Assembly (NCBI RefSeq): GCF_024700885.2 | Contig: NZ_CP117016.1 | Direction: 5' to 3' (one strand) | Length of the DNA: 64,000 nucleotides | DNA from: Escherichia coli | Lineage (GTDB): Bacteria > Pseudomonadota > Gammaproteobacteria > Enterobacterales > Enterobacteriaceae | Shown: one piece after another, positions 1 to 64,000 of the stretch | Layout: each line of letters begins with the position of its first letter | Numbering within the stretch: the stretch's first letter is position 1 | The notes under the pieces: generated by a model | Databases searched by the model: none | What the model was told of the DNA's origin: nothing | Seen by the model: the letters and a program-made list of their open reading frames with translations, nothing else | Translations under genes and position numbers: made by a program

Positions 1-9023: not shown

Positions 9024-11455
9024 TCCAGCCCCATCGCCCGCAAATGCTCGGCCACTTTCTCGCTCAACGCCTCAACGGAGGCTTCAAGCGCTAGCAACGG
9101 TTCAGCATAACGCTCTTCCAGCTCCTTTACGCGCGACGCCAGTTGCTGGGTAATACGCTCAATCTCCGCCTTGATCCCTGCCTGCAACGTTGCCAGCCAC
9201 TTATCCTGCACTACCAGCGTTTTAATCGCTGCTTCATCCAGCGTGGGATAATGTTTAAACACCGCCCGATCCAGCGCTTCTTGTGCGGCTTTCAGCGCTT
9301 TTTTCGCACTGGCTTCGGCCTTAATTAGCGCCAGGCAGCGGTTCAGCACTGCCAGCTCATCTGGGCCGGCAGTGGTTTTCTTTAACTGTGCTAGACGGGC
9401 ATTCACCAGCTTTTGCGTCACCTTATCTTTATCGTTCTTCGCCTCGGCCAGCAGATCCTCTTCACCTGCCTGCTCCTCGATGAATTCCACTAGCTGACGA
9501 CTGGCTTCTTCACTGCGCTCCTGCGCGCGGTTCAGCGCATCCAGCAGTTCCGGGAAACAGCGAATTTCCACCAGCGAACGGGGCAGCACATCGGCCTTGT
9601 AGCGCCGTTTGGTAAACTCGAAATCGTGCGTTTCTTTCCAGATGTTTTTGCCATCTTTGCCTTTCACCGGCTGAAGCTCGCGGATTTGCGCGGCGGCTTG
9701 CCAGCCATCCTGCATAATCGCATACACATCGTCTTGCATGACATCAGTCCAGTAATCCATCAGGATCTGGTACACGCTGTATTTGTTCAGCAACTCACTG
9801 TTGGCGTACTGCGCCAATAGCATTTCGCTGATATCGTGGATTAGCGCTTTGGGTTTATCACCTTTGCGAATCTCTTCCAGACTTGCCTCTTTCACCCACG
9901 CTTTAAACGGTAGCAGGCTGCGGGTGGCAAAATCCTTAAACTCCTGATGCGCCAGAATGGTCGGTTTCACCTGTTGCGCGTTCACCTGCGCCCGACAGTA
10001 ACCGGGACGGTCGTCAGCAAACAGCACGTTGCGCAGGGCAGGGAATACCCGCCAGTAATCTTGCAAAGCATCCACATCGCGTGCCGGAATACCGCCCTGT
10101 AAGTGCGCGGTCAGATCGTGTAAATCTTCCGGCTCGCCGCTCTCGATATAGCGAGGAATATTCAGGTTGTAATCATTTCCGGCGATCTCGCTGGAGGGCA
10201 CCATCCGGCTGTAGCCAGGTACCGTTCGCTGATGGTTGAACACGTCCACAATGCGGTGAATATCTCGGCTACGCAGGCGGTTCTTGTTGCCATCTTTGAT
10301 AAAGCCCCGGCTGGCGTCGATCATAAAAATGCCTTTGCGGCTGTGGGCGTGCTCTTTATCAATCACAATGATGCACGCCGGGATGCCGGTGCCGTAAAAC
10401 AGGTTGGCTGGCAAACCAATAACGCCTTTGATATAGCCCTGCTTGATTAGATTTTCACGGATATTCGCTTCGGCGTTACCGCGAAACAGTACGCCGTGGG
10501 GCAGGATCACCGCGCCTTTGCCGGTACTTTTCAGGCTTTTAATGATATGCAACAAAAAAGCATAATCGCCGTTTTTTTCCGGCGGAATACCCCAGCCGAA
10601 GCGTTCAAACGGATCTTTTTTCGGCGTCAGCCCGTTGGTCCAGTTTTTATTGGAAAAAGGCGGGTTCGCCACGGCAAAATCGAAGGCTTTCAGTTTGCCG
10701 TTCGCCTCTTTCCACTGCGGATCGCTCAGCGTATTGCCCTGCCAGATTTTCGCGGTGGCATTGTTATGCAGAATCATGTTCATCCGCGCCAGCGCACTGG
10801 TAGCGTTATCCATCTCCTGGCCGAAAATCGACAGTCCGCGCCGGGCTTCATCATTCACTTTCAACAGCAGCGAACCAGAGCCACAGGTTGGGTCATAAAC
10901 CGTTGCATCTTGCGGAGTATCGGGAGTAATACCAATCACCTTCGCCAGAATACGTGACACCTCCGCTGGAGTGTAAAACTGCCCTTTACTCTTACCGGAT
11001 TCGGTTGCGAAGTGACGCATCAGATATTCATAGGCATCGCCCAGCAGATCGTCGCCTTCGGCCCGGTTGCTGGAGAGATTTAACCCTTCAAAGATACCGA
11101 CAAGCTTGCTCAGGCGGTCAATCATTTCCTTGCCTTTGCCGAGCTTATCTTCGTCGTTAAAGTCGGCTTCGTCGATGACGCCCTTCAGGCCGTTCTCTTC
11201 CGCCAGCTTGTGGATGATTTTGTTGATTTTGTCGCCGATCTCTTTGTCATTTTTCAGCGCAACCATATCGTCAAAGCTGGCTCCTTTGGGTATCACGATC
11301 ATCCCGTAAGGATCGCCTTTATACTTATCGGAAACGTACTTCATAAACAGCAGGGTCAGTACATAGTCTTTGTACTGGCTGGCGTCCATCCCGCCACGCA
11401 GTTCGTCGCAGCTTGCCCACAGGGAAGAATAGAGTTCGGTTTTTTTGATAGCCAT
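9017..11455 (-). CDS. hsdM: Type I restriction-modification methyltransferase subunit (HsdM), long form with ~300-aa C-terminal coiled-coil extension
   Basis: 812 aa; HsdM N-terminal domain (MAIKKTELYSSLWASCDELRG...), AdoMet motif I DPTCGSGSLL and N6-adenine motif IV NPPF; C-terminal third is Ala/Glu/Lys/Leu-rich and predicted helical. Confidence 0.85.
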   Translation of the reverse strand: MAIKKTELYSSLWASCDELRGGMDASQYKDYVLTLLFMKYVSDKYKGDPYGMIVIPKGASFDDMVALKNDKEIGDKINKIIHKLAEENGLKGVIDEADFNDEDKLGKGKEMIDRLSKLVGIFEGLNLSSNRAEGDDLLGDAYEYLMRHFATESGKSKGQFYTPAEVSRILAKVIGITPDTPQDATVYDPTCGSGSLLLKVNDEARRGLSIFGQEMDNATSALARMNMILHNNATAKIWQGNTLSDPQWKEANGKLKAFDFAVANPPFSNKNWTNGLTPKKDPFERFGWGIPPEKNGDYAFLLHIIKSLKSTGKGAVILPHGVLFRGNAEANIRENLIKQGYIKGVIGLPANLFYGTGIPACIIVIDKEHAHSRKGIFMIDASRGFIKDGNKNRLRSRDIHRIVDVFNHQRTVPGYSRMVPSSEIAGNDYNLNIPRYIESGEPEDLHDLTAHLQGGIPARDVDALQDYWRVFPALRNVLFADDRPGYCRAQVNAQQVKPTILAHQEFKDFATRSLLPFKAWVKEASLEEIRKGDKPKALIHDISEMLLAQYANSELLNKYSVYQILMDYWTDVMQDDVYAIMQDGWQAAAQIRELQPVKGKDGKNIWKETHDFEFTKRRYKADVLPRSLVEIRCFPELLDALNRAQERSEEASRQLVEFIEEQAGEEDLLAEAKNDKDKVTQKLVNARLAQLKKTTAGPDELAVLNRCLALIKAEASAKKALKAAQEALDRAVFKHYPTLDEAAIKTLVVQDKWLATLQAGIKAEIERITQQLASRVKELEERYAEPLLALEASVEALSEKVAEHLRAMGLEW

Positions 11456-11494
11456 TAAATATCTCGTTTTGCGCGATAATGTGCCGTAAGTCGG

Positions 11495-11800
11495 TTACAG
11501 CAGATCGGTATTCAGACCGGCGGCCTTTAACCGATGGGTTAAGTTACGCATTTTGCTGAATTCGGTACCGAGGCTCTGGTTCAGACCAGTGCCTTCGCAA
11601 AAGGCTTTTGCCGTAATGTGTTCCAGTTTGTCGGCATATTTAATCATTTGCAGGTGCAGCTCGACGGTGTACTGGTTACGAGGCGCACTGGAAAGTGCCT
11701 GCCGGATATGGCGATAAATCTCGTCTTCATTCATATTCATGGCAACCACTGGTATAATAGATAAGTTAGCTAAATTAGCTAAATGTGGTATCAGGTTCAA
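11495..11800 (-). CDS. Hypothetical small protein at the head of the hsd/darTG operon (80-101 aa)
   Basis: ORF immediately upstream of hsdM on the same strand (39-nt spacer); protein-like composition; internal Met (MNMNEDEIYRH...) is an alternative start; no family recognised. Confidence 0.4.
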   Translation of the reverse strand: MNLIPHLANLANLSIIPVVAMNMNEDEIYRHIRQALSSAPRNQYTVELHLQMIKYADKLEHITAKAFCEGTGLNQSLGTEFSKMRNLTHRLKAAGLNTDLL

Positions 11801-12015
11801 GAACTACAGTGGGAGTCGGATTTGACTGCGCGATTTATGCACGTAAATGCCTTGTGGCGGATTAATGGCCGCAGTATCTTCTCCTTCCGCGCCTGCAAAA
11901 TCAGGCGTCGGGATTAGCTTCCTGAAAACCGTTACAGGAGACTTCTCTATGACTACAATCCTTGTCCCTGACTGCGATTTACTCGATCTATTGTTCGTTT
12001 CCTTATAATGTCACT

Positions 12016-12270
12016 ATGGATTTCACCGCCTTGGTCGACAACTGCGCCCACTTCGTCGAATCCCTGATAGAAACCGAGGATCCCGCGCTGTGGCTTACCC
12101 TCTGCGGGCGACATTGTACTGCTGCAACCCACGCCGACCTCATCCCGCCGCATTTTACCGAAAGCCTGCTCAGTGATACTCTCCCCACCATGCCAGATCA
12201 GGTTATTTCTGAACCTGATTCTTGTGCGAATATTGCCTCGTGCGGGCTGTGCATCATCGCCGCTCTTTGA
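12016..12270 (+). CDS. Hypothetical small Cys-containing ORF (84 aa)
   Basis: ATG at 12016 preceded by TATAAT at 12004-12009; product MDFTALVDNCAHFVESL...PDSCANIASCGLCIIAAL; no family recognised; coding status uncertain. Confidence 0.25.
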   Translation: MDFTALVDNCAHFVESLIETEDPALWLTLCGRHCTAATHADLIPPHFTESLLSDTLPTMPDQVISEPDSCANIASCGLCIIAAL

Positions 12271-12732
12271 TAAGAGGCGTCAAAGGTAAGGGGCGTAGCG
12301 TTATTAGTTTGGGCTATACACTTGCGCTACAACTCTTCAAATAGCTATATATCAACAATATTTAGCCATAAACCGTCTACTTCCGTCTCAATTATACTCA
12401 AATTAAGGCATGCGGCATCTTTGTGACACATTTGTTTTTTTGATACAGGTTAGAGTTGACCTGCTCTCCGTTGATTAACTCACATTGTTGTTAACCACGT
12501 CTACTTTTAGCACGACACTGATGCGTTAACTGAGCGAATGGTCTGCTTTGAGCGAGGAACGGACATTACTAACAGCATTCTGTGTGAATCACCAGGGAGC
12601 AGGTCAGCGCCACTACTCTATATAATCGCTAACGATGACAAGTATAATTATATAAGTCTTTGCCCTTAGCTTTTGGATAAAATTGTTGAAGTTTCACGAA
12701 AATAATGATAAACAAAAACAGTAGCAATAATT

Positions 12733-13677
12733 ATGGATTTAATTATGGAATGGAGATTTTTAGGTTCTCTATCAGAGGCCAGGAAATCTGGCTGTAGCGG
12801 AGTTTATCTTATTGTCCATAAAGGACTTTTCAGTCGTGTGGTTTACGTTGGGGTAAGTTGTAATGTAGGTAGAAGGATAACCGAACATTACGACGGTTAT
12901 CTTAGAGGAAATCGAACAATTTACGACGCTGGTCACGACGAAGACGTTTATCGCTTCATGTCAGCTTATAAAATTCATAACCACACAAAATACTATCAAG
13001 CCTTGGCGAATGATTATAAGATATGGGCATCTACCACAATGTATTCTGATTTGCCGAAAAACATGCTAGCAAAAAGCCAAACCTTTGATACTGATTGGCA
13101 GAGCATTGCATTAGAAAAATATATTCCTCAACTGGTAGTATGGGCCCTTCCAATGGCAAAGTACTGTTATTCAAATGCAAGCAGGATTGAAAGTGTAATC
13201 CAATCAAAGCTCATTAAATCTTTTGATTTGAGAGGTTTTTTTAATATAAAGCAATTAAGCATATTGGGTAAAATTGAATATCCCTATATGGAAAAGGTCA
13301 AAGTTTTCATTATTAACACACCTGATTTAGACCCGGCATCCCAGCTTATTTTTAGCAATCTATATAACAAAAAAACTGATAACAACTTCTGTAAAGAGTT
13401 CCGTTCACAATTTAAAAGCGAGATTTTTCAGAGGGAAAGTGAAACTCAGAGAAAGCGAACTATCAGGGAGCATAAGGTATCTCTTTATGAAAATTATGGC
13501 AAGCCTTGGACTTTAAAGGAAATGGAAAAACTTAGAGTCATGCTTGTCGATTTTGATTTGTCCCCGATAGAAATATCTGAGTATCTAGGAAGAGAGCCGC
13601 GCTCTATATCTAAAAAAATAAGCGAAAATGATAAAGTTACTAATTATAAATGGCGAGAGAGCGTCGGCTGGTTGTGA
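12733..13677 (+). CDS. Hypothetical protein with GIY-YIG-like nuclease N-terminus and HTH-like C-terminus, in an AT-rich segment
   Basis: 314 aa; N-terminus GVYLIVHKGLFSRVVYVGVSCNVGRRITEH resembles the GIY...YIG...R...H core of GIY-YIG nucleases such as I-TevI; C-terminal ...WTLKEMEKLRVMLVDFDLSPIEISEYLGREPRSISKKI resembles a helix-turn-helix; flanked by ~400 bp of AT-rich non-coding DNA. Confidence 0.55.
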   Translation: MDLIMEWRFLGSLSEARKSGCSGVYLIVHKGLFSRVVYVGVSCNVGRRITEHYDGYLRGNRTIYDAGHDEDVYRFMSAYKIHNHTKYYQALANDYKIWASTTMYSDLPKNMLAKSQTFDTDWQSIALEKYIPQLVVWALPMAKYCYSNASRIESVIQSKLIKSFDLRGFFNIKQLSILGKIEYPYMEKVKVFIINTPDLDPASQLIFSNLYNKKTDNNFCKEFRSQFKSEIFQRESETQRKRTIREHKVSLYENYGKPWTLKEMEKLRVMLVDFDLSPIEISEYLGREPRSISKKISENDKVTNYKWRESVGWL

Positions 13678-13892
13678 CGTTACGTTTTGATTGAAATAAC
13701 CCCCATTTTGCAAAGTCCGCTCTTGGCACAGAGCGGACTGTCAGATGAGGTTTAGTTCTGTACTAATGAGCCGATACAAATTAGCTGCATATACCTGCAT
13801 TCCAAATAATTTTAGGCAGATATTATCTCCGTGAGTCCCCCGCCACTTTTCCGGTGCGCGGGGTTTTGTCTTTTTTCACCGGGAATACATGT

Positions 13893-14765
13893 ATGAATCC
13901 GTCTGATGCCATTGAGGCAATTGAAAAACCGCTCTCCTCCCTGCCTTACTCACTTTCCCGTCACATCCAGGAACATCTGCGCAAACTCACCAGTCACGAA
14001 CCCGTGATTGGCATTATGGGTAAAAGCGGGGCCGGTAAATCCTCACTCTGTAATGCACTGTTTCAGGGGGAGGTCACCCCGGTCAGTGATGTTCACGCCG
14101 GCACCCGGGAAGTGCGGCGCTTCCGTCTGAGTGGCCACGGTCACAGCATGATTATCACTGACCTGCCCGGGGTGGGCGAGAGCCGGGACAGGGATGCAGA
14201 GTATGAAGCCCTGTACCGTGACATTCTGCCTGAACTTGACCTGGTACTGTGGCTGATTAAAGCCGATGACCGTGCCCTGTCTGTGGATGAGTATTTCTGG
14301 CGACACATACTGCACCGGGGACATCAGCAGGTGCTGTTTGTGGTGACGCAGGCCGACAAAACGGAGCCCTGCCATGAATGGGATATGGCCGGCATTCAGC
14401 CTTCTCCCGCACAGGCACAGAACATTCGGGAGAAAACGGAGGCGGTATTCCGTCTGTTCCGGCCCGTACATCCGGTTGTTGCCGTATCGGCCCGCACCGG
14501 CTGGGAACTGGATACGCTGGTCAGTGCGCTAATGACAGCACTTCCCGACCATGCCGCCAGTCCCCTGATGACCCGCCTGCAGGACGAGCTGCGCACGGAA
14601 TCTGTCCGCGCTCAGGCCCGTGAACAGTTTACCGGTGCGGTGGACCGGATATTTGACACGGCGGAGAGCGTCTGTGTTGCCTCTGTTGCCCGTACGGTTC
14701 TGCGTGCCGTCCGTGACACGGTGGTCTCTGTTGCCCGCGCTGTATGGAACTGGATTTTCTTCTGA
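13893..14765 (+). CDS. yeeP: YeeP/YkfA/YfjP-family GTPase (CP4-type island gene)
   Basis: P-loop GIMGKSGAGKSS, G3 DLPG and TQADK G4 motifs; start placed at MNPSDAIEAIEK (13893) rather than the ORF-track start 13854. Confidence 0.85.
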   Translation: MNPSDAIEAIEKPLSSLPYSLSRHIQEHLRKLTSHEPVIGIMGKSGAGKSSLCNALFQGEVTPVSDVHAGTREVRRFRLSGHGHSMIITDLPGVGESRDRDAEYEALYRDILPELDLVLWLIKADDRALSVDEYFWRHILHRGHQQVLFVVTQADKTEPCHEWDMAGIQPSPAQAQNIREKTEAVFRLFRPVHPVVAVSARTGWELDTLVSALMTALPDHAASPLMTRLQDELRTESVRAQAREQFTGAVDRIFDTAESVCVASVARTVLRAVRDTVVSVARAVWNWIFF

Positions 14766-14879
14766 ACACTCTGCCAGGGGAAATGCCTGATTACATTGCG
14801 TTAACCAACTGAAAACATGATACAAACACTCCATCCCCCTCCTGTTTCTCTTGCGTGACTGCCCTGCTGTTAATAGAAT

Positions 14880-14925
14880 AAAACGATCGATAAAACAGGT
14901 ATCGATCGTTACCATCGATCGTTTA
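14880..14925 (+). promoter_or_regulatory. agn43 (flu) phase-variation switch: three closely spaced GATC Dam sites in the OxyR operator
   Basis: GATC at 14885-14888, 14904-14907 and 14917-14920, ~210 bp upstream of the Ag43 start, matching the known Dam/OxyR switch architecture. Confidence 0.75.
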
Positions 14926-15137
14926 TAGTGGTTAATGGTCTGCGAAAAGGCAGCTGAATCTCTTCATCATGCAGAACGGAATTGCACACAACGGACTGAT
15001 ACTTCTCTGGCGGATGAGAGAGGGGAAGCATTTATGTCCGGGAAAAACCACTTTATCTGACCATGCTGTTTTGTACCTGCCGGTATCCACATTTGTGGGT
15101 ACCGGCTTTTTTATTCACCCTCTGTAAGGAAAAGCTG

Positions 15138-17984
15138 ATGAAACGACATCTGAACACCAGCTACAGGCTGGTATGGAATCACATTACGGGCACCCTGGTG
15201 GTGGCTTCCGAACTGGCGCGCTCACGGGGAAAACGCACCGGTGTGGCGATTGCGCTGTCTCTTGCTGCTGTCACATCAGTTCCGGCACTGGCTGCTGACA
15301 CGGTTGTACAGGCGGGAGAAACCGTGAGCGGCGGAACACTGACAAATCATGACAACCAGATTGTTCTCGGTACGGCCAACGGAATGACCATCAGTACCGG
15401 TCTGGAGTATGGGCCGGATAACGAGGCCAATACCGGCGGGCAATGGATACAAAATGGCGGTATCGCCAACAACACTACTGTCACCGGTGGTGGTCTTCAG
15501 AGAGTGAATGCCGGAGGAAGCGTTTCAGACACGGTTATCAGTGCCGGAGGCGGACAGAGCCTTCAGGGGCAGGCAGTGAATACCACTCTGAACGGCGGTG
15601 AGCAGTGGGTACATGAAGGCGGGATTGCAACGGGTACCGTCATTAATGAGAAGGGCTGGCAGGCCGTCAAATCCGGCGCAATGGCAACCGACACGGTTGT
15701 GAATACCGGCGCGGAAGGGGGACCAGATGCAGAAAATGGTGATACCGGGCAGTTTGTTCGCGGAAATGCCGTACGTACCACCATCAATAAAAATGGTCGT
15801 CAGATTGTGGCTGTTGAAGGAACAGCAAATACCACTGTGGTTTATGCCGGCGGCGACCAGACGGTACACGGGCATGCGCTGGATACCACACTGAATGGCG
15901 GTTACCAGTATGTGCACAACGGAGGCACAGCCTCTGACACGGTTGTAAACAGTGACGGCTGGCAGATTGTCAAGGAAGGTGGTCTGGCGGATTTCACCAC
16001 CGTTAACCAGAAAGGCAAACTGCAGGTGAACGCCGGTGGTACAGCCACGAATGTCACCCTGAAACAGGGTGGAGCACTGGTCACCAGTACTGCGGCAACG
16101 GTTCTTGGCAGCAACCGTCTGGGCAATTTCACGGTGGAAAACGGTAAGGCTGACGGCGTTGTTCTGGAGTCCGGCGGTCGCCTGGATGTACTGGAAGGCC
16201 ATTCAGCGCAGAAAACACGGGTGGATGACGGCGGAACCCTGGCAGTGTCTGCCGGTGGTAAGGCAACAGATGTCACCATGACATCCGGTAGTGCCCTGAT
16301 TGCAGACAGTGGTGCCACTGTTGAGGGGACCAATGCCAGCGGTAAGTTCAGTATTGATGGCACATCCGGTCAGGCCAGCGGACTGCTGCTGGAAAATGGC
16401 GGCAGCTTTACGGTTAATGCCGGGGGACAGGCCAGCAACACCACTGTCGGACATCGTGGAACACTGATGCTGGCTGCCGGGGGAAGTCTGAGTGGCAGAA
16501 CACAGCTCAGTAAAGGCGCCAGCATGGTACTGAATGGTGATGTGGTCAGTACCGGCGATATTGTTAACGCAGGGGAGATTTACTTTGACAATCAGACAAC
16601 ACCGGATGCCGTACTGAGCCGTGCTGTTGCAAAAGGCGACTCCCCGGTAACGTTCCATAAACTGACAACCAGTAACCTCACCGGTCAGGGTGGCACCATC
16701 AATATGCGTGTTCGCCTTGATGGCAGCAATGCCTCTGACCAGCTGGTGATTAATGGTGGTCAGGCAACCGGCAAAACCTGGCTTGCGTTTACAAATGTCG
16801 GAAACAGCAACCTCGGGGTGGCAACCTCCGGACAGGGTATCCGGGTTGTGGATGCACAGAATGGCGCCACCACAGAAGAAGGTGCGTTTGCCCTGAGTCG
16901 CCCGCTTCAGGCCGGCGCCTTTAACTACACCCTGAACCGTGACAGCGATGAAGACTGGTACCTGCGCAGTGAAAATGCTTATCGTGCTGAAGTCCCCCTG
17001 TATACATCCATGCTGACACAGGCAATGGACTATGACCGGATTCTGGCAGGCTCCCGCAGCCATCAGACCGGTGTAAACGGTGAAAATAACAGCGTCCGTC
17101 TCAGCATTCAGGGCGGTCATCTCGGTCACGATAACAACGGCGGTATTGCCCGTGGAGCCACGCCGGAAAGCAGCGGCAGCTATGGCTTCGTCCGTCTGGA
17201 GGGTGACCTGCTCAGAACAGAGGTTGCCGGTATGTCTCTGACGACAGGGGTGTATGGTGCTGCAGGCCATTCTTCCGTTGATGTTAAGGATGATGACGGT
17301 TCCCGCGCCGGCACGGTCCGGGATGATGCCGGCAGCCTGGGCGGATACCTGAATCTGACACACACGTCCTCCGGCCTGTGGGCTGACATTGTGGCACAGG
17401 GAACCCGCCACAGCATGAAAGCGTCATCGGACAATAACGACTTCCGCGCCCGGGGCTGGGGCTGGCTGGGCTCACTGGAAACCGGTCTGCCCTTCAGTAT
17501 CACTGACAACCTGATGCTGGAGCCACAACTGCAGTACACCTGGCAGGGGCTCTCCCTGGATGACGGCCAGGATAACGCCGGTTATGTGAAGTTCGGGCAT
17601 GGCAGTACACAACATGTGCGTGCCGGCTTCCGTCTGGGCAGCCACAACGATATGACCTTTGGCGAAGGCACCTCATCCCGTGACACTCTGCGCGACAGTG
17701 CAAAACACCGTGTGAGTGAACTGCCGGTGAACTGGTGGGTACAGCCTTCTGTTATCCGCACTTTCAGCTCCCGGGGTGACATGAGCATGGGTACAGCCGC
17801 AGCCGGCAGTAACATGACGTTCTCACCCTCACAGAATGGCACATCACTGGACCTGCAGGCCGGACTGGAAGCCCGTGTCCGGGAAAATATCACCCTGGGC
17901 GTTCAGGCCGGTTATGCCCACAGCATCAACGGCAGCAGCGCTGAAGGTTATAGCAGTCAGGCCACGCTGAATGTGACCTTCTGA
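15138..17984 (+). CDS. flu: Antigen 43 self-associating autotransporter
   Basis: Signal peptide MKRHLNTSYRLVWNHITGTLVVASELARSRGKRTGVAIALSLAAVTSVPALA, repetitive passenger (…GGTA.NTT.N.GG.Q.V…) and C-terminal beta-barrel ending ...ATLNVTF. Confidence 0.9.
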   Translation: MKRHLNTSYRLVWNHITGTLVVASELARSRGKRTGVAIALSLAAVTSVPALAADTVVQAGETVSGGTLTNHDNQIVLGTANGMTISTGLEYGPDNEANTGGQWIQNGGIANNTTVTGGGLQRVNAGGSVSDTVISAGGGQSLQGQAVNTTLNGGEQWVHEGGIATGTVINEKGWQAVKSGAMATDTVVNTGAEGGPDAENGDTGQFVRGNAVRTTINKNGRQIVAVEGTANTTVVYAGGDQTVHGHALDTTLNGGYQYVHNGGTASDTVVNSDGWQIVKEGGLADFTTVNQKGKLQVNAGGTATNVTLKQGGALVTSTAATVLGSNRLGNFTVENGKADGVVLESGGRLDVLEGHSAQKTRVDDGGTLAVSAGGKATDVTMTSGSALIADSGATVEGTNASGKFSIDGTSGQASGLLLENGGSFTVNAGGQASNTTVGHRGTLMLAAGGSLSGRTQLSKGASMVLNGDVVSTGDIVNAGEIYFDNQTTPDAVLSRAVAKGDSPVTFHKLTTSNLTGQGGTINMRVRLDGSNASDQLVINGGQATGKTWLAFTNVGNSNLGVATSGQGIRVVDAQNGATTEEGAFALSRPLQAGAFNYTLNRDSDEDWYLRSENAYRAEVPLYTSMLTQAMDYDRILAGSRSHQTGVNGENNSVRLSIQGGHLGHDNNGGIARGATPESSGSYGFVRLEGDLLRTEVAGMSLTTGVYGAAGHSSVDVKDDDGSRAGTVRDDAGSLGGYLNLTHTSSGLWADIVAQGTRHSMKASSDNNDFRARGWGWLGSLETGLPFSITDNLMLEPQLQYTWQGLSLDDGQDNAGYVKFGHGSTQHVRAGFRLGSHNDMTFGEGTSSRDTLRDSAKHRVSELPVNWWVQPSVIRTFSSRGDMSMGTAAAGSNMTFSPSQNGTSLDLQAGLEARVRENITLGVQAGYAHSINGSSAEGYSSQATLNVTF

Positions 17985-18098
17985 TAATTCTGCATTGCCT
18001 CTCTGTGGTCCCGGTCATCATGACCGGGACCCGGACGGGGGAAAACGTTTCAGTGCCACATTCACTGGCATTCACAATAACATGATATTCATCACGGA

Positions 18099-20621
18099 GT
18101 GACTATGTTACAGATAGTCGGCGCGCTGATTCTGCTGATCGCAGGATTTGCCATTCTTCGCCTTTTGTTCAGAGCATTAACCAGCACAGCGTCTGCGCTG
18201 GCAGGGTTCGTATTGCTGTGTCTGTTCGGCCCGGCTTTACTGGCTGGCTATATCACTGAACGCATAACCCGGTTATTCCATATTCGCTGGCTGGCAGGCG
18301 TATTTCTGACGATTGCCGGAATGATTATCAGCTTCATGTGGGGACTTGATGGTAAACATATCGCACTGGAGGCTCATACTTTTGACTCTGTAAAATTTAT
18401 TCTGACCACCGCTCTCGCCGCTGGTCTGCTGGCTCTTCCCGTGCAGATAAGAACCATTCAGCAGAACGGGCTCACACCTGAAGATATCAGCAAGGAAATT
18501 AACGGGTATTACTGCTGTTTTTATACTGCTTTTTTCCTTATGGCGTGTTCTGCATACGCACCATTGATCGCATTGCAGTTCGATATTTCACCCTCACTGA
18601 TGTGGTGGGGCGGGTTGTTGTACTGGCTGGCTGCATTAGTGGCGCTGCTATGGGCGGCCAGCCAGATCCAGGCGCTGAAAAGACTGACCAGTGCCATCCG
18701 CCAGACACTGGAAGAACAACCGGTGCTCAACAGTAAATCGTGGCTGAGCAGTTTGCAAAACGATTACAGCCTTCCTGAAACGCTGACGGAGCGCATCTGG
18801 CTGACACTCATTTCACAACGGATTTCCCGGGGAGAACTGAGGGAATTTGAACTGGCAGACGGAAACTGGCTACTGGACAATGCCTGGTATGAAAGAAACA
18901 TGGCGGGTTTCAACGAAAAGCTGAGAGAGAGCCTGTCATTTACCCCTGATGAACTGAAAACCCTCTTCCGGAACCGCCTGAATTTATCACCGGAAGCGAA
19001 TGACGATTTTCTCGATCGTTGCCTGGACGGCGGTGACTGGTACCCCTTTTCAGAAGGCCGCCGTTTTGTATCATTCCACCACGTGGATGAGCTTCGTATC
19101 TGTGCCTCCTGCGGGCTGACAGAAGTACATCATGCCCCGGAAAATCATAAGCCGGATCCGGAATGGTACTGCTCCTCTCTTTGTCGCGAAACAGAAACAC
19201 TGTGTCAGGACATTTATGAACGTTCTTACACCGGTTTTATTTCCGATGCAACGGCGAATGGTCTGATTCTCATGAAACTGCCGGAAACCTGGAGTACAAA
19301 TGAGAAAATGTTTGCTTCCGGAGGGCAGGGACATGGGTTTGCCGCTGAACGGGGAAACCATATTGTCGACAGAGTCCGTCTGAAAAACGCACGGATCCTC
19401 GGTGATAATAATGCCAGAAATGGAGCAGACAGACTGGTCAGCGGAACAGAAATCCAGACGAAATATTGTTCAACTGCAGCCCGTAGCGTCGGTGCGGCAT
19501 TCGACGGACAAAACGGACAGTATCGTTACATGGGAAATCATGGTCCCATGCAACTGGAAGTCCCCCGTGATCAGTATGCCGGCGCTGTGGAAACCATGAA
19601 GAATAAGATCCGCGAAGGTAAAGTACCCGGTGTAACCGATCCCGCAGAAGCGTCCCGGCTGATTCGTCGGGGACATCTGACTTATACCCAGGCCCGTAAT
19701 ATCACCCGGTTCGGGACCATCGAATCGGTCACTTATGATATTGCCGAGGGGTCGGTTGTCAGTCTGGCGGCCGGAGGGATCAGTTTTGCCCTGACGGCAT
19801 CGGTCTTCTGGCTCAGCACCGGCGATCGCGATGCTGCCCTGCAGACAGCTGCTGTCCAGGCAGGAAAAACCTTCACCCGCACACTGGCTGTCTACGTCAC
19901 AACCCAGCAACTTCACCGGCTCAGTGTTGTTCAGGGTATGCTGAAGCATATTGATTTTTCGACGGCCAGCCCGACTGTCCGGCAGGCGCTTCAGAAGGGG
20001 ACCGGTGCAGGAAATATCAGTGCCCTGAACAAAGTGATGAAGGGTACGCTGGTGACATCTCTGGCACTGGTAGCTGTCACAACCGGCCCTGACATGATCA
20101 AAATGTTGCGGGGACGGATCTCCGGTGCGCAGTTCATCAGGAATCTTGCCGTGGCATCTTCCGGTGTGGCAGGTGGTGCTGTCGGGTCAGTGGCGGGCGG
20201 GATATTGTTCAGTCCACTGGGACCATTTGGTGCACTGACAGGGCGTGTGGTTGGCGGTGTTCTGGGGGGAATGATTGCCTCCGCTGTATCAGGAAAAATT
20301 GCCGGAGCGCTGGTTGAAGAAGATCGCGTCAAAATTCTGGCAATGATTCAGGAGCAGGTGACATGGCTTGCCGGCAGTTTCCTGCTGACCGGACATGAGA
20401 TTGAAAATCTGAACGAGAATCTGGCCCGTGTTATCGATCAGAATGCTCTGGAGATCATTTTCGCCGCCGGTATACAACAACGGGCCGCGACCAATATGTT
20501 AATCAAACCACTGGTGGTCAGTATCATCAGGCAACGCCCCGTCATGGAATATGATGCATCCCATCTCGGCAATATGGTTAACCGACTGGAAGAAGCATTA
20601 CCCCCGGAGTTACCGGCATAA
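18099..20621 (+). CDS. yeeR: YeeR-like inner-membrane protein, full length
   Basis: 840 aa; N-terminal hydrophobic helices, internal Cys cluster (CASCGL...CSSLC), C-terminal Gly-rich hydrophobic region; positioned after flu as in CP4-44. Confidence 0.65.
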   Translation: MTMLQIVGALILLIAGFAILRLLFRALTSTASALAGFVLLCLFGPALLAGYITERITRLFHIRWLAGVFLTIAGMIISFMWGLDGKHIALEAHTFDSVKFILTTALAAGLLALPVQIRTIQQNGLTPEDISKEINGYYCCFYTAFFLMACSAYAPLIALQFDISPSLMWWGGLLYWLAALVALLWAASQIQALKRLTSAIRQTLEEQPVLNSKSWLSSLQNDYSLPETLTERIWLTLISQRISRGELREFELADGNWLLDNAWYERNMAGFNEKLRESLSFTPDELKTLFRNRLNLSPEANDDFLDRCLDGGDWYPFSEGRRFVSFHHVDELRICASCGLTEVHHAPENHKPDPEWYCSSLCRETETLCQDIYERSYTGFISDATANGLILMKLPETWSTNEKMFASGGQGHGFAAERGNHIVDRVRLKNARILGDNNARNGADRLVSGTEIQTKYCSTAARSVGAAFDGQNGQYRYMGNHGPMQLEVPRDQYAGAVETMKNKIREGKVPGVTDPAEASRLIRRGHLTYTQARNITRFGTIESVTYDIAEGSVVSLAAGGISFALTASVFWLSTGDRDAALQTAAVQAGKTFTRTLAVYVTTQQLHRLSVVQGMLKHIDFSTASPTVRQALQKGTGAGNISALNKVMKGTLVTSLALVAVTTGPDMIKMLRGRISGAQFIRNLAVASSGVAGGAVGSVAGGILFSPLGPFGALTGRVVGGVLGGMIASAVSGKIAGALVEEDRVKILAMIQEQVTWLAGSFLLTGHEIENLNENLARVIDQNALEIIFAAGIQQRAATNMLIKPLVVSIIRQRPVMEYDASHLGNMVNRLEEALPPELPA

Positions 20622-20696
20622 CGGCTATTCTGCGCCTTTTACGCTTTATCACCTGATTTGTCAGTGTCATCGTCATGACTCAGAGAGGTAAATACC

Positions 20697-21152
20697 ATGA
20701 TTCACCTGTTCAAAACCTGCATGATTACCGCCTTCATTCTGGGGTTAACGTGGTCTGCCCCACTCCGGGCACAGGATCAACGTTACATCAGTATACGCAA
20801 TACAGATACGATATGGCTCCCGGGAAATATTTGTGCCTACCAGTTCCGGCTGGATAATGGCGGAAACGATGAAGGATTTGGCCCCCTCACCATCACTCTG
20901 CAACTCAAAGACAAATATGGTCAGACGCTGGTGACCAGAAAAATGGAAACGGAAGCCTTTGGTGACAGTAATGCCACGCGAACCACAGACGCATTTATGG
21001 AAACGGAGTGCGTGGAAAATGTCGCCACAACCGAAATCATTAAAGCAACTGAAGAAAGTAACGGCCATCGTGTCAGTCTGCCGTTATCGGTTTTTGATCC
21101 CCAGGACTACCATCCACTGCTGATTACCGTTTCCGGAAAAAATGTTAACTGA
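20697..21152 (+). CDS. Hypothetical secreted protein (signal peptide)
   Basis: 151 aa with N-terminal hydrophobic signal-like segment ...ITAFILGLTWSAPLRAQ; no family recognised. Confidence 0.55.
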   Translation: MIHLFKTCMITAFILGLTWSAPLRAQDQRYISIRNTDTIWLPGNICAYQFRLDNGGNDEGFGPLTITLQLKDKYGQTLVTRKMETEAFGDSNATRTTDAFMETECVENVATTEIIKATEESNGHRVSLPLSVFDPQDYHPLLITVSGKNVN

Positions 21153-21483
21153 TCCCTGAAGTCAGTTTCATGCTTCAGCCTCTGCCACAACGTATGGCAG
21201 AGGCTATTTATCAGGAGAAACCAGATATGCCGGGTTACACACAGAGTATGTCCTGGCTGAAGGATCTTTCTCATACGGGCAGACGGTGGCTGTCACAACA
21301 GCTTACCTTAATGTGCTTATTGAAGATGACCAGGTGCGCACTTCCGGCTGGTTATCCGCAACGCGGAAGGTCAGCGACGCTGGCGCTGCCGGAATACTGA
21401 ACCCTGTGCCGGAAAGCAGCTTAATGCGTGGCTCGCCAGTGAAGGGCTTCTCAGACAATAAACGTCATTGATTTCGTCCATCA

Positions 21484-21515
21484 GGCCGCGTCTTCTCCGG
21501 GAGACGCGGCTTTTT
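21484..21515 (+). terminator. Rho-independent terminator-like hairpin
   Basis: GCCGCGTCT ... AGACGCGGC stem followed by TTTTTT (21510-21515). Confidence 0.45.
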
Positions 21516-21561
21516 TCATTTATTACACCAGTAAATCTTAACCACCGATAAGGAGCAAAGT

Positions 21562-22383
21562 ATGCGATTAGCCAGTCGTTTTGGTTATGCTGCAAACCAG
21601 ATACGCCGTGACCGTCCACTGACACATGAAGAGCTGATGCACCATGTGCCGGGGATTTTCGGGGAAGATAAACACACGTCCCGAAGCCAGAACTATACGT
21701 ACATCCCCACCATCACCGTGCTGGAAAGTCTGCAGCGGGAAGGCTTCCAGCCATTCTTCGCCTGCCAGACCCGTGTGCGCGACCCGGGCCGTCGGGGATA
21801 CACAAAACACATGCTGCGTCTGCGGCGGGCCGGAGAGATAAACGGAGAACATGTCCCTGAAATTATTCTGCTCAACTCTCATGACGGTACCTCCAGCTAC
21901 CAGATGCTGCCGGGTTACTTCAGGTTCGTCTGCCAGAACGGGTGCGTCTGTGGTCAGTCTCTGGGGGAAGTGCGTGTTCCGCACCGGGGAAATGTAGTGG
22001 AGAAAGTTATCGAAGGGGCTTACGAGGTGGTGGGGGTTTTTGACCGGATAGAGGAGAAGCGTGATGCCATGCAGTCGCTGGTCCTGCCGCCACCGGCACG
22101 CCAGGCGCTGGCACAGGCGGCACTGACTTACCGTTATGGTGACGAACATCAGCCCGTCACCACCGCCGACATTCTGACGCCACGACGCCGGGAGGATTAC
22201 GGAAAGGACCTGTGGAGTGCTTATCAGACCATCCAGGAGAATATGCTGAAAGGGGGGATTTCCGGTCGCAGTGCCAGAGGAAAACGTATCCACACCCGTG
22301 CCATTCACAGCATCGACACCGACATTAAGCTCAACCGCGCATTGTGGGTGATGGCTGAAACGCTGCTGGAGAGTATGCGCTGA
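21562..22383 (+). CDS. DUF932-family protein (YfjQ/YafZ-like)
   Basis: 273 aa; position and sequence character match the DUF932 genes of CP4-type islands. Confidence 0.7.
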   Translation: MRLASRFGYAANQIRRDRPLTHEELMHHVPGIFGEDKHTSRSQNYTYIPTITVLESLQREGFQPFFACQTRVRDPGRRGYTKHMLRLRRAGEINGEHVPEIILLNSHDGTSSYQMLPGYFRFVCQNGCVCGQSLGEVRVPHRGNVVEKVIEGAYEVVGVFDRIEEKRDAMQSLVLPPPARQALAQAALTYRYGDEHQPVTTADILTPRRREDYGKDLWSAYQTIQENMLKGGISGRSARGKRIHTRAIHSIDTDIKLNRALWVMAETLLESMR

Positions 22384-22474
22384 TGCCGTTTCCCTGAAAG
22401 CGCAGTTCTGACTCACGTCTGTCCCTTCCCCCGGGATTTCTTCCATTCATTTACTTTTTATAAGGAATAATCTC

Positions 22475-22960
22475 ATGACAACCGTCTTGCATAATTCCAC
22501 CACTCCTTCTGTTTCCGTAACCGCTGCATCAGGGAATGACCAGCCTCAGCTGGTTGCCACCATAGTCCCTGATGAACAGCGCATCAGCTTCTGGCCGCAG
22601 CACTTTGGCCTCATTCCACAGTGGGTGGCCCTGGAGCCCCGTGTCTTCGGCTGGATGGACCGTCTGTGTGAAGACTACTGCGGTGGTATCTGGAATCTGT
22701 ACACCCTGAACAACGGCGGGGCATTTATGGCACCCGAACCGGATGACGATGATGACGAAACATGGGTACTGTTCAATGCCATGAACGGTAACCGCGCTGA
22801 AATGAGCCCGGAAGCCGCCGGCATTGCTGCCTGTCTGATGACGTACAGCCATCATGCCTGTCGTACGGAGTGTTATGCCATGACGGTCCATTATTACCGG
22901 TTGCGGGATTACGCCCTGCAGCATCCGGAATGCAGCGCCATTATGCGCATCATCGACTGA
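22475..22960 (+). CDS. Anti-restriction protein (ArdB/KlcA family, YfjX/YafX-like)
   Basis: 161 aa; acidic DDDDDE stretch and ...FGWMDRLCEDYCGGIWNLYTLNNGGAFMAP... typical of this family; position upstream of the radC-like gene. Confidence 0.75.
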   Translation: MTTVLHNSTTPSVSVTAASGNDQPQLVATIVPDEQRISFWPQHFGLIPQWVALEPRVFGWMDRLCEDYCGGIWNLYTLNNGGAFMAPEPDDDDDETWVLFNAMNGNRAEMSPEAAGIAACLMTYSHHACRTECYAMTVHYYRLRDYALQHPECSAIMRIID

Positions 22961-23452
22961 ATGGAGAGAAGCACAATGCAACAGCTTTCCTTTCTGCCCG
23001 GAGAGATGACGCCCGGCGAGCGCAGTCTCATTCTGCGGGCCCTGAAAACTCTGGACCGCCATCTTCATGAACCCGGCGTGGCCTTCACCTCCACCCGTGC
23101 GGCACGGGAATGGCTGATTCTGAACATGGCGGGACTGGAGCGTGAAGAATTCCGGGTGCTGTATCTGAATAACCAGAATCAACTGATTGCCGGTGAAACC
23201 CTCTTCACCGGCACCATCAACCGCACGGAAGTCCATCCCCGGGAAGTGATTAAACGCGCCCTGTACCACAATGCCGCTGCCGTGGTGCTGGCGCACAATC
23301 ACCCGTCCGGTGAAGTCACACCCAGCAAGGCAGACCGCCTTATCACGGAACGTCTGGTACAGGCACTGGGCCTGGTGGATATCCGGGTGCCGGACCATCT
23401 GATAGTCGGTGGCAACCAGGTTTTCTCCTTTGCCGAACATGGTCTGCTTTAA
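22961..23452 (+). CDS. yeeS: RadC-like JAB-domain protein (YeeS/YfjY/YkfG family)
   Basis: JAMM motif HNHPSGEVTPSKAD; alternative start at 22976 (MQQLSFLPGE). Confidence 0.85.
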   Translation: MERSTMQQLSFLPGEMTPGERSLILRALKTLDRHLHEPGVAFTSTRAAREWLILNMAGLEREEFRVLYLNNQNQLIAGETLFTGTINRTEVHPREVIKRALYHNAAAVVLAHNHPSGEVTPSKADRLITERLVQALGLVDIRVPDHLIVGGNQVFSFAEHGLL

Positions 23453-23514
23453 CCCGTCACAACCACATCACACCTGTTTTCACTTTTATCTTCTGTCTTC
23501 AGAGGTATCACATC

Positions 23515-23736
23515 ATGAGAATCATCACCCGTGGTGAAGCCATGCGTATTCACCAACAGCATCCTGCATCCCGTCTTTTTCCGTTCTGTACCGGTAAGTA
23601 TCGCTGGCACGGCAGTGCTGAAGCGTATACTGGTCGTGAAGTGCAGGATATTCCCGGCGTTCTTGCCGTGTTTGCAGAACGCCGTAAGGACAGTTTTGGC
23701 CCGTATGTCCGGCTGATGAGTGTCACCCTGAACTGA
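23515..23736 (+). CDS. yeeT: YeeT-family small protein (DUF987)
   Basis: 73 aa; position between radC-like gene and cbeA. Confidence 0.7.
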   Translation: MRIITRGEAMRIHQQHPASRLFPFCTGKYRWHGSAEAYTGREVQDIPGVLAVFAERRKDSFGPYVRLMSVTLN

Positions 23737-23898
23737 TGTTCCGTCACCCGGGAAACGAGTACGACCAGATGACCTCAGACGCCGCTGTGGATGAGGCCAT
23801 TCTCATCAATGCATACATCTTCACCGAAACCGGTCAGCGCGCCGGCTGACCTGTCATCGTTAAACCATTCTTAACCACTTTTCAGAGAGGATTTTATC

Positions 23899-24273
23899 GT
23901 GTCAGACAAACTCTCCGGGATAACTCATCCCGATGACAATCACGACCGCCCCTGGTGGGGGCTTCCCTGCACAGTGAGGCCCTGTTTTGGCGCTCGTCTG
24001 GTGCAAGAGGGTAACCGCCTGCATTACCTTGCCGACCGCGCCGGTATCAGAGGCCGCTTCAGCGACGCAGATGCATACCATCTGGACCAGGCCTTTCCGC
24101 TGCTGATGAAACAACTGGAACTCATGCTCACCAGCGGTGAACTGAATCCCCGATATCAGCATACCGTCACGCTGTATGCAAAAGGGCTGACCTGCGAAGC
24201 CGACACCCTCGGCTCCTGTGGTTACGTTTATCTGGCTGTTTATCCGACACCAGCACCCGCAACCACCTCATAA
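23899..24273 (+). CDS. cbeA: CbeA (YeeU) type IV antitoxin
   Basis: 124 aa, ...[34 protein letters not shown]...; immediately upstream of cbtA. Confidence 0.85.
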
Positions 24274-24319
24274 CCCCGAAGCTCTCACCTTTAGCACTAC
24301 CAGTTACAGAGAACTTAAG

Positions 24320-24694
24320 ATGAAAACATTATCCGACACACATGTACGGGAGGTATCTCGCTGCCCGTCTCCCGTCACCATCTGGCAGACACTGCTCATC
24401 CGACTGCTGGACCAGCATTATGGCCTCACACTGAATGACACACCGTTTGCCGATGAACGTGTGATTGAGCAGCATATTGAGGCAGGCATTTCACTGTGTG
24501 ATGCAGTTAATTTTCTCGTGGAAAAATACGCGCTGGTGCGTACCGACCAGCCGGGATTCAGCACCTGTCCCCGCTCTCAGTTAATAAACAGTATTGATAT
24601 CCTCCGGGCTCGCCGGGCGACCGGCCTGATGACCCGCGACAATTACAGAACGGTAAATAACATTACCCTGGGTAAGTATCCGGAGGCGAAATGA
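24320..24694 (+). CDS. cbtA: CbtA (YeeV) type IV toxin (cytoskeleton-targeting)
   Basis: 124 aa [26 protein letters not shown]...; ATG at 24320 preferred over the ORF-track start 24218. Confidence 0.85.
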
Positions 24695-25182
24695 TGAAAC
24701 TGGCCCTGACACTGGAAGCCGACAGCGTTAACGTACAGGCACTGAACATGGGGCGCATTGTCGTTGACGTCGATGGTATTGAGCTCGCTGAACTGATTAA
24801 CATGGTCTGCGATAACGGCTACTCCCTTCGTGTTGTTGATGAATCTGACCAGACCTCAGCAGAATGCACGCCACCATTTGCTACCCTTACCGGCATACGC
24901 TGCAGTACCGCACATATCACGGAAACGGACAACGCCTGGTTGTACTCGCTGTCACACCAGACCAGTGACTTCGGTGAATCAGAATGGATTCATTTTACAG
25001 GTAGCGGATATCTGTTACGTACCGATGCGTGGTCATACCCGGTTCTGCGGCTTAAACGCCTGGGGCTGTCAAAAACGTTCCGTCGTCTGGTCGTCACACT
25101 CATCCGGCGTTATGGCGTCAGTCTCATTCATCTGGATGCCAGCGCTGAATGCCTGCCGGGTTTACCCACTTTCGACTGGTAA
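24691..25182 (+). CDS. yeeW: YeeW-family protein
   Basis: 163 aa, start overlaps the cbtA stop by 4 nt. Confidence 0.65.
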
Positions 25183-25193
25183 CCAGGAACAAC

Positions 25194-25391
25194 ATGAAAT
25201 CATTAACCACGGAAACAGCGCTGGATATTCTGATTGCGTGGCTGCAGGACAATATCGACTGCGGATCGGGAATTATCTTTGACAACGATGAGGATAAAAC
25301 GGATTCAGCAGCACTGTTGCCCTGTATCGAACAGGCCCGGGAGGATGTCCGTACCCTGCGTCATCTGCAGCTTCTGCACCAGAACCGGTGA
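25194..25391 (+). CDS. Hypothetical small protein (65 aa)
   Basis: MKSLTTETALDILIAWLQDN...; start placed at internal Met of ORF-track ORF 25149-25391. Confidence 0.45.
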   Translation: MKSLTTETALDILIAWLQDNIDCGSGIIFDNDEDKTDSAALLPCIEQAREDVRTLRHLQLLHQNR

Positions 25392-25475
25392 AGCTCACTC
25401 ACCAGACTTCATTCCTCTGACGCCAGCCTGCACAGGGCTGGCGTTTTCATTTATCTGCAAAAAGGAATATCGATT

Positions 25476-26318
25476 ATGTCAGATATCACAATCTCCCGTC
25501 CGGAAGTGGTCAACGGGCATACGGACGTTATCTGCTCAACCAGCATTCGCCACATTCTGGCTGTACGAAAGAGTACACTGTTGCAAATCGACACACTTAT
25601 CCGACAACTGGCTGAAATCTCGGTGCTGACGGAAAGCATCGGAGGTAAAACTGCCCCGGACTGGGCCATGAAACAGGATTTTCGCTGCGGCTGCTGGCTG
25701 ATGGAGAAACCCGAAACAGCAATGAAAGCCATTACCCGGAATCTTGATCGCGAAATCTGGCGTGACCTGATGCAACGTTCCGGGATGCTGTCATTAATGG
25801 ATACGCAGGCCCGTGATACATGGTACCGGTCACTGGAGTACGATAATTTTCCGGAAATCAGCGAAGCGAACATTCTGAGCACATTTGAACAACTGCACCA
25901 GAATAAGGATGAGGTGTTTGAGCGAGGGGTGATCAACGTCTTCAGAGGGCTGAACTGGAATTACAAAACCAATTGCCCCTGTAAATTTGGCAGTAAAATT
26001 ATCGTCAACAATCTGGTGAGATGGGACCGGTGGGGATTTCATCTTATCACCGGACAACAGGCTGACCGACTCGCCGATCTGGAAAGAATGTTGCACCTGT
26101 TCAGCGGTAAACCAATCCCCGACAACCGGGGAAACATCACCCTTCGTCTGGATGATCACATTCAGTCTGTTCAGGGTAAAGAGAGCTATGAAGATGAGAT
26201 GTTCAGCATCAGATACTTTAAGAAGGGCTCCGCGCATATCACGTTCAGAAAACCAGAACTGGTTGACAGACTGAATGATATTATCGCAAAACACTATCCT
26301 GATATGCTGGCAGTATAG
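25476..26318 (+). CDS. Hypothetical protein (280 aa), last island gene before the tRNA
   Basis: Long ORF with protein-like composition; no motif recognised. Confidence 0.6.
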   Translation: MSDITISRPEVVNGHTDVICSTSIRHILAVRKSTLLQIDTLIRQLAEISVLTESIGGKTAPDWAMKQDFRCGCWLMEKPETAMKAITRNLDREIWRDLMQRSGMLSLMDTQARDTWYRSLEYDNFPEISEANILSTFEQLHQNKDEVFERGVINVFRGLNWNYKTNCPCKFGSKIIVNNLVRWDRWGFHLITGQQADRLADLERMLHLFSGKPIPDNRGNITLRLDDHIQSVQGKESYEDEMFSIRYFKKGSAHITFRKPELVDRLNDIIAKHYPDMLAV

Positions 26319-26467
26319 CTTTGCCAGTATGCTCAAAGATCGGAAATTGTCCGATAAGATATAATCGCGGGGCATATAAACCGGTTTCAGATGGCATACC
26401 CGATGGCATACTGTCTGGAAGGAAAAATAAAAAAGCGCATGTTAAACAATAACATGCGCTTATAATC

Positions 26468-26555
26468 TGGCGGTGAGGGGGGGATTCGAACCCCCGATAC
26501 GTTGCCGTATACACACTTTCCAGGCGTGCTCCTTCAGCCACTCGGACACCTCACC
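26468..26555 (-). tRNA. serX: tRNA-Ser (anticodon GGA), serX-like
   Basis: Reverse complement reads GGTGAGGTGTCCGAGTGGCTGAAGGAGCACGCCTGGAAAGTGTG...GGGGGTTCGAATCCCCCCCTCACCGCCA: long variable arm, T-loop GGTTCGAATCC, CCA end, GGA anticodon. Confidence 0.95.
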
Positions 26556-26749
26556 AAATTGTTGTTCCTGTCTTGCTGGAACGGGCGCTAATTTAGGGAA
26601 ATCATGACCTGAGGTCAACAAACTTTTTTAAAAAATCGCGCGTTTATTCAAACTTCAATCAATATGCAGTTTTAATAAGCGAAATCTGCTTTTTTTGCCA
26701 CCGACCACGGATTTGTTATGCTGGTGGCTTTTGTAGATCATAACGATAA

Positions 26750-27727
<978 letters not shown>

Positions 27728-27781
27728 TAAAGCATCAGGTTTCCTGCTATCCTTGGCGGGAATTGAATACAGGAGAGAGTT

Positions 27782-28519
27782 ATGTATCCCGTCGACCTTC
27801 ATATGCATACCGTTGCTAGCACGCATGCATATAGCACATTGAGTGATTACATTGCCCAGGCCAAACAAAAGGGCATTAAACTTTTTGCGATCACCGATCA
27901 TGGCCCGGATATGGAAGATGCGCCGCATCACTGGCACTTCATTAACATGCGTATCTGGCCGCGAGTGGTTGATGGAGTAGGGATCCTGCGCGGCATCGAA
28001 GCTAACATTAAAAATGTTGACGGTGAAATTGACTGCAGTGGCAAAATGTTTGATTCGCTGGATCTGATTATTGCCGGTTTTCATGAGCCGGTGTTTGCGC
28101 CGCATGACAAAGCGACCAATACGCAAGCGATGATCGCCACTATCGCCAGCGGCAATGTGCATATAATAAGCCATCCCGGAAATCCGAAATATGAAATAGA
28201 TGTTAAAGCCGTTGCTGAAGCAGCTGCGAAACATCAGGTGGCGCTGGAAATCAATAATTCCTCATTTTTACACTCACGTAAGGGCAGTGAAGACAACTGT
28301 CGTGCGGTAGCCGCAGCGGTACGTGACGCTGGAGGTTGGGTGGCATTAGGCTCGGATTCTCACACCGCGTTTACCATGGGTGAATTTGAAGAGTGTCTTA
28401 AAATCCTCGACGCGGTAGATTTTCCGCCAGAGCGCATTTTGAATGTTTCTCCGCGCCGCTTACTGAACTTCCTTGAATCTCGCGGTATGGCACCGATTGC
28501 GGAATTTGCAGACCTTTAA
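27782..28519 (+). CDS. ycdX: PHP-domain phosphatase YcdX
   Basis: [20 protein letters not shown]... His-rich PHP motifs. Confidence 0.95.
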
Positions 28520-28542
28520 TTACTAGTAATGGAAATATATTA

Positions 28543-29097
28543 ATGAACGAGTTTTCTATCCTCTGTCGTGTGCTGGGTTCGCTCTATTACCGCCAACCAC
28601 AAGATCCTTTACTGGTGCCGCTGTTTACCCTGATTCGTGAGGGGAAACTGGCTGCGAACTGGCCACTGGAGCAGGATGAGTTACTGACGCGTTTACAGAA
28701 AAGCTGTGATATGACGCAAGTCTCTGCCGATTACAATGCGTTGTTTATCGGCGATGAATGTGCTGTGCCGCCATATCGTAGTGCATGGGTTGAGGGCGCG
28801 ACGGAAGCGGAAGTGCGCACTTTTCTTTCCGAACGAGGGATGCCATTAGCGGATACGCCAGCCGATCACATCGGTACATTGCTGCTCGCGGCTTCCTGGC
28901 TGGAAGATCAGTCAACGGAAGATGAGAGCGAAGCACTGGAAACACTGTTCAGTGAGTATCTGTTACCCTGGTGTGGTGCGTTCCTCGGCAAAGTGGAGGC
29001 TCATGCAACCACGCCTTTCTGGCGCACCATGGCACCGCTAACCCGCGATGCCATTAGTGCAATGTGGGACGAGCTGGAAGAAGATTCTGAAGAGTAA
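28543..29097 (+). CDS. ycdY: Chaperone YcdY
   Basis: 184 aa, conserved position after ycdX. Confidence 0.9.
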   Translation: MNEFSILCRVLGSLYYRQPQDPLLVPLFTLIREGKLAANWPLEQDELLTRLQKSCDMTQVSADYNALFIGDECAVPPYRSAWVEGATEAEVRTFLSERGMPLADTPADHIGTLLLAASWLEDQSTEDESEALETLFSEYLLPWCGAFLGKVEAHATTPFWRTMAPLTRDAISAMWDELEEDSEE

Positions 29098-29198
29098 ATG
29101 TGATCTGCATCACTCATAACTGCAACAGATAATTTGTTGTTGCATAAAATGTGTGCTCGATCTCATTCATGGCCGCGTTTTCTGCTATCATGCGCGGC

Positions 29199-29690
29199 AT
29201 GAACATACTTCTCTCTATTGCAATCACAACAGGCATTCTCTCCGGTATCTGGGGATGGGTGGCTGTTTCCCTGGGCTTACTAAGCTGGGCGGGCTTCCTG
29301 GGCTGTACGGCCTACTTTGCCTGCCCGAAAGGTGGGCTGAAAGGGCTGGCGATCTCCGCTGCAACCCTGCTTAGTGGCGTGGTGTGGGCGATGGTCATTA
29401 TTTACGGTAGTGCACTGGCACCACATCTGGAAATTCTCGGTTATGTCATAACCGGTATTGTCGCGTTTCTGATGTGTATTCAGGCCAAACAGCTGCTGCT
29501 TTCATTTGTTCCGGGAACGTTTATAGGCGCATGCGCGACGTTTGCCGGGCAGGGTGACTGGAAACTGGTGTTACCTTCGCTGGCGCTCGGGTTGATATTT
29601 GGTTACGCAATGAAAAACAGCGGCTTGTGGCTGGCGGCGCGTAGTACGAAGACCGCTCACCGTGAGCAGCAAATCAAAAATAAAGCGTGA
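29199..29690 (+). CDS. ycdZ: Inner-membrane protein YcdZ
   Basis: Hydrophobic 163-aa product starting MNILLSIAITTGILSG. Confidence 0.85.
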   Translation: MNILLSIAITTGILSGIWGWVAVSLGLLSWAGFLGCTAYFACPKGGLKGLAISAATLLSGVVWAMVIIYGSALAPHLEILGYVITGIVAFLMCIQAKQLLLSFVPGTFIGACATFAGQGDWKLVLPSLALGLIFGYAMKNSGLWLAARSTKTAHREQQIKNKA

Positions 29691-29717
29691 GGGGCACTCA
29701 CGCTTTCGCTTAAACAG

Positions 29718-29748
29718 TAAAATGCCGGATGATAATTCCGGCATTTTT
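29718..29748. terminator. Bidirectional rho-independent terminator between ycdZ and csgG
   Basis: AAAA-ATGCCGGA-TGATAAT-TCCGGCAT-TTTT: perfect 8-bp stem flanked by A-run and T-run. Confidence 0.65.
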
Positions 29749-29753
29749 ATCTA

Positions 29754-30587
29754 TCAGGATTCCGGTGGAACCGACATATGGCGGTATTTCACCAGAATGT
29801 CATTCTGCCGTTCTGCTTTGTTCTGCAAATCCCAAAGACCGCGGTCGATACCATCATTAATCAGGAAAATGACGCCTGTTTCGATAGCCGACATCAGGCA
29901 CAGCATAACGGGTTCGTTCGAGGTGTAACCCACTTCCCCTTCCAGCAAGCGCTGGTAGTCAATAAAGCGGAAGACCCCCGCCTGAACTTCATAGGAAAGT
30001 ATCGTCTTACTGGTGTTCACCGAGGAGAGGATCTCACCGGTACTCACATTGACGACACGCAGGTTCACGGCAATCTGATCAAGCTGGTATTGCGTGTCGG
30101 CACCGATCCCAAAATATCTTGCCCCAACACCGCCCGATTTAACGTTGCTTTCATAACCGATAATCGAACCTTCAACCATGATATTTGCCGCCGTTAAAGA
30201 TTGCAGCGGGATTCGGTTATTAATGGCAACCGTGCCGTTTTCTTGTGCCGCACGAATAATCTTGCGCTCGTTAAGCAGGTTTTGTAAGCCCTGGCGCTCC
30301 AGCGGTATAAACCAGCGAGAATCTTTCAATGCCGTGACCAGCATTGCCGTGGCGCTTTGCGGAACAGCAGTGGAGAAGTTACTTGCCGGGTAAGGTTTAA
30401 ATTGCCCGGTTTCGTCCTGAATGTTGTATACCGAAACAAAGATCTTACCCGTCGGCGCTGGCAGATGGGTCAAATCTTTGTAGCTCTGAGCACGAGGCAT
30501 TAATGTCGGTCTGGCGGCTTCTTTAGGCGGGGCGGTTAAGCATCCGCTCAGTAACATGACGGCAACCAAAAGAAATAAGCGCTGCAT
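29754..30587 (-). CDS. csgG: Curli secretion channel lipoprotein CsgG
   Basis: MQRLFLLVAVMLLSGC lipobox; 277 aa. Confidence 0.95.
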   Translation of the reverse strand: MQRLFLLVAVMLLSGCLTAPPKEAARPTLMPRAQSYKDLTHLPAPTGKIFVSVYNIQDETGQFKPYPASNFSTAVPQSATAMLVTALKDSRWFIPLERQGLQNLLNERKIIRAAQENGTVAINNRIPLQSLTAANIMVEGSIIGYESNVKSGGVGARYFGIGADTQYQLDQIAVNLRVVNVSTGEILSSVNTSKTILSYEVQAGVFRFIDYQRLLEGEVGYTSNEPVMLCLMSAIETGVIFLINDGIDRGLWDLQNKAERQNDILVKYRHMSVPPES

Positions 30588-30613
30588 GATTATTTTCCTT
30601 ATGAAGCTGGGGC

Positions 30614-31030
30614 TTAAAAATCGGTTGAGTTATTTTGTAAACCCGAAACCTGGATGGTCGAGGTTTGTCCGGTTTTACGATCTGTCACGTTCAACTGCAA
30701 TTGACCATCGCGGTTAGCAATATCAACAATATAATCGTTGGTCACCATGCGGCCCGGTTTACCGGTATTAATATTCGACAGTAGCCCACCTAAAATTTGT
30801 GACTGGATGGCCTGAGTAAAGTTATCTAACGCTGAGGGTGTTTCAATACCATAGTCATCGTTATAGCTCGGATCTTTATACGAGTTTTGTGCCTGGGCGC
30901 TATTTAATAAAAAAGCGCCATTATTTGGGTTACCACCAAAGTTTGGATTACGGAACTGAAAAGTCATGGTTCCAGCCCAACTTAATGGCGAAATAAGCAT
31001 GAGTAGAACTACTGCATGTTTGACACGCAT
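30614..31030 (-). CDS. csgF: Curli assembly protein CsgF
   Basis: 138 aa with signal peptide; operon position. Confidence 0.95.
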
Positions 31031-31054
31031 TGCAGCCTCCGAACAATTTTTTAT

Positions 31055-31444
31055 TTAGAATTCATCATGCGCCAAATCGCCCGTACTTAATAACGCCTGA
31101 TTTATCTGGCGACGATTTAGTGCTTCTTCAGTTTGAATCAGTGCAAAGACGACAGTTTTTTCGAAGTCTCTTTTCAACGGGAATAAAAAAGTCTGGAAAA
31201 TAACGTCCTGATTGACCGTTATAGTGATCCAGCTTCCCCATCGTGCACTGGGCCTTTCATTAATCGTTAAGTTACCCGTATAGTCACTTTCCCATTTATC
31301 ACTAAAGGCTCGGTAAAAATCATGGCCAATAGATGAAACAGTATGGTCAGTTAACAATCCCGGGACTTCTACCTCAACGGCGTGAAGATTCCCTGCGGCG
31401 AACAGAAATTCTGCCGCCACAATCCAGCGTAAATAACGTTTCAT
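31055..31444 (-). CDS. csgE: Curli assembly protein CsgE
   Basis: 129 aa; operon position. Confidence 0.95.
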
Positions 31445-31448
31445 GGCT

Positions 31449-32099
<651 letters not shown>

Positions 32100-32853
32100 G
32101 ATGAAACCCCGCTTTTTTTATTGATCGCACACCTGACAGCTGCCTCTAAAATAGAAGCACCAGAAGTACTGACAGATGTTGCACTGCTGTGTGTAGTAAT
32201 AAATCAGCCCTAAATGGGTAAAATATAAAACTAATGGATTACATCTGATTTCAATCTAGCCATTACAAATCTTAAATCAAGTGTTAAACATGTAACTAAA
32301 TGTAACTCGTTATATTAAAATGTTAATCTTAAGGTTTTATTAAGTTTAGAAATGATAGAAAAGTTGTACATTTGGTTTTTATTGCACAATTTTAAAAAAT
32401 CATACAAATGGTGCTAACTTACTAATAATGCATATAAAAAATATTTCGGTGTAGTCCTTTCGTCATGTAAAACGTTCTTGTTTTTTCTTCACACCTCCGT
32501 GGACAATTTTTTACTGCAAAAAGACGAGGTTTGTCACGGCTTGTGCGCAAGACATATCGCAGCAATCAGCGACGGGCAAGAAGAATGGCTGTCTGGTGAT
32601 TTTTGATTGCGGAAAACGGAGATTTAAAAGAAAACAAAATATTTTTTTGCGTAGATAACAGCGTATTTACGTGGGTTTTAATACTTTGGTATGAACAAAA
32701 AAAGAAAAATACAACGCGCGGGTGAGTTATTAAAAATATTTCCGCAGACATACTTTCCATCGTAACGCAGCGTTAACAAAATACAGGTTGCGTTAACAAC
32801 CAAGTTGAAATGATTTAATTTCTTAAATGTACGACCAGGTCCAGGGTGACAAC
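32100..32853. promoter_or_regulatory. csgD-csgB divergent intergenic regulatory region (754 bp, AT-rich)
   Basis: 754-bp non-coding AT-rich segment between divergent csgD and csgB starts, matching the known curli control region; individual binding sites not mapped here. Confidence 0.7.
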
Positions 32854-33309
32854 ATGAAAAACAAATTGTTATTTATGATGTTAACAATACTGGGTGCGCC
32901 TGGGATTGCAGCCGCAGCAGGTTATGATTTAGCTAATTCAGAATATAACTTCGCGGTAAATGAATTGAGTAAGTCTTCATTTAATCAGGCAGCCATAATT
33001 GGTCAAGCTGGGACTAATAATAGTGCTCAGGTACGGCAGGGAGGCTCAAAACTTTTGGCGGTTGTTGCGCAAGAAGGTAGTAGCAATCGGGCAAAGATTG
33101 ACCAGACAGGAGATTATAACCTTGCATATATTGATCAGGCGGGCAGTGCCAACGATGCCAGTATTTCGCAAGGTGCTTATGGTAATACTGCGATGATTAT
33201 CCAGAAAGGTTCTGGTAATAAAGCAAATATTACACAGTATGGTACTCAAAAAACGGCAATTGTAGTGCAGAGACAGTCGCAAATGGCAATTCGCGTGACA
33301 CAACGTTAA
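32854..33309 (+). CDS. csgB: Minor curlin nucleator CsgB
   Basis: Signal peptide MKNKLLFMMLTILGAPGIAAA followed by Q/N/G-rich repeats. Confidence 0.95.
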   Translation: MKNKLLFMMLTILGAPGIAAAAGYDLANSEYNFAVNELSKSSFNQAAIIGQAGTNNSAQVRQGGSKLLAVVAQEGSSNRAKIDQTGDYNLAYIDQAGSANDASISQGAYGNTAMIIQKGSGNKANITQYGTQKTAIVVQRQSQMAIRVTQR

Positions 33310-33349
33310 TTACTATTCGACTTTTAAATCAATCCGATGGGGGTTTTAC

Positions 33350-33808
33350 ATGAAACTTTTAAAAGTAGCAGCAATTGCAGCAATCGTATTCTCCGGTAGC
33401 GCTCTGGCAGGTGTTGTTCCTCAGTACGGCGGCGGTGGCGGTAACCACGGTGGTGGCGGTAATAACAGCGGCCCGAATTCAGAGCTGAACATTTACCAGT
33501 ACGGTGGCGGTAACTCTGCTCTTGCTCTGCAAGCTGACGCCCGTAACTCTGATCTGACCATTACCCAGCACGGCGGCGGTAACGGCGCAGATGTTGGCCA
33601 AGGTTCTGATGACAGCTCAATCGATCTGACTCAGCGTGGTTTCGGCAACAGCGCTACTCTTGATCAGTGGAATGGTAAAGATTCTACTATGACTGTTAAA
33701 CAGTTCGGTGGCGGTAACGGTGCTGCTGTTGACCAGACTGCATCTAACTCCAGCGTTAACGTCACTCAGGTTGGCTTTGGTAACAACGCGACCGCTCATC
33801 AGTACTAA
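33350..33808 (+). CDS. csgA: Major curlin subunit CsgA
   Basis: Signal peptide and five S-x5-Q-x-G-x-G-N-x-A repeats. Confidence 0.95.
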   Translation: MKLLKVAAIAAIVFSGSALAGVVPQYGGGGGNHGGGGNNSGPNSELNIYQYGGGNSALALQADARNSDLTITQHGGGNGADVGQGSDDSSIDLTQRGFGNSATLDQWNGKDSTMTVKQFGGGNGAAVDQTASNSSVNVTQVGFGNNATAHQY

Positions 33809-33828
33809 TACATCCTCTGTATTAAAGA

Positions 33829-33854
33829 AACAGGGCGCAAGCCCTGTTTTTTTT
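33829..33854 (+). terminator. Rho-independent terminator after csgA
   Basis: CAGGGC-GCAA-GCCCTG hairpin followed by TTTTTTTT. Confidence 0.7.
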
Positions 33855-33866
33855 CGGGAGAAGAAT

Positions 33867-34250
<384 letters not shown>

Positions 34251-34251
34251 G

Positions 34252-34631
<380 letters not shown>

Positions 34632-34725
34632 GTTTCTGAACAACTCACCTTGCTGAGCAGAAAAATGCGATTTAACCAAAAAGCCTGCTGTACACTTAAG
34701 AAACAAGAAGGTGTAAGGAGGCGTT

Positions 34726-35259
34726 ATGAAAACGCGTATTCATGTTGTGCAGGGTGATATTACCAAACTGGCCGTTGATGTGATTGTGAATGCGGCTAAT
34801 CCGTCATTAATGGGAGGCGGCGGCGTCGATGGGGCCATTCATCGCGCAGCGGGTCCGGCGCTGCTGGATGCCTGTTTAAAAGTCAGGCAACAGCAGGGCG
34901 ATTGCCCTACGGGGCATGCCGTTATTACGCTTGCAGGCGATCTTCCCGCTAAAGCCGTAGTGCACACCGTCGGGCCAGTCTGGCGTGGTGGTGAACAAAA
35001 CGAAGACCAGCTTTTGCAGGATGCCTATCTCAATAGCCTACGACTGGTGGCGGCAAACAGCTATACGTCAGTGGCTTTTCCTGCAATTAGTACTGGGGTT
35101 TATGGTTACCCTCGTGCGGCAGCGGCTGAAATCGCAGTAAAAACCGTTTCAGAATTTATTACCCGTCACGCTTTACCCGAACAGGTATACTTTGTCTGTT
35201 ATGATGAAGAAAACGCCCACCTCTACGAAAGACTCCTTACTCAACAAGGAGATGAATGA
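34726..35259 (+). CDS. ymdB: O-acetyl-ADP-ribose deacetylase (macrodomain) YmdB
   Basis: [43 protein letters not shown]: macrodomain motifs. Confidence 0.95.
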
Positions 35260-36682
35260 TTTGCCCCGGCTGGCGAGCGCGGTGCTGCCACTGTGTTCGC
35301 AACATCCCGGTCAGTGTGGCCTTTTTCCTCTGGAGAAAAGTCTGGATGCGTTTGCCGCCCGGTATCGTCTGGCCGAAATGGCAGAGCATACGCTGGATGT
35401 TCAGTATTACATCTGGCAGGACGATATGTCGGGTCGGTTACTGTTTTCCGCCCTGTTAGCCGCAGCAAAGCGTGGCGTTCGCGTCCGTTTGTTGCTGGAT
35501 GACAACAATACGCCCGGACTTGACGACATTTTACGCTTGCTTGACAGTCATCCACGCATTGAAGTCCGGCTTTTTAATCCTTTCTCGTTTCGCTTGCTGC
35601 GTCCGCTTGGTTATATCACCGACTTTTCCCGTCTCAATCGCCGTATGCACAATAAAAGTTTCACTGTCGATGGCGTGGTTACCCTGGTGGGAGGACGAAA
35701 TATTGGTGATGCCTATTTTGGTGCAGGGGAAGAGCCACTTTTTTCGGATTTAGATGTCATGGCAATAGGACCAGTTGTAGAGGACGTTGCCGATGATTTC
35801 GCCCGCTACTGGTATTGCAAATCGGTTTCACCCCTACAGCAGGTGCTGGATGTCCCGGAAGGTGAAATGGCGGATCGCATCGAGTTACCAGCATCCTGGC
35901 ACAACGATGCCATGACGCATCGTTATTTACGCAAAATGGAATCCAGCCCGTTTATAAATCATCTGGTTGATGGAACGTTGCCGCTTATCTGGGCGAAAAC
36001 ACGTTTATTAAGTGATGATCCGGCGAAAGGGGAAGGCAAGGCAAAACGGCATTCACTGTTACCGCAGCGCCTGTTCGATATCATGGGCTCACCCAGTGAA
36101 CGCATCGATATTATCTCTTCCTATTTTGTACCGACACGCGCAGGTGTGGCGCAACTCTTACGGATGGTGAGAAAAGGGGTAAAGATTGCGATCCTAACCA
36201 ATTCTCTTGCCGCTAACGATGTTGCTGTCGTCCATGCCGGATACGCGCGCTGGCGCAAAAAATTGCTCCGCTATGGCGTGGAATTATATGAACTCAAGCC
36301 GACGCGTGAACAAAGTAGTACGTTACACGATCGCGGCATAACCGGTAATTCCGGTGCCAGCCTGCATGCTAAAACCTTTAGCATCGATGGTAAAACGGTG
36401 TTTATCGGCTCTTTCAATTTCGATCCACGTTCGACATTGCTCAATACTGAAATGGGCTTCGTGATAGAGAGCGAAACGCTGGCACAGTTAATTGATAAAC
36501 GCTTTATTCAGAGCCAGTATGATGCGGCCTGGCAGCTCCGTCTGGACAGGTGGGGACGGATCAACTGGGTTGATCGTCATGCAAAGAAAGAGATTGTTCT
36601 CAAAAAAGAACCCGCCACCAGTTTCTGGAAGCGGGTTATGGTCAAACTGGCGTCGATATTGCCCGTGGAATGGTTATTGTAA
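35252..36682 (+). CDS. clsC: Cardiolipin synthase C (phospholipase D family)
   Basis: Two HxK(x)4D-like motifs (HNKSFTVDG..., HAKTFSIDG...); start taken at MNDLPRLA, overlapping ymdB stop by 8 nt; start uncertain. Confidence 0.85.
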
Positions 36683-36689
36683 ACGCGGC

Positions 36690-37847
36690 TTAACGGGCTG
36701 GTGCTTTATCGTTCTCACGCTTAACAACCGGTTTACCAGAGAACAAAAACTTCAGTAATGGGATGCGTAAATGAATTTCATACAGAATTATCGCAATCCC
36801 TACTACGAATATCAGGCCACAGAGAAAACCAAGCCAGTTGGAGGTGATGTGCGGTGTAATGTACGCGCCGAAAAACAGCGTTAACGGGTGGTGAACCAGA
36901 TAGATAAACAGCGATGCGTTAACAAAGTAAGTCACCCGCGCTGACTGGAAGTTAAGCAAACGGTGGCCGAAGGAGAAGACCACATTCACCATCCACAGAC
37001 CGAGGACCATGGTGATCACCGACTCGGTTTCGTACATCCAGGCATCGCCACTGCCATAGCGCTGGTTGAGTAAGTAAGCGACAAATGCCAATGCTGCTGC
37101 GAGGGTACAGCCACGAGACGGCGTGGTAAACAAGGCTTTAAGATGAGGGAAAATGAAAGCCAGTGCGCCGAGGATAAAGAACGGCAAATAAAATAGCGTT
37201 TGCATGACAATAAAATTGAACATGCCGTTACTCAGAATGGGCGGATACACAATAAAAATCGTTCTTCTTATTACCGCATAGCCGATGCCGAGGCACAAAA
37301 AAATCACCGATAGTTTTACCATCGAGAATTTTTTATTCGTTTTATCAGAATTTTCTAAATTATTTCTGATGCGTTTAAATATCCAGACGCACAGCGTCGT
37401 CATGACCACTAACACCAATAAAAACCACAGGTGCGATATTAATTCCCAGGCCAACGTATTATATTTGTCATACAATGACAGTCCAGGCCAACTTTCCGCT
37501 TTCCCTTTGACGTATTGCAGCATAATAAATTGCGGTAATGTCAGTAGGGGGATGGCTGTTAACATCGGGATACCTACACGTTCGACACGTACTTTCCACC
37601 ATTTTTTCAAGGGATAGCGTAAAAAAAGCATGTAGGAAAAGTACCCGGATATAACGAAAAATACCTGCATGCGGAACGAGTGGATGAAGTCATTAAAAAG
37701 GGTCAGCCACAATGACGGTTCGGCGCTATTCACATGCCATGTATGGCTCGAATAGATTAAAGAAATATGAAAAGGGATCCCTAACAACATCAGCCAGGCG
37801 CGGATGGAGTCGAGAAAATATTCACGTTGCGCGGGTACTGGATTCAT
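36690..37847 (-). CDS. opgC: Glucans biosynthesis (succinylation) protein OpgC
   Basis: 385-aa polytopic membrane protein; conserved position. Confidence 0.9.
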
Positions 37848-38129
37848 ATATGGTTAACTAATCTCGGATTTTTCGTCTTATCCCTGTCGGGTTATGCCTT
37901 TAGGCTTGTTGCCATAGCGACACCGACCTGACCGCGCCAGGCGCAGGCTTCAAGGTTTTTATGCATAGCATCATCGCTACCACTAACCAGAATGGAAGCG
38001 TCTGTAAGACGGTTGATAAATAAATTTGCTGGCAAACCCTACACGAAGTCGATGCTTCTGTCTTTAGGAGAAGCACGGAAAGTGAAAACGGTTGCAATCA
38101 GGTGCTTAATCCATGAGCCAGCGTGCTGA

Positions 38130-42312
<4,183 letters not shown>

Positions 42313-42322
42313 AAACGTAGTT

Positions 42323-42416
42323 GCCTGATGAGCTACGCTTATCAGGCCTACATCGCTCCTGCAATATGTTGATTTTGCAAGATTTTGTAGGTCGGATAAG
42401 GCGTTCACGCCACATC
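42323..42416. repeat. REP/BIME element (two inverted REP copies)
   Basis: GCCTGATGAGCTACGCTTATCAGGCCTACA and GTAGGTCGGATAAGGCGTTCACGCCACATC, classic REP consensus in opposite orientations. Confidence 0.8.
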
Positions 42417-42442
42417 TGGCAAAAACAACGAGCCAATAAAAA

Positions 42443-42467
42443 TACCGGCGTTATGCCGGTATTTTTT
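42443..42467 (+). terminator. Rho-independent terminator downstream of opgH
   Basis: TACCGGC-GTTAT-GCCGGTA hairpin followed by TTTTTT. Confidence 0.7.
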
Positions 42468-42483
42468 ACGGAAGAGGTATCAA

Positions 42484-42711
42484 ATGCGTTTAATTGTGGT
42501 GAGCATCATGGTGACCTTGCTGAGTGGCTGTGGCAGCATTATTAGTCGCACTATACCGGGGCAGGGGCATGGCAACCAATATTATCCCGGTGTGCAATGG
42601 GATGTGCGTGACTCCGCCTGGCGTTATGTCACGATCCTTGATCTGCCATTCTCCCTGGTTTTTGATACTTTACTGCTGCCGATCGACATTCATCATGGCC
42701 CGTATGAGTGA
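42484..42711 (+). CDS. yceK: Lipoprotein YceK
   Basis: 75 aa, lipobox LLSGC. Confidence 0.9.
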   Translation: MRLIVVSIMVTLLSGCGSIISRTIPGQGHGNQYYPGVQWDVRDSAWRYVTILDLPFSLVFDTLLLPIDIHHGPYE

Positions 42712-43086
42712 TTAACGTTCATCCCACTCATCAGCTGCTGCGCGTCCTTCCTCGGTATCCAGCGGTGGCTCAAGCTGAAATTCCCCCTCGTCCCATTCAT
42801 GTAATGTATTCTCTTCCTGCCACTCCTGGCGGATCTCTATCTCATCATAGTCGCCATCAAAAACACTTTGCGCGGCTTCACCGCTAAGCATAGGTAAACA
42901 TTCACCTTCTTCCCCTTCGTCGGCAAAAAACTCAACTTGCCACATGATGTCGCCGTCCTGCAAAACGTATTTTTGGGCATTGAACTGTTGCACATTCGCG
43001 TCTTCGGCGTCGATGCCGGGGTTGTCTGCAAGAAATTCTTCGCGTGCAGCGTCAATGGCTTCTTCAAGCGTTGCGTACATGGTCAT
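42712..43086 (-). CDS. msyB: Acidic protein MsyB
   Basis: Highly acidic 124-aa product MTMYATLEEAIDAAREEF... Confidence 0.9.
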   Translation of the reverse strand: MTMYATLEEAIDAAREEFLADNPGIDAEDANVQQFNAQKYVLQDGDIMWQVEFFADEGEEGECLPMLSGEAAQSVFDGDYDEIEIRQEWQEENTLHEWDEGEFQLEPPLDTEEGRAAADEWDER

Positions 43087-43168
43087 CACGATTCTCCCTT
43101 TGAGTTGATGAGGTTTCAGGGAAAAGGATAGCTGATTCTCCGCTTTTGCAAGTATGAAAGGCGAAAAA

Positions 43169-44395
43169 TCAGTTCGATACCTGGGGTATTCGACGACGAC
43201 GTAGACTGTTCCATGAATAGACTGCGTTGAATAATACTACGCCAGCGGTGACGAGAAATACCGCTCTGAAACCGTAGTTCGCTGAAATCGCGGCTCCCAT
43301 CAATGGTCCGGTAACGTTGCCAATATCACGAAACGATTGGTTATAGCTGAAGATACGCCCGGCGATCTGGTTGCTCGAGTTATAAACTAACAGTGTCTGT
43401 ACGGCGGGGAGTAGTGCACCATCAGCGGCACCGAGCAAAAAACGTAAAATCCCAAGTTGCAATGGCGTCTGAACGTAAGACATTGGGATCAACAGCAGTA
43501 CAGAAAAGATCAGCGCCGTAATCAGGATCTTTTCGGGGCCGATTCGATCGCCAAGTTTGCCGAGTCGTGGTGCACTCAGCAGAGCAGCTACGCCTGGCAC
43601 CGAGGCGATCATGCCACTGATAAAGGCGACGTTACTGACGTTACCCGCCAGTTCGCGGACATACAGCGTCAGAATGGGGGCAATTGAGCCCGTTGCCACC
43701 TGGATGATTAACGTGGTGACAAACAGGCTGAGTACCAGTTTCGGGTTTTTAAGTGATGTCACCACTTCACGCATGTGCAGCATCTCTTTTTTGCTGACCG
43801 GCTGGAATTTTTCTCTGATGCAAAACAGGGTGACGAAAAAGCAGAGTATGAGCACACTGGCGGTAATAAAGAATACCGGACGTAAGCCGTAGCTATCGGC
43901 GAGCAGGCCGCCAGCCATTGGGCCGAGCAACGCACCGCTAACGCCGCCTGTGGAAAGCGTCCCCAGCGCCCAGCCGCTTTTATTACGCGGTACTTGTGTG
44001 GCGATAAGAGCATTAGCGTTGGGGACAAATCCGCCAAGTAACCCAAGAAGCGCCCGCAGGATCAAAAACTGCCAGATATTTTGTGCCAGCCCCATCAACA
44101 CCATCACGATGCCCATGCCGAGGGCAGAGCGTAATAGCATGAGTTTGCGGCCTTTACGGTCGGCGAGTCCACCCCAAAACGGTGAGGCGATGGCCGAAAA
44201 TAAAAATGTAATGCTGAAGACAATACCGGACCACATATTCAAGGCGGAGTGGCCCGTAACGCCAAGCTGCTCAACGTAGAGGGGTAAGAAGGGCATTACC
44301 AGGCTGAAGGCGGCACCCGTAAGAAAACAGCCTAGCCAGGCGACGATCAGGTTTCGTTTCCAGTTTATAGGGGTGTCATTTTCACAGGGTGACAT
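43169..44395 (-). CDS. mdtG: MFS multidrug efflux transporter MdtG
   Basis: 408-aa polytopic MFS protein; conserved position. Confidence 0.9.
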
Positions 44396-44566
44396 AGCAA
44401 TCCGCTGTTGGTGCGCCAGGCGCGGTGAACATAAGAAGAAAAGATAAGCACACTAATTATGCGCCCGACTTCCAGGGGGCGCAATCCAGAGAGCTTTTAT
44501 CGCTAAATCAGGGGGATTTGCTGTGGTAATGCCGGATACCCTTCTGAAGCATCCGGCATGGGAGAT

Positions 44567-45487
44567 TTAATAGCGTGAAGGAACGCCTTCCGGGCGTGTT
44601 TTAAAGCGACGGTGTAACCACATATACTGCTCTGGTGCCATCATGATGCATTTTTCTACCACTTTGTTCATCCACGCGGCGGTGGTTTCGGCATCATCCA
44701 GCGGCGGAGAACACTCTGGCGGCAGCATAATCAACTGATACCCTTTGCCATCTGGCTTACGGCGTGGAACGAAGGGCACCAGACATGCGCCGGACATCCG
44801 TGCCAGCATCCAGGTTCCGGTTGTGGTCGCAGCCTGCTCAACGGCAAACAACGGGACGAAAACGCTTGAGCGCGGGCCGTAATCATGATCCGGTGCGTAC
44901 CAGACCACTTCGCCTTTTTTCAGGGCTTTAATCATGCCTTTTAAATCTTTGCGGTCGAGCATCGATTTATTTGAGCGCAAACGGCCCCAGGTTTGTAGCC
45001 AGTCAATCAGTGGATTATCGTTCGGGCGGTAAACGCCAATGCCCGGCTCCTGCATACCAAACTGCCGCGCACCCAGCTCCAGGGTCAGAAAATGGATGCC
45101 AACTAACAGGATGCCGCGTTTTTGCGCCTGCACGTCACGAATGTGTTCCATGCCGATCACTTCCGTCCAGCGGGCGATTCTGCGGTCCGGCCAGAACCAC
45201 GCCATGCCAGTTTCCATCAGTCCCATGCCAACGGATTCGAAATTCTTCACCACCATTTTACGGCGTTCTTGTTCGCTCATTTCCGGGAAGCACAGTTCCA
45301 GGTTGCGATGCACAATTTTTGCGCGTCGTTTCATAAAACGTAACGCAAGTTTTCCTAATCCACAACCGAGGCGGTAGATAACCGGGTAGGGCAATTGCAC
45401 GACTAACCAAAGTACGCCAATACCCAACCAGGTTAACCAATAACGCGGATGAAGCAGTGCGGTGGAGAACTTGGGTAGATTCGTCAT
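44567..45487 (-). CDS. lpxL: Lipid A lauroyl acyltransferase LpxL
   Basis: Start taken at [17 protein letters not shown] (306 aa) rather than upstream ORF-track Met. Confidence 0.9.
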
Positions 45488-45711
45488 ATCAATCCTGTTT
45501 TTCAACCTATACGGGCAATTGTATGTATTGTCGCATTTTTTCGCCCGCAACCAAAATTTGTGACTGAAGACTGGGCGAAATTGCCGCGCTTGTAAATAAC
45601 AAATAATTTTTAATGCGCAAATGTAGCGTAAAATGTGTGGATGTTAATTATCGATAATTGCTATATCATGCCGCGGATTTTTACTTTCCCATCTCGCAGG
45701 AACCGTACACC

Positions 45712-46764
45712 ATGCCAGTGTTACACAACCGCATTTCCAACGACGCGTTAAAAGCCAAAATGTTGGCTGAGAGCGAACCGCGAACCACCATTTCGTTTTA
45801 TAAGTATTTCCACATCGCCGATCCTAAGGCGACCCGTGACGCTTTATATCAGCTGTTTACCGCGCTGGATGTTTTTGGGCGAGTGTATCTGGCGCATGAG
45901 GGCATTAACGCGCAAATCAGCGTACCTGCGAGCAATGTTGAAACATTTCGCGCGCAGCTTTATGCCTTCGACCCGGCTTTAGAGGGCTTACGCCTGAATA
46001 TCGCGTTGGATGATGACGGGAAATCCTTCTGGGTACTGCGCATGAAGGTCCGCGATCGTATCGTTGCCGACGGTATTGACGATCCTCACTTTGATGCCAG
46101 CAATGTGGGTGAGTATCTGCAAGCGGCGGAAGTGAACGCCATGCTTGACGATCCCGATGCATTGTTTATCGACATGCGTAACCACTATGAGTATGAAGTG
46201 GGGCACTTTGAAAACGCGCTGGAAATTCCGGCAGATACCTTCCGTGAGCAGCTGCCAAAAGCAGTCGAGATGATGCAGGCACATAAAGATAAAAAAATCG
46301 TCATGTACTGCACCGGCGGCATTCGTTGTGAAAAAGCCAGTGCCTGGATGAAACATAACGGATTCAACAAAGTCTGGCATATCGAGGGCGGAATTATTGA
46401 ATACGCCCGTAAGGCGCGCGAGCAGGGCTTGCCGGTGCGTTTTATTGGCAAAAATTTTGTTTTTGACGAGCGGATGGGCGAACGTATCTCTGATGAGATT
46501 ATCGCGCATTGCCACCAGTGCGGTGCGCCGTGCGACAGCCATACCAACTGTAAAAATGATGGCTGCCACCTGCTTTTTATTCAGTGTCCAGTATGTGCGG
46601 AAAAATACAAAGGTTGTTGTAGTGAGATTTGCTGCGAAGAAAGCGCGTTACCGCCTGAAGAACAGCGACGCCGTCGGGCAGGACGTGAAAATGGCAATAA
46701 GATCTTTAATAAGTCTCGTGGACGTCTGAATACAACACTGGGCATTCCTGATCCAACAGAATAA
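45712..46764 (+). CDS. yceA: Rhodanese-domain tRNA uridine hydroxylase YceA (TrhO)
   Basis: Start at [13 protein letters not shown]; rhodanese active-site Cys in CTGGIRCE. Confidence 0.9.
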
Positions 46765-46770
46765 ATATCA

Positions 46771-46795
46771 TTGCCGGATGCGTGCCATCCGGCAA
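46771..46795. terminator. Bidirectional terminator-like hairpin between yceA and yceI
   Basis: TTGCCGGATG-CGTGC-CATCCGGCAA perfect 10-bp stem. Confidence 0.45.
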
Positions 46796-46805
46796 CATTT
46801 CACGC

Positions 46806-47381
46806 TTACTTCTGCTGTACGCCTTCCACTGAAATAATCAGATCCACTTCCTGAGAAGCTGGACCTAAATCTGTTTTGATATTGAAGTCCTTGAGCTTAA
46901 TTTTGCCTTCGGCATCGAAGCCTGCACGTTTACCGCCCCACGGGTCGTCGCCCTGACCAATTAATTTCGCTTCCAGCGTGACGGGTTTGGTTACGCCATT
47001 CAGCGTCAGATCGCCGGTAATATCCAGGTCGTCACCGTCTTTCTTCACGCTGGTGGAGGTGAATGTTGCCTGTGGATATTTTGCGGTATTGAGAAAATCC
47101 GCACTGCGAAGATGTTTATCGCGTTCGGCGTGGTTAGTATCGACGCTGGTGGTGTTAATTGTCACATTCACTTTATCGGCAGCTGGATTTTTTTCATCAA
47201 AGGTAAAAGTACCGTCGAAATCTTTAAAGGTGCCGTATAACCAGCTATAGCCAAGGTGCTGTATGCGGAAGTTAACAAAGGCGTGCTGACCTTCTTTGTC
47301 AATTTTGTAATCGGCGGCAACCGCTGAACCGGCAGAGAACATCAGGGAAGCGAAGGTTAAACCAAGCAGGCTTTTTTTCAT
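46806..47381 (-). CDS. yceI: Periplasmic protein YceI
   Basis: 191 aa with signal peptide. Confidence 0.9.
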
Positions 47382-47384
47382 TTT

Positions 47385-47951
47385 TTATACTCCATAGTCA
47401 GATGACGACTTTCCCAGCATGCGCTTCAGAGTGTCGTCTTTATCGATGAAATGATGCTTCAGGGCCATAAATCCGTGCATAACGGACAGTACTACGACGC
47501 TCCACGCGAGCCAAAAATGCAGGGCACCGGCAAAGTCAGCCTGTGCGCCAGCGTCGGCGAGGGTCGCGGGGACGTCAAACCAGCCAAAAACGCTGATCGG
47601 TTTACCATCGGCAGTTGAGATCAGATAGCCGCTGATGCCGATGGCGAACAGCAATAAGTACAATGCGAGATGTCCAGCCTTTGCGCCAAGACGAGTCATG
47701 GGCGAATAACTCTGCAGCGGACCCGGCGGTGGAGATATGACGCGCCACAGAACGCGAATAACCAGCCCCATCATTAACAAAATACCGATGCTTTTATGCA
47801 GTTCGGGTGCTTTGTGATACCAGCCATCGTAATAACTGAGCGTGACCATCCACAGACCTAAAGCAAACATGCCGTAGACAATAATTGCGCTTAGCCAATG
47901 GAAGGCCGCAGATATAACACCATAGCGTTCAGGGGTATTTGTGAATGACAT
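47385..47951 (-). CDS. yceJ: Cytochrome b561 homologue YceJ
   Basis: Start at MSFTNTPERYGVISAAFHW; His-containing TM helices. Confidence 0.85.
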   Translation of the reverse strand: MSFTNTPERYGVISAAFHWLSAIIVYGMFALGLWMVTLSYYDGWYHKAPELHKSIGILLMMGLVIRVLWRVISPPPGPLQSYSPMTRLGAKAGHLALYLLLFAIGISGYLISTADGKPISVFGWFDVPATLADAGAQADFAGALHFWLAWSVVVLSVMHGFMALKHHFIDKDDTLKRMLGKSSSDYGV

Positions 47952-48211
47952 AAGTGCATCCAAAACGAATTTGCGAGAGAAAGAAAATGGCGTGTCGGAG
48001 AGTGAATTGCAACACAAAAAAAACAAATTGAATGATATTTATTTTTATTTCAATAATTTTGAATTAATAATGAAAGAATCTTCATAAGTTTAGTGGGTTC
48101 AGCATCAGAGATGTCTGGTGAGTGCTGTAGAAGCAGGAATAATCTCATTCAATTTTTCACGCTAAATGAAAGGGAGATTAAATATTTGTCAGTTTATGTC
48201 AGTGCGGAAAA

Positions 48212-48325
48212 CTAAAAATAAAACACATAGATCAGATCCATAATTGCCAACAATCCCCAGAGAAAAAGATAAAGCATCAGATGCTCGCGAATATTATTGA
48301 TGAGATAGTGCAACAGCCGACGCAT
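48212..48325 (-). CDS. yceO: Small hydrophobic protein YceO-like (37 aa as read here)
   Basis: Hand-translated: [37 protein letters not shown] then TAG; below ORF-track size cutoff; located between yceJ and solA. Confidence 0.5.
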
Positions 48326-48372
48326 TAAATACTCCTGTAAAAACGGCCTCATTCTGGAGGCCGTAATGATGA

Positions 48373-49491
48373 TTATTGGAAGCGGGAAAGCCTGAATGGC
48401 GTCAAATCAAAATCGCTTTTTTTGTCTTGCGCAAAATCGGCAGCTATTTCCCCTAAAACTGACGCAAATTTAAAACCGTGCCCGCTCAGGCCGGTAATGA
48501 GCAGTGTATTATCGTGGCCGGGTAGAGTATCGATAATAAAATCTTCGTCAGGCGAATTATCATAGGTGCAGGCAGCGCCGTACAGGCAGCAACCGATACC
48601 CGGCAAGACATTGCGCAAGAACGGGAAGGCTTCCGAACCATCGCTGACCACTTCCGCAAACGGAACACGTTCATCCGCTGAATGGATAATCTGGCCTCCG
48701 TTATGTTTGCCAATCTTCAACGCGTCGTTTTCTGCCGGAAAACCATAATATTGATCGCCATTGGGCAGTTCACCGGTAAACGCCGGGAATTTATTCTTCA
48801 CGCTATAGCGCCCATCGGCCTGATACCAGGCAAATACTTTGCGTACGGGCTGGACAGGCAACTCCGGGAGCAGGTCTTTTACCCATGTTCCCGCGCAGAC
48901 AATCGCTTTTTTCGCCTGATACTCACCGTCAGCCGTTTCAATAGTTACGCCATCATCGTCATGACGAATTGCGGTGACCGGGCAGTTGAACAGCTGCGCA
49001 CAGCCCGCTTCCTTCGCCAGTTGGATCCAGGTTTTAATCGCCAGTTCGCTGCGCAAAAAACCGGAATCAGTCTCAAATAAGCCGATGTAGTTGTCCGGGA
49101 CGCGTATTTCCGGCCAGCGGGCCATAATCCCTTGCGCATCGAGCTTTTCAACGTTGAGTTGCCATTGTTCGGCGCTGTGGGCGACGTTGGCGAGAAATGT
49201 GGAATCAGCCGGGCCAAGGTTAATGACGCCAGAGCGTACAAAAATGGGATCTTCTTCGTTGTGGCGGGAGAGTTCATCCCACAGCGTTTGCGCGCGAAGA
49301 ACCAGCGGGACATACTTTTCGCCTTCACCATAAGCATGGCGAATTAATCGCGTATCGCCGTGGTGGCTGCCGTGTTGATGTGGTGGCATATGGGCGTCGG
49401 TCATTAGCACGTTTAAACCGGCACGGGTTGCATAATACCCGGCGGCAGCGCCTACGGAACCGCTGCCAATAATGATGAGATCGTATTTCAT
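48373..49491 (-). CDS. solA: N-methyl-L-tryptophan oxidase SolA
   Basis: FAD-binding [21 protein letters not shown]. Confidence 0.95.
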
Positions 49492-49605
49492 TTTTTTCTC
49501 TCTGCTCTCATGGTTTAAGCAGAGTAATTAACTGAATGCAGATATACAACCCAGAAATGGTAAAGGCACCGGTGAGGTGCCTTTTGGGTGGATGGTCATG
49601 TCATG

Positions 49606-49860
49606 TTAATGACGCCGATACTCGTTTACCGGGAAATCACCGGATTCAATTTTGGCGATTCCTGCTTCTAATATCGAAATAAATTGTCTGGCAACATCAG
49701 TGGTTAACCAGAGCGTCTGACCAACTTCAGTCCCTTCCTGCTCGGACTTATTTGGGGTCTGGTAGTGCAAACGCAACATCAGCGCATCATAGCTATCAAC
49801 GGTGCTGATGTCCCACCCTACGAGCGGATGAGTCTGAATGACTTCATTATTTTTTTCCAT
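49606..49860 (-). CDS. bssS: Biofilm regulator BssS
   Basis: 84 aa MEKNNEVIQTHPLVGWDI... Confidence 0.9.
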   Translation of the reverse strand: MEKNNEVIQTHPLVGWDISTVDSYDALMLRLHYQTPNKSEQEGTEVGQTLWLTTDVARQFISILEAGIAKIESGDFPVNEYRRH

Positions 49861-50149
49861 CATGGCCCCCTAATTCGTGTTACTAGACAACGTTATTCGA
49901 GGTTCAATGCGTTTTTATCTGAAGCAACTTCAGTATACCAATAAGTAAGGGTATTCACCGAATTTTTAAAGGGGGGAACAGATAAATTTTTGCTTTTAAG
50001 ATTTATATGAACAATAAAACAGCATGTCATTCATATTTTTTTAGCATATTGTGCAATTATTTTGAGGAAGTGTAGAAATTTTGTACTCAAAATTTGTAAG
50101 TAAAATAAAAAAGCCGGGGCGACCCGGCAAAAACAAAAATCACTGCATA

Positions 50150-50395
50150 TTATTCGCTGACAAACCAGTCATCGGCGCTTTCCCACGTTTCCTGGAGAAT
50201 TTCGCTAATGCGCTGTTTATCTTCTTTTGTTGCGCCAATAACCGATAAATTATTCGCTGCGGCATAACGTACCGATACGTGGCCTTCATTATCAGGAAAC
50301 GCATACTGAATACGGCGGGAAAGTTCGCCAGCCAGGGCGTCAATAGCCCCAGCTGGCAATGGAGAAGTTTTCGCTATGGTGACTTCAATTCGCAT
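50150..50395 (-). CDS. dinI: DNA damage-inducible protein DinI
   Basis: 81 aa MRIEVTIAKTSPLPAGAIDALAGELSRRIQ...; LexA box immediately upstream. Confidence 0.95.
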   Translation of the reverse strand: MRIEVTIAKTSPLPAGAIDALAGELSRRIQYAFPDNEGHVSVRYAAANNLSVIGATKEDKQRISEILQETWESADDWFVSE

Positions 50396-50416
50396 AATAG
50401 CCCCCTGTTGAATATA

Positions 50417-50432
50417 CTGGTTATTTATACAG
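50417..50432. promoter_or_regulatory. LexA (SOS) box of dinI
   Basis: CTGGTTATTTATACAG = CTG-N10-CAG palindrome 22 bp upstream of the dinI start. Confidence 0.85.
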
Positions 50433-50468
50433 GTAAAATAACCTAATGACAACAGGAAGCTACGATTT

Positions 50469-51515
50469 TTATTGTTTAACGGACCAGCGTACCGTTTCCC
50501 CGGCGAGGAATGGCACCAGTGTGTCATCAGTCAGTGCGATGCTTGCAGCAACCTGTTGTTCTTCGTGGACCAGTTCGATGAATGTGTCGTTGACCGGCAA
50601 GCCATAGAACTGCGGGCCGTTTACAGAACAGAATGCTTCAAAGTGCTGCAGAGCATTCATCTCTTCAAAGACGGTAGCGTAACTGCCCAGCGCGGTTGGG
50701 GCGTTGAAGCAGCCCGCGCAGCCGCAGCTGCTCTCTTTGCGATGACGTGCATGCGGCGCAGAATCCGTACCGAGGAATACGCGATTAAAACCGCTGGCGA
50801 CCAGTTCACGCAATGCCTGTTGGTGAATATTGCGTTTGAGGATGGGTAGACAATACAGATGTGGACGCACGCCACCAACCAGCATATGGTTGCGGTTAAA
50901 CATCAGATGCTGCGGAGTGATGGTGGCAGCCAGCCGTTCATTTCCGTTACGGACATAGTCGGCAGCATCTTTGGTGGTGATGTGCTCAAAAACGACTTTC
51001 AGCGCAGTCAGGCGCTGGCGCAGCGGTTCCATCACGCTTTCTATAAAGCGTGCTTCACGATCAAAAATGTCGATATCTGCATGTGTCACTTCACCATGCA
51101 CCAGTAACGGCATACCGATTTTTTCCATGCGCTCAAGTACCGGCATGATTGCGTCAACTGACGTCACGCCGTGACTTGAGTTAGTAGTTGCGTTTGCCGG
51201 GTAAAGTTTTGCAGCGGTGAACACGCCTTCGTTAAATCCGCGCTCTAGCTCATTAGGGTCTAGTGAATCTGTCAAATAACAGGTCATCAGCGGGGTGAAA
51301 TCGTGCCCGGCAGGTACGGCGTCAAGAATACGCTGGCGATACGCCACGGCGGCCCCAACGCTGGTCACGGGCGGAGCCAGATTGGGCATTACGATAGCCC
51401 GTCCATAAATTTCGCTGGTATACGGCACGACAGTTTTTAACATGTCGCCATCGCGGAGGTGAAGGTGCCAGTCGTCTGGGCGGCGGATCTTTAATACCTG
51501 GGATGGTGCAGTCAT
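50469..51515 (-). CDS. pyrC: Dihydroorotase
   Basis: [23 protein letters not shown] metal-binding HxH motif; 348 aa. Confidence 0.95.
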
Positions 51516-51566
51516 TAATCTCTATGCTCCGGCTGAAGGGATGTTTTTGCCGGACACAAAGGATAA

Positions 51567-51582
51567 GCGGAAACGTTTTCCT
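51567..51582. promoter_or_regulatory. Putative PurR operator (pur box) in pyrC promoter
   Basis: GCGGAAACGTTTTCCT, near-palindromic around AAACGTTT, ~50 bp upstream of pyrC start. Confidence 0.4.
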
Positions 51583-51588
51583 TTGCAC

Positions 51589-51615
51589 GAAAAATAAAGG
51601 GCGCGAATGCGCCCT
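51589..51615 (-). terminator. Rho-independent terminator downstream of yceB
   Basis: AGGGCGC-GAAT-GCGCCCT hairpin with adjacent A-run on plus strand (T-run on minus strand). Confidence 0.55.
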
Positions 51616-51620
51616 CGTGA

Positions 51621-52181
51621 TTAATCAGTAAACGGAATGACAATTTCGCCTGGCTTCACTTCAATGCCTTTCGCCAGTTTCTTCGCCATTGCTTCGCCCT
51701 GGCTGCCATCTTCGCGCAGGACGTAAGCTGGTTGCTGGTTAAAGTAATTGCGTAATGCCTGGTTCAAATAGGGGAGCAACGTTTGCATCACCGTTTGCAT
51801 TTTTTCCGGTTGTACCGTCGCACCGACCACTTCCATCTCTTTCAGGAAGATCGCACCTTTTTCTTTATCAAACACGGGCAGCGCTTTCAGCTTCAGTTTC
51901 ATGGTCGCTTTCTGGCTACCGAACAGGGAGTTCATGTCCAGATTGGCGTCTCCGGTTAGGGTAACCTTATTCGGCTCTTCGCGACCAATTTGGCTGGTCA
52001 GGTTTGTCAGAACAATATGGGCGTCAGCCACGCCGGGTAAACCGATATCTTTTGAGAAATTATTATGTTTCGCAAGCGACTGGTTAATTTCTTGTTCGGT
52101 GATGGTGTATTGGGTGAGTTGATTACAGCCAACGAGCAGGCCACTGACGATCAATGCAGCGGCAAATAAAAACTTGTTCAT
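51621..52181 (-). CDS. yceB: Lipoprotein YceB (DUF1439)
   Basis: Start at MNKFLFAAALIVSGLLVGC (lipobox); ORF-track upstream extension rejected. Confidence 0.9.
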   Translation of the reverse strand: MNKFLFAAALIVSGLLVGCNQLTQYTITEQEINQSLAKHNNFSKDIGLPGVADAHIVLTNLTSQIGREEPNKVTLTGDANLDMNSLFGSQKATMKLKLKALPVFDKEKGAIFLKEMEVVGATVQPEKMQTVMQTLLPYLNQALRNYFNQQPAYVLREDGSQGEAMAKKLAKGIEVKPGEIVIPFTD

Positions 52182-52314
52182 GGTAGTCCTCGACATGAAA
52201 TCTGCGTCAATATCCTGACACAACGCAGCATGTGTCACCAGCGATAAACGCGCCAGCAGAAAAAACTGAAAACGGCGGCAACCCGCGAATACAGGCTGCC
52301 GCGGCGGGTCAGGA

Positions 52315-52962
52315 TTAAATCGCCATTGATGATAACAAATTGATTTGTGTCTGTTTCGCCATATTATCGCGGTAATCAGCAACGCGGCTTGGCCAGTTGA
52401 TTCCGGCTACCAGCGTCAGATTACGCAGTAGCGGAAAAAGCTGAATATCATCTTCCGAAAGTTCGCCATTCACGGCGTTCGGTTTGACGATCAGTTTGTC
52501 CAGCGCACGTAAATCATCGCTGATATTCTTAATCAGACCGTCAGAGTGGGCCAGCAGGTCGGCAAAATTACCCGCGCTGGCCTCTTTCTTGTCGACGAAA
52601 TATTTGCGCGCGGCGGGAGTAGAAAACTCATCAAATGCCGATTTGGCAAAACGCGGCAACAGCAGTTTGTTGGCGTAGCCATTGACCTTGCGCAGCCACT
52701 CTTCAATGGCAGGGGAACGTTTGCCGGTCAGTAACGGTTTGCCGTCGAGTTTATCGACATAGTGAACGATGTCCATGCTTTCTGGCATATAGCGGCTGTC
52801 ATCTTTTTGCAGAATGGGAACCTGTTTTTGACCGACCATCCGGGTGGGTGTTTCTGCGTCGTCGTTGAGCAGAACATGTAATTCGACGGGGATATTTTTC
52901 AGGCCGAAAATCATGCGGGCTTTGAGGCAGTAAGGGCAGTGATCGTAAATGTATAGCTTCAC
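52315..52962 (-). CDS. grxB: Glutaredoxin 2
   Basis: MKLYIYDHCPYCLKARMIFGLKNIP CPYC active site. Confidence 0.95.
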   Translation of the reverse strand: MKLYIYDHCPYCLKARMIFGLKNIPVELHVLLNDDAETPTRMVGQKQVPILQKDDSRYMPESMDIVHYVDKLDGKPLLTGKRSPAIEEWLRKVNGYANKLLLPRFAKSAFDEFSTPAARKYFVDKKEASAGNFADLLAHSDGLIKNISDDLRALDKLIVKPNAVNGELSEDDIQLFPLLRNLTLVAGINWPSRVADYRDNMAKQTQINLLSSMAI

Positions 52963-53025
52963 GTGACTCCTCCATTTGGCTGTCAGTTCACTTTCAGTAT
53001 GGAGGAGTCAGGGGGGAGTATCAAA

Positions 53026-54234
53026 TCAGGCGTCGCGTTCAAGCAAACGACGCGCGGCGCGTTTCTGGCTAAACTGCCAACCCAGCGCAAGGAAAGTGAA
53101 GATGCCAATAATGCCCAGCATCATCCACGGAAGCTCTGGCTGGTGTGCCGATTTGCCCAGGTCAAACAGCCAGCCGCCACCGATATAACCAATAGCGCCG
53201 CCAATCGCCAGACCCAGACGGCTAAACCCCATATAGCTGCCGCGAGCTCTTGCGTCTGCCAGCGAAGCACTTAAGGTTTCACGCGCAGGCTCGGCAATGA
53301 TCGACCCGATATAAAACAGACAAATCAGGGTGAAAAGTTGTTGCAGGCCGCTGACCATGCCCACCGGCATCATGCTTAATGACATTATCAACAGCCCAGC
53401 CATCAACCGGTGTTCCAGACGAAAATGCTTTTCACTCCAGCGGGCGATAGGATAGAGCAACGTTAACGACAGACACGCTTCAATGGCATACATCCATTTA
53501 ACGGCAGAGGGCGCGCCCGCCACGTCGTTGACCATAATTGGCAGCATCAGCATCACTTGTACAGCCAGCATGTAGTAACCCGCCAGCGTCAGGACATAGG
53601 TGACAAAACGCTTGTCGCGCATCACGCGGGTCATGCCTTCGCGAACGGGCGTGCGTACGGTGGAGAGTTTCCATGCCGGTAACAACCACGCATTGAACGC
53701 TGCACACAGCACAAACAAAACTGCCCCTGTGGCGCAGACCAGGCGAAAGTCGTATTGCAACAGCCAGCTACCCAACAATGCGCCAATGACCGCACCGGCA
53801 CTGTCCTGCATCATCAACAGCGAGAAAAAACGACCACGCTGTTGTGGACGGATTAGTTTCACCACCAGCGCCGAACGCGGCGGATCAAACAACGTGCCGC
53901 CGAGTCCCGAGAGCAGGCATGAAAACCACAATAGCCACGGTTCGTGGGCGATACCCATCGTGGCGAATCCGGCGGCACGCATCAGCATACCGGTAACAAT
54001 CATCGGTTTGGCACCAAAGCGGTCGGCAATTGCTCCGCCGAAAATACCCAGACCTTGCTGAATAAACTGGCGTAGGCCGAGGGCAATACCGACCATGACG
54101 GCGGCCCAGCCCATTTGATCAACGAAGCGGATAGAGATCAGCGGGAAGACAACAAAGAACCCCAGCACGACCAGCATATTATCGATGAGCAGGAAATATT
54201 TACCCAGGTTCCTCGCCTGCGACACGCGGGACAT
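53026..54234 (-). CDS. mdtH: MFS transporter MdtH
   Basis: Start at [16 protein letters not shown]; 12-TM MFS. Confidence 0.9.
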
Positions 54235-54469
54235 TTCCCCTCCCGGGAAATAAAAGATGAGCACTTTCTATTCTGCATTGCCGCTAAGACTTTTCCCATC
54301 ACTTCGGGGACAATATTTTTTTATCAAAACGTCGCTTTGATAGAGAGTTTTTATCAAATATGTGAATAATGCAGAAAATGGCATTCTGGACTTTTCACAG
54401 GGTCTGGTTGCGCAGGTATAGTAATACTTACAGCGTATTAAAGACGTTACGGGAAGGAGTAGGTATAGA

Positions 54470-55712
<1,243 letters not shown>

Positions 55713-55713
55713 A

Positions 55714-56637
55714 GTGAAAAAATTACGTATCGGCGTAGTGGGGTTAGGCGGCATCGCGCAAAAGGCGTGGTTACCGGTGCTGGCGGCAGCGTCTGACTGG
55801 ACGTTACAAGGTGCGTGGTCGCCTACGCGCGCGAAAGCCTTGCCAATTTGTGACAGCTGGCGCATTCCTTATGCCGATTCGTTATCCAGCCTTGCCGCCA
55901 GTTGCGATGCGGTTTTTGTGCATTCCAGCACCGCCAGCCACTTTGACGTGGTCAGTACGTTACTCAATGCGGGGGTACATGTCTGTGTCGATAAACCGCT
56001 GGCAGAAAATCTGCGCGATGCTGAACGGCTGGTGGAACTTGCGGCACGGAAAAAACTGACGTTGATGGTCGGTTTTAACCGTCGTTTCGCACCACTCTAC
56101 GGTGAGTTAAAAACGCAACTCGCCACCGCAGCCTCGCTAAGAATGGATAAACATCGTAGCAATAGCGTCGGGCCACACGATCTTTATTTCACGTTGCTGG
56201 ATGATTATCTGCATGTGGTGGATACCGCGCTGTGGTTGTCGGGCGGCAAAGCCTCTCTGGATGGCGGTACGCTACTGACTAACGACGCTGGCGAAATGCT
56301 GTTTGCCGAGCACCATTTTTCGGCCGGCCCTTTGCAGATCACCACCTGTATGCATCGCCGTGCCGGAAGTCAGCGTGAAACCGTGCAGGCCGTGACTGAC
56401 GGTGCGCTCATCGACATTACAGATATGCGCGAATGGCGTGAGGAGCGTGGGCAGGGTGTAGTGAATAAACCGATTCCTGGTTGGCAGAGTACGCTTGAGC
56501 AACGTGGATTTGTCGGCTGTGCGCGGCACTTCATTGAATGCGTGCAAAATCAGACAGTTCCGCAAACCGCCGGCGAACAGGCAGTGCTGGCGCAACGTAT
56601 CGTTGACAAGATCTGGCGCGATGCGATGAGTGAATAA
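55714..56637 (+). CDS. yceM: Oxidoreductase YceM (MviM)
   Basis: GTG start 2 nt after yceH stop; Rossmann motif IGVVGLGGIAQKAW. Confidence 0.85.
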   Translation: MKKLRIGVVGLGGIAQKAWLPVLAAASDWTLQGAWSPTRAKALPICDSWRIPYADSLSSLAASCDAVFVHSSTASHFDVVSTLLNAGVHVCVDKPLAENLRDAERLVELAARKKLTLMVGFNRRFAPLYGELKTQLATAASLRMDKHRSNSVGPHDLYFTLLDDYLHVVDTALWLSGGKASLDGGTLLTNDAGEMLFAEHHFSAGPLQITTCMHRRAGSQRETVQAVTDGALIDITDMREWREERGQGVVNKPIPGWQSTLEQRGFVGCARHFIECVQNQTVPQTAGEQAVLAQRIVDKIWRDAMSE

Positions 56638-56659
56638 ACCCTGTAACATCTGGCGGTAG

Positions 56660-58282
<1,623 letters not shown>

Positions 58283-58321
58283 CAATGCATTCCGGCCTGC
58301 AGTGCAGGCCGGAGATAATCT

Positions 58322-58738
58322 TCAGATCGTAATCTTTTTACCGCCGCGATGGGTTGTTGAGGTCTGACCGTTCGCTCCATATAGCGTCGGTTCCTGATGC
58401 GGTTTCAACATTTCCAGCGCCTGTTGATTGCGCTCAATCTGTCCTTCCAGTAACCAGCCGTTATGTTGATTCATTTGGCGTAGTTGCTGCGTTTTCACAG
58501 TAATTTCCTGCCAGCGTTGACTAATATCAACGCTATTTGCTGCATTGGGTTCTTTCCTGCGTAACTGTTCGAGGTAATCCAGCGTCGCCAGCAGAGAGCT
58601 TTTTTGTTCTGTAATCCATTGCAACTGGCTGCCGTTGATCTGCCCCATAGAGAGATGTTGCTGCTCTTGATCCATTACCGTTTTGAGATCGTTAAGCACA
58701 GCGGACATCTGGTCGAGGATCTCTGCAAGACGCGTCAT
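58322..58738 (-). CDS. flgN: Flagellar export chaperone FlgN
   Basis: 138 aa. Confidence 0.9.
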   Translation of the reverse strand: MTRLAEILDQMSAVLNDLKTVMDQEQQHLSMGQINGSQLQWITEQKSSLLATLDYLEQLRRKEPNAANSVDISQRWQEITVKTQQLRQMNQHNGWLLEGQIERNQQALEMLKPHQEPTLYGANGQTSTTHRGGKKITI

Positions 58739-58742
58739 ACGA

Positions 58743-59036
58743 TCAGTTACTCTGCAAGTCTTGCTGCGCTTCGTTGATCAGCGCATCGGCAATTTTGCCG
58801 GTGTCCATTTTTAGTTCACCGTTACGAATCGCCAGTTTTAACGCTTCGACACGTTCAAGATTGATATCACTGCTGCCGGGTTGCATCAGTTTTGCTTGCG
58901 CGTCGCTTAACGTCACACTGGTGCTGGTGGAGGCGGTTGTTTTTGCCGCCCGGGTGTTCGTTACCGGCGCGTCAATGGTTTCGCGCGGTTGAACGGTGCT
59001 TACGGGCTTCAGAGGCGAAGTGCGATCAATACTCAT
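58743..59036 (-). CDS. flgM: Anti-sigma-28 factor FlgM
   Basis: 97 aa. Confidence 0.9.
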
Positions 59037-59111
59037 GGTTTATTCCTCATTGAGGGCGCTTTTATCATGTGTTGCTTATTTATCGGCAAGGGACGGGTAA
59101 TCTTTAACAGC

Positions 59112-59771
59112 TTACAGGTTTATAAGAATATTCCCATCTGCATCAACAACGCCGCTGACCACCTGTCCCGATACCATGCGCACCCGCGCATTCTGTGCGA
59201 CGGCTGCATTGTTCAGCGCCTGACCTTCTGCGTTGGCGCTAAACCCATCACCACTGGCGATCACGTTGACGCGTTGTCCCGCTTTTACCCGCCATGCCTG
59301 GCGAAACTGGGTTAACTGGATAGGTTGATCGGGTGATAGATCGCGCAGGCTAACGGCATCAACAAGTTGATTGATATCCAGCACCGTACGCGGTGGCAAG
59401 GTGTCCAGCCGTCCGCGTTTCAGTTTGACATTGCCAGCTTCCAGCTTTCCTCCCCGCACAATGGGCATTGCGGCAACCACATAATTTCCTGTGGCCTGCA
59501 CATTAACCTGTAAATATCGTTTGTCGTTACCGCAGCGTGCCAACACATTCACATTGCCCCACAGGCGGGAATTATTGCTCATCGAAAGCAATGGCTGCTC
59601 GCACGGCGGTAGTAGATTGGGCGCTGTACGAATAGAAACACGAACCTCATCACTTACCCCCGCGAGCTGGGCGCTAAAAAAGGTGTGCAATTGCGATGTG
59701 AGATTGCTCGCCGCACTTAACGGACTGAACAGTATCGCGATGATTGCCACGCTACGTTTTATTGCCAGCAT
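59112..59771 (-). CDS. flgA: Flagellar P-ring assembly chaperone FlgA
   Basis: 219 aa with signal peptide. Confidence 0.9.
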   Translation of the reverse strand: MLAIKRSVAIIAILFSPLSAASNLTSQLHTFFSAQLAGVSDEVRVSIRTAPNLLPPCEQPLLSMSNNSRLWGNVNVLARCGNDKRYLQVNVQATGNYVVAAMPIVRGGKLEAGNVKLKRGRLDTLPPRTVLDINQLVDAVSLRDLSPDQPIQLTQFRQAWRVKAGQRVNVIASGDGFSANAEGQALNNAAVAQNARVRMVSGQVVSGVVDADGNILINL

Positions 59772-59925
59772 TTTCGCCCCCTGCCATTTCTACAACGTGA
59801 ATTGTACCTGTCCGCAATGACCATCAACGGCATAAATAGCGACCCATTTTGCGTTTATTCCGCCGATAACGCGCGCGTAAAGGCATTTAAGCTGATGGCA
59901 GAATTTTGATACCTGCGGAGGAGAT

Positions 59926-60342
59926 ATGCTCGATAAGCTCGACGCCGCCTTACGTTTTCAACAAGAGGCGCTCAATCTGCGCGCCCAGCGTCAGGAAGTG
60001 CTGGCAGCAAACATCGCCAATGCCGATACCCCTGGTTATCAGGCGCGCGATATCGATTTTGCCAGTGAACTTAAAAAAGTCATGCAACGTGGACGGGATG
60101 CAACCAGTGTGGTTGCACTGACGATGACCTCAACGCAACACATTCCGGCGCAGGCGCTGACCCCTCCTACCGCAGAACTGCAATACCGTATTCCGGACCA
60201 GCCTTCGCTTGACGGTAATACCGTCGATATGGATCGCGAACGCACCCAGTTTGCCGATAACAGCCTGCAATACCAGATGAGCCTTAGCGCGTTGAGCGGG
60301 CAAATCAAAGGCATGATGAACGTTTTACAGAGCGGAAATTAA
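59926..60342 (+). CDS. flgB: Flagellar basal-body rod protein FlgB
   Basis: 138 aa; first gene of flgB operon. Confidence 0.95.
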
Positions 60343-60345
60343 CGG

Positions 60346-60750
60346 ATGGCACTGCTGAATATTTTTGATATCGCCGGGTCGGCGTTAACTGCCCAGTCCC
60401 AGCGCCTGAACGTGGCGGCCAGTAATCTGGCGAATGCTGATAGCGTGACCGGTCCCGATGGACAGCCATATCGGGCAAAACAGGTGGTATTCCAGGTTAA
60501 CGCTGCACCAGGTGCTGCGACAGGCGGCGTAAAGGTTGCCGATGTTATAGAAAGTCAGGCCCCGGACAAACTGGTTTATGAACCGGGTAATCCGCTGGCG
60601 GATGCAAAGGGCTACGTGAAAATGCCAAACGTTGATGTCGTCGGAGAGATGGTTAACACCATGTCGGCGTCACGCAGCTATCAGGCCAATGTTGAAGTGC
60701 TCAACACGGTGAAAAGCATGATGCTGAAAACCCTTACGCTCGGTCAATAA
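60346..60750 (+). CDS. flgC: Flagellar basal-body rod protein FlgC
   Basis: 134 aa. Confidence 0.95.
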
Positions 60751-60761
60751 AGGAGAAAGCT

Positions 60762-61457
60762 ATGTCCATTGCGGTAACCACCACCGATCCGACAAATACC
60801 GGCGTCAGCACCACCAGTAGTAGTTCGCTCACGGGCAGCAACGCCGCAGATTTACAAAGCAGTTTTCTGACTTTGTTGGTGGCGCAGCTGAAAAACCAGG
60901 ACCCGACCAATCCAATGGAAAATAACGAGCTGACGTCGCAACTGGCACAAATCAGCACGGTCAGCGGGATTGAAAAACTCAATACCACGCTCGGATCTAT
61001 TTCCGGACAGATTGATAACAGCCAGTCGTTACAGGCCAGTAACCTGATCGGTCACGGCGTGATGATCCCCGGCACCACTGTTCTTGCGGGAACCGGCAGT
61101 GAAGAAGGGGCTGTGACCACGACCACGCCGTTTGGTGTTGAGCTGCAACAGGCGGCAGACAAAGTTACGGCCACCATCACCGATAAAAATGGCGCGGTTG
61201 TGCGCACCATTGATATTGGTGAACTGACCGCCGGAGTCCACAGTTTCACCTGGGACGGTACGTTGACTGACGGCAGCACTGCGCCGAACGGTTCTTACAA
61301 CGTAGCGATTAGCGCCAGTAACGGTGGTACACAACTGGTTGCCCAGCCGCTGCAGTTTGCTTTGGTGCAGGGTGTGATCCGCGGCAACAACGGTAATACG
61401 CTGGATCTCGGCACTTACGGCACCACCACCCTCGACGAAGTACGGCAGATAATTTAA
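60762..61457 (+). CDS. flgD: Flagellar hook capping protein FlgD
   Basis: 231 aa. Confidence 0.95.
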   Translation: MSIAVTTTDPTNTGVSTTSSSSLTGSNAADLQSSFLTLLVAQLKNQDPTNPMENNELTSQLAQISTVSGIEKLNTTLGSISGQIDNSQSLQASNLIGHGVMIPGTTVLAGTGSEEGAVTTTTPFGVELQQAADKVTATITDKNGAVVRTIDIGELTAGVHSFTWDGTLTDGSTAPNGSYNVAISASNGGTQLVAQPLQFALVQGVIRGNNGNTLDLGTYGTTTLDEVRQII

Positions 61458-61481
61458 GCCTTCACATTTCAGGAGTCAGTC

Positions 61482-62687
61482 ATGGCCTTTTCTCAAGCGG
61501 TTAGCGGATTAAACGCTGCCGCCACCAACCTCGATGTTATTGGCAACAATATCGCCAACTCCGCCACCTACGGCTTTAAATCAGGCACGGCCTCTTTTGC
61601 CGATATGTTTGCCGGTTCGAAAGTGGGACTGGGGGTAAAAGTTGCCGGTATCACTCAGGACTTTACCGATGGCACGACCACCAACACCGGGCGTGGTCTG
61701 GACGTTGCTATCAGCCAGAACGGTTTTTTCCGTCTGGTAGACAGCAACGGTTCGGTGTTCTACAGCCGTAACGGACAATTTAAGCTGGATGAAAACCGTA
61801 ACCTGGTGAATATGCAAGGTTTACAGCTGACGGGTTACCCGGCAACCGGTACGCCGCCGACTATTCAGCAAGGGGCGAATCCGACCAATATTTCGATCCC
61901 GAATACCCTGATGGCAGCGAAAACTACCACCACGGCGTCGATGCAGATCAACCTGAATTCCAGTGATCCGCTTCCCTCTGTTAACGCATTTGATGCCAGC
62001 AATGCGGATAGCTATAACAAAAAAGGTTCGGTGACTGTTTTCGATAGTCAGGGTAATGCTCATGACATGAGCGTCTACTTTGTGAAGACCGGGGATAATA
62101 ACTGGCAGGTCTACACCCAGGATAGTAGTGATCCAAACAGCATTGCGAAGACAGCGACAACACTGGTGTTTAATGCCAATGGCGTTCTGACCTCAGATCC
62201 AACAGCGAATATTTCCACTGGCGCAATTAACGGCGCAGATCCCGCCACGTTTAGCCTGAGTTTCCTCAACTCCATGCAGCAAAATACCGGTGCTAACAAC
62301 ATTGTGGCAACCACCCAGAACGGCTACAAACCGGGCGATCTGGTGAGTTATCAAATCAATGATGACGGTACGGTTGTCGGCAACTATTCCAACGAACAAA
62401 CCCAACTGCTGGGGCAGATTGTACTGGCGAACTTTGCCAACAACGAAGGTCTGGCATCCGAAGGCGACAACGTCTGGTCTGCGACGCAATCTTCTGGCGT
62501 GGCGCTGTTGGGGACAGCCGGGACGGGCAACTTTGGCACCCTGACCAACGGTGCGCTGGAAGCGTCTAACGTCGATCTCAGTAAAGAACTGGTCAATATG
62601 ATCGTTGCTCAGCGTAACTATCAGTCTAACGCCCAGACCATCAAAACCCAGGACCAGATCCTCAACACGCTGGTTAACTTACGCTAA
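61482..62687 (+). CDS. flgE: Flagellar hook protein FlgE
   Basis: 401 aa; rod/hook N-terminal ANNIANSAT and C-terminal motifs. Confidence 0.95.
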   Translation: MAFSQAVSGLNAAATNLDVIGNNIANSATYGFKSGTASFADMFAGSKVGLGVKVAGITQDFTDGTTTNTGRGLDVAISQNGFFRLVDSNGSVFYSRNGQFKLDENRNLVNMQGLQLTGYPATGTPPTIQQGANPTNISIPNTLMAAKTTTTASMQINLNSSDPLPSVNAFDASNADSYNKKGSVTVFDSQGNAHDMSVYFVKTGDNNWQVYTQDSSDPNSIAKTATTLVFNANGVLTSDPTANISTGAINGADPATFSLSFLNSMQQNTGANNIVATTQNGYKPGDLVSYQINDDGTVVGNYSNEQTQLLGQIVLANFANNEGLASEGDNVWSATQSSGVALLGTAGTGNFGTLTNGALEASNVDLSKELVNMIVAQRNYQSNAQTIKTQDQILNTLVNLR

Positions 62688-62706
62688 TCGCTGACGGGAT
62701 AGCTCA

Positions 62707-63462
62707 ATGGATCACGCAATTTATACCGCGATGGGAGCAGCCAGCCAGACGTTGAATCAACAGGCGGTAACCGCCAGTAATCTGGCCAATGCCTCTACGC
62801 CCGGTTTTCGCGCGCAGTTAAACGCCTTGCGCGCAGTGCCGGTGGAAGGGCTTTCACTGCCTACGCGCACGCTGGTAACGGCGTCAACGCCGGGTGCAGA
62901 CATGACGCCCGGCAAGATGGATTACACCTCGCGCCCGCTGGACGTTGCGTTGCAGCAGGATGGCTGGCTGGCCGTGCAGACCGCTGACGGCAGCGAAGGG
63001 TATACGCGTAATGGCAGCATTCAGGTTGATCCCACTGGGCAACTGACAATTCAGGGGCATCCGGTGATAGGCGAGGCGGGGCCAATTGCTGTGCCGGAAG
63101 GGGCGGAAATCACTATTGCTGCCGATGGCACAATCTCGGCGCTGAATCCGGGCGATCCGGCAAATACGGTTGCGCCAGTGGGGCGTCTGAAACTGGTGAA
63201 AGCCACGGGCAGCGAAGTGCAGCGCGGTGACGACGGCATTTTTCGTTTAAGCGCAGAAAGCCAGGCCACGCGTGGGCCTGTACTGCAGGCAGAGCCAACC
63301 TTGCGTGTGATGTCGGGTGTTCTGGAAGGCAGTAACGTCAATGCCGTTGCGGCAATGAGCGACATGATTGCCAGCGCGCGGCGTTTTGAAATGCAGATGA
63401 AGGTGATCAGCAGCGTCGATGATAACGCAGGCCGTGCCAACCAACTGCTGTCGATGAGTTAA
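62707..63462 (+). CDS. flgF: Flagellar basal-body rod protein FlgF
   Basis: 251 aa. Confidence 0.95.
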   Translation: MDHAIYTAMGAASQTLNQQAVTASNLANASTPGFRAQLNALRAVPVEGLSLPTRTLVTASTPGADMTPGKMDYTSRPLDVALQQDGWLAVQTADGSEGYTRNGSIQVDPTGQLTIQGHPVIGEAGPIAVPEGAEITIAADGTISALNPGDPANTVAPVGRLKLVKATGSEVQRGDDGIFRLSAESQATRGPVLQAEPTLRVMSGVLEGSNVNAVAAMSDMIASARRFEMQMKVISSVDDNAGRANQLLSMS

Positions 63463-63580
63463 TTAATCGATTGATGACATTGCAATAAAAGCGCGCGGAC
63501 TGTTCCCTCGCCCCTTTGGGGAGAGGTTAGGGTGAGGGGAAATGCGCACCGCCGCGTGCTTCTGCTCTGCTTGTCACTAA

Positions 63581-64000
<420 letters not shown>

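Follow-up and report, generated by a model that had tools for sequence, protein, structure and literature searches.

Our analyses have identified, on the minus strand of a 64,000-nucleotide stretch of Escherichia coli DNA (NCBI RefSeq assembly GCF_024700885.2, contig NZ_CP117016.1; referred to as the window below), a run of seven genes which begins with a small gene (designated rptR here, on grounds given below) and continues with hsdM, hsdS, darT, darG, hsdR, and a gene for a YgjP-like/M48-family metallopeptidase (Table 1). A phage defence island of enteropathogenic E. coli (EPEC) E2348/69, which guards against several phages, consists of seven genes (viz. rptR, hsdM, hsdS, darT2, darG2, hsdR, and M48) with rptR in the first position (PMC12255303). 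The window and EPEC share the order of all seven genes, and for six of these genes the encoded proteins show 96–99.6% identity between the two. The genes downstream of rptR match the published RRDM island at 97.7–99.6% identity, with the sole exception of HsdS (38%). Because of this low identity the restriction specificity should differ from that of EPEC, HsdS having apparently been swapped for a different specificity allele whose recognition sequence is expected to differ.

The stop codon of rptR (11497-11495) is separated by 39 nt from the ATG of hsdM (11455) on the same strand, in agreement with the preliminary description of this locus. No terminator-like site was found within positions 11300-12800, a segment that includes the gap between the two genes, and the arrangement is consistent with the co-transcription of rptR and hsdM. 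The spacer between rptR and the gene that follows it was also considered as a conserved cassette junction, a possibility that was rejected because different genera have dissimilar sequences in this spacer. An inverted repeat at 11491-11534 extends across the rptR stop codon (10-nt arms with 90% complementarity, 24-nt loop). As no T-run follows it, this repeat does not constitute an intrinsic terminator, and one of its arms falls in the segment that is deleted in the O157-type allele discussed below.

Upstream of the rptR promoter, a segment of ~70 nt (11870-11942) is matched at ~93% in ~774 further E. coli genomes which do not carry rptR and in which the match often adjoins a gene for an "ash family protein". 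This segment probably belongs to the backbone of a host genomic island that received the defence module. Further upstream lies a divergent ORF of 314 aa (12728-13677, plus strand), which matches no Pfam family and appears in RefSeq as a "hypothetical protein"; two copies of the direct repeat TAATTATGGA (12728-12749) overlap its start.

Table 1. Positions of the genes and regulatory features of the island within the window.
Feature	Position	Strand	Characteristics
ORF as listed	11495-11800	-	101 aa from TTG; longest in frame (mechanical ORF list)
rptR CDS, including stop	11495..11734	-	79-aa form; Pfam HTH_73 and PGAP CDS
Alternative rptR start	in-frame ATG at 11740	-	81 aa
rptR–hsdM spacer	11456..11494	-	39 nt; sequence identical in EPEC
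hsdM, type I methyltransferase	9017..11455	-	812 aa; N6_Mtase E 6.7e-104, HsdM_N; 97.7% to EPEC
hsdS, specificity subunit	7683..9023	-	Methylase_S E 2.4e-27; 38% to EPEC HsdS
darT, DNA ADP-ribosyltransferase toxin	7014..7670	-	Pfam DarT E 3.1e-53; 98.6% to EPEC DarT2
darG, macrodomain antitoxin	5950..7029	-	Macro E 2.8e-21; all 355 EPEC DarG residues matched
hsdR, type I restriction subunit	2836..5931	-	HSDR_N, SWI2_SNF2, T1R_D3-like; 99.6% to EPEC
YgjP-like/M48-family metallopeptidase, last island gene	2120..2836	-	PF01863 YgjP-like E 1.3e-61; 99.6% to EPEC
-35 hexamer TTGAAC	11795..11800	-	Sequence and 14-bp spacing to -10 identical to EPEC
5' -10 box AGCTAATTT (functional in EPEC)	11772..11780	-	Definition of PMC12255303; overlaps repeats DR1/DR2; 14 bp downstream of TTGAAC
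RptR operator, three phased units of 9 bp	11757..11783	-	Palindromes TAGCTA, TAGCTA, TATCTA
Operator unit 1, TTTAGCTAA	11783-11775	-	TAGCTA
Operator unit 2, TTTAGCTAA	11774-11766	-	TAGCTA
Operator unit 3, CTTATCTAT	11765-11757	-	TATCTA

Extent and conservation of the small gene

The small ORF at the head of the island is a real gene and not a chance reading frame. Identical DNA is annotated in RefSeq by PGAP as encoding a 79-aa "HTH-like domain-containing protein", and the protein matches the Pfam family PF24718 (HTH_73, "HTH-like domain") over model positions 1-70 of 71 with 97.7 bits (curated cut-off 27 bits) and an E value of 3.5e-28. A search of the ORF against NCBIfam gave no meaningful match (best E 0.11). 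The ORF, whose conservation in related loci had been left open in the preliminary description, has 688 homologues in a set of 5.8 billion proteins, most of them exactly 79 aa long and 73–91% identical, from genera that include Dickeya, Pantoea, Vibrio, Aeromonas, Shewanella, Methylomonas, and Nitrosomonas. When cluster representatives were searched exhaustively, only 110 clusters at 50% identity emerged, and the family is hence a small and tight one. The earlier view of the gene as unassigned does not hold, since it has both a Pfam family and, as described in the next section, a published name.

The coding part of this ORF is 79–81 aa in length and starts at the ATG at 11734 or at that at 11740. 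A product of 101 aa that begins with the TTG at 11800, viz. RptR with an N-terminal extension of 20–22 residues, corresponds to the longest ORF in the frame in the mechanical list, but it has virtually no likelihood of being the true one. The TTG (11800-11798) is itself the opening triplet of the -35 hexamer TTGAAC, and the extension would be encoded by the promoter/operator repeats (residues 1-20 of the ORF), which lie ahead of any position where transcription might plausibly begin, so that the long form cannot be real. Furthermore, the Pfam match starts only at residue 24 of the 101-aa form, the homologues of RptR are almost all 79 aa in length, and the DNA upstream of rptR in other genera is unrelated save for the palindromes. 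The preliminary description, which gave the ORF a length of 80–101 aa, was therefore right as to its existence at 11495-11800 on the minus strand, whereas its upper bound has to be given up.

The evidence regarding the choice between the two ATG codons is divided. The homologues from other genera, the PGAP annotation, and the crystallised construct of EPEC RptR all begin at the second ATG (79 aa). The first ATG, on the other side, is invariant across five aligned E. coli rptR alleles, and in an allele that is common in E. coli (type of strain 675SK2; 675SK2 locus 396-641, compared with the start region at window 11732-11740) the second ATG is replaced by ATA, due to which RptR of this type uses the first ATG (MNINEDE..., 81 aa). 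In PGAP the 675SK2-type allele is annotated as a 79-aa CDS starting from the ATA. The sequence ATGAATATGAAT at the start of RptR in the window resembles a 6-nt tandem duplication.

Relationship to the repressor RptR of EPEC

A profile built from 40 members of the family and searched against the sequences in the PDB matches one solved structure, PDB 9R2Z (E 5e-39), which is that of RptR, the "RMS-proximal transcriptional regulator" of EPEC E2348/69 (WP_000343040.1; Zhang et al., Nucleic Acids Res 2025, PMC12255303). It was through this structure that the link to RptR was made; a full-text literature search for HTH_73/PF24718 retrieved nothing relevant. EPEC RptR is a homodimer, as judged by SEC, of four-helix monomers, and its crystal structure has been determined at 1.3 Å (PMC12255303). 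It represses the promoter of the island ~10-fold in a GFP reporter assay, and its over-expression abolishes phage defence (PMC12255303).

The protein encoded in the window is identical to EPEC RptR at 76 of 79 residues (96.2%), the only differences being N2D, N52S, and H67R, the last of which is located in the recognition/dimerisation helix. All of the residues named as contacting DNA (T57, E58, F59, S60, and K61) are present, and the surrounding segment (...LGTEFSKMRN..., positions 55-64) matches that of EPEC exactly. Within T57-K61, E58 and K61 are invariant and S60 has been tested functionally, the S60G mutant showing weaker binding and loss of function (PMC12255303). The residues V24, E25, L65, R68, L69, A72, and L74, whose roles in the dimer are taken from the crystal structure of EPEC RptR (PMC12255303), are likewise all kept.

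An AlphaFold2 model of the window protein, based on the family alignment (pLDDT 95.3), contains helices at residues 3-15, 22-32, 42-49, and 53-71, i.e. the four-helix fold with a long C-terminal alpha4, and superimposes on 9R2Z with a TM score of 0.94 and an rmsd of 1.0 Å (Foldseek). A fold search of the PDB with this model returned no entry besides 9R2Z at E<1.

We consider it very probable that the small gene is an allele of RptR, the repressor of this E. coli phage-defence island. The biology of RptR at this locus is accordingly already known, having been published together with its structural and functional characterisation. The window and EPEC forms have in common the HTH_73 family, the DNA-contact and dimer residues, the -35 box, the spacer, the functional -10 box, and the predicted fold, and they differ in three substitutions, in the number of operator repeats, and in the HsdS allele. 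The proposal in the preliminary description that the gene is a controller at the head of a restriction-modification (R-M) operon is borne out by this comparison, as the 96%-identical EPEC RptR has been shown to repress the island (PMC12255303) and the window has kept the protein with its key residues as well as the promoter and operator.

Promoter, operator, and kind of regulator

The minus-strand sequence upstream of rptR reads ...gttcTTGAACctgataccacaTTTAGCTAATTTAGCTAACTTATCTATtataccagtggttgccATGaatATG..., and it aligns base-for-base with that of EPEC, save for one 9-bp unit and a few SNPs (EPEC segment 12150-12260 of the fetched locus compared with the operator at 11757-11783). The EPEC promoter consists of TTGAAC, 14 bp, and AGCTAATTT, with RptR sites that overlap the -10 box; reporter expression is abolished when the -35 box is scrambled, and the 5' -10 box is required for promoter activity (PMC12255303). 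Of the two findings that would have spoken against the preliminary description, viz. a lack of conservation and a transcript start downstream of the small ORF, neither applies: the ORF is very highly conserved, and the reporter assays in EPEC place the active promoter upstream of it (PMC12255303). A simple sigma-70 scan did not call the island promoter on the minus strand and reported only other, probably irrelevant sites, since the functional -10 (AGCTAATTT/TAATTT) and the 14-bp spacing are non-canonical. The hexamer TATTAT (11759-11754), which as a -10 element would have given a nearly leaderless mRNA, was considered and dropped in favour of the boxes defined experimentally in EPEC.

The three palindromes of the operator stand in 9-bp phase, at -47/-38/-29 from the ATG at 11734. 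The pattern TAKMTA-N3-TAKMTA has two overlapping matches in the 64-kb window (0.04 expected), and these are found in the operator only. The binding of EPEC RptR to its three direct repeats of 9 bp, TTTAGCTAA, is cooperative (EMSA; KD ~185 nM, Hill coefficient 3.4), the recognition palindrome being the TAGCTA core of the repeat, in which G5/T5 and C6/A6 are tolerated (PMC12255303). Judged by its sequence, the array in the window is the published RptR operator. The exact repeat TTTAGCTAA occurs four times in the window against 0.33 expected; of these copies, those at 8721-8729 (inside hsdS) and 32928-32936 are isolated and have no phased partner. The copy at 32928 was at one stage regarded as a site upstream of a gene that the RefSeq mapping gives as a "bZIP transcription factor"; this was dropped, as the window sequence at that place does not show the start codon of this gene and the mapping is therefore unreliable.

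The operator of the window is one perfect repeat shorter than that of the EPEC promoter which has been tested. EPEC has three perfect TTTAGCTAA units followed by CTTATCCAT, whereas the window has two perfect units followed by CTTATCTAT. The presence of T in place of C in this next unit creates TATCTA, which is one of the four variants predicted to bind RptR (PMC12255303); the 675SK2-type allele shares TATCTA with the window, and EPEC and O157 have TATCCA in this unit. The EPEC promoter segment has 242 matches among E. coli records, 4 of them at >=99% and 238 in the 80–90% band, and among the 80–90% matches listed the alignment is 9 bases shorter, equal to one repeat unit fewer. The promoter allele of the window is found at >=99% in 83 records. 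The EPEC promoter with three perfect repeats is therefore a rare form in E. coli, and the shorter form seen in the window is the common one. Two repeats are enough for full repression by EPEC RptR, and single repeats bind it poorly (PMC12255303). We infer that the allele in the window, with its two perfect repeats and TATCTA, would behave like EPEC RptR in forming a dimer, binding to the repeats, and repressing.

Phased sites of the same kind are also found upstream of rptR in other organisms. Among homologues that are 76–81% identical, those from V. cholerae and Nitrosomonas are preceded by three of them, at -50/-41/-32, and that from Methylomonas by two, at -49/-40; apart from these sites, the DNA upstream is unrelated. 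The TAGCTA array is absent upstream of the distant HTH_73 members that were checked (33–48% identity), and as they lack it these members are uninformative on the locus in the window. They occupy other settings, some of them (33–42% identity) outside R-M contexts; one of these (locus 7001-7243) belongs to a lambdoid prophage, in which it is flanked by a NACHT gene on one side and a pyocin-S-like gene on the other. Upstream of another distant member (locus 759-998) there are three GTTGAAC repeats, which perhaps constitute a different operator.

A small protein which heads an R-M operon and has repeated palindromic DNA just upstream of its gene could also be a classical C protein, i.e. an Xre-type HTH dimer that binds to a C-box and serves as a timed activator/repressor of a nuclease gene, and the authors of the RptR study describe its role as "akin to" that of C proteins (PMC12255303). 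This explanation is nevertheless highly improbable for the gene in the window. Pfam assigns the protein to HTH_73 alone and to no Xre/HTH_3-type family, and the PDB fold search finds RptR and no Xre-type structure at E<1. The operator is composed of 6-bp palindromes in a 9-bp phase, each within a single major groove, and not of a C-box of ~35 bp; the gene precedes the hsdM of a type I system and not a type II nuclease gene; and it is repression alone that has been demonstrated (EPEC; PMC12255303). C proteins such as C.AhdI, C.PvuII, and C.Esp1396I share with RptR their small size, their dimeric binding to DNA, their location in R-M operons, and autoregulation via palindromic sites. However, they possess an Xre-type HTH and a long C-box spanning two major grooves, they act as activators as well as repressors, and they usually precede the nuclease gene, whereas RptR has a fold of its own, reads 6-bp palindromes in one groove, acts in the published assays as a repressor only, and stands before a type I hsdM. 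In the absence of an Xre-type domain and of any structural likeness, and with a different operator and a type I hsdM setting, RptR is a controller by its role but lies outside the C-protein family. The grip of RptR on DNA, with two splayed helices in one groove at a short palindrome, has been likened by its authors to that of bZIP factors and of the leucine-zipper region of TodS (PMC12255303). RptR differs from these in having no extended zipper, and no homology to bZIP proteins was detected in Pfam or in the PDB fold search.

Proposed mode of regulation and its natural variation

Nothing in the sequence contradicts the reading of the small gene as the RptR repressor, and the island would on this reading be regulated as follows. 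The rptR gene would give rise to a four-helix protein of 9 kDa. In the homodimer of this protein, the two long C-terminal alpha4 helices would enter one major groove from opposite sides and read the 6-bp palindrome TAGCTA, with TATCTA, TAGATA, and TATATA tolerated in its place. Several dimers would bind cooperatively at the palindromes, spaced by 9 bp, over the -10 element of the promoter (TTGAAC, 14 bp, AGCTAATTT), which would be the only one upstream of the island, and RNA polymerase would thereby be blocked. The result would be the auto-repression of rptR and, by co-transcription, the repression of hsdM, hsdS, darT, darG, hsdR, and the M48 peptidase gene, which phage infection would lift.

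The gene neighbourhoods of rptR in other organisms agree with the published survey, in which 54 of 117 rptR homologues adjoin type I systems and the others adjoin unknown modules (PMC12255303). In the window, in V. cholerae, and in Methylomonas, rptR is the first gene, on the same strand and directly before a type I R-M module. The V. cholerae gene precedes hsdR-hsdM-hsdS and is located directly downstream of three tyrosine-recombinase genes and a gene for a 158-aa protein, by ssb (locus positions 2679-8240). One V. cholerae relative with the same backbone has kept rptR and ~90 nt of the 5' end of hsdR, which are followed by unrelated cargo (NT5C, resolvase, and SRAP genes), suggesting that the R-M module has been replaced at this spot. 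The Methylomonas gene is followed by an hsdM-hsdS fusion, with SMC-like and Schlafen-like genes embedded before hsdR, and in Nitrosomonas the hsdM downstream of rptR is degraded.

The manner in which infection would relieve the repression bears on a further explanation, according to which RptR is chiefly a sensor or decoy, a trigger switch that is removed upon infection by a phage protein or by the YgjP-like/M48 peptidase, as with CapH/CapP in CBASS. The expression of hsdM in EPEC rises >15-fold on phage infection despite negative autoregulation, which requires the active removal of RptR, and the authors have proposed that proteolysis or sequestration is responsible (PMC12255303). A metallopeptidase gene closes the operon in the window, and this type of gene is often found beside rptR in the published gene-neighbourhood analysis (PMC12255303). 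CapH/CapP and other repressors of defence islands, a likeness drawn from the discussion in the same paper (PMC12255303), resemble RptR in that a repressor is encoded at the edge of the locus and expression is induced by infection or stress; CapH is, however, an HTH protein of another kind, which is paired with a protease of its own, CapP. On the other hand, the rptR loci of V. cholerae and Methylomonas contain no peptidase gene within the readable 8 kb downstream. YgjP-like genes, moreover, accompany many type I systems which do not have rptR. A role of RptR chiefly as such a switch is in our estimation quite unlikely, and it extends the reading of RptR as a repressor rather than replacing it. 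That the island's own M48 peptidase removes RptR on infection is speculation. A broader proposal, in which the M48 peptidase is a CapH/CapP-like de-repressor and in which variation in the operator and in the rptR allele (viz. the number of perfect 9-bp units, which is two or three, the choice of TATCTA or TATCCA in the unit that follows, and rptR without alpha4) tunes the expression of the island between E. coli lineages, is an unlikely one.

The last of these forms of variation is a deletion allele of rptR that occurs in natural strains. Among 248 complete E. coli genomes that hold the 3' end of the locus, 212 hold a 69-nt segment of rptR (window 11521-11589), and 36 records match the junction of its deletion at >=99%. 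About 36 of the 248 genomes with the locus hence carry the deletion, many of them O157:H7. The deletion is of 69 bp, in frame, between two GGTCTGAA direct repeats, and its product is a protein of 56 aa (...FCEGTGLNTDLL) without alpha4, the helix for DNA binding and dimerisation. In O157:H7 the deletion allele (Z1834; 8228-8398 of the fetched locus) is followed by hsdM, hsdS, darT, and darG genes that are annotated as intact, and by an hsdR which carries no defect flag and runs past the end of the fetched stretch. The presence of alleles without alpha4 beside apparently intact defence genes indicates that, at single copy, cells do not strictly need the repression in order to be viable. There is no mention of O157, of pseudogenes, or of the rptR deletion allele in the paper on EPEC RptR (PMC12255303).

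A reading of the DNA made without any tools had in this instance correctly flagged a real regulator, RptR, which is already published as the repressor of exactly this type I R-M/DarTG2 island and, among the Gammaproteobacteria, of many type I systems. What can be added to the published work on RptR is of modest value. Beyond that work (PMC12255303), the present analysis indicates that the EPEC promoter which was studied is a minority allele, the two-repeat form of the window being the usual one in E. coli, and that natural rptR alleles without the DNA-binding helix exist beside apparently intact defence genes. The natural strains that carry these alpha4-less alleles provide ready-made material for asking what purpose repression by RptR serves and how infection lifts it.

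Follow-up and report, generated by a model that had tools for sequence, protein, structure and literature searches.

The immI region of bacteriophage P1 has the architecture a1b1–c4–a2b2/RBS–icd-ant and is represented in Rfam by the families RF01695 and RF03163. The c4 antisense RNA of P1 and P7 reportedly controls icd-ant by way of its a1/b1 and a2/b2 targets. In the isrK–orf45–anrP module of Gifsy-1 (Salmonella), the short IsrK RNA acts in trans to open an inactive long transcript and activates downstream translation (Hershko-Shalev et al. 2016, PMC4825925).

Here we analyse an 84-codon open reading frame (ORF) in a 64-kb stretch of Escherichia coli DNA, hereafter the window. We conclude, with a probability of about 0.9, that this ORF is a relic without function, derived from the middle part of a decayed gene, orf156. 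Intact copies of this gene usually lie at the integrase-proximal end of enterobacterial islands associated with tRNA genes, downstream of isrK and C4 RNA genes. On this view, ordinary gene decay accounts for the ORF, which does not represent a novel small protein.

Results

The ORF and its surroundings

The ORF spans positions 12016–12270 of the plus strand, comprising 84 codons from an ATG followed by TGA. Its translation, MDFTALVDNC...SEPDSCANIASCGLCIIAAL, has the C-terminal end ...PDSCANIASCGLCIIAAL given in the preliminary description. In strains with 100% identity, the RefSeq/PGAP annotation has a hypothetical protein, WP_154670580.1, with precisely the bounds of this ORF. The 84-residue product matches no Pfam, NCBIfam or PHROG model, and neither it nor a 53-residue ORF of the window matches the Ash family PF10554. 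Spurious ORFs of at least 84 codons are common in the window, examples being one of 153 residues antisense to hsdM and one of 402 residues antisense to Ag43.

The placement of the ORF between a restriction–modification (RM) operon and a GIY-YIG-like ORF is borne out. To its left lies an HTH_73–hsdM–hsdS–darT–darG–hsdR operon on the minus strand, with its edge at 11495; to its right, a GIY-YIG-like ORF of 314 residues begins at 12733. The small HTH_73 gene (11495–11734) heads the type I RM operon, and darT and darG (5950–7670, minus strand), which encode a DNA ADP-ribosyltransferase toxin and a glycohydrolase antitoxin, lie between hsdS and hsdR. Of the promoter-like sites in this region, the best, TTCATA-17-TGgTATAAT, falls within 11730–11785 on the plus strand, in the divergent region upstream of the HTH_73–hsdM operon, and is directly followed by two copies of the 9-nt unit TTAGCTAAA, of which strain E2348/69 has three. 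If a TTG start giving a 101-residue product were used, these copies would be read as an in-frame LAN repeat. The 314-residue ORF (12733–13677, plus strand) is annotated as hypothetical; its GIY-YIG match is marginal (E = 0.017, residues 22–62) and below the Pfam threshold. The AT-rich 460-nt gap in front of it (12271–12732) is a mosaic of segments that are distributed differently among E. coli genomes.

Also upstream of the ORF is the TATAAT to which the preliminary description drew attention. It is present at 12004–12009 on the plus strand, separated from the ATG by 6 nt (gtcact). The site is not reported in the promoter scan, which found no acceptable −35 element for it, and it has no extended −10 TG. 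There is no Shine–Dalgarno sequence in the 12 nt (TATAATGTCACT) 5′ of the ATG, and the ORF at 12016 lacks the promoter and the ribosome-binding site of its own that an independent small gene would have. The window contains 19 copies of TATAAT, where 24.9 ± 5 are expected. Neither the frequency of the hexamer nor the length of the ORF is beyond chance here, and neither is the mark of a gene. The hexamer is absent at this position from all intact homologues of the locus. Weak Rfam matches in or near the ORF (Moco-II, speF and mir-553; E values of 0.9–6) were dismissed as chance.

The parent family

A distant-mode BLAST search with positions 11740–12300 as query against 5426 complete E. coli genomes gave matches in 1142. 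The ORF is annotated in a band of about 70 records at ≥99% identity, whereas the rows sampled from a band of about 230 records at 90–99% have no gene annotation. At around 80% identity there are more than 500 records; here the match is interrupted by an extra stretch of about 190 nt, and the sampled rows carry an "ash family protein" and a 156-residue hypothetical protein. Representatives of the bands were fetched and aligned base by base with the window. Three loci (L002, L006 and L007) are intact. The decayed ones include an allele of the FDAARGOS_1289 type, which is the closest sister of the window copy, and those of E2348/69 and ETEC4073.

We use orf156 as a working name for the conserved 153–156-residue gene of the intact loci, whose products resemble WP_000201175; members of the family include WP_000201175.1, WP_000201180.1 and WP_061092890.1. 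The family comprises 608 proteins at E ≤ 1e-3, almost all of 153–157 residues, from Escherichia, Salmonella, Klebsiella, Enterobacter, Citrobacter, Dickeya, Pectobacterium and Brenneria. Conservation is strong over the full length, with 17 invariant columns among the 43 members compared, several of them in the C-terminal half. The intact protein has no Pfam, NCBIfam or PHROG model. Its AlphaFold model is confident (pLDDT 85.8, pTM 0.80) and predicts, for residues 8–155, a bundle of four helices, together with a short helix at the N-terminus and a β-hairpin at the C-terminus. A profile search of the PDB for clues to function gave no match, and other PDB searches returned generic helical bundles only. 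In 50,697 phage records, the protein is absent save for one unannotated 1.5-kb fragment.

The window is homologous to the orf156 locus over positions 11870–12243, with about 81% DNA identity. In tblastn searches with intact proteins (P0001 and P0005), residues 1–17 align in frame +3 at 11949–11999 with 80–82% identity (E = 2e-5 for residues 1–15), and residues 16–96 of P0001 align in frame +1 at 11995–12222 with 58% identity (E = 8e-27); the latter is the frame of the 84-codon ORF. The residues LCEYCL follow in the third frame, inside an ORF at 12222–12344 that begins (L/M)CEYCLV. They form the last stretch homologous to orf156 (12222–12243, plus strand), which ends at about codon 102 of 156. 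Residues 103–156 have no tblastn match anywhere in 11701–12800.

Lesions in the window copy

A single frame of about 153–156 codons from the conserved ATG is no longer present in the window; the copy has two frameshifts, two deletions and a stop after 19 codons. The lesions are described here in the orientation of the gene, the plus strand. Its original ATG and 19 codons survive as an N-terminal stub at 11949–12008 (MTTILVPDCDLLDLLFVSL, then a stop), ended by a frameshift. This frameshift is a +1 insertion at 12005/12006, where intact loci read CCCTT-CAATGCC or CCCTT-TAACGCC and the window reads TCCTTATAATGTC. According to the alignment, the 1-nt insertion together with one substitution gave rise to the TATAAT, which contains the TAA (12006–12008) that ends the stub. 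The "start codon" of the ORF (12016–12018) arose by a change of ACG to ATG at Thr23, a residue that is nearly invariant in the 43 family members.

The 84-codon ORF then runs through parent residues 23–96 with internal damage. An 11-nt deletion after 12112, also found in E2348/69 and ETEC4073, causes loss of the frame, which is regained through a 4-nt deletion after 12134 that is absent from these two strains. The 22 nt between the deletions (12113–12134) are read out of the parental frame, as HCTAATHA in place of LHAALALLQPTLH. Finally, one nucleotide has been lost from a T run at 12219–12220, where the window has TGA-TTCTTG, the FDAARGOS_1289-type allele TGATTTCTTG and intact loci AGATTCCTTG. 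The last 16 residues of the ORF, SCANIASCGLCIIAAL up to the stop, are a −1 out-of-frame reading of parental ...SLCEYCLALLQLL... (...SLCEYCLALL...). The TATAAT, the ATG and the Cys-containing tail were produced by these lesions, and all three features of the preliminary description are therefore by-products of pseudogenisation.

Homology to orf156 ends at 12243. The last 53 or so codons have been lost, and the 3′ third of the gene is replaced by unrelated DNA (12244–12450) that is common to all decayed alleles and carries no annotated gene; to the right of about 12450–12570, the cargo of the alleles diverges. The C-terminal half of the protein (LTGLLCELVW...PRW.RTADG), which in the model forms helices 4 and 5 and the β-hairpin, is missing from the window, and with it have gone the invariant residues L124, L128, P139, W141 and T144.

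The lesions are distributed incongruently over the decayed alleles. In the 4-nt deletion and the ATG the window agrees with the FDAARGOS_1289-type allele, but in the −1 slip of the T run it agrees with E2348/69 and ETEC4073. This pattern implies either homoplasy in the homopolymer or recombination among the alleles.

Sister alleles and selection

Start, frame and C-terminus of the ORF are not conserved across homologous loci. Intact loci have an internal Thr codon at the position of the ATG and read through the region as part of the 156-residue gene. E2348/69 and ETEC4073 have ATA for ATG and several in-frame stops, the first two being TAG codons early in the frame, and an inserted A destroys their parental ATG. 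The FDAARGOS_1289-type allele lacks the −1 slip, reads ...SEPDFLCEYCLVRAV... and yields a different product of 107 residues (protein variants P0123 and P0131). PGAP calls no gene at this site in any of these three alleles. The exact 84-residue sequence is found on at least 1000 contigs, its 90% cluster being confined to E. coli, and the 107-residue variant on 294.

Substitution rates were compared in the parental frame by the Nei–Gojobori method. Between intact copies dN/dS is 0.16 (23 synonymous and 13 non-synonymous changes), and between intact copies and the window copy it is 0.45–0.53. Among decayed alleles it is 1.2–4.4, values that come from only 7–19 changes, mostly non-synonymous, but that are consistent in direction. 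The window copy thus bears no sign of purifying selection.

The suggestion of the preliminary description that the ORF may be a small protein does not survive these comparisons: its ATG, TATAAT and Cys tail arose from decay mutations, and its frame is unconserved. The other suggestion, of non-coding DNA left open by accident, comes close: the frame is indeed open by chance, but what is open is the remnant of a pseudogene.

A precursor of a Cys-containing peptide of the RiPP or bacteriocin kind was also considered and rejected, the tail being the product of a lineage-specific −1 frameshift that is missing from the nearest allele. No RiPP modification or export genes lie beside the ORF, the neighbours being RM/DarTG, the GIY-YIG-like ORF, a GTPase gene and Ag43.

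The isrK–C4 module in intact loci

The three intact loci have a common order: cargo (type I RM, Abi/AAA or Rhs), isrK, C4, orf153/156, HTH_35, EFASI RNA, an Integrase_1-family gene, a P4-type tyrosine integrase gene, and tRNA-Phe or tRNA-Thr. The start of HTH_35, a winged-helix gene, overlaps the orf156 stop. Their isrK matches score 59–68 bits and their C4 matches 70–85 bits; in the four decayed loci, isrK is below threshold and C4 is absent. The integrase-proximal module extends over 4018–8233 in L006, 4003–8374 in L007 and 3018–4166 in L002, and the EFASI RNA scores 96–99 bits. A literature search on EFASI returned nothing relevant to mechanism.

In L002, Rfam places isrK at 3018–3095 (68 bits; gathering score 50) and C4 at 3117–3205 (71.8 bits; gathering score 45), ahead of the orf156 ATG at 3257. 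Two boxes, GATTAGCCTC and AAACCGTTACAGG(C/A)GAC, occur here in two copies each, one set inside isrK and the other just 5′ of the gene, where the second box contains the Shine–Dalgarno sequence AGGAG. Each box has its complementary segment in C4 (AGGCTAACCCCG and GTTTCCTGTAACG). The copies of AAACCGTTACAGG(C/A)GAC, at 3055–3071 and 3235–3251, are 180 nt apart and stand on either side of the isrK terminator and the C4 gene. By analogy with the phage systems, we infer that C4 represses translation of orf156 and HTH_35 and that isrK counteracts it.

Modules closely related to these isrK–C4 pairs were found in 175 phage records, including Stx phages. The riboregulator is common to phage antirepressor loci and islands, and orf156 is essentially absent from phages.

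In two of the intact loci, the C4 gene coincides with CDSs annotated as "ash family protein" (PF10554, E = 5.5e-7; L002 3117–3279, L007 4103–4265; C4 scores of 72–85 bits). We regard such an ash CDS as probably a translated RNA gene and not a protein. Some database entries of 193–215 residues with PF10554 fuse the ash stretch to orf156. The segment concerned is absent from the window.

Remains of the module in the window

A single hybrid set of boxes is left in the window at 11909–11942, and there is no C4 gene. This, together with the 180-nt distance between the repeats in L002, is what would be expected if the two repeats had recombined and 180 nt had been deleted, including the isrK terminator and the C4 gene. 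The junction (11926–11942, plus strand) is one hybrid copy of AAACCGTTACAGG(C/A)GAC and includes the parental Shine–Dalgarno sequence AGGAGA at 11936–11941. A box complementary to C4 is thus still present over the downstream ribosome-binding site; CGTTACAGGAGAC, at 11930–11942, is identical to the L002 box that pairs with a C4 loop.

Upstream, a putative isrK-type promoter (TTGTGG, 17 nt, TATCTT) lies at 11852–11880 on the plus strand, with a predicted transcription start at about 11887–11889, where the isrK-like match begins. L002 has this TTGnnn-17-TATCTT arrangement ahead of its full isrK match, and homology to L002 begins at window position 11870. Two hairpins of the isrK or c4-a1b1 type follow at 11889–11924 (plus strand), with the loops GCAAAAUC and UUAGCU; both are part of the predicted minimum free energy fold, from which the isrK terminator hairpin is missing. 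The isrK match (11889–11950) scores 42.3 bits, below the gathering score of 50, and the c4-a1b1 match (11876–11928) 40.9 bits, below 46.7; in E2348/69 and ETEC4073, isrK scores 34 bits. The terminator segment has collapsed from 22 to 7 nt, and the window thus has neither a gathering-level isrK match nor the isrK terminator. No C4 match was found in 11700–12500 at E ≤ 10, or at the gathering score in the whole 64-kb window, and 11400–12800 holds no terminator-like site.

Elsewhere in the window, Rfam matches at the gathering level are an IS102 RNA (72 bits; 14883–15119, plus strand), which lies in the leader upstream of the Ag43/Cah autotransporter gene, and ES056 (32155–32246), ES036/CssrF (42344–42386) and a PyrC leader (51516–51565).

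Island context

The relic lies within a composite island that ends at tRNA-Ser(GGA) (26468–26555), beside a 2-hydroxyacid dehydrogenase gene. On its left is the type I RM operon with the embedded darTG; on its right are CP4-44-like genes for a YeeP-type GTPase, Ag43, IrmA, DUF932, an antirestriction protein, CbtA, DUF5983 and DUF4942. orf156 marks the integrase-proximal end of intact elements. The RM/DarTG segment is most simply read as former cargo of such an island, whose integrase end would have been deleted or overwritten when the CP4-44-like segment joined it.

Discussion

An intact module would work as follows. From a promoter, the isrK small RNA, a C4-type antisense RNA and orf156 with its overlapping HTH_35 gene would be expressed in this order. 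The loops of C4 are predicted to pair with a box in isrK and with a box over the orf156 ribosome-binding site, so that C4 would block translation of orf156 and isrK would relieve the block, as suggested by P1 immI c4–icd-ant and Gifsy-1 isrK–orf45–anrP. In the lineage of the window, recombination between the boxes may have deleted 180 nt, with loss of the isrK terminator and C4; the gene lost its last 53 or so codons and all its downstream partners; and the +1 insertion, the 11-nt and 4-nt deletions, the −1 slip and many amino-acid changes followed. By accident, these lesions left 84 codons open from the Thr-to-Met codon.

Some observations speak against a relic. In E. coli, the two most frequent allele groups both have the frame open, and the 4-nt deletion brings back the reading frame that the 11-nt deletion had destroyed. 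A good Shine–Dalgarno sequence is still present for the stub (AGGAGA, 7 nt from its ATG) and would be unrepressed now that C4 is deleted. The stop of the 19-codon stub is only 7 nt from the ATG of the ORF, so that ribosomes could terminate, reinitiate and translate the fragment if it is transcribed. The product might then act as a truncated small protein, for instance as a dominant-negative or decoy for the orf156 proteins of other islands. We consider this extremely unlikely, as E2348/69 and ETEC4073 have no start codon and several in-frame stops, the C-terminus differs between the window and its closest sister, dN/dS among the alleles is at least 1.2, and invariant family residues are altered (L74 to F and A50 to T, for example). 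Judged from the predicted fold, the 84-residue product would be without helices 4 and 5, which belong to the four long helices of the bundle, and without the C-terminal hairpin; helix 3 would be partly scrambled and out of frame, and the end derives from a frameshift. Such a product would not be expected to fold or function. The chance of an independent small gene with its own σ70 promoter is next to nil. Here the TATAAT would drive a leaderless mRNA whose first nucleotide is the A of the ATG; a perfect −10 hexamer ending 6 nt before the ATG does have the right spacing, but the promoter reading is rejected in view of the missing −35 element and extended −10 TG, the silence of the promoter scan, the chance-level frequency of the hexamer, and its origin in a frameshifting insertion that intact homologues lack.

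The locus might instead retain a role as RNA, its isrK-like hairpins being transcribed and acting as a sponge for the C4 RNAs of co-resident phages or islands, with the ORF as an untranslated 3′ tail. The promoter-like TTGTGG-17-TATCTT is conserved with intact loci, both hairpins are predicted to fold and to retain the boxes with which C4 loops pair, related isrK–C4 modules are present in the phage records mentioned above, and Gifsy-1 isrK activates downstream genes in trans (PMC4825925). Such a role nevertheless seems unlikely on the sequence at hand: the Rfam scores are under the gathering thresholds and lower still in sister alleles, the terminator of the short RNA is deleted with no terminator-like site to replace it nearby, and the window contains no C4 gene. 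More speculatively, a constitutive transcript of isrK hairpins, C4 boxes and an open ribosome-binding site could sponge the C4 RNAs of Stx, P22-like or P1-like phages or of islands and shift their antirepressor switches, or the 19-residue stub and the 84-residue fragment, made by termination–reinitiation, could interfere with an intact orf156 elsewhere in the genome; we hold either to be very unlikely.

With the ORF taken as a relic of orf156, the RefSeq "hypothetical protein" WP_154670580.1, carried by at least 1000 contigs of E. coli, should be re-annotated as a fragment of a pseudogene. The intact orf156 and HTH_35 genes are a widespread and unstudied pair under an isrK–C4 riboregulator, beside the integrases of tRNA-linked islands, and the isrK–C4–orf156–HTH_35 module is a candidate switch for island induction or excision. 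Apart from this intact module, only the "Ash protein" annotation that coincides with the C4 gene is worth carrying forward.

The locus may finally be set beside its relatives. Compared with the orf156 family, the window copy shares the upstream ribosome-binding site and the N-terminus, with 80% identity over residues 1–15 and 58% over residues 16–96, but it is split into three frames, has a net 15-nt deletion and lacks residues 103–156. Unlike the intact loci, it has no C4 RNA upstream and no HTH_35, EFASI, integrase or tRNA partners downstream. The P4-type "Ash family protein" is annotated in related loci directly 5′ of orf156, a segment that the window lacks.

Among the described systems, the Gifsy-1 isrK–orf45–anrP module has the same layout as the intact relatives: isrK with its terminator, a conserved RNA-like stretch (orf45/STnc1160 there, C4 here) and a translationally controlled gene. 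The regulated gene is the AnrP antirepressor in Gifsy-1, whereas here it would be orf156 with HTH_35, for which sequence complementarity suggests such control. The window keeps the two isrK hairpins of this layout, but it is without the terminator and the C4 part, and its cargo gene is dead. Like P1/P7 immI, the intact relatives have two target sets around C4, the second of which overlaps the ribosome-binding site of the first downstream ORF. They differ from immI in their cargo and in belonging to genomic islands and not to a phage; the window differs further in having one fused target set and no C4.

Follow-up and report, generated by a model that had tools for sequence, protein, structure and literature searches.

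An agn43-type three-GATC phase-variation switch in the leader of an Ag43/Cah-family gene of Escherichia coli

The segment 14880–14925 of the window (the whole 64,000-nt stretch of E. coli DNA analysed here) carries three GATC sites in the leader of an Ag43-family gene. With high confidence we read it as the canonical epigenetic phase-variation switch of the agn43 type, and as far as the sequence shows it is in working order. This is the textbook agn43 system, which was known before, and the finding is correct but ordinary. The elements, their register, their conservation, the Rfam match and the gene identities were computed here, and the competition between OxyR and Dam, the repression and the co-transcription come from the literature on K-12 and UPEC. 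From these we infer the actual switching, OxyR binding and methylation states in this strain.

GATC sites, promoter and predicted OxyR half-sites

GATC-I is located at 14885–14888, GATC-II at 14904–14907 and GATC-III at 14917–14920. The total span is 36 bp, and the start-to-start spacing is 19 bp between GATC-I and GATC-II and 13 bp between GATC-II and GATC-III. The sites lie 253, 234 and 221 nt upstream of the Ag43 start codon (ATG at 15138), within the 372-bp gap between a GTPase gene (13893–14765) and this ATG. The sequence-only reading had reported three GATCs at 14885, 14904 and 14917 in about 36 bp of the Ag43 leader, and both the coordinates and the gene assignment are correct. A mechanical minus-strand ORF (14529–14915, 128 aa), which passes over the switch and is antisense to the GTPase gene at its 3′ end, was discarded as being without support.

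The whole window contains 234 GATCs, about the count found in shuffled sequences. Of 2000 dinucleotide shuffles of the 64-kb window, 1159 (58%) had one or more groups of three GATCs in a span of 36 bp. The GATC cluster by itself is statistically unremarkable, and the case rests on position and homology. A chance grouping of GATCs, unconnected to Ag43 regulation, would agree with these shuffles and with a second real cluster of this kind, which lies in a coding ORF (39210–39228). Against it, the three sites align base for base with K-12, they are invariant in the 13 sequences compared, and they are the sole GATCs from 12196 to 18137, about 5.9 kb of purged backbone; the nearest others are more than 2.7 kb upstream and more than 3.2 kb downstream. 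Counting alone is insufficient to decide the matter. Because of the homology, the conservation and the local emptiness, the chance grouping is rejected, and we give it practically no weight.

The second triplet, at 39210, 39219 and 39228, has sites 9 bp apart and is located within a 517-aa ORF (38223–39776), presumably opgG/mdoG from its position after mdoC. The GATCs of the range 39210–39231 fall in the codons for E-D-L-D-D-R-Y-D-L (Asp-Leu and Asp-Arg codons), and this is an example of a chance-type cluster. Four GATCs are also found in 63 bp (43487–43549) inside the minus-strand ORF 43169–44395, and five in 108 bp (58637–58744) around the minus-strand ORF 58322–58738, in the flgN-flgM region according to gene order.

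The −10 hexamer is TAGAAT (14874–14879, plus strand; 5/6). The same hexamer is present in K-12 and in 10 of 11 window-type alleles, and the remaining allele has CAGAAT. The putative −35 hexamer is TTGCGT (14851–14856, plus strand), located 17 bp 5′ of the −10 hexamer. It agrees with TTGACA at 3/6 positions, and the K-12 counterpart is TTGTCC. The spacer between the two hexamers (14857–14873) is the most variable segment among the alleles (38% of positions). The generic consensus promoter scan called no promoter at the switch, TTGCGT being below the scan threshold. The promoter assignment therefore rests on the K-12 alignment.

As for the transcription start, Wallecha et al. reportedly placed the +1 of agn43 in 2002 at the G of the upstream GATC, which corresponds to the G of GATC-I as the probable start here. 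With its first position at 14883, 2 nt ahead of GATC-I, the Rfam IS102 match gives independent support for a start at this place. According to 5′ RACE in EC958 (ST131), the agn43 5′ end is located 228 bp before the start codon (PMC4807369). On the window leader this end maps to about 14910, between GATC-II and GATC-III and not at GATC-I. The RACE end may be a processed end. Transcription probably starts at or beside GATC-I, and the RACE end at about 14910 disagrees with this for the present allele type.

OxyR sites were scanned with the consensus ATAGnTnnnAnCTAT (Toledano), using 10 scored positions per half-site and a score out of 20 for the 22-bp register; the predictions are at the motif level only. 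Two half-sites are predicted, both with a score of 8/10. Half-site 1, ATAGAATAAAACGAT (14873–14887), overlaps the −10 hexamer towards one end and GATC-I at the other. Half-site 2, ATCGTTACCATCGAT (14905–14919), starts 32 bp after half-site 1, and GATC-II and GATC-III form its two ends. The two K-12 half-sites correspond in relative position and likewise start 32 bp from each other, and the 15-mer of half-site 1 is present at the equivalent K-12 place (position 1333 of L001, the K-12-type agn43 locus). The variation of half-site 2 among alleles is confined to its positions 7–9 (14911–14913), which correspond to the unconstrained 'nnn' of the consensus. The claim of an intact Dam/OxyR switch architecture is thus borne out: the 19/13 GATCs, TAGAAT, the two OxyR half-sites and an intact Ag43-family gene are all found in the K-12 register.

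The I–II spacer (14889–14902) is GATAAAACAGGTAT in the window and AATATCTATTTTAT in K-12. Seven of the 14 bases differ, and the central CTAT is absent. The score in the canonical 22-bp OxyR register is 10/20 for the window and 14/20 for K-12. Judging from the sequence, the divergent spacer may alter the OxyR affinity and the switching rates relative to K-12. As Citrobacter resembles K-12 at this spacer, the window type appears to be the derived form.

These differences bear on whether this copy is an idle relic, in which the weak −35 hexamer and the altered I–II spacer leave the gene constitutively off, constitutively on, or under the leader terminator alone. The −35 match of just 3/6, the empty promoter scan and the low score of the central OxyR register are in line with such a loss. 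The same −35 and spacer type is, however, found in the ST131 and O157 alleles, and no other intergenic segment is as conserved as the switch. In EC958, deletion/mutation of oxyR raised agn43 transcription 121-fold and irmA transcription 12.9-fold (PMC4807369). The window leader is 99.5% identical in one O25b:H4-ST131 genome, and with the EC958 data this allele type thus has published support for OxyR repression. We consider an idle relic very improbable and retain the working switch as the preferred reading.

Conservation among alleles and comparison with known systems

By megablast, the intergenic region was detected in 4017 of 5426 complete E. coli genomes; a single genome has up to seven matched places, and these total 6405. 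Alleles were taken over the range of identity: ST131 cah, O126:H45, two of O157:H7, long agn43 alleles, short Ag43/Cah alleles and the K-12 type. The MAFFT pairwise alignment misplaced the GATC block, and the K-12 register was established by ungapped manual alignment and position counts. In the K-12-type agn43 (L001), GATC-I, GATC-II and GATC-III are located at 1345, 1364 and 1377. The window sites align with them base for base, and the spacing is the same. All three GATCs and the 19/13 spacing are kept in 12 of the 12 other leader-bearing alleles, and GATC-II and GATC-III, like the spacing, are invariant in 13/13 sequences when the window is included. Promoters with three GATCs at similar spacing have been described for both agn43 allelic groups (PMC2808357).

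Among the 11 window-type alleles, four of the 46 positions of 14880–14925 are variable (14903 and 14911–14913). Position 14903 is directly 5′ of GATC-II. The variability elsewhere is 19–20% in the upstream region and in the mid-leader. The switch is the least variable intergenic part among the window-type alleles.

Two rearranged copies were observed. In PigCaeca_2 (E. coli; L013, 1–443), the Ag43/Cah leader is replaced 5′ of the 3′ arm of the terminator, and the GATC triplet is absent. As copies without the triplet exist, the term 'intact' is meaningful for the window copy. In an E. coli-like contig binned as Collinsella (L021, oriented, about position 590), the switch is kept and a deletion extends from the terminator stem (15085) to position 25019 of the window.

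The closest known system is agn43 (flu) of K-12, with which the window shares the 19/13 GATCs, the block AATAGAATAAAACGATC with the −10 hexamer and GATC-I, the block TATCGATCGTT...ATCGATCG, both 8/10 half-sites, the terminator and RBS (63/67), the YeeP-type GTPase upstream and the Ag43-family gene downstream. The window differs from K-12 at the centre of the II–III spacer (ACC vs TTA), at the −35 hexamer and at half of the I–II spacer positions (7/14). The leader is 253 nt in the window vs 222 nt in K-12, and the passenger is shorter in the window (948 aa vs 1039 aa for the protein, 73.7% identity). In addition, the window has a full-length yeeR and irmA, whereas these are truncated or lost in K-12 (PMC4807369).

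The agn43-yeeR-irmA loci of UPEC (CFT073 PAI-serX and EC958) share with the window the leader type, the switch sequence, the gene order and the tRNA-Ser(gga)/ghrA site. The published 5′ end of EC958 (−228) is, unlike the start proposed here, off GATC-I. The cah locus of O157:H7 has the same leader type, about 90–91% identical, and the same switch sequence, whereas dynamin, RdcB and patatin genes are located downstream of it instead of yeeR-irmA.

More distant systems share only parts of the arrangement. In gtr/opvAB of Salmonella, an OxyR half-site ATCGnTnnnAnCGAT lies within GATC...GATC 13 bp apart, and methylation stops OxyR binding, but the GATCs number four, arranged as two pairs, and the OxyR sites, which lie upstream of the promoter, are alternative sites for activation and repression (PMC2909390). 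The window has one putative repressor site, from −10 to about +36, with three GATCs, and it does not belong with gtr/opvAB. The Lrp/Dam system of pap is likewise a heritable contest of Dam with a DNA-binding regulator. That system depends on a pair of GATC boxes separated by 102 bp, on Lrp sites and on a PapI-like protein (PMC2909390), and the window architecture does not match it.

Leader RNA, downstream genes and proposed mechanism

The Ag43/Cah-family autotransporter adhesin gene (15138–17984, plus strand) encodes 948 aa. It is intact and belongs to the short allele group. The protein matches the NCBIfam equivalog NF033177 'Ag43/Cah family autotransporter adhesin' with 1984.6 bits against a cut-off of 1200 over positions 1–948 of 948, and the Pfam domains ESPR, AIDA, AC_1 and Autotransporter were detected in the ORF. 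The amino-acid identity is 88.8% to O157 Cah and 73.7% to K-12 Ag43. The gene begins with the ATG at 15138, downstream of AAGGA (15126–15130), and not at 15063, where the mechanical ORF starts.

A homologue of the IS102/IsrC leader RNA (Rfam RF00124) extends from 14883 to 15119 on the plus strand, with 72.3 bits against a gathering threshold of 46, E = 4e-12 and model positions 1–206 of 206. The IS102 RNA of RF00124 is the isrC leader of K-12. According to the terminator scan, an intrinsic terminator is located in the leader at 15079–15112 (plus strand), with a 12-bp stem (15079–15106), a 4-nt loop and T6. Its fold has −23.5 kcal/mol (z = −6.0), and it is located 19 nt before the RBS. In the terminator–RBS block (15071–15137), 63 of 67 positions are the same as in K-12, and the mid-leader has diverged from K-12 past megablast detection. 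Since the leader ends in a strong terminator, the promoter gated by the switch would by default yield a leader RNA of about 235 nt, and Ag43 would need read-through. On these sequence features, the switch is predicted to gate a leader-derived small RNA as well. In the passage of PMC5389530 that cites Wallecha 2014, the expression of flu is described as controlled by antitermination at IsrC.

The leader also offers a different explanation for the conserved sites. The CGATCG palindromes could be kept mainly for the 5′ stem-loops of the IS102/IsrC leader, with Dam and OxyR being secondary. In the Rfam IS102 consensus, the GATC-II arm pairs with the GATC-III arm. The first 41 nt of the leader RNA fold with −11.1 kcal/mol (z = −2.1), and the variable positions 14911–14913 coincide with the loop of the 5′ hairpin. 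Because the conserved palindromes also make 5′ RNA hairpins, the conservation pattern alone is without power to split constraint at the DNA level from constraint at the RNA level. The favoured hairpin, however, changes with the allele type: site I pairs with site III in the window, and site II with site III in K-12. The GATC tetramers and the distances between them nevertheless do not vary. The three-GATC block also occurs in Citrobacter without the IS102 leader, and K-12 genetics credits DNA methylation (PMC2909390, PMC4872104, PMC13337833). A primary RNA role is, in our estimate, most unlikely, and the GATCs are discussed below as sites of the Dam/OxyR switch.

Over 22 kb, the window and the E. 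coli MLI114 chromosome are 100% identical. Upstream of the regulatory region, a YeeP-type GTPase gene (13893–14765, plus strand) was identified by Pfam MMR_HSR1 and annotation, and a GTPase gene is the upstream neighbour in every allele examined. Downstream of Ag43, the probable second gene of the operon is a yeeR-like gene (18105–20621, plus strand), annotated as a hypothetical protein in MLI114 and as 'YeeR family protein' in a 99.8%-identical genome. The probable third gene is of the irmA family (20697–21152, plus strand) and is annotated as 'IrmA family protein' in MLI114. A terminator-like hairpin with a T run (21483–21512, plus strand), found by the consensus scan only, is a possible end of the transcription unit. 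Past the operon, the backbone is of the CP4 type (DUF932, antirestriction, JAB/RadC, DUF987, YeeU and CbtA), and the island ends at tRNA-Ser(gga) (26468–26555), adjoining ghrA.

In UPEC, agn43-yeeR-irmA is a co-transcribed, OxyR-repressed operon, with PAI-CFT073-serX and EC958 as examples (PMC4807369). By analogy, the switch probably governs Ag43, the yeeR-like gene and irmA together. IrmA, a secreted interleukin-receptor mimic, is probably phase variable alongside Ag43. The sequence-only reading of a switch is supported by the present analysis, and its account was incomplete in two respects: the IS102/IsrC leader with its terminator and the probable control of yeeR and irmA had both been omitted.

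The following mechanism is proposed. dam and oxyR are core E. coli genes, and both are located outside the window. A sigma-70 promoter (TAGAAT with a weak −35 hexamer) would start transcription at or next to GATC-I. OxyR would recognize 14873–14887 and 14905–14919, with all three GATCs inside, and would lie across the −10 hexamer and the start site. In the heritable OFF state, the GATCs would be unmethylated, and bound OxyR would block RNA polymerase and shield the sites from Dam. In the heritable ON state, Dam would methylate the sites first in the post-replication window, OxyR would be excluded, and transcription would follow. Each replication would reopen the competition of Dam and OxyR. 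The mechanism has been described in the literature (PMC2909390, PMC3764049, PMC4872104, PMC13337833). Transcripts would then meet the terminator at 15079–15112 and yield the IS102/IsrC-like RNA of about 235 nt, and read-through alone would reach Ag43, and very probably the yeeR-like and irmA genes too.

For annotators, it follows that this Ag43 copy is to be treated as phase variable. Expression, aggregation and biofilm phenotypes of the strain would depend on the colony picked, and the putative immune-modulating IrmA and the IS102/IsrC RNA would probably be switched together with Ag43.

GATC depletion of the backbone and related switches in other species

The understanding of the mechanism is unchanged by this copy. 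Possible added value lies only in the GATC-less backbone and in the reuse of the switch with other cargo in Citrobacter.

The pattern CGATC-N12-ATCGATCG-N5-ATCGATCG was scanned over species-representative genomes, and five matches were obtained. Citrobacter braakii and C. amalonaticus have a homologous 19/13 three-GATC switch including the TAATAGAAT block, and the −10 block is unchanged. The Citrobacter loci are L019 5108–5145 (minus strand), L022 941–978 (plus strand) and L018 7175–7212 (minus strand). The C. braakii switch is part of the same backbone of CP4 type, preceded by the GTPase gene and followed by two small secreted proteins (154 and 157 aa). Ag43 is not there, and the IS102 terminator leader is absent. 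The two cargo proteins showed no similarity to IrmA (E = 0.86 and 5.2) and no NCBIfam matches. The C. amalonaticus locus ends about 360 bp past the switch, and the downstream genes are outside it. In C. werkmanii, a 19/13 GATC triplet precedes a 191-aa membrane protein, and its surroundings are unrelated. The E. coli-like contig with the deletion described above is a further match. A match in a Verrucomicrobia contig looks like chance and was set aside.

Around the switch, the island backbone is devoid of GATC. In 12200–14884, 14921–18136 and 21267–25263 (about 9.9 kb), no GATC is found vs 32.6 (about 33) expected, and GATC is the most under-represented tetramer in these stretches (z = −5.7). 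The GTPase gene, the entire Ag43 ORF and the run of genes DUF905 to cbtA fall in these stretches. The GATC content is normal in the core chromosome, with 152 vs 172 expected, and in the yeeR-irmA insert, with 20 vs 16 expected. No earlier reports of this GATC desert were found in the literature searched.

The depletion was also examined at the level of the gene. Synonymous-codon shuffles of the Ag43 ORF contain a mean of 6.2 GATCs, and only 0.02% of the shuffles have none, as is observed. The ORF is GATC-free in five alleles that are 74–98% identical (6–9 expected each). Zero GATCs were counted in K-12 agn43 (8.6 expected), O157 cah (6.4), agn43 of strain 5283 (8.6) and the OZ040669 Ag43 allele (6.1). 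The control autotransporter genes YpjA and AIDA-I have normal GATC counts.

It might be supposed that the purge is kept by selection that isolates the switch from neighbouring Dam/SeqA targets, and that the switch is a portable module, which also drives the unrelated small secreted proteins of Citrobacter. We hold this to be rather unlikely. The CP4-57 backbone, in which the switch is absent, is partly depleted of GATC. GATC is still scarce, though less completely so, in the backbone of an Enterobacter plasmid that also lacks the switch and carries an Ag43-like gene of 52% identity. Insulation of the switch as the cause of the desert is weakened by these two backbones and by the normal GATC content of the yeeR insert. 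As switch-less backbones are also depleted, and the insert directly after Ag43 is normal, the purge looks mainly like a legacy of backbone-wide avoidance, independent of the switch. Against this background the three remaining GATCs are conspicuous.

Further features were noted at the left side of the window from the annotation of the identical genome. In 2120–11455 (minus strand), a type I restriction-modification operon has the gene order hsdM, hsdS, darT, darG, hsdR, with the darT-darG DNA ADP-ribosylation toxin-antitoxin pair inside it, and an M48 metallopeptidase gene comes next. At the left end (213–1640), a gene fragment of an autotransporter beta-barrel is flanked by IS5 and IS600 remnants.

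Follow-up and report, generated by a model that had tools for sequence, protein, structure and literature searches.

Full-length YeeR of Escherichia coli, encoded in the 64,000-nucleotide stretch of DNA analysed here (the window), was found to be an intact protein under purifying selection in which a membrane module is joined to a nuclease-like domain. Our reading, which is tentative and of somewhat less than even confidence, is that YeeR is an effector of genetic conflict, nuclease-like and anchored in the membrane, that serves defence or exclusion. It would be a functional inner-membrane protein in two parts. The fast-evolving N-terminal part (six TM segments, two winged helices and a zinc ribbon) would serve as the anchor and possibly also as a nucleic-acid-binding or sensing module. 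The conserved part, YeeR_C, would be the working part, consisting of a putatively cytoplasmic PD-(D/E)xK-type nuclease-like domain, four membrane helices and a small helical domain. YeeR_C would cleave nucleic acid at the membrane's inner face, and its glycine zipper might add membrane perturbation to this cutting.

The reading frame was confirmed as intact, as the first-pass annotation had stated for the 840-aa ORF. The maximal ORF on the + strand runs unbroken from a GTG at 18099 to 20621 (840 codons in the ORF list and its translation). The start is likely the ATG at 18105, which has a GGAG Shine-Dalgarno sequence 6 nt upstream, and the resulting 838-aa product is identical to RefSeq WP_001531238.1 ('YeeR family protein' / 'hypothetical protein'). 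No frameshift, the event by which that annotation would have been overturned, was found, and the gene is identical or intact in other genomes. At least 12 complete E. coli genomes carried the gene with 100% identical DNA, at least 80% of yeeR was held by 1800 of 5426 complete genomes, the protein cluster at 90% identity had 15,556 member sequences, and four divergent alleles (96.7-98.5% nt identity) were all intact at 838 aa. Because it recurs in many genomes, in a large cluster and in intact divergent alleles, the reading frame is no sequencing accident. The dN/dS among the divergent alleles was 0.15-0.25, showing purifying selection; with this value and the intact alleles, a decaying pseudogene was ruled out.

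The gene is an intact CP4-44-type yeeR, which agrees with the earlier description of a long form of a CP4-type island gene that is shorter or a pseudogene in K-12. The K-12 protein (b2001, 'inner membrane protein YeeR', 510 aa) is the product of the same gene, located directly after flu/agn43 in the same type of island. It aligned with residues 3-509 of the 840-aa ORF at 94% identity over 507 residues, and in K-12 YeeR 3 unrelated residues follow where the alignment stops. In K-12, a 3.4 kb deletion fuses yeeR with yeeS and cuts YeeR after residue ~507; the missing segment contains the sequence for YeeR residues 508-838, irmA, DUF905, DUF932, an antirestriction gene and the 5' end of yeeS. K-12 YeeR retains the TM module, the winged helices, the zinc ribbon and most of the nuclease-like domain, but neither the C-terminal domain nor any of the four YeeR_C membrane helices remains. 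Therefore, K-12 experiments cannot reveal the role of complete YeeR, since in K-12 the membrane half of the conserved module is missing entirely.

K-12 yeeR has been termed a pseudogene (PMC8614746) and truncated or disrupted (PMC6480617; PMC4807369), and YeeR is listed as 'uncharacterized' (PMC4807369; 2024 y-ome revision PMC11551758), in line with the function being given as unknown in the first-pass annotation. Earlier publications already cover the intact and truncated forms of yeeR, with intact copies in pathogenic and in many commensal E. coli, as well as the agn43-yeeR-irmA operon; the first-pass observation on yeeR is thus already known and adds nothing new. It missed the published truncation, the zinc ribbon and the nuclease-like domain between the Cys cluster and the Gly-rich region. 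What is new here is interpretive: the YeeR domain layout, the nuclease-like YeeR_C core, the membrane unit and a probable kinship with PDC-M09B. Literature searches for yeeR with defence terms and for PDC-M09 returned no paper, and the literature searched for YeeR held no experimental data on phage protection. The features of the locus are collected in the table.

Table. Features of the yeeR locus and of its product (window coordinates; residues in 838-aa numbering)
Feature	Position	Strand	Basis or details
agn43 regulatory region	14883..15119	+	GATC at 14885, 14904, 14917; IsrC/IS102 RNA match
agn43 (Ag43/Cah autotransporter), upstream gene	15138..17984	+	RefSeq annotation
25-nt perfect palindrome, agn43-yeeR spacer	18007..18031	+	sequence
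yeeR CDS	18105..20621	+	838 aa + stop; ORF list/translation; RefSeq CDS coordinates agree
Membrane module, residues 1-186	18105..18662	+	six hydrophobic helices; AF2, hydropathy
Tandem winged-helix-like domains, residues ~205-330	18717..19094	+	
Four-Cys zinc-ribbon-like motif	19101..19205	+	C333-x2-C336 ... C356-x3-C360, plus C367
Alpha/beta domain, residues ~405-538, YeeR_C start	19317..19718	+	PD-(D/E)xK nuclease-like fold
Key residues of the alpha/beta domain	E415 (19347), D442 (19428), Q451 (19455), K453 (19461), E485 (19557)	+	
Membrane-embedded helical region, residues 539-737	19719..20315	+	family-averaged hydropathy/charge; AF2
Gly/Ala/Ser-rich glycine-zipper hairpin, ~50 residues, uncharged, 680-733	20142-20303	+	
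C-terminal helical domain, residues 738-831	20316..20597	+	AF2 pLDDT 70-87; invariant D740, E765, R811
irmA (interleukin receptor mimic protein A), downstream gene	20697..21152	+	Pfam IrmA, E = 1.6e-37; RefSeq
Segment absent from K-12 MG1655	19626..22999		blastn of window vs NC_000913.3; annotation of both loci

The N-terminal transmembrane helices noted in the first-pass annotation are six in number, at about residues 2-186, and were modelled by AF2 with pLDDT 85-97. At the family level, K+R amounted to 10.9 in the loops assigned as cytoplasmic versus 3.4 in those assigned as periplasmic. This positive-inside count places the C-end of the module in the cytoplasm, and an N-in, C-in topology is predicted. 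Identity among homologues was only 17-30% in this module, compared with 50-74% in YeeR_C among full-length homologues. The previously noted Cys cluster comprises C333, C336, C356 and C360, all invariant (100%) across 37 full-length homologues, and it was read as a zinc ribbon. As a homologue query, the N-terminal 395 residues were uninformative, being swamped by E. coli fragments.

The alpha/beta domain at the start of YeeR_C matches the alpha-beta-beta-beta-alpha-beta core fold of the PD-(D/E)xK superfamily. Across 215 homologues, H410, E415, N418, D422, D442, R443, Q451, K453, Y454, Y475, E485 and D489 were conserved at 94-100% in this domain, and the same range applied to D545, Q602, S673, Q676, D740, E765 and R811 further along YeeR_C. 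The PD-(D/E)xK signature has an Asp where strand 2 begins and (D/E)-x-K on strand 3; the invariant D442 and K453 stand at the positions expected, and the middle (D/E) position is occupied by an invariant Gln, Q451. The missing carboxylate might be supplied by E415 in helix 1 and E485 in strand 4. Since an invariant Gln occupies the canonical acidic site, the domain could be non-catalytic or of different chemistry. Sequence-level kinship was not detectable between the YeeR domain and PD-(D/E)xK nucleases such as archaeal Hjc, Hachiman HamA, Burkholderia CdiA-CT (4g6v) and YaeQ, from which it differs also by its Gln in place of Asp or Glu and by its covalent connection, at either end, to membrane helices. 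Anti-phage nucleases that sit at the membrane and attack incoming DNA offer a possible working analogy for YeeR, and only that.

The local Pfam copy, NCBIfam, PHROGs and PDB sequences were searched with YeeR, and no clear match to a characterised family emerged, which leaves the earlier annotation standing on this point as well. For the whole protein, NCBIfam returned nothing, PDB sequences nothing significant, PHROGs only a Gly-rich tape-measure match, and Pfam, in a local copy older than the PF27347 model, only C19orf12-like (E = 0.013, under threshold). Neither the protein nor any of 72 domain sequences matched a nuclease family in Pfam scans; in a permissive scan of the domain sequences none recurred, and the commonest weak match, SecD_1st, was judged to be chance. 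When a profile of the alpha/beta domain was run against PDB sequences, only a chance L7Ae match came up. Foldseek with the full-length model against the PDB gave no match at E <= 0.001, and weak winged-helix matches only.

A relation was detected to PDC-M09B, the B protein of PDC-M09, which is a PADLOC 'phage defence candidate' (Payne et al. 2024 preprint). In hmmscan the window protein matched nearly the whole PDC-M09B model weakly (E = 1.6e-5), as did a stand-alone YeeR_C homologue (E = 1.7e-6), compared with E = 1e-214 for a true PDC-M09B. With hhalign, YeeR_C and PDC-M09B aligned with 94% probability and E = 1.4e-7 over a 55-column nuclease core. BLASTP found no significant similarity between the two, and profile methods alone detected the kinship. 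Both have HG-x-x-AE, D-x(7-8)-Q-S/T-K-F/Y and (V/I)P-K/R-D, followed by a Gly-rich hydrophobic region. These profile alignments indicate that YeeR_C is probably a remote homologue of PDC-M09B and not a member. Unlike YeeR, PDC-M09B (about 480 aa) is without an N-terminal TM, winged-helix or zinc-ribbon module; it is always paired with the coiled-coil, Gly-rich PDC-M09A, which is absent from the window. PF27347 appeared in the precomputed Pfam column for none of the listed PDC-M09B relatives. In Enterobacter and Serratia, the genes for WYL, PDC-M09A and PDC-M09B are followed immediately, and in the same orientation, by one for a full-length YeeR, the gaps measuring 2-39 bp. Among YeeR loci, adjacency to PDC-M09A was confined to these two genera; in the window, the neighbours are agn43 upstream and irmA downstream.

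Four hydrophobic segments of YeeR_C are conserved family-wide in averaged hydropathy and charge, among them conserved helices at about 550-568 and 649-667. AF2 models helices in this membrane region, but nowhere in the model is confidence lower, with pLDDT <50 for 688-731. With an even number of segments, both flanking domains would lie on the same side of the membrane, and we infer a cytoplasmic location for the nuclease-like domain. Of the Gly-rich hydrophobic C-terminus described in the first-pass annotation, the Gly-rich stretch is present (680-733), whereas its extreme C-terminal position did not hold because a helical domain of about 100 residues comes after it. Like the glycine-zipper segments of C19orf12-like proteins and of LeoB from the Eleos/dynamin-like system, residues 680-733 form two consecutive small-xxx-small helices that are almost uncharged. 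The weak matches to the C19orf12-like, PDC-M09B and LeoB models fall on residues 539-737. Those to C19orf12-like and LeoB are under the curated thresholds and probably reflect composition, with no shared domain elsewhere.

These properties bear on an alternative in which YeeR_C is chiefly membrane-permeabilising. A pore, or the gate of one, would be made by the glycine-zipper hairpins, and the nuclease-like domain would have no catalytic role, acting as a sensor or regulator that binds nucleic acid or a nucleotide signal. It draws on the family-wide conservation of a ~50-residue uncharged Gly/Ala/Ser-rich hairpin, on the invariant polar S673, Q676, K/R679 and N680 just before it, on the weak matches to C19orf12-like, LeoB and tape-measure Gly-rich regions, on the Gln in place of the (D/E)xK acidic residue, and on the name 'glycine zipper family protein' given by NCBI to a Lactococcus homologue. 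However, roughly twelve polar positions of the alpha/beta domain are invariant or almost so, the E, D, K and E of the canonical catalytic sites among them, and such clustering exceeds the usual needs of a binding domain and counts against a mere sensor. Furthermore, Gly-rich matches are prone to compositional bias, and the hairpin region of the model is low in confidence. We regard this alternative as unlikely.

YeeR was assigned to Pfam PF27347 'YeeR_C', the only family to match, on its 94% identity to K-12 YeeR over 507 aa and its identity to the RefSeq product; this family annotation is precomputed for almost every homologue listed, at identities as low as about 30%. PF27347 takes its name from yeeR, itself an uncharacterised gene. 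The relatives form 1158 clusters at 50% identity, and in species-representative genomes 214 matching stretches encoding a relative were found across many phyla. YeeR_C appears to be a self-contained gene of variable or mobile regions in many phyla. It was found in 5 matches among 2.9 million viral contigs and in 1 of 50,697 phage records, and a phage gene was ruled out on these counts. A plasmid-borne gene was likewise ruled out, since only 11 of 72,556 plasmid records carried it, several of them several megabases long. In one temperate phage, a homologue lies between endolysin and DNA invertase.

The surroundings of YeeR_C vary widely, with integrases, IS elements, HicAB and a TIR protein among the neighbours. 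The sole recurrent neighbour was an HTH-WYL-WCX regulator, whose gene immediately precedes that of the homologue in 12 of 78 loci; the arrangement was also seen on a conjugative plasmid of Lactococcus, with an Abi gene nearby. YeeR_C is often fused or adjacent to Sel1/TPR repeats, modules for protein binding. Among the 143 neighbour proteins of the first 31 loci surveyed were WYL 7, PDC-M09A 3, PDC-M09B 3, MkoA-like 3, PD-T4-6-like kinases 2 and mad6 2; defence genes occur close to some loci without being the prevailing neighbours, which counts against a defence role, and these counts are without a background control. Under the effector reading, YeeR_C proteins would be self-contained mobile-element effectors in genetic conflict (defence, exclusion, abortive infection), kept in check by a WYL-type repressor in many lineages, and E. 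coli yeeR would instead be placed under the phase-variable agn43 promoter. E. coli YeeR is without a WYL regulator or PDC-M09 partner, its neighbours being an adhesin and a secreted immune mimic, which speaks against this reading. So do the C-terminal choline-binding repeats of two homologues, which point to an extracellular C-terminus or a released protein.

In E. coli, yeeR was always located in tRNA-associated islands, beside their typical block of DUF932, antirestriction, RadC-JAB, DUF987 and YeeU/CbtA genes. This placement suggests that YeeR might serve the island, by DNA processing for excision or transfer or by entry exclusion of related elements, and not act against phages. Homologues adjoin integrases, resolvases and relaxase fragments, one is on a conjugative plasmid, and winged-helix domains, a zinc ribbon and a nuclease-like domain are combined on the membrane. 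In contrast, full-length homologues in Methylomonas, Pseudomonas and others stand alone without nearby transfer genes, the plasmid records cited above hold almost none of the family, and K-12-type islands persist without the C-terminal half. A role in the service of the island was considered rather improbable.

YeeR_C could also be the toxin module of a toxin-immunity or bacteriocin-like system, with small coupled neighbours acting as immunity protein or antitoxin, which we judged very improbable. The inspected sequences have no signal peptide, and no known toxin-delivery domain was found in Pfam annotations and scans. YeeR does not resemble polymorphic or contact-dependent toxins of the CdiA-CT type, since its N-terminus is a six-TM module. 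Whereas a CdiA-CT-like toxin sits at the extreme C-terminus, ~300 conserved residues follow the nuclease-like domain of YeeR; unlike C-terminal toxin tips, the conserved unit spans about 430 aa and continues into membrane helices beyond that domain. Proteobacterial YeeR is without a conserved small partner, and the downstream gene in E. coli encodes the secreted FNIII-like IrmA, released without need of YeeR (PMC4807369). This proposal overlaps with the abortive-infection version of the effector reading.

The agn43, yeeR and irmA genes were co-transcribed in EC958 by RT-PCR (PMC4807369), they share OxyR control, congruent in K-12 (PMC8614746), and agn43 phase variation is governed by Dam/OxyR (cited in PMC4807369). 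In the window, the IsrC/IS102 RNA match in the agn43 regulatory region scored 72.3 bits (Rfam RF00124). The three genes also co-occur across pathotypes and correlate with extra hha copies (PMC6480617). On this co-transcription, common control and co-occurrence, YeeR might be an accessory to its operon partners Ag43 and IrmA in biogenesis, secretion, aggregation or virulence. However, IrmA was present in the supernatant of MG1655agn43, which has no functional agn43, yeeR or irmA copy (PMC4807369), and a role of YeeR in IrmA secretion was ruled out on this ground. Moreover, irmA of strain 042 has its own promoter, K-12 makes functional Ag43 despite a truncated YeeR (PMC8614746), and YeeR homologues beyond Enterobacteriaceae are without an agn43 or irmA neighbour. 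An accessory role was considered the least probable of these explanations.

A broader form of the effector reading is speculative and in our view doubtful. YeeR_C would be a widespread unrecognised class of single-polypeptide, membrane-integrated PD-(D/E)xK nucleases acting as anti-phage or anti-plasmid effectors, of which one E. coli member would be switched ON/OFF with Ag43. If true, joint Ag43/YeeR switching would couple immunity to the aggregated, high-density state. About one in three complete E. coli genomes carries yeeR, which shares a transcript with a major phase-variable adhesin, and for this gene the analysis yields a concrete hypothesis: a putative catalytic centre with named residues and a glycine-zipper unit, kin to a defence candidate and often preceded by WYL regulators.

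The spacer between agn43 and yeeR folds at -45.7 kcal/mol (z = -3.8). Its palindrome at 18007-18031 is without a T tail and the terminator call was negative; its function may be attenuation or stabilisation. A type I R-M system with an embedded DarTG is located 6.6 kb upstream of yeeR in the window.

The yeeR gene was read on the + strand of the window as an ORF of 840 codons without interruption, from a GTG at 18099 to 20621, by ORF listing and translation. The sequence just 5' of the ORF was ACGGAGTGACTATG, which places a GGAG Shine-Dalgarno 6 bases ahead of the ATG at 18105; GTG 18099 overlaps this GGAG. The RefSeq start is 18105, giving a protein of 838 aa (WP_001531238.1) that is named 'YeeR family protein' or 'hypothetical protein' depending on the genome, and residue numbers follow the 838-aa numbering. 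Identical copies of the DNA were present in at least 12 complete E. coli genomes. Across 5426 complete E. coli genomes, at least 80% of yeeR was found in 1800 and some match in 2582, and the protein cluster at 90% identity held 15,556 YeeR sequences. Four alleles with a DNA difference of 1.5-3.3% were all intact, with dN/dS values of 0.15-0.25. The reading frame is genuine and no assembly accident; the intact long ORF claimed by the first-pass annotation was confirmed by the identical copies and the divergent intact alleles.

Synonymous divergence among the E. coli alleles (the window compared to homologue loci L100-L103) was approximately 0.137 in codons 1-395 versus 0.02-0.04 in codons 396-838, and the alleles within E. 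coli are mosaic. This contrast between the two halves suggests recombination or separate histories of the N-terminal module and YeeR_C, the conserved C-terminal module named PF27347 in Pfam. Identity among homologues was 17-30% in the N-terminal 400 residues versus 50-74% in YeeR_C.

The full-length AlphaFold2 model, with 71 homologues as input and a mean pLDDT of 80.7, contained six hydrophobic helices at residues 2-186. Lys and Arg residues averaged 10.9 in the loops that follow TM2, TM4, and TM6 versus 3.4 in the alternate loops (37 homologues). This excess favors an N-in, C-in topology, in which everything past TM6 would be cytoplasmic. Four cysteines, C333-x2-C336 ... C356-x3-C360, were 100% conserved in full-length homologues and form a putative zinc-ribbon-like motif, followed by a linker helix and then by YeeR_C from about residue 400 to the protein end. 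The N-terminal transmembrane helices and the Cys cluster described from the sequence alone were thus both recovered.

YeeR_C was detected at E <= 0.001 in 1158 clusters when 1.84 billion representative proteins were searched exhaustively with HMMER. The N-terminal TM module was present in about half of the near-complete copies (103 of 214), 40 were essentially stand-alone, and the remaining 71 had other N- or C-terminal extensions, among them Sel1 or TPR repeats, a TM2 domain, and choline-binding repeats. Over 215 YeeR_C sequences, the polar residues H410, E415, N418, D422, D442, R443, Q451, K453, Y454, Y475, E485, D489, D545, Q602, S673, Q676, D740, E765, and R811 were 94-100% conserved. Residues 398-548, modeled separately with 72 diverse sequences (pLDDT 91, pTM 0.86), showed a helix, three strands, a second helix, a further strand, and a last helix, in this order. 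The invariant residues lay in helix 1 (E415), at the start of strand 2 (D442), in strand 3 (Q451-x-K453), and in strand 4 (E485), which would be the active-site positions of a PD-(D/E)xK fold. The acidic residue of the (D/E)xK motif is replaced by Gln (Q451), and no sequence-profile method linked it to any established family of nucleases in Pfam or PDB sequences; 'it' here is the modeled alpha/beta domain as a whole. Therefore, we describe this predicted domain as nuclease-like only.

Behind the alpha/beta domain, four family-conserved hydrophobic segments were found at approximately 550-568, approximately 649-667, and in the stretch 680-733. The last stretch has almost no charge, consists half of Gly/Ala/Ser, and can be read as two glycine-zipper helices, in the lowest-confidence part of the AlphaFold2 model. 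The expected Gly-rich hydrophobic region was located here, and a helical domain (738-831) comes last. With an even number of membrane passes, the nuclease-like and 738-831 domains would lie on the same membrane side. It is unlikely that YeeR_C is instead an effector that forms pores and whose sensor domain is non-catalytic.

In the best-supported but tentative reading, with somewhat less than even confidence, YeeR_C is predicted to be the effector of a single-gene conflict system carried by mobile elements. The four-helix unit with its glycine zipper would hold the PD-(D/E)xK-type catalytic domain at the cytoplasmic membrane face, where nucleic acid would be cut and the membrane perhaps disturbed as well. 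The variable N-terminal module of proteobacteria (TM bundle, winged helices, and zinc ribbon) would anchor YeeR_C and might also serve to bind nucleic acid or to sense it.

YeeR matched PDC-M09B, the B protein of the PADLOC phage defence candidate PDC-M09, weakly (E = 1.6e-5), and three further results strengthened this link. A stand-alone YeeR_C protein matched the PDC-M09B model over nearly its full length (E = 1.7e-6). Profile-profile comparison of the two families gave 94% probability (E = 1.4e-7) over the core ADRxVxGxxIQxKY ... EVPxDQY. Furthermore, full-length YeeR was the last gene of a same-strand cluster in Enterobacter and Serratia, after genes for a WYL regulator, PDC-M09A (E = 1e-119), and PDC-M09B (E = 1e-214), with gaps of 2-39 bp; two distantly related nuclease-like membrane proteins are therefore encoded in tandem. 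The PDC systems are 145 candidates, proposed on the basis of their location inside R-M, BREX, or DISARM loci (bioRxiv 10.1101/2024.01.29.577857). Because they are candidates, the link of YeeR to PDC-M09 is suggestive and proves nothing.

A pattern-limited scan of one genome per species returned 214 stretches encoding a relative. Full-length forms occurred in Gamma- and Betaproteobacteria, and shorter forms in Clostridia, Bacilli, Veillonellales, Lentisphaerae, Riflebacteria, Campylobacterota, Chlamydiae, and Acidobacteria. One 4-kb contig of an 'Oxalobacter sp.' MAG (JAHAYL010000019.1, L014) carried yeeR with the matched 151 aa 100% identical to E. coli, and probably represents misbinned E. 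coli sequence. Viruses and plasmids almost entirely lack the family, with hits in 5 of 2.9 million viral contigs, 1 of 50,697 phage records, and 11 of 72,556 plasmid records, several of these plasmid records being multi-megabase. In the temperate Oscillospirales phage PV036458, the homologue (L105, 5401-7353) lay between an endolysin and a DNA invertase.

The YeeR_C neighborhoods varied by locus, often with integrases, IS elements, HicAB, or a TIR protein, and this variation fits a self-contained cassette. The sole recurrent neighbor was an HTH-WYL-WCX regulator, directly upstream in 12 of 78 loci, and a WYL repressor seems to control the YeeR_C gene in many lineages. On the conjugative dairy Lactococcus plasmid pNCDO184A (L104, 5940-9780), a WYL gene preceded a YeeR_C homologue that bears the annotation 'glycine zipper family protein'; the pair was IS6-flanked, and an Abi gene was located close by. 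It is improbable that YeeR serves in island transfer or exclusion. In Firmicutes, small unannotated ORFs abutted the YeeR_C gene on either side, and a 650-aa Sel1-repeat protein lay 3' of it in 8 loci. That YeeR_C is a toxin-immunity module is very doubtful.

In E. coli, by comparison, the predicted effector gene stands instead behind the phase-variable agn43 promoter. The yeeR island, inserted at a tRNA-Ser gene (window 26468-26555) beside ghrA, is the serX-type island described for CFT073 (PMC4807369). Its order is type I R-M with darTG, hypothetical genes, a YeeP-like GTPase, agn43, yeeR, irmA, DUF905 (frameshifted), DUF932, antirestriction, RadC-JAB (yeeS), DUF987, yeeU/cbtA, DUF5983, DUF957, and DUF4942.

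Coordinates of features in the yeeR island and of the PDC-M09 cluster in homologue loci from other genomes
Feature	Position	Strand	Remark
YgjP-like M48 peptidase	2120-2836	-	abuts hsdR
type I R-M with embedded darTG	2836-11455	-	
hsdR	2836-5931	-	
DarG	5950-7017	-	embedded between hsdR and hsdS
DarT	7014-7670	-	embedded between hsdR and hsdS
hsdS	7683-9017	-	
hsdM	9017-11455	-	
agn43 regulatory region	14883-15119		GATC at 14885, 14904, 14917, within short inverted repeats
agn43	15138-17984		directly ahead of yeeR
perfect palindrome, 25 nt, GGTCCCGGTCATCATGACCGGGACC	18007-18031		in agn43-yeeR spacer
WYL/PDC-M09A/PDC-M09B/YeeR cluster	L015 3562-9329; also L019, L026	same strand	

The agn43 regulatory region matched the Rfam IS102/IsrC RNA (72 bits); together with the three GATC sites, this match agrees with the Dam/OxyR phase switch already described (PMC4807369). 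In EC958, agn43-yeeR-irmA is a single transcript by RT-PCR (PMC4807369), and the switch should govern yeeR too. The 120-nt agn43-yeeR spacer folded at -45.7 kcal/mol (z = -3.8) with no T tail. Loss of gcvB in K-12 raised flu 63.6-fold and yeeR only 4.6-fold (PMC8614746), a difference that would fit partial attenuation at the spacer palindrome, which may explain the weaker yeeR response. An accessory role of YeeR for Ag43/IrmA is highly improbable and disfavored, because IrmA is released without any requirement for YeeR (PMC4807369) and homologues elsewhere have no agn43 or irmA neighbor.

K-12 YeeR (b2001, 510 aa) corresponds to residues 1-507 at 94% identity, followed by three unrelated residues and the end. 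By DNA alignment, window 19626-22999 is absent from K-12. The deletion took the final 331 yeeR codons, irmA, DUF905, DUF932, the antirestriction gene, and the yeeS start, and produced a yeeR-yeeS fusion. The truncated protein keeps the catalytic-looking residues and loses the whole YeeR_C membrane unit. That the K-12 gene is shorter, as stated in the first-pass annotation, is correct. The truncation or disruption is already in print (Moriel et al. and Bernabeu et al.; PMC4807369, PMC6480617), and a K-12 study calls yeeR a pseudogene (PMC8614746). YeeR is also listed as uncharacterised (PMC4807369; 2024 y-ome revision, PMC11551758), in agreement with the first-pass annotation. The observation is confirmed and its interpretation supported, yet both were already known from the literature.

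Several minor features were observed along the island. The DarT/DarG pair inside the type I R-M (window 2120-11455 region) is one example of an 'embedded defence gene' arrangement. The DUF905 gene 3' of irmA (21170-21471) is broken into a 76-aa and a 61-aa ORF that overlap, and is frameshifted according to RefSeq in the identical genome region. A 314-aa ORF ahead of the YeeP-like GTPase (12733-13677), hypothetical in RefSeq, had no Pfam match. At the left end, 213-1640 contains an autotransporter fragment and IS remnants, the latter annotated in the matching RefSeq record as pseudogenes of the IS5 and IS600 families; this segment is a decayed portion of the yeeR island.

Follow-up and report, generated by a model that had tools for sequence, protein, structure and literature searches.

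The segment at positions 21153-21561 of a 64,000-nt stretch of Escherichia coli DNA (the window) is very probably a dead copy of a DUF905/UPF0401 gene (YkfF; 'ykfF' on plasmids), carried in a CP4-like island together with its Rho-independent terminator. The segment is flanked by an IrmA-family secreted protein gene and a DUF932 gene. An earlier note, made from the letters alone, had seen only short ORFs of 61-76 aa between these two genes and had proposed a small protein gene or a non-coding RNA. Both ORFs, of 76 aa and 61 aa, were found again. The small-protein proposal was right about origin, as the segment descends from a 77-codon gene of the DUF905/YkfF family, and wrong about the present state: two frameshifts have made the gene a pseudogene, of which the 61-76 aa ORFs are out-of-register fragments. 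The candidate 'small gene or ncRNA' can thus be replaced by a frameshifted DUF905 pseudogene with an ordinary terminator. That frameshifted gene is already annotated in RefSeq, and the finding is in this respect ordinary and already known. The features are as follows.

20697-21152: IrmA-family secreted protein gene (PF18673, E 1.6e-37)
21170-21400, + strand: 76-aa ORF, with only 4 native DUF905 residues after ATG 21227, then out of frame
21177-21206, + strand: upstream hairpin of 11 bp (GCCTCTGCCA-caacgta-TGGCAGAGGC), just after the irmA stop codon
21213-21217, + strand: AGGAG, Shine-Dalgarno sequence of DUF905, 9 nt ahead of ATG 21227, read from the sequence
21227-21461, + strand: DUF905/UPF0401 (YkfF-like) pseudogene of 235 nt, whose reading frame runs through all three + frames
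21237-21242, + strand: lesion 1, +2 bp, ACACAC where the intact IrmA-linked allele has ACAC (alignment A1, against intact L003)
21286-21471, + strand: 61-aa ORF, residues 2-16 of which are the native middle of DUF905, the rest out of frame
21333-21334, + strand: lesion 2, loss of 1 bp, leaving GG for the GGG/GGN of intact homologues (Gly36 codon; alignment A1 and tblastn frame switch at 21333)
21483-21516, + strand: intrinsic terminator, a 13-bp stem (21483-21495/21500-21512) with a UCCG loop and a T-run at 21511-21516
21551-21564, + strand: Shine-Dalgarno sequence AAGGAG and ATG of the DUF932 gene, from the sequence (TAAGGAGCAAA..ATG is conserved in alignment A1)
21562-22383: DUF932 gene (PF06067, E 3.4e-52)

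The pseudogene sits in a CP4-like genomic island adjoining tRNA-Ser. Upstream of the segment the order in the window is Ag43 region, an 840-aa YeeR-like ORF and irmA; downstream, DUF932 is the first gene of the array DUF932, antirestriction, RadC/JAB, DUF987, YeeU, CbtA. DUF905 thus immediately precedes this array, which ends in the YeeU/CbtA pair, and the same order was found in other islands and in one plasmid. A megablast search of 5,426 complete E. coli genomes with 21100-21600 as the query gave matches in 4,338, mostly in multiple copies. The surrounding 501-nt module occurred at 11946 places in E. coli genomes, and the usual features under the matches were an IrmA family protein, a DUF905 family protein and a DUF932 domain-containing protein.

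A tRNA-Ser gene (anticodon GGA; 26468-26555, - strand), located about 1 kb past the YeeU/CbtA end of the island, is probably the integration site. In strain M217 the DUF905 region is identical, yet annotated paoD/paoC come after the toxin-antitoxin genes, suggesting that the same island module may occupy different chromosomal sites.

A DUF905 gene with two frameshifts

No open frame of about 75-80 codons links the conserved RBS and ATG with the conserved ...LRQ* end of the 235-nt span, which uses frames 0, +2 and +1. Three-frame translation showed how the family sequence is split: MPGY lies in the frame of ATG 21227, and the sequence goes on in a second frame and then in a third. Two tblastn HSPs in different frames meet at 21333. 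When both indels were repaired, the resulting 77-aa translation matched PF06006 with 73.4 bits (E 1.5e-20), against a gathering score of 22.3 bits for this family. Unrepaired, the 61-aa ORF gave a weak PF06006 match of 12.5 bits over 15 residues, confined to residues 2-16, and the 76-aa ORF gave none; the latter matched no Pfam family and is not a conserved gene. The YkfF fold (helix, three strands, helix) was recovered for the DUF905 segment. RefSeq labels the 100%-identical M217 sequence that corresponds to 21227-21461 of the window 'DUF905 family protein, frameshifted'. Because the frame is broken and RefSeq calls it frameshifted, we filed the segment as a pseudogene and not as a member gene of DUF905. 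Judged by its sequence, descent from the DUF905 family is established; the encoding of a family protein is not.

The block from RBS to ATG is conserved across differing upstream contexts (alignment A1). The only product made from the kept RBS and ATG would be a 58-aa peptide, nonsense beyond its first 4 residues, and the pseudogene is presumably without residual function. Two antisense ORFs, at 21371-21625 (84 aa) and 21303-21458 (51 aa), were rejected as genes, as they matched no Pfam family.

Both lesions were defined against intact 234-nt/77-aa homologues from other islands. Lesion 1 looks like dinucleotide slippage. The exact 61-mer with the +2 insertion was present in 637 complete E. coli genome records, and the exact 61-mer with the 1-bp deletion in 309. 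Since the second count is smaller and an allele with the insertion alone exists (L002), these data suggest that the lineage gained +2 first and then -1. An AC dinucleotide would thus have been expanded near codon 5, and one G lost later at codon 36. Both lesions are real alleles fixed in a lineage, with counts that fit a nested pair.

Related alleles have been damaged in other ways. The +2 insertion is common to the sister alleles L002 and L089: the alignment of L002 shows TGA in place of the TGG of intact alleles, and PGAP calls only a 43-aa ORF there, while in L089 it calls a 29-aa ORF. In E. coli G749 (L088 2436-2655) only the last ~55 nt of DUF905 are left, with the hairpin intact upstream of DUF932; the loss of DUF905 thus leaves the hairpin in place beside DUF932. 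The breakpoint in G749 is marked by an unrelated 54-nt insert. Even the intact IrmA-linked allele L003 scored 64 bits on Pfam, compared with 106-110 for the Ag43-linked copies, which suggests that selection was relaxed across the IrmA-linked clade before the frameshifts arose. L003 (1628-1861) differs from L004 (1522-1755) by R16Y, E32Q, L41R, W55R and F57S, at nearly invariant family positions. In close pairs of other intact genes, the differences fell mostly on the third codon position (7/4/16, 4/1/8, 3/0/11 and 7/2/9 for the three positions). DUF905 is a genuine protein family, now in decay in this island lineage. The IrmA-linked copies decay repeatedly and in different ways, suggesting that the gene is dispensable once the island is resident in the chromosome.

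A probable terminator hairpin maintained by compensatory changes

The strong GC-rich hairpin with a T-run, which the earlier note had placed at the end of the segment, was borne out by the fold and by covariation in relatives. A terminator scan found 13 pairs at 21483-21512, 8 of them G-C, with a 4-nt loop and followed by TTTTTTCATTTA, so that a GC-rich stem-loop is directly followed by TTTTTT on the transcribed strand. The RNA fold of the hairpin had -24.5 kcal/mol, against -10.7 +/- 2.6 in 200 dinucleotide shuffles (z = -5.27), and none of the 200 equalled it. The minus strand gave a weaker fold (-17.3 kcal/mol) and has no T-run. The stem begins 22 nt after the TAA of the pseudogene (21459-21461), on the same strand, and the hairpin ends 46 nt before the DUF932 start codon; in class A relatives it is placed likewise after the stop codon. 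The 4-kb region held 3 terminator-like sites compared with 3.8 in shuffles, i.e. no excess, and this hairpin is by far the strongest of the three. The reality of the hairpin rests on its fold z-score and on covariation in relatives. We interpret it as a Rho-independent (intrinsic) terminator and infer that it terminates transcription in vivo.

The earlier note had named the conservation of the small ORFs versus that of the hairpin as a check. The hairpin hardly varies among E. coli alleles that share only ~80% identity in the adjacent coding sequence (alignment A1), and it keeps its pairing across genera. For the wider comparison, one genome per species was scanned for DUF905, giving 80 loci that were mostly labelled as Enterobacterales genera. 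Nearly all DUF905 genes examined had a GC-rich hairpin ~20-60 nt downstream, which fell into three sequence classes. One class has DUF932 90-120 nt downstream; its stems vary in sequence and the pairing is kept (GGCCGCGTCTTC.., GGCCATGCTCC.., GGCCACACCTCC.., AGACCATGCGCCC..).

Some DUF905 loci of a type seen in Enterobacterales or on their plasmids (L033, L061, L039, L064, L065, L068 and L079) were in assemblies labelled Chryseobacterium sp. 18061, Clostridiales/Oscillospiraceae MAGs, Acinetobacter idrijaensis and Streptomyces morookaense, most likely as a result of contamination or mis-binning.

Alignment A3 (19 distinct sequences) was built from selected sequences trimmed around RNAfold-predicted hairpins, and in this set, biased towards pairing, 96.3% of cells were standard pairs. 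Compensatory (two-sided) changes occurred in 8 of the 13 pairs (34 cells), and the covariation score was reached by 0 of 500 shuffles. When the 3' partner was slid by 1-3 columns, pairing fell to 35-58%. The slid controls and the compensatory changes argue against an artefact; the bias of A3 remains. A generic control was also made with the best 45-nt hairpin downstream of DUF905 and in random windows of the same loci. The medians were -20.1 and -13.6 kcal/mol, respectively, and 88% versus 47% were at or below -14 kcal/mol; since this control separated the two sets only moderately, we relied on the covariation instead. The A3 pair table contained 26 G.U cells. These would be A.C mismatches on the complementary strand, and the T-run is one-sided, indicating selection on the + strand RNA. 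Across Enterobacterales genera, then, selection acts on a hairpin in the + strand RNA that is followed by a U-tract, and these two features define an intrinsic terminator. Structural selection on a terminator before DUF932 offers a defined handle for expression studies of the antirestriction and toxin-antitoxin module.

Transcription through the segment and alternative readings

A promoter scan of 19500-23500 found no sigma-70-like promoter on the + strand. Homology between the differing upstream contexts of DUF905 starts only ~22 nt before the ATG (alignment A1), which is too little for a conserved promoter. Expression of DUF905 therefore seems to depend on transcription from upstream. A promoter between the terminator and DUF932 was also considered by eye and rejected, as only ~40 nt are free there and the -35 box would fall in the covarying stem.

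The upstream hairpin at 21177-21206 (about -21 to -22.6 kcal/mol, z -3.98) ends ~20 nt before the DUF905 ATG. It has a T-poor tail (TATTTAT) and was passed over by the terminator scan; in the relative L003, a C>T change in this hairpin gives a G.U pair. For the irmA transcript it would probably act as a weak terminator or attenuator. At the same position, the Ag43-linked copies (L004 1470-1500) have a different, stronger hairpin followed by TTTT. With hairpins on both sides, DUF905 genes lie between two terminator-like structures, without a visible promoter.

In the proposed course of events, transcripts would enter from the flu-yeeR-irmA operon or from the irmA promoter, leak past the weaker irmA hairpin, cross the pseudogene and stop at 21512-21519, at the terminator; where they start and that they read through the first hairpin is what we infer. 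The terminator would thereby insulate or attenuate the downstream DUF932, antirestriction, RadC/JAB, DUF987, YeeU and CbtA genes. Because the hairpin is kept by compensatory evolution in many Enterobacterales genera, also where DUF905 is deleted, it might even be a conditional attenuator that gates the DUF932, antirestriction, RadC and toxin-antitoxin module, in which no promoter of its own was recognised, although we regard this as unlikely. If true, read-through could for example be allowed only after transfer into a new host, and in a broader version the GC hairpins around DUF905 on islands and in plasmid leading regions would form a shared regulatory architecture.

The same observations were weighed against three other readings of the segment. 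A small non-coding RNA, free-standing or derived from a 3' end, could use 21483-21516 as its terminator, and coding capacity would then be irrelevant. The strong terminator would give such an RNA a structured 3' end, the hairpin persists in copies with a decayed or largely deleted coding sequence, and ykfF of K-12 CP4-6, reported to have no sense transcript but a ~500-nt antisense RNA, asykfF (PMC5389530), shows that non-coding transcription occurs around DUF905-type genes. However, the segment has no sigma-70-like + strand promoter and no room for a conserved one, its body evolves in intact relatives as a codon-structured protein gene, and a role upstream of DUF932 explains the retention of the hairpin equally well. 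Rfam 15, searched over the whole window at the gathering threshold and over 20600-22000 at a permissive threshold, gave no match at gathering level in 20600-22000, and the best permissive matches there (E 1.1-9.8) were to unrelated eukaryotic or other families. The non-coding RNA that the earlier note had offered is thus unsupported, and we consider it very improbable. A new small protein, whether the 58-aa product of ATG 21227, the 76-aa ORF or the 61-aa ORF, or a full DUF905 protein made by programmed frameshifting, would be in keeping with the intact native RBS and ATG (21213-21229) and with the stable inheritance of the frameshifted allele in ~309 sequenced genomes. Against this, the out-of-frame parts have no family match, and sister alleles have been inactivated independently by a stop codon, by reduction to 43-aa and 29-aa stubs and by deletion. 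The 'intact' L003 has itself lost nearly invariant residues, which fits relaxed selection. Programmed frameshifting would need two separate corrections (-2 and +1), neither at a known slippery heptamer; homologues are in frame and both lesions are lineage-specific, so that it is not a family trait. This explanation is extremely improbable.

The third reading places the hairpin at the DNA level, as a REP/BIME repeat, a recombination or oriT-like inverted repeat, or a single-strand promoter or initiation hairpin of a leading region. The 55-nt hairpin sequence does occur at 8040 places in 4004 of the 5,426 E. coli genomes; DUF905 genes are typical of the leading region in conjugative plasmids, a region in which single-strand DNA structures are important, and plasmid-type DUF905 genes are also bracketed by GC hairpins. 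Yet the 64-kb window holds one copy of the hairpin, even if as many as 3 mismatches are tolerated, the 501-nt module occurs at more places than the hairpin does (11946 versus 8040), no annotated feature lay under a match, among the matches listed, and in every locus retrieved the hairpin was at the DUF905-DUF932 junction. This fixed context indicates that it spreads only with the island backbone and not as a dispersed repeat. The earlier note had set membership in a larger repeat element as a condition against its proposal; the hairpin is not part of one in the REP sense, being single-copy in the window and confined to the island backbone, which is itself multi-copy. Moreover, the abundant G.U pairs and the one-sided T-run point to + strand RNA. 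Frpo-type elements hold -35 and -10 boxes, and a 13-bp stem is too short for both; a Frpo/ssi-type single-strand promoter was rejected on this ground and because the G.U pairs and T-run mark an RNA-level terminator. We accord a DNA-level or repeat element next to no probability, and the frameshifted DUF905 gene with its terminator remains the preferred reading.

Other Rfam matches at gathering level in the window are unrelated to the segment: the ES056 sRNA (32155-32246, - strand, 119.7 bits), the IS102 RNA (14883-15119, + strand, 72.3 bits), the ES036/CssrF sRNA (42344-42386, - strand, 47.1 bits) and the PyrC leader (51516-51565, - strand, 68.7 bits).

Comparison with plasmid and chromosomal relatives

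At least 5,000 plasmid records matched DUF905, and 85% of those were conjugative. The leading region of an F-like plasmid reads ssb, DUF905, parB-like, psiB. A preprint names the gene ykfF and places it in the 'ssi3 operon' of the leading regions of ESBL plasmids (10.1101/2022.07.06.498992), and a 2026 NAR paper remarks on its frequent location near psiB/psiA (PMC12826799). The leading-region position suggests an early establishment role for DUF905, which would explain why the gene is dispensable in resident chromosomal islands. The decay in resident islands agrees with a gene that matters only while a mobile element is becoming established.

Plasmid-type DUF905 genes (L059-L085, e.g. L084 2713-2790; L086 4204-4266) have another GC hairpin downstream, without a T-run, whose stems are GGTGCCGGACG..CGTCCGGCA or GGTGCCCTGCCGGAGC..CTCCGCAGGGCC. 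A GACA after this hairpin can pair with TGTC at the start codon of the parB-like gene (ATGTCAGT), and hairpin and GACA together could be a translational or processing element. On plasmid p1658/97, ssb and DUF905 are separated by another hairpin (CCGCCCCG..CGGGGC), and hairpins thus bracket the gene there too.

The family of the pseudogene (DUF905/UPF0401, PF06006) is represented by YkfF of E. coli K-12 (PDB 2HJJ) and by the 'ykfF'-like ORF that plasmid leading regions carry between ssb and the parB-like gene. After repair of the two indels, homology to the DUF905/YkfF family extends over all 77 codons, in the same length class. The island neighbourhood, upstream of DUF932, antirestriction and RadC, is that of thousands of E. 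coli copies, and the GC-rich hairpin after the stop codon is shared with nearly all members examined.

Upstream, the arrangement of Ag43 region, YeeR-like ORF and irmA directly before the segment matches the agn43(flu)-yeeR-irmA operon of UPEC and EAEC islands, as far as passages of two papers describe it. Those of PMC4807369 report cotranscription of agn43-yeeR-irmA in UPEC, and those of PMC9431211 an irmA-proximal promoter in EAEC 042. The region downstream of irmA is not described in these passages, and the DUF905 pseudogene and its terminator lie outside the operon as they define it. This operon is the probable source of the transcription that enters the segment.

The hairpin itself resembles enterobacterial intrinsic terminators in its GC-rich 13-bp stem, 4-nt loop, immediate run of 6 T and position 22 nt past a stop codon, as well as in the maintenance of the structure by compensatory substitutions. 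It differs from the usual ones in lying inside a long co-directional array, 46 nt before the next start codon and with no recognisable promoter between; given this internal position, it would serve to insulate or attenuate inside the array, not to end an operon. It also differs in that, within E. coli, its sequence has changed far less than the coding sequence beside it.

Follow-up and report, generated by a model that had tools for sequence, protein, structure and literature searches.

The locus described here raises the question of whether an anti-restriction gene and a restriction system carried on one genomic island act as a pair, or are neighbors because of the way such islands are built. 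The window, i.e. the whole 64,000-nucleotide stretch of DNA that was analyzed, is entirely Escherichia coli chromosome. On its plus strand, positions 22475–22960 encode a 161 amino acid protein of the ArdB/KlcA anti-restriction family. In the same island of approximately 80 kb, there is a restriction-modification (RM) system of type I, with 11,020 bp between the starts of hsdM and ardB. A first-pass annotation, made from the sequence alone, had pointed to both of these and had suggested that the island may modulate its own or the host's restriction during transfer.

The assignment of the open reading frame at 22475–22960 to ArdB/KlcA is well founded. The open reading frame is intact in the window list of open reading frames, starts with ATG, and has an AAGGA ribosome-binding site 9 nt 5′ of the start. 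In RefSeq the identical sequence is labeled “antirestriction protein” (WP_000214307.1). The Pfam profile PF03230 (Antirestrict) gives E = 2.5e-37 and 127.4 bits, where the curated cut-off is 25, and the match covers profile positions 1–92 of 92 and ArdB residues 66–161. A PDB sequence search shows 2WJ9, the ArdB of E. coli CFT073, with E = 2.5e-98, and residues 25–161 of the window protein are identical to it at 135 of 137 positions (98.5%). KlcA from pBP136 (2KMG) aligns over the entire domain (E = 7.8e-21). From these alignments we infer that the window ArdB has the ArdB/KlcA fold seen in 2WJ9 and 2KMG. The calculated mass of 18.15 kDa and pI of 4.64 describe a small acidic protein, as expected of this family of proteins with about 134–160 aa and a pI of about 4.6–5.0, whose published members show pI values of 4.64–5.05 (PMC2836571). 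A scan of ArdB against NCBIfam gave no match. PADLOC also gave no match to ArdB, but its models are for defence and not anti-defence, so that the blank is uninformative.

The C-terminal end of the window protein, ...MRIID161, aligns with ...YRAID142 of KlcA, and the terminal Asp is conserved. It is invariant in all six E. coli ArdB alleles compared: the window allele, three from other islands that bear the type I cassette found here (termed RRDM, see below), and yfjX and yafX of K-12. In the same six alleles the core of the gene (residues 26–161) displays dN/dS values of 0.05–0.14, with dS up to 1.5–2.5, and the first ~25 residues show near-neutral evolution. These ratios show strong purifying selection on the ardB core and hence maintained function. 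A decaying relic is excluded, since with a core dN/dS of 0.05–0.14 the gene is being kept for function. Two antisense open reading frames on the minus strand, one over ardB and radC (positions 22529–23440) and one over the adjoining DUF932 gene (positions 21568–22446), were rejected as shadow open reading frames because they have no Pfam match and because purifying selection is on the plus-strand frame. The ardB gene is single-copy in the ~80-kb island, and a 3.8-kb module around it is present with 100% identity in many RefSeq genomes.

The closest characterized relative is ArdB-CFT, which is ORF14 of PAI II in uropathogenic E. coli CFT073 (the protein of the 2WJ9 structure). It shares island context, size and acidity with the window ArdB. 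The two differ in the first ~24 residues and in chain length (157 aa compared with 161 aa in the window), and there are two substitutions in the core, with A52 and D67 in the window protein being T and N, respectively, in ArdB-CFT. YfjX (also termed LfgA, in CP4-57) and YafX (in CP4-6) of K-12 are paralogous backbone genes of 152 aa, with a core dN to the window ArdB of about 0.13–0.17 and a saturated dS; their gene order, DUF932...ardB-radC-DUF987-antitoxin-toxin, is that of the window. KlcA (IncP-1 pBP136) and plasmid ArdB proteins (pKM101, R64) have the Pfam family, the fold and the terminal Asp in common with the window protein. However, they are found in plasmid leading or kil-kor regions, are 141–142 aa in length and do not have a variable N-terminal extension, and KlcA is distant in sequence.

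The first-pass annotation had also described ArdB/KlcA proteins as inhibitors of type I restriction, and this agrees with the literature. Serfiotis-Mitsa et al. expressed ArdB-CFT, YafX, YfjX and two KlcA proteins at a low level, and all five relieved the restriction that EcoKI (IA), EcoAI (IB), EcoR124I (IC) and StySBLI (ID) impose on unmodified lambda (PMC2836571). For ArdB-CFT the relief was 710-fold with EcoKI, 54-fold with EcoAI, 199-fold with EcoR124I and 1174-fold with StySBLI; over ArdB-CFT, YafX and YfjX it ranged in vivo from about 10- to 9250-fold, and anti-modification was weak (PMC2836571). With the proteins in purified form there was no inhibition of EcoKI in vitro (PMC2836571). 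Purified BlihIA of Bacillus is fully inhibited in vitro by a 30-fold molar excess of ArdB(R64), and this requires D141, i.e. ArdB(R64) without its terminal Asp gives no inhibition (PMC12429846). In the plasmid-borne group the restriction activity is inhibited and not the modification, and ArdB(R64) acts directly on the purified enzyme. After treatment with 2-aminopurine, KlcA protects a clpX mutant from self-restriction by EcoKI, and since such a mutant is rescued, the effect is not mediated by ClpXP. The recognition sequence makes no difference to ArdB action, and BREX and type III systems are unaffected. With a core 98.5% identical to that of ArdB-CFT, the window ArdB is most likely a functional inhibitor of type I cleavage that largely spares methylation. 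The first-pass annotation had proposed measuring the effect of the protein on EcoKI and on the restriction system of the island itself; the EcoKI half of this experiment has essentially been done in the literature, on the near-identical ArdB-CFT (PMC2836571).

The type I system that accompanies ardB is, by gene content and order, an RRDM cassette (RptR-HsdM-HsdS-DarT-DarG-HsdR-M48), as found in EPEC E2348/69 and described by Zhang et al. 2025 (PMC12255303). All of its genes are on the minus strand. rptR (positions 11495–11734) encodes the 79 amino acid RRDM repressor (PF24718 HTH_73, E = 1.7e-28; 96.2% identical to EPEC RptR), and hsdM (positions 9017–11455) encodes a long-form type I methyltransferase of 811 aa (PF02384, E = 6.7e-104, together with HsdM_N; 97.7% identity to EPEC). 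hsdS (positions 7683–9017) has two target-recognition domains by Pfam and PADLOC. It is followed by the DarTG2 toxin-antitoxin pair, darT (positions 7014–7670; PF14487, E = 3e-53, and PADLOC; 98.6% identity) and darG (positions 5950–7017; Macro domain, E = 2.8e-21, and PADLOC; 100% identity), which is embedded between hsdS and hsdR. hsdR (positions 2836–5931) encodes 1031 aa with HSDR_N, SWI2_SNF2 and T1R_D3 domains and a PADLOC REase_I match (99.6% identity), and the last RRDM gene (positions 2120–2836) encodes an M48/YgjP-like metallopeptidase (PF01863, E = 1.3e-61; 99.6% identity). rptR and the M48 gene thus flank the system; like darTG, they went unmentioned in the first-pass annotation. 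The earlier statement that a complete type I system lies ~11 kb from ardB in the same island is confirmed: hsdM, hsdS and hsdR are intact, without internal stop codons, and have full-length PADLOC matches (MTase_I 1–811/810, Specificity_I 8–444/443, REase_I 2–1006/1034).

Between the window and EPEC E2348/69 the order of the seven genes is conserved and identities are 96.2%–100%, with the exception of HsdS (39%). Because of this low HsdS identity, the window HsdS is expected to have a recognition sequence other than that of EPEC. The promoter with TAGCTA operators is common to both; the window has two RptR operator repeats (positions 11767–11781, minus strand), EPEC has three, and two TAGCTA sites are enough for RptR repression (PMC12255303). 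The flanking DNA differs between the two strains, and ardB is 17.4 kb downstream in EPEC. The EPEC cassette, expressed from its own promoter on pBR322 in DH5alpha, lowers the plating of T7 by 10^3, lambda-vir by ~10^4 and phage Trib by 10^7; hsdM is induced 15-fold upon infection, and hsdMSR or darTG2 placed behind an unrepressed RRDM promoter proved toxic and could not be cloned (PMC12255303). ArdB is not mentioned in that paper (Zhang et al. 2025, PMC12255303). The nearest solved relative of the window RRDM enzyme is EcoR124 (HsdM 1e-64, HsdR 3e-35), and EcoKI is more distant. Going by these similarities, the enzyme is of a long-HsdM lineage that is distant from the families tested with ArdB.

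The island is a CP4-like island, of the CP4-6/CP4-57 type, integrated at a tRNA gene. It has a tyrosine integrase, a direct repeat of the tRNA attachment site, and the backbone GTPase...DUF932-ArdB-RadC-DUF987-CbeA-CbtA. The attachment site is a tRNA-Ser(GGA) gene at positions 26468–26555 on the minus strand (ARAGORN and Rfam), and it is serX because ghrA-ycdXYZ-csg follows it on that flank. In the best-matching genome, MLI114, the island is ~80 kb and ends at an intact tyrosine integrase adjoining phoH, and the 3′-terminal 19 nt of the tRNA (positions 26468–26486 of the window) are repeated beside this integrase. YfjI/Gp2-type genes are found at the integrase end of the island as well. The possibility that this is not a single element, since the integrase is away from the tRNA, was rejected: CP4-6 has the same layout, with the tRNA at the toxin end as in the window island, and the 19-nt repeat is beside the integrase.

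Within this island the RRDM cassette and the backbone are separated by an AT-rich variable cargo segment (positions 11735–13853, 40.8% GC), which contains a gene of the GIY-YIG nuclease family (positions 12733–13677, plus strand). The conserved backbone starts downstream of this slot with a YeeP/YfjP-like GTPase gene and an Ag43/Cah autotransporter gene (positions 13893–17984, plus strand).

The specificity of the pairing was examined by comparing other genomes. Of 5,426 complete E. coli genomes, 5,020 carry the ardB module, which occurs at 15,524 places in all, with a median of three per genome. The RRDM block is found in 271 of the 5,426, with a coverage of at least 80% in 247. Approximately 1.6% of the ardB modules adjoin RRDM. 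Five RRDM contexts were opened (MLI114, E2348/69, O157 644-PT8, AMA1167 and 88-3493), and all five have ardB 11–17 kb downstream, measured from hsdM to ardB. The order is the same in each: M48-hsdR-darG-darT-hsdS-hsdM-rptR, a variable stretch, and then GTPase-(Ag43/Cah)-...-DUF932-ardB-radC-cbeA-cbtA, with a truncated AIDA-repeat remnant in the Ag43/Cah position in E2348/69. In other strains the same 25 kb is located at serW. From rptR to the GTPase gene the DNA is different in each of the strains compared; where the window has the GIY-YIG gene, others display ParA with unknown genes, a dGTPase with a recombinase, or IS elements. The O157 island has Zorya further upstream.

Of eight modules chosen without regard to hsd genes (six at descending similarity, and those of the two K-12 islands), one has a type I system no more than 20 kb away. 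In K-12 the equivalent cargo slot of CP4-57 carries abpAB and rnlAB, and that of CP4-6 has no annotated defence genes; neither island has a type I system, unlike the window island. In strain ET826, the source of that one module, an EcoR124-family (IC) hsdMSR is directly upstream of the GTPase gene, in the same slot as RRDM. Its HsdM scores 1147 bits to the EcoR124II M subunit and is 31% identical to the window HsdM. A query of the ET826 hsd genes plus GTPase gene yielded 360 genomes with at least 80% coverage, which is an upper bound, as hsd alone reaches that coverage. The ArdB allele WP_000214398.1 is found beside RRDM in E2348/69 and also in an O157:H7 serW island, where there is no RRDM within 20 kb. 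ardB is intact in all of the RM-bearing islands examined, and the islands compared show no sign of co-adaptation of ardB and RM genes and none of conflict-driven loss.

The co-location of ardB with RRDM is above chance, yet it appears from these comparisons to be architectural, i.e. a backbone ardB together with defence cargo, and not a co-adapted pair. Co-residence is ordinary because RRDM occupies the variable cargo slot of an island that has ardB in its backbone. The suggestion that the island modulates its own restriction is not favored by the comparative data, which argue against a dedicated ardB-hsd pairing, since ardB is at ~15,500 places and the cassette in ~250 genomes, the DNA between them is variable, and one allele occurs with and without the cassette. 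At the same time, the proximity of RRDM to ardB in all five contexts and the presence of a second type I family in the slot may reflect some functional benefit of pairing ardB with type I systems.

Such a benefit could arise if ArdB were an establishment factor for the RRDM cassette of its own island, with the pairing functional and selected. On entry into a naive host without RptR there would be a burst of RRDM expression, and ArdB would transiently block cleavage by HsdR while HsdM and HsdS methylate the chromosome, thereby averting lethal self-restriction. The known inhibition of restriction and not of modification fits this scheme, as do the rescue of the clpX mutant by KlcA, the toxicity of hsdMSR and darTG2 behind the unrepressed promoter, the placement of RRDM 11–17 kb upstream of ardB in all five contexts, and the independent type IC system in the same slot. 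We nevertheless regard it as unlikely. The small fraction of ardB modules adjoining RRDM, the single type I system near eight unselected modules, the identical ArdB allele with and without RRDM, and the variable DNA between cassette and ardB all speak against it. In addition, plasmid-borne RRDM establishes in DH5alpha without added ArdB, RRDM brings its own controller, RptR, and restriction alleviation through ClpXP is available to type I systems (PMC12255303). Taming of RRDM by ArdB on entry could still occur as a by-product.

A wider form of this idea joins ArdB and RRDM into one functional circuit. ArdB would on entry stop cleavage by the type I enzymes of the recipient and of the island itself while methylation continues, and DarTG2 would perhaps be a guard against inhibition of the RM system. 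A comparable arrangement is that of EcoprrI-PrrC-Stp, where a suicide module is inside a type I hsd operon and inhibition of the RM enzyme by an anti-restriction peptide of a phage sets the nuclease of the module free. The placement of darTG between hsdS and hsdR in the window is like that of the suicide module in the EcoprrI-PrrC hsd operon. If such a circuit exists, a toxic cassette could establish safely, and the island must then hold its own ArdB tightly silent. Taken as a whole, the circuit has a small probability.

The genetic setting of ardB was analyzed as well. ardB is the first gene of an ardB-radC-DUF987-cbeA-cbtA block on the plus strand. Upstream of it is a DUF932 (YfjQ/YafZ-like) gene (positions 21562–22383; PF06067, E = 3.4e-52), and in the 91-bp gap between the two a terminator-like site was not found. 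A strong terminator-like hairpin with a 13-bp stem and a T-run (positions 21483–21512, plus strand) lies upstream of the DUF932 gene and ends the unit before it. Downstream of ardB is a gene for a RadC-like JAB protein, the homolog of YeeS/YfjY (= LfgB protease), at positions 22976–23452 according to the RefSeq start (PF04002, E = 8.4e-45); its open reading frame is open from position 22961 and so abuts the ardB stop codon. It is followed by a DUF987 (YeeT/YpjJ-like) gene (positions 23515–23736; PF06174, E = 7.8e-40), a CbeA/YeeU-family type IV antitoxin gene (positions 23899–24273; PF06154, E = 9.8e-55) and a CbtA-family type IV toxin gene (positions 24320–24694; PF06755, E = 5.7e-61). DUF5983, DUF957 and DUF4942 genes (positions 24691–26318, plus strand) make up the distal end of the CP4-like backbone. 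A scan for sigma-70 promoters gave one site in the region, where 2.7 are expected by chance, and nothing convincing as a promoter of ardB or of the DUF932 gene. Rfam displayed no RNA element near ardB; its hits were an IS102-type RNA upstream of Ag43, the tRNA, and core-genome sRNAs.

The K-12 operon homologous to the ardB block, yfjX-yfjY-ypjJ-yfjZ-ypjF, has been renamed lfgABCDE; it is repressed by MqsA and is induced by H2O2 only in subpopulations or single cells, and its RadC-like member, LfgB, is a protease (PMC10846083). K-12 derivatives with native yafX and yfjX show strong EcoKI restriction (vector control, PMC2836571), and in such derivatives the cloned RRDM restricts by 10^3–10^7 (PMC12255303). 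ardB would normally be kept low, because K-12 with its native yafX and yfjX restricts and because lfgABCDE is MqsA-repressed. Expression of the integrated ardB is by this reasoning low or heterogeneous, and resident restriction would not be disabled.

The same K-12 data could be read to mean that ardB has been domesticated in a host stress operon of the lfgABCDE type and has no restriction role in situ, with anti-restriction being an ancestral property that is seen on artificial expression only. MqsA repression and H2O2 induction in single cells would be in accordance with this, deletion of lfgB or polar insertions in lfgA lead to stress sensitivity (PMC10846083), and purifying selection in long-resident “cryptic” islands fits a benefit to the host. 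But the phenotype is complemented by LfgB and not by LfgA (PMC10846083), the C-terminal Asp needed for anti-restriction is invariant, and the family is typical of plasmids and the leading regions of ICEs. The MqsA site was mapped in the upstream region of CP4-57 and has no counterpart here, where ardB begins 91 bp after the DUF932 gene. Domestication of this kind is rather improbable. It may be added that the phenotypes of the K-12 operon are stress-related and not restriction-related, which counts against the explanation we prefer, given below.

With regard to movement, the annotation of the island shows no relaxase or type IV secretion system gene. According to a 2026 preprint, related serW/serX islands (the O157 TAI islands) are predicted oriT-only conjugative hitchers; among the defence and anti-defence cargo of oriT-only islands it finds genes for anti-restriction, RM and orphan methylases most often (bioRxiv 10.64898/2026.01.13.699239). 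By analogy, the window island probably moves as a conjugative hitcher. The likely moment of ArdB action is horizontal transfer, because integrase and att repeats of the island are intact and present, respectively, and because its relatives are predicted hitchers. That ArdB is instead a donor effector, delivered in trans into recipients by a co-resident conjugative type IV secretion system to protect the transferred DNA, is highly improbable: Cre fusions of YfjX and of the CP4-module antitoxins CbeA, YagB and YfjZ belong to a set of 32 chromosomal proteins that the F-like pED208 system translocates, but translocation is rare (1e-7 to 1e-5 per donor), the screen yielded YfjX a single time, and deletion of yfjX in the donor left the recipient SOS response unchanged.

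The explanation that we consider probable as a whole is that ArdB is a backbone protein that protects incoming DNA and is silent when integrated, with RRDM being cargo of the slot. ardB would be a conserved backbone gene of CP4-like tRNA-integrated islands, and RRDM would sit in the cargo slot between integrase-proximal genes and the GTPase gene. When expressed, ArdB would block type I DNA cleavage whatever the recognition sequence and leave methylation largely intact. During horizontal transfer the incoming DNA, perhaps the island itself, would be shielded from the type I enzymes of the recipient, and in the integrated state ardB would be mostly silent, as an inducible transfer or stress gene. 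The identity and intactness of the gene, the purifying selection on it, and the architecture and recurrence of the island are observed here. The activities of the near-identical protein and of the RRDM cassette are taken from the literature, and the timing of expression, the role in transfer and the sensitivity of RRDM to ArdB are inferred. Of the alternatives offered by the first-pass annotation, i.e. effects on the restriction of the island itself or on that of the host, shielding of the incoming island from recipient type I enzymes is the most plausible role.

Islands that carry defence and anti-defence genes together are known in Pseudomonas, and the oriT-only islands of Enterobacteria are similar. 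They likewise have restriction against rivals and an inhibitor of the recipient's restriction. The window island differs in that the known target class of its inhibitor is the class of the co-carried system. For a near-identical protein, the gene, structure and activity have been in print since 2010, the type I/DarTG cassette was characterized in 2025, and the joint carriage of restriction and anti-restriction genes by islands is an already reported general pattern. The finding made at this locus is thus correct and ordinary.

The type I system at window positions 2120–11785 is the seven-gene RRDM cassette (RptR-HsdM-HsdS-DarT-DarG-HsdR-M48), already published with EPEC E2348/69 as the reference (PMC12255303). 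DarTG2 is placed inside it, with hsdS on one side and hsdR on the other. The promoter displays two TAGCTA RptR operators, whereas the EPEC reference has three. The HsdM and HsdR sequences show 98%–99.6% identity to those of EPEC, but HsdS (hsdS, positions 7683–9017) has an identity of only 39%. Across strains, at least five distinct hsdS alleles are paired with the same M and R genes; sequence comparisons thus point to frequent specificity switching in RRDM.

A different type I system is found in the comparison island of E. coli ET826 (locus L011), a tRNA-Ile island. EcoR124-family (type IC) hsdMSR genes at L011 positions 9272–16455 occupy the slot that holds RRDM in the window and share its orientation; they lie immediately upstream of the island's GTPase gene. 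An intact ardB is situated about 5.6 kb from these genes, and the IC restriction family is known to be inhibited by ArdB homologues.

Between RRDM and the island backbone there is an AT-rich variable slot, where a gene of the GIY-YIG nuclease family (314 aa, positions 12733–13677, + strand) is present. It is labelled "hypothetical" in E. coli RefSeq entries, and PADLOC gave no match for it. Members of this family are conserved at 40%–99% identity in Enterobacterales, Vibrio, Aeromonas and other bacteria; the Brenneria homologue is in an ICE-like region adjoining an ArdC-type gene, and the Vibrio homologues are within a series of small genes, all on one strand. It is possible that this gene represents a single-gene defence or addiction cassette.

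In the backbone, an Rfam match to an IS102-type sRNA (72 bits; positions 14883–15119, + strand) falls within the leader region upstream of the Ag43/Cah autotransporter gene. The gene between Ag43 and IrmA (positions 18099–20621, + strand) encodes an 840-aa protein with no Pfam domain; it is kept in several islands, and others carry a dynamin-RdcB-patatin trio instead. The DUF905 gene (positions 21227–21461, + strand), just upstream of a terminator hairpin, is frameshifted according to the annotation of matching RefSeq genomes; the backbone genes on either side are intact. Two minus-strand open reading frames, one of 303 aa antisense to ardB/radC (positions 22529–23440) and one of 292 aa antisense to DUF932 (positions 21568–22446), were rejected as genes and are regarded as shadow open reading frames because neither has a family match and selection is on the sense frame.

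One boundary of the island, on the toxin-antitoxin side, is the intact serX tRNA, whose 3′ end carries the att core (positions 26468–26486); the other, next to the integrase, is a 19-nt copy of that 3′ end. At the integrase end (locus L005, positions 42263–42545) a segment of about 100 bp is duplicated, the copies being about 180 bp apart; it starts inside the att-core copy (CCCTCACCGCCA…). The right end of the island is also present at serW in other strains. Outside the island, the Rfam hits to the sRNAs ES056 (positions 32155–32246, upstream of csgD) and ES036 (CssrF; positions 42344–42386) and to the PyrC leader (positions 51516–51565) are usual core-genome features of the E. coli chromosome here.

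An F-like type IV secretion system is reported to translocate 32 chromosomal proteins, four of which (YfjX, CbeA, YagB and YfjZ) are encoded by CP4-like modules. The window counterpart of these is the region at positions 22475–24273. Products of CP4-like modules are over-represented among the translocated proteins, a point apparently absent from discussion in the literature.

Follow-up and report, generated by a model that had tools for sequence, protein, structure and literature searches.

Is the run of yeeT-, cbeA-, cbtA- and yeeW-like genes on a genomic island of Escherichia coli a four-gene type IV toxin-antitoxin (TA) module, as a preliminary description had it, or does it comprise a smaller module set among linked genes? 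Our analysis of the window, a stretch of 64,000 nucleotides from contig NZ_CP117016.1 (assembly GCF_024700885.2), points to the latter. To judge from sequence comparison, the cbeA-like and cbtA-like genes very probably constitute a type IV TA pair of the CbeA/CbtA (YeeU/YeeV) family, to which the yeeT-like and DUF5983 genes would be tightly linked neighbours. The locus is already known and ordinary, its family having been experimentally characterised and its exact sequence annotated in hundreds of genomes. The questions of interest are how this allele differs from the K-12 pair, where the module ends and what role the surrounding genes suggest for it.

Gene content and integrity of the locus

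The integrity, family membership, conservation, synteny and allelic differences of the genes were computed from the DNA. Four co-oriented open reading frames on the + strand, with zero internal stops or frameshifts, fill positions 23515 to 25182 exactly, the first base being that of the ATG of the DUF987/YeeT frame and the last the final base of the DUF5983 stop codon [Table 1]. Each of the four proteins matches its Pfam model from one end to the other, with E-values (1e-22 to 1e-61) well past chance level, and the CbtA_toxin domain (PF06755) reaches 203.9 bits where the cut-off is 25. E. coli MLI114 (NZ_CP117013.1) carries the identical sequence, in which PGAP calls four intact CDS with unchanged boundaries, the central two under the names "type IV toxin-antitoxin system YeeU family antitoxin" and "TA system toxin CbtA family protein"; a nearby DUF905 gene is flagged there as frameshifted. 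The uninterrupted frames, the full-length Pfam matches and the PGAP annotation together bear out the earlier claim that all four genes are intact. NCBIfam holds no curated model for any of the four proteins. Antisense and overlapping frames within 23515-25182, all shorter than 90 aa bar one, were considered mechanical, and an upstream-extended GTG form of cbtA (24218-24694) was dismissed, as its start is unused by PGAP and would overlap cbeA.

Table 1. Features of the window discussed in the text.
Feature	Position	Strand	Evidence
darG	5950-7029 (ORF); 5950-7017 (PGAP start)	-	PADLOC E 1.5e-127; PGAP darG
darT	7014-7670	-	PADLOC E 1.9e-74; PGAP darT
Terminator-like hairpin, 13 pairs, just upstream of DUF932	21483-21512	+	Consensus scan
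DUF932 (YfjQ/YafZ-like), first gene of the block	21562-22383	+	PF06067 E 3.4e-52; PGAP
Antirestriction protein (PF03230 Antirestriction family)	22475-22960	+	E 2.5e-37; PGAP
RadC-like JAB-domain protein, yeeS-like	22976-23452 (PGAP start; ORF opens 22961)	+	PF04002 E 8.4e-45; 99% to K-12 YeeS
yeeT-like, DUF987/YeeT, 73 aa	23515-23736	+	PF06174 positions 1-65 of 65, E 7.8e-40
yeeT-cbeA spacer, 162 bp	23737-23898		Alignment to K-12
cbeA/yeeU-family antitoxin, 124 aa, GTG start	23899-24273	+	PF06154 positions 1-100 of 101, E 9.8e-55
cbtA/yeeV-family toxin, 124 aa	24320-24694	+	PF06755 positions 1-112 of 112, E 5.7e-61
Full-length DUF5983 ("yeeW" position), 163 aa	24691-25182	+	PF25638 E 2e-31; PF19419 E 2.1e-22
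65-aa ORF, next block member	25194-25391	+	PGAP "DUF957 domain-containing protein"
Terminator-like hairpin, 11 pairs and T-run, just after the DUF957 ORF	25419-25445	+	Consensus scan, pattern match only
DUF4942, last island gene before the tRNA	25476-26318	+	PF13708 E 8.7e-69; weak PHROG link to DNA methyltransferases
tRNA-Ser(GGA), serX, adjoining ghrA/ycdX	26468-26555	-	ARAGORN; Rfam tRNA; PGAP context ghrA-ycdX-ycdY-csg

The real syntenic unit is larger than these four genes and comprises DUF932, antirestriction, RadC, DUF987, YeeU, CbtA, DUF5983, DUF957 and DUF4942, all encoded on the + strand. The locus lies at the serX-proximal end of the island, for which serX is the attachment site. 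The antirestriction-RadC-DUF987-YeeU-CbtA order is kept in K-12 CP4-44, CP4-6 and CP4-57, and again on plasmids of Klebsiella, Salmonella and Enterobacter, where toxin identity to the island is only 57-65%; E. coli genomes contain several copies of the block, which is also present on plasmids of enterobacteria. Its DUF957 member finds no match in current copies of Pfam, NCBIfam or PHROGs, and follows DUF5983 on a Klebsiella plasmid too. The four-gene locus itself is found at 100% identity, with the same genes in the PGAP annotation, in many complete genomes of E. coli. Over 2 kb, identity is 99% or higher in 581 records, and 4,977 of 5,426 genomes contain homologous 2-kb places, 14,634 in all, with a median of 3 in each. 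A "prophage gene" label for cbeA-cbtA was rejected on the grounds that a single record among 50,697 from phages, a 3.2-kb fragment, carries a CbtA homologue. PADLOC has no defence-system model for CbeA, CbtA or DUF5983 and lends no support to a known anti-phage system.

The 162-bp spacer between yeeT and cbeA presumably holds the ribosome-binding site of the latter (putatively GAGAGGA) and possibly a promoter. No consensus sigma-70 promoter was detected in this spacer, the sole promoter-like site on the + strand lying inside yeeT; the spacer has no Rfam match, and its predicted RNA fold is indistinguishable from that of shuffled sequences (z = -0.57). The hairpin following DUF957 is likely to mark the 3' end of the transcription unit and that preceding DUF932 its upstream boundary, the consensus scan having returned no further terminator-like site on the + strand between 21512 and 25419. 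It is from this terminator scan, in which hits are overall no more numerous than in shuffled sequence, that we infer an eight-gene transcript from DUF932 to DUF957.

The gene in the "yeeW" position encodes both DUF5983 domains, the N-terminal PF25638 and the C-terminal PF19419, the latter with near-invariant His75 and Asp80. K-12 YeeW corresponds to the N-terminal part only (64 aa), over which the two are 61% identical. The cbtA stop and the DUF5983 start share 4 nt (ATGA), and a GGAGG lies just before them. Among the best 120 homologues listed, all are at least 86% identical apart from one partial-coverage match at 71%; a search of 50%-identity clusters provided greater depth. Stand-alone genes for the C-terminal domain also occur, in plasmid and ICE leading-region-like contexts.

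Family membership and allelic differences

The antitoxin gene lies directly upstream of the toxin gene on the same strand, separated from it by 46 bp. Its product is 88.5% identical to K-12 CbeA and 60-63% identical to YafW and YfjZ; the toxin is 87.9% identical to K-12 CbtA and 58-62% identical to YkfI and YpjF. Judged by these alignments, the island genes are alleles of the K-12 genes rather than those genes themselves. The antitoxin sequence matches the solved YeeU/YfjZ structures 2INW, 2H28, 2EA9 and 2JN7 over its full length (E 5e-78 for 2INW and 4.5e-74 for 2H28 in a sequence search of the PDB) and is expected to adopt the YeeU/YfjZ fold. The same search returned nothing for CbtA, DUF5983 or DUF987.

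Thirteen of the 15 differences between the toxin and K-12 CbtA fall in residues 5-27, the remaining two being A82T and T84P, a distribution that we read as a mosaic or recombinant patch replacing residues 5-27, R15 included. Position 15 is a Cys, preceded by Arg14, in place of the Arg of K-12 CbtA, which sets the toxin outside a strict, Arg15-based definition of K-12 CbtA (b2005). This residue does not define the family, YkfI and YpjF also carrying C15 (PMC5624674). Phe65, on which CbtA, YkfI and YpjF all depend for binding FtsZ (PMC5624674), is conserved in the alignment. In K-12 CbtA, the R15C substitution alone abolishes MreB binding and turns the lemon-shaped cells into filaments (PMC5624674). 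Because of Cys15 and the concentration of differences around it, the MreB arm of the toxin's predicted activity appears less certain than the FtsZ arm. YkfI and YpjF, despite their C15, still inhibit elongation (PMC8828653), and the island toxin shows almost no change in the further segments that modelling places at the MreB interface (residues 82-96 and 100-122; PMC8828653). A common natural allele that carries Cys15 on a CbtA backbone offers a ready-made test of the role of the N-terminal segment in the MreB arm.

Proposed mechanism and extent of the module

Toxicity, targets, mode of neutralisation and co-transcription are here proposed by homology. In the K-12 system, the toxin binds FtsZ and MreB and its expression causes growth arrest and lemon-shaped cells, from which the antitoxin, acting on the targets and not on the toxin, rescues them (PMC5624674, PMC5371832); the type IV assignment of K-12 CbeA follows from the absence of toxin binding and the bundling of FtsZ and MreB, as cited in PMC5371832. 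By analogy, the 124-aa island toxin would bind FtsZ at its H6/H7 loop, using a surface of which F65 is part, as well as the flat, protofilament-pairing face of MreB, and so block both division and elongation to yield swollen "lemon" cells. The antitoxin would not bind the toxin and would counter it by binding and bundling FtsZ and MreB polymers, and neither protein would be expected to autoregulate the operon. The preliminary description, which had CbtA-type toxins acting on FtsZ/MreB and CbeA-type antitoxins working without binding the toxin, agrees in this with the K-12 literature (PMC5624674, PMC5371832), and the open-access literature that we searched yielded no evidence against the absence of direct toxin-antitoxin binding.

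Where that description went too far is in counting all four genes as the module: the CbeA/CbtA pair is genuine, and the TA module consists of these two genes only. Toxicity and rescue have been obtained with toxin and antitoxin alone (PMC5371832, PMC5624674), the YkfI/YafW and YpjF/YfjZ pairs work without a downstream DUF5983 gene (PMC5371832), and all that K-12 retains as yeeW is a 64-aa remnant. YeeT and DUF5983 accompany the pair as conserved neighbours and are not demonstrated TA components.

Alternative roles of the locus

The best-surviving alternative concerns what the locus does biologically and could be true alongside the molecular mechanism proposed above. It holds that the DUF932-DUF4942 block serves an integrative element mobilised by conjugation as a cassette of the leading-region type, for establishment or anti-defence. 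CbeA would then chiefly be a protective factor that is expressed early or even translocated, and CbtA would chiefly stabilise the island, with no stand-alone stress module. We regard this as possible, if on balance unlikely. Antirestriction, RadC/JAB, DUF932 and DUF905 genes stand together in the block and are also found in plasmid leading-region-like contexts, and stand-alone DUF5983 C-domain genes occur amid DUF932, Antirestrict, DUF905, PsiA, ArdC and N6_Mtase genes, directly 5' of SLT-TraM-TraY-TraA or NikA-relaxase genes. Leading regions show an enrichment of TA systems, anti-restriction genes and orphan antitoxins, encoded on a single strand (PMC11541004); the block is likewise a one-strand cluster of anti-restriction, TA and uncharacterised genes, several of which have homologues adjoining tra or relaxase genes, and is not classed here as a leading-region island. 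CbeA, YagB and YfjZ were found to be translocated by the F type IV secretion system, but at low frequencies of about 1e-7 to 1e-5 (PMC11288057). The near-absence of CbtA homologues from phages weakens the competing "prophage gene" label; however, such homologues occur on only 66 of 72,556 plasmids, and CbtA and YeeU go unnamed in the Nature study of leading regions (PMC11541004).

Somewhat less likely still is that the genes, while intact, are effectively silent or redundant cargo without a native phenotype. The best-matching genome has about five homologous places, antitoxins of the family cross-neutralise paralogous toxins, and K-12 can survive the loss of its type IV antitoxins, a tolerance ascribed to low toxin expression (PMC5371832); the lack of a consensus promoter directly upstream of cbeA points the same way. 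The open reading frames of the block are nevertheless intact save for DUF905, and the hundreds of near-identical records are unlike what decaying genes would leave. In K-12, moreover, triple toxin and antitoxin deletions alter oxidative-stress resistance and early biofilm formation (PMC5371832).

The remaining alternatives concern DUF5983. We hold it doubtful that this protein is a functional partner, be it as an establishment factor or in a promiscuous modulating or neutralising role, in a block that would be the relic of a conjugative leading-region cassette and not a prophage TA locus. The C-terminal domain also occurs on its own at the end of leading-region-like stretches of plasmids and ICEs, coupled by 4 nt to unrelated genes upstream (DUF3085, DUF1281). 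The tight cbtA-DUF5983 coupling, together with the leading-region contexts of DUF5983 relatives, makes the role of this recurrent island cassette accessible to inexpensive experiment.

Least likely of all, in our estimation, is a tripartite or four-part unit in which translationally coupled DUF5983, YeeT or both modulate CbtA; DUF5983 could in that case be, for instance, a second antitoxin, a chaperone or a sensor timing toxin release. A functional tie to the toxin is possible from the 4-nt overlap with its upstream GGAGG, which recurs in K-12 and on a Klebsiella plasmid, and from near 1:1 co-occurrence: cbtA-type and DUF5983 DNA are found at 12,742 and 12,523 places in E. coli and in near-equal numbers of genomes, and CbtA_toxin/DUF5983 was scored as a recurrent pair in a survey of E. 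coli TA loci (PMC10790755). A DUF987/YeeT gene, for its part, precedes the YeeU-family antitoxin gene in every locus examined (seven of seven). Beside the sufficiency of toxin and antitoxin for toxicity and rescue, it speaks against such a unit that DUF5983 is truncated in K-12 and missing after YkfI- and YpjF-type toxins, that genomes with a copy spanning at least 80% of the query number only 3,754 for DUF5983 but 4,852 for cbtA, and that the C-terminal domain also turns up in the absence of CbtA, where the upstream genes to which it is coupled are unrelated. The fold of DUF5983 provides no functional clue.

Comparison with known systems

On the same island, the preliminary description had placed a second toxin system, DarTG, mechanistically unrelated to CbeA/CbtA, and PADLOC and PGAP confirm darT and darG at 5950-7670. 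The two genes are adjacent, overlap at 7014-7029 and are nested in a type I restriction-modification operon between hsdR and hsdS/hsdM (PADLOC REase_I, Specificity_I and MTase_I). DarT ADP-ribosylates DNA, and DarG, a macrodomain glycohydrolase, takes the modification off. Both systems are two-gene toxin/antitoxin loci, but their proteins and mechanisms are unrelated; DarTG, unlike CbeA/CbtA, is a PADLOC defence system and lies about 16 kb away on the opposite strand.

The YkfI/YafW (CP4-6) and YpjF/YfjZ (CP4-57) pairs share with the island pair their Pfam families, the upstream RadC-DUF987 genes and toxin residues Cys15 and F65 (PMC5624674). They differ in being only 58-63% identical to it, in their shorter toxins (109-113 aa) and 20-bp antitoxin-toxin spacers, and in lacking a downstream DUF5983 or DUF957. 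Klebsiella pneumoniae plasmid pRWS291.s3 (NZ_CP110517.1) carries a block that shares the order DUF905, DUF932, antirestriction, RadC, DUF987, YeeU, CbtA, DUF5983, DUF957 and a toxin/DUF5983 overlap of 4 nt; it differs in being plasmid-borne, in the identity of its toxin (65%) and DUF5983 (67%), and in the extra small hypothetical genes interspersed among the others. The YeeU proteins of Shigella flexneri (2INW) and E. coli (2H28) align with the island antitoxin over its whole length with few substitutions, and its C-terminal tail (...PTPAPATT) is nearer that of Shigella YeeU than that of K-12 CbeA; the PDB yielded no structure of the exact antitoxin allele, and none with a toxin or cytoskeletal partner.

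Another close system is K-12 CP4-44, where yeeS-yeeT-cbeA(yeeU)-cbtA(yeeV)-yeeW share gene order and strand with the island locus, along with the 4-nt cbtA/yeeW overlap and F65; YeeS and YeeT are 99% and 97% identical, CbeA and CbtA 88.5% and 87.9%. Against this stand a yeeT-cbeA spacer that is 89 bp longer in the island (162 versus 73 bp), a cbeA-cbtA spacer of 46 versus 88 bp, and a divergent patch that takes in the 3' end of cbeA, the spacer and cbtA codons 5-27 (R15 to C). K-12 retains a 64-aa remnant of the DUF5983 that is full length in the island (163 aa), and the island block runs on to DUF957, DUF4942 and serX, whereas CP4-44 lacks those genes and occupies another site. The K-12 gene names used at first for the four genes mask real differences, namely the toxin patch with its R15 position and the full-length DUF5983 in the place of "yeeW". 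For annotation, we suggest that the TA pair be kept to two genes, that K-12 "yeeW" be treated as a DUF5983 fragment and that the conserved unit be described as one of about nine genes.

The cbeA-cbtA locus is intact and already represented in public genomes

The preliminary description of a complete yeeT-cbeA-cbtA-yeeW set is borne out as far as gene integrity is concerned: four uninterrupted plus-strand ORFs have their outer ends exactly at 23515 and 25182, and PGAP calls the same four CDS, intact, in MLI114 (NZ_CP117013.1), an E. coli record identical to the window over this locus. Their lengths match family norms (73, 122 and 124 aa for K-12 YeeT, CbeA and CbtA; usually 162-163 aa for full-length DUF5983 proteins, the product encoded at the yeeW position), and the cbtA stop overlaps the DUF5983 start by 4 nt (ATGA), with GGAGG immediately 5'. 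The window pair displays all sequence-level hallmarks of the CbeA/CbtA family. This family has been under study since 2003 and the locus is annotated identically in public genomes, so that it is already known and there is nothing new about it. The only non-trivial remainder is the coupling of DUF5983 to cbtA, together with the leading-region contexts of DUF5983 relatives.

Coordinates of the features discussed (window positions)
Feature	Position	Strand	Remarks
M48 metallopeptidase gene	2120-2836		adjoins hsdR
hsdR	2836-5931	-	
darG	5950-7029	-	PADLOC E 1.5e-127
darT	7014-7670	-	PADLOC E 1.9e-74
hsdS	7683-9023	-	
hsdM	9017-11455	-	
'GTPase family protein' (YeeP/YkfA-like)	13854-14765	+	weak PADLOC matches: LeoBC E 1.2e-8, LeoA E 7.8e-5
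IS102/IsrC sRNA match	14883-15119	+	Rfam, 72.3 bits, E 1.1e-10
Ag43/Cah autotransporter gene	15063-17984		
DUF905 gene	21227-21461	+	
Terminator-like hairpin	21483-21512	+	strong
Antisense ORF	21568-22446	-	292 aa
Antisense ORF	22529-23440	-	303 aa
DUF987 (YeeT) ORF	23515-23736	+	73 aa, full model covered, E 7.8e-40
26-codon ATG ORF	23769-23849	+	MTSDAAVDEAILINAYIFTETGQRAG, predicted only
CbeA_antitoxin ORF	23899-24273	+	124 aa, GTG start preceded by GAGAGGA, E 9.8e-55
Recombination patch	24260-24400		cbeA 3' end, spacer, cbtA codons 1-27
CbtA_toxin ORF	24320-24694	+	124 aa, positions 1-112 of 112, E 5.7e-61
DUF5983 ORF	24691-25182	+	163 aa, N-/C-terminal domains E 2e-31 / 2.1e-22
65-aa ORF	25194-25391	+	DUF957 per PGAP
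Terminator-like hairpin	25419-25445	+	strong
tRNA-Ser(GGA), serX	26468-26555	-	

The conserved unit is larger than four genes

Grouping the four genes into one module goes too far, toxin and antitoxin alone reproducing toxicity and rescue (PMC5371832, PMC5624674). Neither of the functional loci YkfI/YafW and YpjF/YfjZ is followed by a DUF5983 gene, and in K-12 the CbtA/CbeA pair is functional beside a truncated one. A DUF987 gene lies immediately 5' of the antitoxin in all seven loci examined, a set that takes in Klebsiella, Salmonella and Enterobacter plasmids with toxins only 57-65% identical, and the antirestriction and RadC/JAB genes show the same constancy. The conserved unit therefore extends beyond four genes and comprises (DUF905), DUF932, antirestriction, RadC, DUF987, YeeU and CbtA, then DUF5983-DUF957 in the long-toxin class, then DUF4942. 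Only two plus-strand terminator-like hairpins occur in 21000-26700; that they bracket exactly DUF932 to DUF957 is suggestive only, since they are pattern matches whose total count is not above that of shuffles.

We note that the DUF905 gene, just 5' of the block, is the sole decayed member of the cassette, with a frameshift flagged by PGAP in the identical MLI114 record. The 65-aa ORF following DUF5983 has no match in current Pfam, NCBIfam or PHROGs copies; it is probably AntiFam entry ANF00264, which a 2026 preprint places beside DUF5983 at cbtA loci and treats as a possible real protein. Two long ORFs antisense to the DUF932, antirestriction and RadC genes, without PGAP annotation, are probably mechanical in this 55% GC region.

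Predicted targets of the toxin

K-12 CbtA, YkfI and YpjF bind FtsZ and MreB directly and separably, giving rise to lemon-shaped cells; the FtsZ contact is the H6/H7 loop and is lost upon F65S substitution, while MreB is contacted at its flat, inter-protofilament face, and R15C substitution in CbtA abolishes this contact (PMC5624674). CbeA-family antitoxins are described in PMC5371832 as neutralising via FtsZ and MreB polymers without toxin binding; the same study reports cross-protection among the three antitoxins and no autoregulation of the operon. By extension from these K-12 proteins, the window pair would be expected to show toxicity, FtsZ/MreB targeting and antitoxin rescue without toxin binding. 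As the window toxin keeps F65, it very likely hits FtsZ. Its position 15 is a cysteine (Arg14-Cys15). R15C abolishes MreB binding on the K-12 backbone, whereas YkfI and YpjF carry C15 by nature and are unaltered in behaviour by C15R (PMC5624674), and the remaining segments modelled at the MreB interface (PMC8828653) are almost unchanged in the window toxin; an action on MreB is thus probable but not assured. This arm is the single mechanistic point at which the window allele could depart from the textbook protein.

DUF5983 and its leading-region relatives

In E. coli, DUF5983 and CbtA-type toxins show tight linkage: DUF5983 DNA is found at 12,523 places (4,879 genomes) and cbtA-type DNA at 12,742 (4,893 genomes). 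It is frequently truncated, reaching at least 80% query coverage in 3,754 genomes versus 4,852 for cbtA. The family is narrow (221 cluster representatives at E <= 1e-3 among 1.84 billion), and its C-terminal domain, with near-invariant His75 and Asp80, is also found as stand-alone proteins of ~100 aa. Structure prediction gave confident models for this domain and for YeeT, neither with an informative PDB fold match.

Genomic contexts were informative for seven relatives, namely six stand-alone C-domain proteins and L008 (189 aa, with a different N-terminal part); an eighth, on a 1.5-kb contig, was left out as uninformative. Their neighbours include DUF932, Antirestrict, DUF905, PsiA, ArdC, LPD29, N6_Mtase and DUF4942. 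Five of the seven are closely followed by SLT-TraM-TraY-TraA or NikA-relaxase genes, and one more, L011, precedes a relaxase by two genes, which is a conjugative leading-region layout. Two of the seven families (L009-L013) also show a 4-nt overlap, there with a different upstream gene: DUF3085, DUF1281 or an ORF lacking annotation. Translocation by the F type IV secretion system has been reported for CbeA, YagB and YfjZ (PMC11288057), anti-restriction and TA genes are enriched in leading regions (PMC11541004), and CbtA is nearly lacking in phages (1/50,697 genomes) and carried by only 66 of 72,556 plasmids. These observations fit the hypothesis that the whole cassette may derive from the establishment region of a mobilisable element. 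That DUF5983 itself acts as a functional partner or establishment factor appears unlikely.

Genomic setting

The four genes lie at the end of a chromosomal genomic island adjoining serX, beyond which follow ghrA, ycdX, ycdY and the csg operon; 24.8 kb are 100% identical to MLI114, and many further strains come close to this. For the 2-kb segment, 581 records contain a copy of at least 99% identity, and 14,634 homologous places are spread over 4,977 of 5,426 complete genomes (median three per genome); it is among the commonest accessory cassettes of E. coli.

The proposed presence of two unrelated toxin systems on the island is upheld, PADLOC confirming DarT and DarG, whose genes are inserted in a type I R-M operon between hsdR and hsdS/hsdM. 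Together with the M48 metallopeptidase gene they form a composite defence island (2120-11455). Elsewhere, the IsrC match directly 5' of the Ag43/Cah gene reproduces the isrC-flu arrangement of K-12 CP4-44.

Comparison with the K-12 loci

The window antitoxin shares 88.5% identity with K-12 CbeA but no more than 60-63% with YafW and YfjZ; for the toxin, the values are 87.9% with CbtA and 58-62% with YkfI and YpjF. The pair is therefore of the CbtA/CbeA class rather than of the other paralogue classes. DNA alignment with CP4-44 reveals a mosaic, with a nearly identical yeeS-yeeT stretch (proteins 99% and 97% identical, respectively), a strongly divergent patch that takes in the final codons of cbeA, the intergenic spacer and codons 5-27 of cbtA, and ~98% identity over the rest of cbtA. 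This sharply divergent recombination patch, in an alignment otherwise 93-98% identical, exchanges antitoxin tail and toxin N-terminus jointly, R15 to C included. With no arginine at position 15 and a different N-terminal patch, the toxin is not a strict K-12 allele. The Shigella YeeU structure 2INW is closer to the C-terminal tail of the window antitoxin than K-12 CbeA is. The yeeT-cbeA spacer measures 162 bp versus 73 bp in K-12, and the cbeA-cbtA spacer 46 bp versus 88 bp; the 26-codon ORF, read by eye and without annotation, falls within the 89-bp excess of the former. Finally, K-12 'yeeW' is a truncated 64-aa remnant with 61% identity in the part common to both, whereas the window DUF5983 protein is complete and two-domain.

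Follow-up and report, generated by a model that had tools for sequence, protein, structure and literature searches.

The window analysed here, a stretch of 64,000 nucleotides of the Escherichia coli chromosome, contains an accessory segment that runs up to a gene for tRNA-Ser(GGA), and no integrase gene stands beside that tRNA. This raises the question of where the recombinase of such an island is to be sought, and of whether a tRNA junction of this kind is a product of decay or part of the normal architecture of the element. The initial annotation, made from the letters of the window, had named both possibilities: an integrase located beyond the window, at the other end of the island, or a decayed composite.

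Genome records and comparison loci

The source of the window is the chromosome of E. coli strain MLI114 (NZ_CP117013.1), which it matches at 100% identity in reverse orientation; a window position w corresponds to position 3216397 - w of that record. Two stretches of the record to the left of the window were included, L001 (3189000-3238999) and L002 (3238000-3287999), and positions within them are given together with the name of the stretch. The loci used for comparison were those of K-12, the empty-site strain VTB97585v, O157:H7 strain F6667, SpLE1 of strain Sakai, Nissle, LR-31 and LP5-1. The population sample consisted of 5426 complete E. coli genomes. The coordinates of the features are collected in Table 1.

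Table 1. Features of the serX island of MLI114 and its surroundings (window positions unless a stretch is named)
Feature	Position	Strand	Basis or remark
Part of the serX island inside the window	1-26467	.	Remainder (53.9 kb, with int) is to the left of position 1
YgjP-like metallopeptidase gene, after hsdR	2120-2836	-	Annotation
hsdR	2836-5931	-	Annotation
darG	5950-7017	-	PADLOC DarG, 1.4e-127
darT	7014-7670	-	PADLOC DarT, 1.9e-74
hsdS	7683-9017	-	Annotation
hsdM	9017-11455	-	Annotation
CP4-like right-hand module	13893-26318	+	Annotation and Pfam
DUF4942 (yeeW-like) gene, last gene of the island	25476-26318	+	Pfam, E 8.7e-69; counterpart of Sakai ECs_1409
Putative attP arm on the DUF4942 side, island-derived and non-coding; true right end of the island	26319-26467	-	Homology stop and junction alignment
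CAGTATGC, inverted partial copy of the arm repeat	26325-26332	+	Comparison of the two arms
11-mer TATCGGACAAT, candidate accessory-factor site	26346-26356	-	Common to the integrase-side arm (k-mer comparison)
Two GTATGCCAT repeats, 12 bp apart, candidate integrase arm-type sites	26391-26411	-	Copies at 26391-26399 and 26403-26411
Island-borne hairpin and T-run, 6 nt after the CCA	26423-26461	-	12-pair stem (terminator scan)
att core, 14 bp, CCCCCTCACCGCCA, the last 14 nt of the tRNA	26468-26481	-	Second copy at L002 32265-32278
serX, tRNA-Ser(GGA), intact, integration target	26468-26555	-	ARAGORN; sole tRNA in the window
Tyrosine integrase, 400 aa, intact	L002 30902-32104	-	Arm-DNA-bind_3, Phage_int_M and Phage_integrase (Pfam)
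RtT-like repeat arrays	L003 13284-14021 (K-12); L002 32265-32540; L004 3001-3470		

The island begins at the CCA end of serX

The tRNA gene at the junction, described initially as serX-like, proved identical to K-12 serX at all 88 of its 88 positions. It can be assigned to serX rather than to the paralogue serW because of this identity and because its neighbours on the other side follow the order ghrA-ycdX-ycdY-ycdZ-csg. When the junction was aligned with that of K-12, both sequences were found to contain CACCGCCA up to the boundary, beyond which K-12 reads TATTTAAAG and the window reads GATTATAAG; in the sense of the tRNA, CCCCCTCACCGCCA is followed by TATTTAAAGAAGAGCTCG in K-12 and by GATTATAAGCGCATG in the window. 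Since the two sequences diverge right after the CCA, island DNA abuts the CCA end of the tRNA, with the boundary at 26467/26468, and serX has been left intact by an insertion placed exactly at its 3′-end. Genomes without the island lose homology to the window at 26460-26468. The accessory segment had been thought to end about 150 bp from the tRNA. This distance is correct for the last open reading frame, which ends 149 bp away, but the boundary itself lies at the CCA and the 149 bp are island DNA. The 14-mer CCCCCTCACCGCCA occurs once in the window while none would be expected from shuffled sequences, so its occurrence is not due to chance.

The integrase and the second att core lie at the far end

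To the left of serX the inserted DNA extends over 80,334 bp (record positions 3189930-3270263), its far end lying ∼80.3 kb from serX and 53.9 kb to the left of window position 1. An intact tyrosine integrase gene of the P4 family ends the island there, as one of the two initial suggestions had it. Its start codon and a perfect, directly oriented copy of CCCCCTCACCGCCA are 160 bp apart. The sequence that runs from the integrase side into this distal core reads TTTCAGGCGGT-CCCCCTCACCGCCA, and homology to island-free genomes resumes exactly at L002 32265. An exact search of L001 and L002 located the 14-mer only at the two island ends, with no internal copy in the 80 kb. A search of the far end with the last 25 nt of the tRNA, allowing up to three mismatches, had matched nothing because the true repeat is only 14 bp long, as was read from the sequence and confirmed by the exact search. 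Extending the sequence leftwards, the check proposed in the initial annotation, thus yielded both the far boundary and a perfect repeat of the tRNA end. The remark that the 26 kb of island within the window hold no integrase was also correct: PGAP annotates none in 1-26467, and a tblastn search of the window for a hidden or degenerate copy, with the island integrase as the query, gave a best E value of 0.39.

The integrase is identical to the copy of O157:H7 strain F6667 at 399 of its 400 residues, and its gene is 99.6% identical in nucleotide sequence to Sakai ECs_1299, which RefSeq places inside the 'phage-like element SpLE1' (1370598-1456845). A 98-aa protein with a Phage_AlpA domain (E 5e-19) is encoded 3 kb from int, under an accession shared with O157.

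The displaced native flank and the empty site

Past the distal repeat lie the native terminator hairpin and RtT-like repeats of 181 bp, the same arrangement that is seen downstream of serX in empty-site strains; in a restored empty site of MLI114, the serX CCA would be joined to TCTTTAAAGAAGAGCTCG. Every RtT-like repeat carries the 14-bp core; the final 19 nt of the tRNA form its end, and a terminator-like hairpin comes after it. The number of extra copies is four in K-12, two in VTB97585v and one in MLI114, and the insertion of the island shifts the array 80 kb away from serX. An Rfam scan of the far end returned only a sub-threshold RtT match (42.3 versus 45 bits) and a weak match to MicC, taken as spurious. 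The RtT-like repeats were also considered as secondary insertion sites. A chimeric query joining repeat and island sequence had full-length matches in none of the 5426 genomes (0/5426), every junction being at the tRNA itself, and this idea was discarded.

Strain VTB97585v lacks the island but has serX, the repeats, a DUF2726 gene and phoH; its empty site thus shares the flanks of MLI114. A comparison with island-free serX loci had been recommended at the outset; K-12 and VTB97585v, together with O157, gave precise boundaries, and VTB97585v supplied the empty site. The left flank differed from the ycdU initially expected: it is formed in MLI114 by the DUF2726 gene and phoH, and pgaABCD-dgcT-ycdU is absent from this locus. 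The interval between phoH and the serX repeats (L002 32549-34585) consists of the single DUF2726 gene both in MLI114 and in VTB97585v, while its K-12 counterpart (L003 1530-13091) consists of pgaDCBA-dgcT-IS3-ycdU; this is a separate presence/absence polymorphism beside the island site.

The 149 bp beside serX resemble one arm of an attachment site

The non-coding right arm (26319-26467) shows 96% column identity across Sakai SpLE1, Nissle and LR-31. Its hairpin folds with -17.4 kcal/mol (z -6.9), and the native hairpin of K-12 serX, which occupies the same place, with -20.4 kcal/mol. The island therefore appears to supply its own serX terminator, replacing the native one.

The pair of GTATGCCAT repeats in this arm is matched by a second pair between int and the distal core (L002 32126-32146), which is spaced identically and oriented alike with respect to the core; in each copy 8 of the 9 bases are invariant in diverged relatives. 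Both arms also contain TATCGGACAAT. On the integrase side, the GGCGGT that precedes the core is the inverted complement of the ACCGCC within the core, with 7 bases (CCCCCTC) between them. The GTATGCCA motifs are invariant in LR-31, LP5-1 and Nissle, strains in which the junction or the integrase is only 91-94% identical. The shared repeats, their conservation and the arm-binding domain of the integrase suggest that a single attP has 26319-26467 as one arm and L002 32105-32264 as the other, a reading that argues against ends derived from different elements. From their position and conservation, the repeated motifs can be regarded as candidate binding sites.

Right-hand module and cargo of the island

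The tRNA-proximal end of the island had been described as the yeeW side of a CP4-like module, and this was confirmed by annotation and Pfam, which identified CbeA, CbtA, DUF5983, DUF957 and DUF4942 there. The complete set of yee-type genes is present and ordered, running from a YeeP-like GTPase through Ag43, an 838-aa open reading frame, IrmA, a DUF905 pseudogene, DUF932, an antirestriction protein, a RadC-like JAB protein, DUF987, the CbeA/YeeU antitoxin, the CbtA/YeeV toxin, DUF5983 and DUF957 to DUF4942/YeeW, whose gene ends 149 bp from the 3′-end of the tRNA. Compared with SpLE1, the right end is 91.5% identical in nucleotide sequence over 13848-17985 and 96.7% identical over 21407-27000. 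SpLE1 holds different genes after Ag43. The 838-aa open reading frame (18105-20621, + strand), between Ag43 and IrmA, had no Pfam match and only a weak PADLOC match to PDC-M09B (E 1.6e-5). A 314-aa open reading frame upstream of the YeeP-like GTPase gene (12733-13677, + strand) had no match in Pfam or PADLOC.

The intact cargo comprises a type I restriction-modification (R-M) system with DarTG, Ag43, an Afa/Dr-type chaperone-usher cluster, sugar-utilisation genes and an enterotoxin-like gene. In the R-M operon (2120-11455, - strand), the DarT/DarG pair is located between hsdS and hsdR. The left edge of the window (1-1775) is scarred by insertion sequences: a truncated autotransporter β-barrel (249-1118) is followed by a partial IS600 transposase (1161-1775), and a partial IS5 lies just outside the edge. 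Further away, outside the window, the integrase-proximal part of the island has a possible defence locus at L002 16955-23866 (record positions 3254954-3261865): a 1652-aa protein with an AAA domain and a 478-aa partner are encoded there, and their neighbour is a pseudogene with the annotation 'TOTE conflict system archaeo-eukaryotic primase'.

Why the intact tRNA has no integrase beside it

The junction is, very probably, the tRNA-side attachment end of an integrative island that is complete in structure, belongs to the SpLE1, OI-43/48 and SRL PAI family and is inserted in the last 14 bp of serX. No observation speaks against this structural reading. Site-specific recombination would have placed the element into these 14 bp. 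In this family, int adjoins attP on the side that meets the displaced 14-bp tRNA fragment after integration, and is transcribed inwards; the intact tRNA thereby always meets the opposite end, namely the yee/CP4-like module that ends in DUF4942. The absence of int beside the intact tRNA is explained by the position of the gene on the attP side that becomes joined to the displaced fragment. The 149 bp would represent the second attP arm, with the paired GTATGCCAT repeats serving as sites for the N-terminal arm-binding domain of the integrase. The native serX terminator has been displaced to the far end together with the RtT-like repeats, its place being taken by the island hairpin.

The anatomy of the island, its repeats, the identity of its integrase, the architecture in relatives and the distribution among genomes are direct observations; the present-day mobility of the MLI114 island and the roles of its motifs are what we infer. 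That this copy can still excise has an even chance or slightly better, an estimate made by analogy because the O157 islands excise although laden with insertion sequences. A more detailed proposal is tentative and falls short of an even chance: the MLI114 copy would be mobile, the GTATGCCAT pairs would be integrase arm-type sites, TATCGGACAAT would be the site of an accessory factor (Rox/AlpA or IHF), and the integrase would discriminate strictly between the tRNA end and the identical 19-nt copies in the RtT-like repeats. If this were true, recognition of attB would extend into the T-arm of the tRNA, and the island would be a general vehicle in which ter, ure and iha have been exchanged for type I R-M and DarTG, with the recombination backbone unchanged.

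The island might instead be a fixed and decayed remnant that no longer moves, in which case the junction would be a fossil and the distal integrase irrelevant to it. The state of the cargo is in keeping with such a history. According to the annotation tables, ∼23 of the ∼75 island CDS (∼30%) are pseudogenes or fragments of insertion sequences, with remnants of IS600, IS5, IS3, IS66, IS481, IS630, IS150 and IS1; the other broken genes include iroC, iroE and iroN, which leaves iroCDEN mostly broken, and a truncated autotransporter. The recombination module is in a different state: the integrase departs from the O157 copy by one residue, the AlpA-family protein is the same as in O157, both 14-bp cores are perfect and both arms are conserved. 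Moreover, O157 islands with this module and a similar load of insertion sequences excise precisely (PMC3064760). Immobility of the island is the less likely case. The initial suggestion of a decayed composite describes the mosaic, pseudogene-rich cargo well, but does not extend to the recombination module and the two att ends, which are intact.

A second possibility is a tandem composite, in which a CP4-like element without an integrase would have come to lie at the tRNA, next to an unrelated island that brought the integrase. The mosaic cargo with its many insertion-sequence boundaries would fit this, as would the fact that yee modules also occur without a tRNA or an integrase, CP4-44 of K-12 being an example. 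Two elements in tandem are, however, very improbable and were rejected as an explanation: the 14-bp core does not recur inside the island, the paired GTATGCCAT and TATCGGACAAT are common to both ends in the same orientation, as would be the case for the arms of one attP, and the same two ends bound Sakai SpLE1, the same arrangement of ends also bounding CP4-6 in K-12. The reading as one integrative island, with its integrase at the end distal to the intact tRNA, is therefore retained.

Distribution among E. coli genomes and implications

The DUF4942-serX-ghrA junction was found in 1151 of the 5426 complete E. coli genomes, and a segment consisting of the integrase and the repeat in 1258 of them, so that either the junction or the integrase is carried by ∼21-23% of the sample. 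The segment is accessory: the gene order of the window, which would be core were it shared by all E. coli, is absent from most of them. That the region is ordinary core DNA and not an island can be dismissed almost with certainty, given the limited number of genomes with the junction, the existence of an empty site with identical flanks, and the fact that the alignment of K-12, APEC O1 and many other genomes starts only at the tRNA (window 26460/26468) and continues to its right.

A tRNA-island junction with no integrase adjoining it is the normal architecture in SpLE1, OI-48, the SRL PAI and CP4-6 of K-12, and not a sign of decay. When genomes are scanned for such islands, the distal end is the place to look for the integrase and for a copy of the final 14 nt of the tRNA. 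For annotation, the non-coding stretch beside the tRNA should be counted as island DNA, comprising a putative attP arm and a probable replacement terminator. A backbone common to ∼21-23% of complete E. coli genomes carries very different cargo depending on the lineage, which is relevant to the tracking of virulence and defence genes. Beyond correct annotation the significance of these observations is small.

Comparison with known islands

The island family is already known, and its att sites and excision have been published. In O157:H7, a perfect 14-bp repeat, TGGCGGTGAGGGGG, stands at either end of OI-43 and OI-48 and comprises the last 14 bp of serW and serX (PMC3064760); this sequence is the reverse complement of the MLI114 core, and both ends of the MLI114 island carry it perfectly. 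According to Bielaszewska et al. (PMC3064760), the Shigella SRL PAI has identical repeats, the integrases of OI-43/48 and of the SRL PAI are 99% identical, and OI-43 and OI-48 undergo complete excision through site-specific recombination, with a frequency of ∼1e-3 to 1e-4 per cell.

The closest relative is SpLE1 of O157:H7 Sakai, the tellurite-resistance and adherence island equivalent to O-island 48 (and, at serW, to OI-43) of EDL933. It has the same target, the 3′-end of serX, where its boundary has also been drawn, and the same 14-bp repeat. Its int lies next to ycdU, far from the tRNA, and its 843-bp DUF4942 gene, ECs_1409, lies 149 bp from serX, as in MLI114. O157 strain F6667 likewise has int at the distal end and a yee module ending in DUF4942 beside the tRNA. 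The integrase-proximal 7 kb of the MLI114 island (a 605-aa open reading frame, an IS1 remnant, the AlpA-family protein, DUF3987 and YfjI) are 99.7% identical in nucleotide sequence to O157, and the right-hand module is 91-97% identical to SpLE1. The MLI114 island is the smaller of the two (80.3 versus 86.2 kb), and none of the ter, ure and iha genes of SpLE1 is annotated in its 80 kb. It is thus not a tellurite-resistance/adherence island (TAI) in the strict sense, but one with the same backbone and other cargo.

The likeness to the SRL PAI, as judged from published descriptions, lies in the identical 14-bp repeat and the 99% identical integrase. Precise excision of the SRL PAI from serX requires int, and serW is an alternative site that is strongly suspected but undemonstrated (PMC7545054). 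Its recombination directionality factor (RDF) is Rox (PMC3014918), the candidate counterpart of which in MLI114 is the 98-aa AlpA-family protein. The resistance locus and the fec genes of the SRL PAI are both missing from the MLI114 island.

PAI-CFT073-serX, PAI-UTI89-serX and the serX island of Nissle 1917 occupy the same site and have the same DUF4942-serX junction (94.8% identical in Nissle). These islands hold Ag43 and salmochelin genes (PMC7545054). In MLI114 Ag43 is intact, the iro genes are mostly pseudogenes, and an Afa/Dr-type cluster is found instead of S/F1C pili, no sfa/foc genes being annotated; the MLI114 island is thus not a CFT073-type serX island.

CP4-6 of K-12 differs in its tRNA (thrW) and its integrase, and does not have a full DUF4942 gene beside the tRNA. 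Its layout is nonetheless that of the MLI114 island: an intact tRNA is followed by ykfI-yafW and a yee-like toxin-antitoxin module transcribed towards the tRNA, and intF is located at the distal end, ∼110 bp from the boundary, and transcribed inwards.
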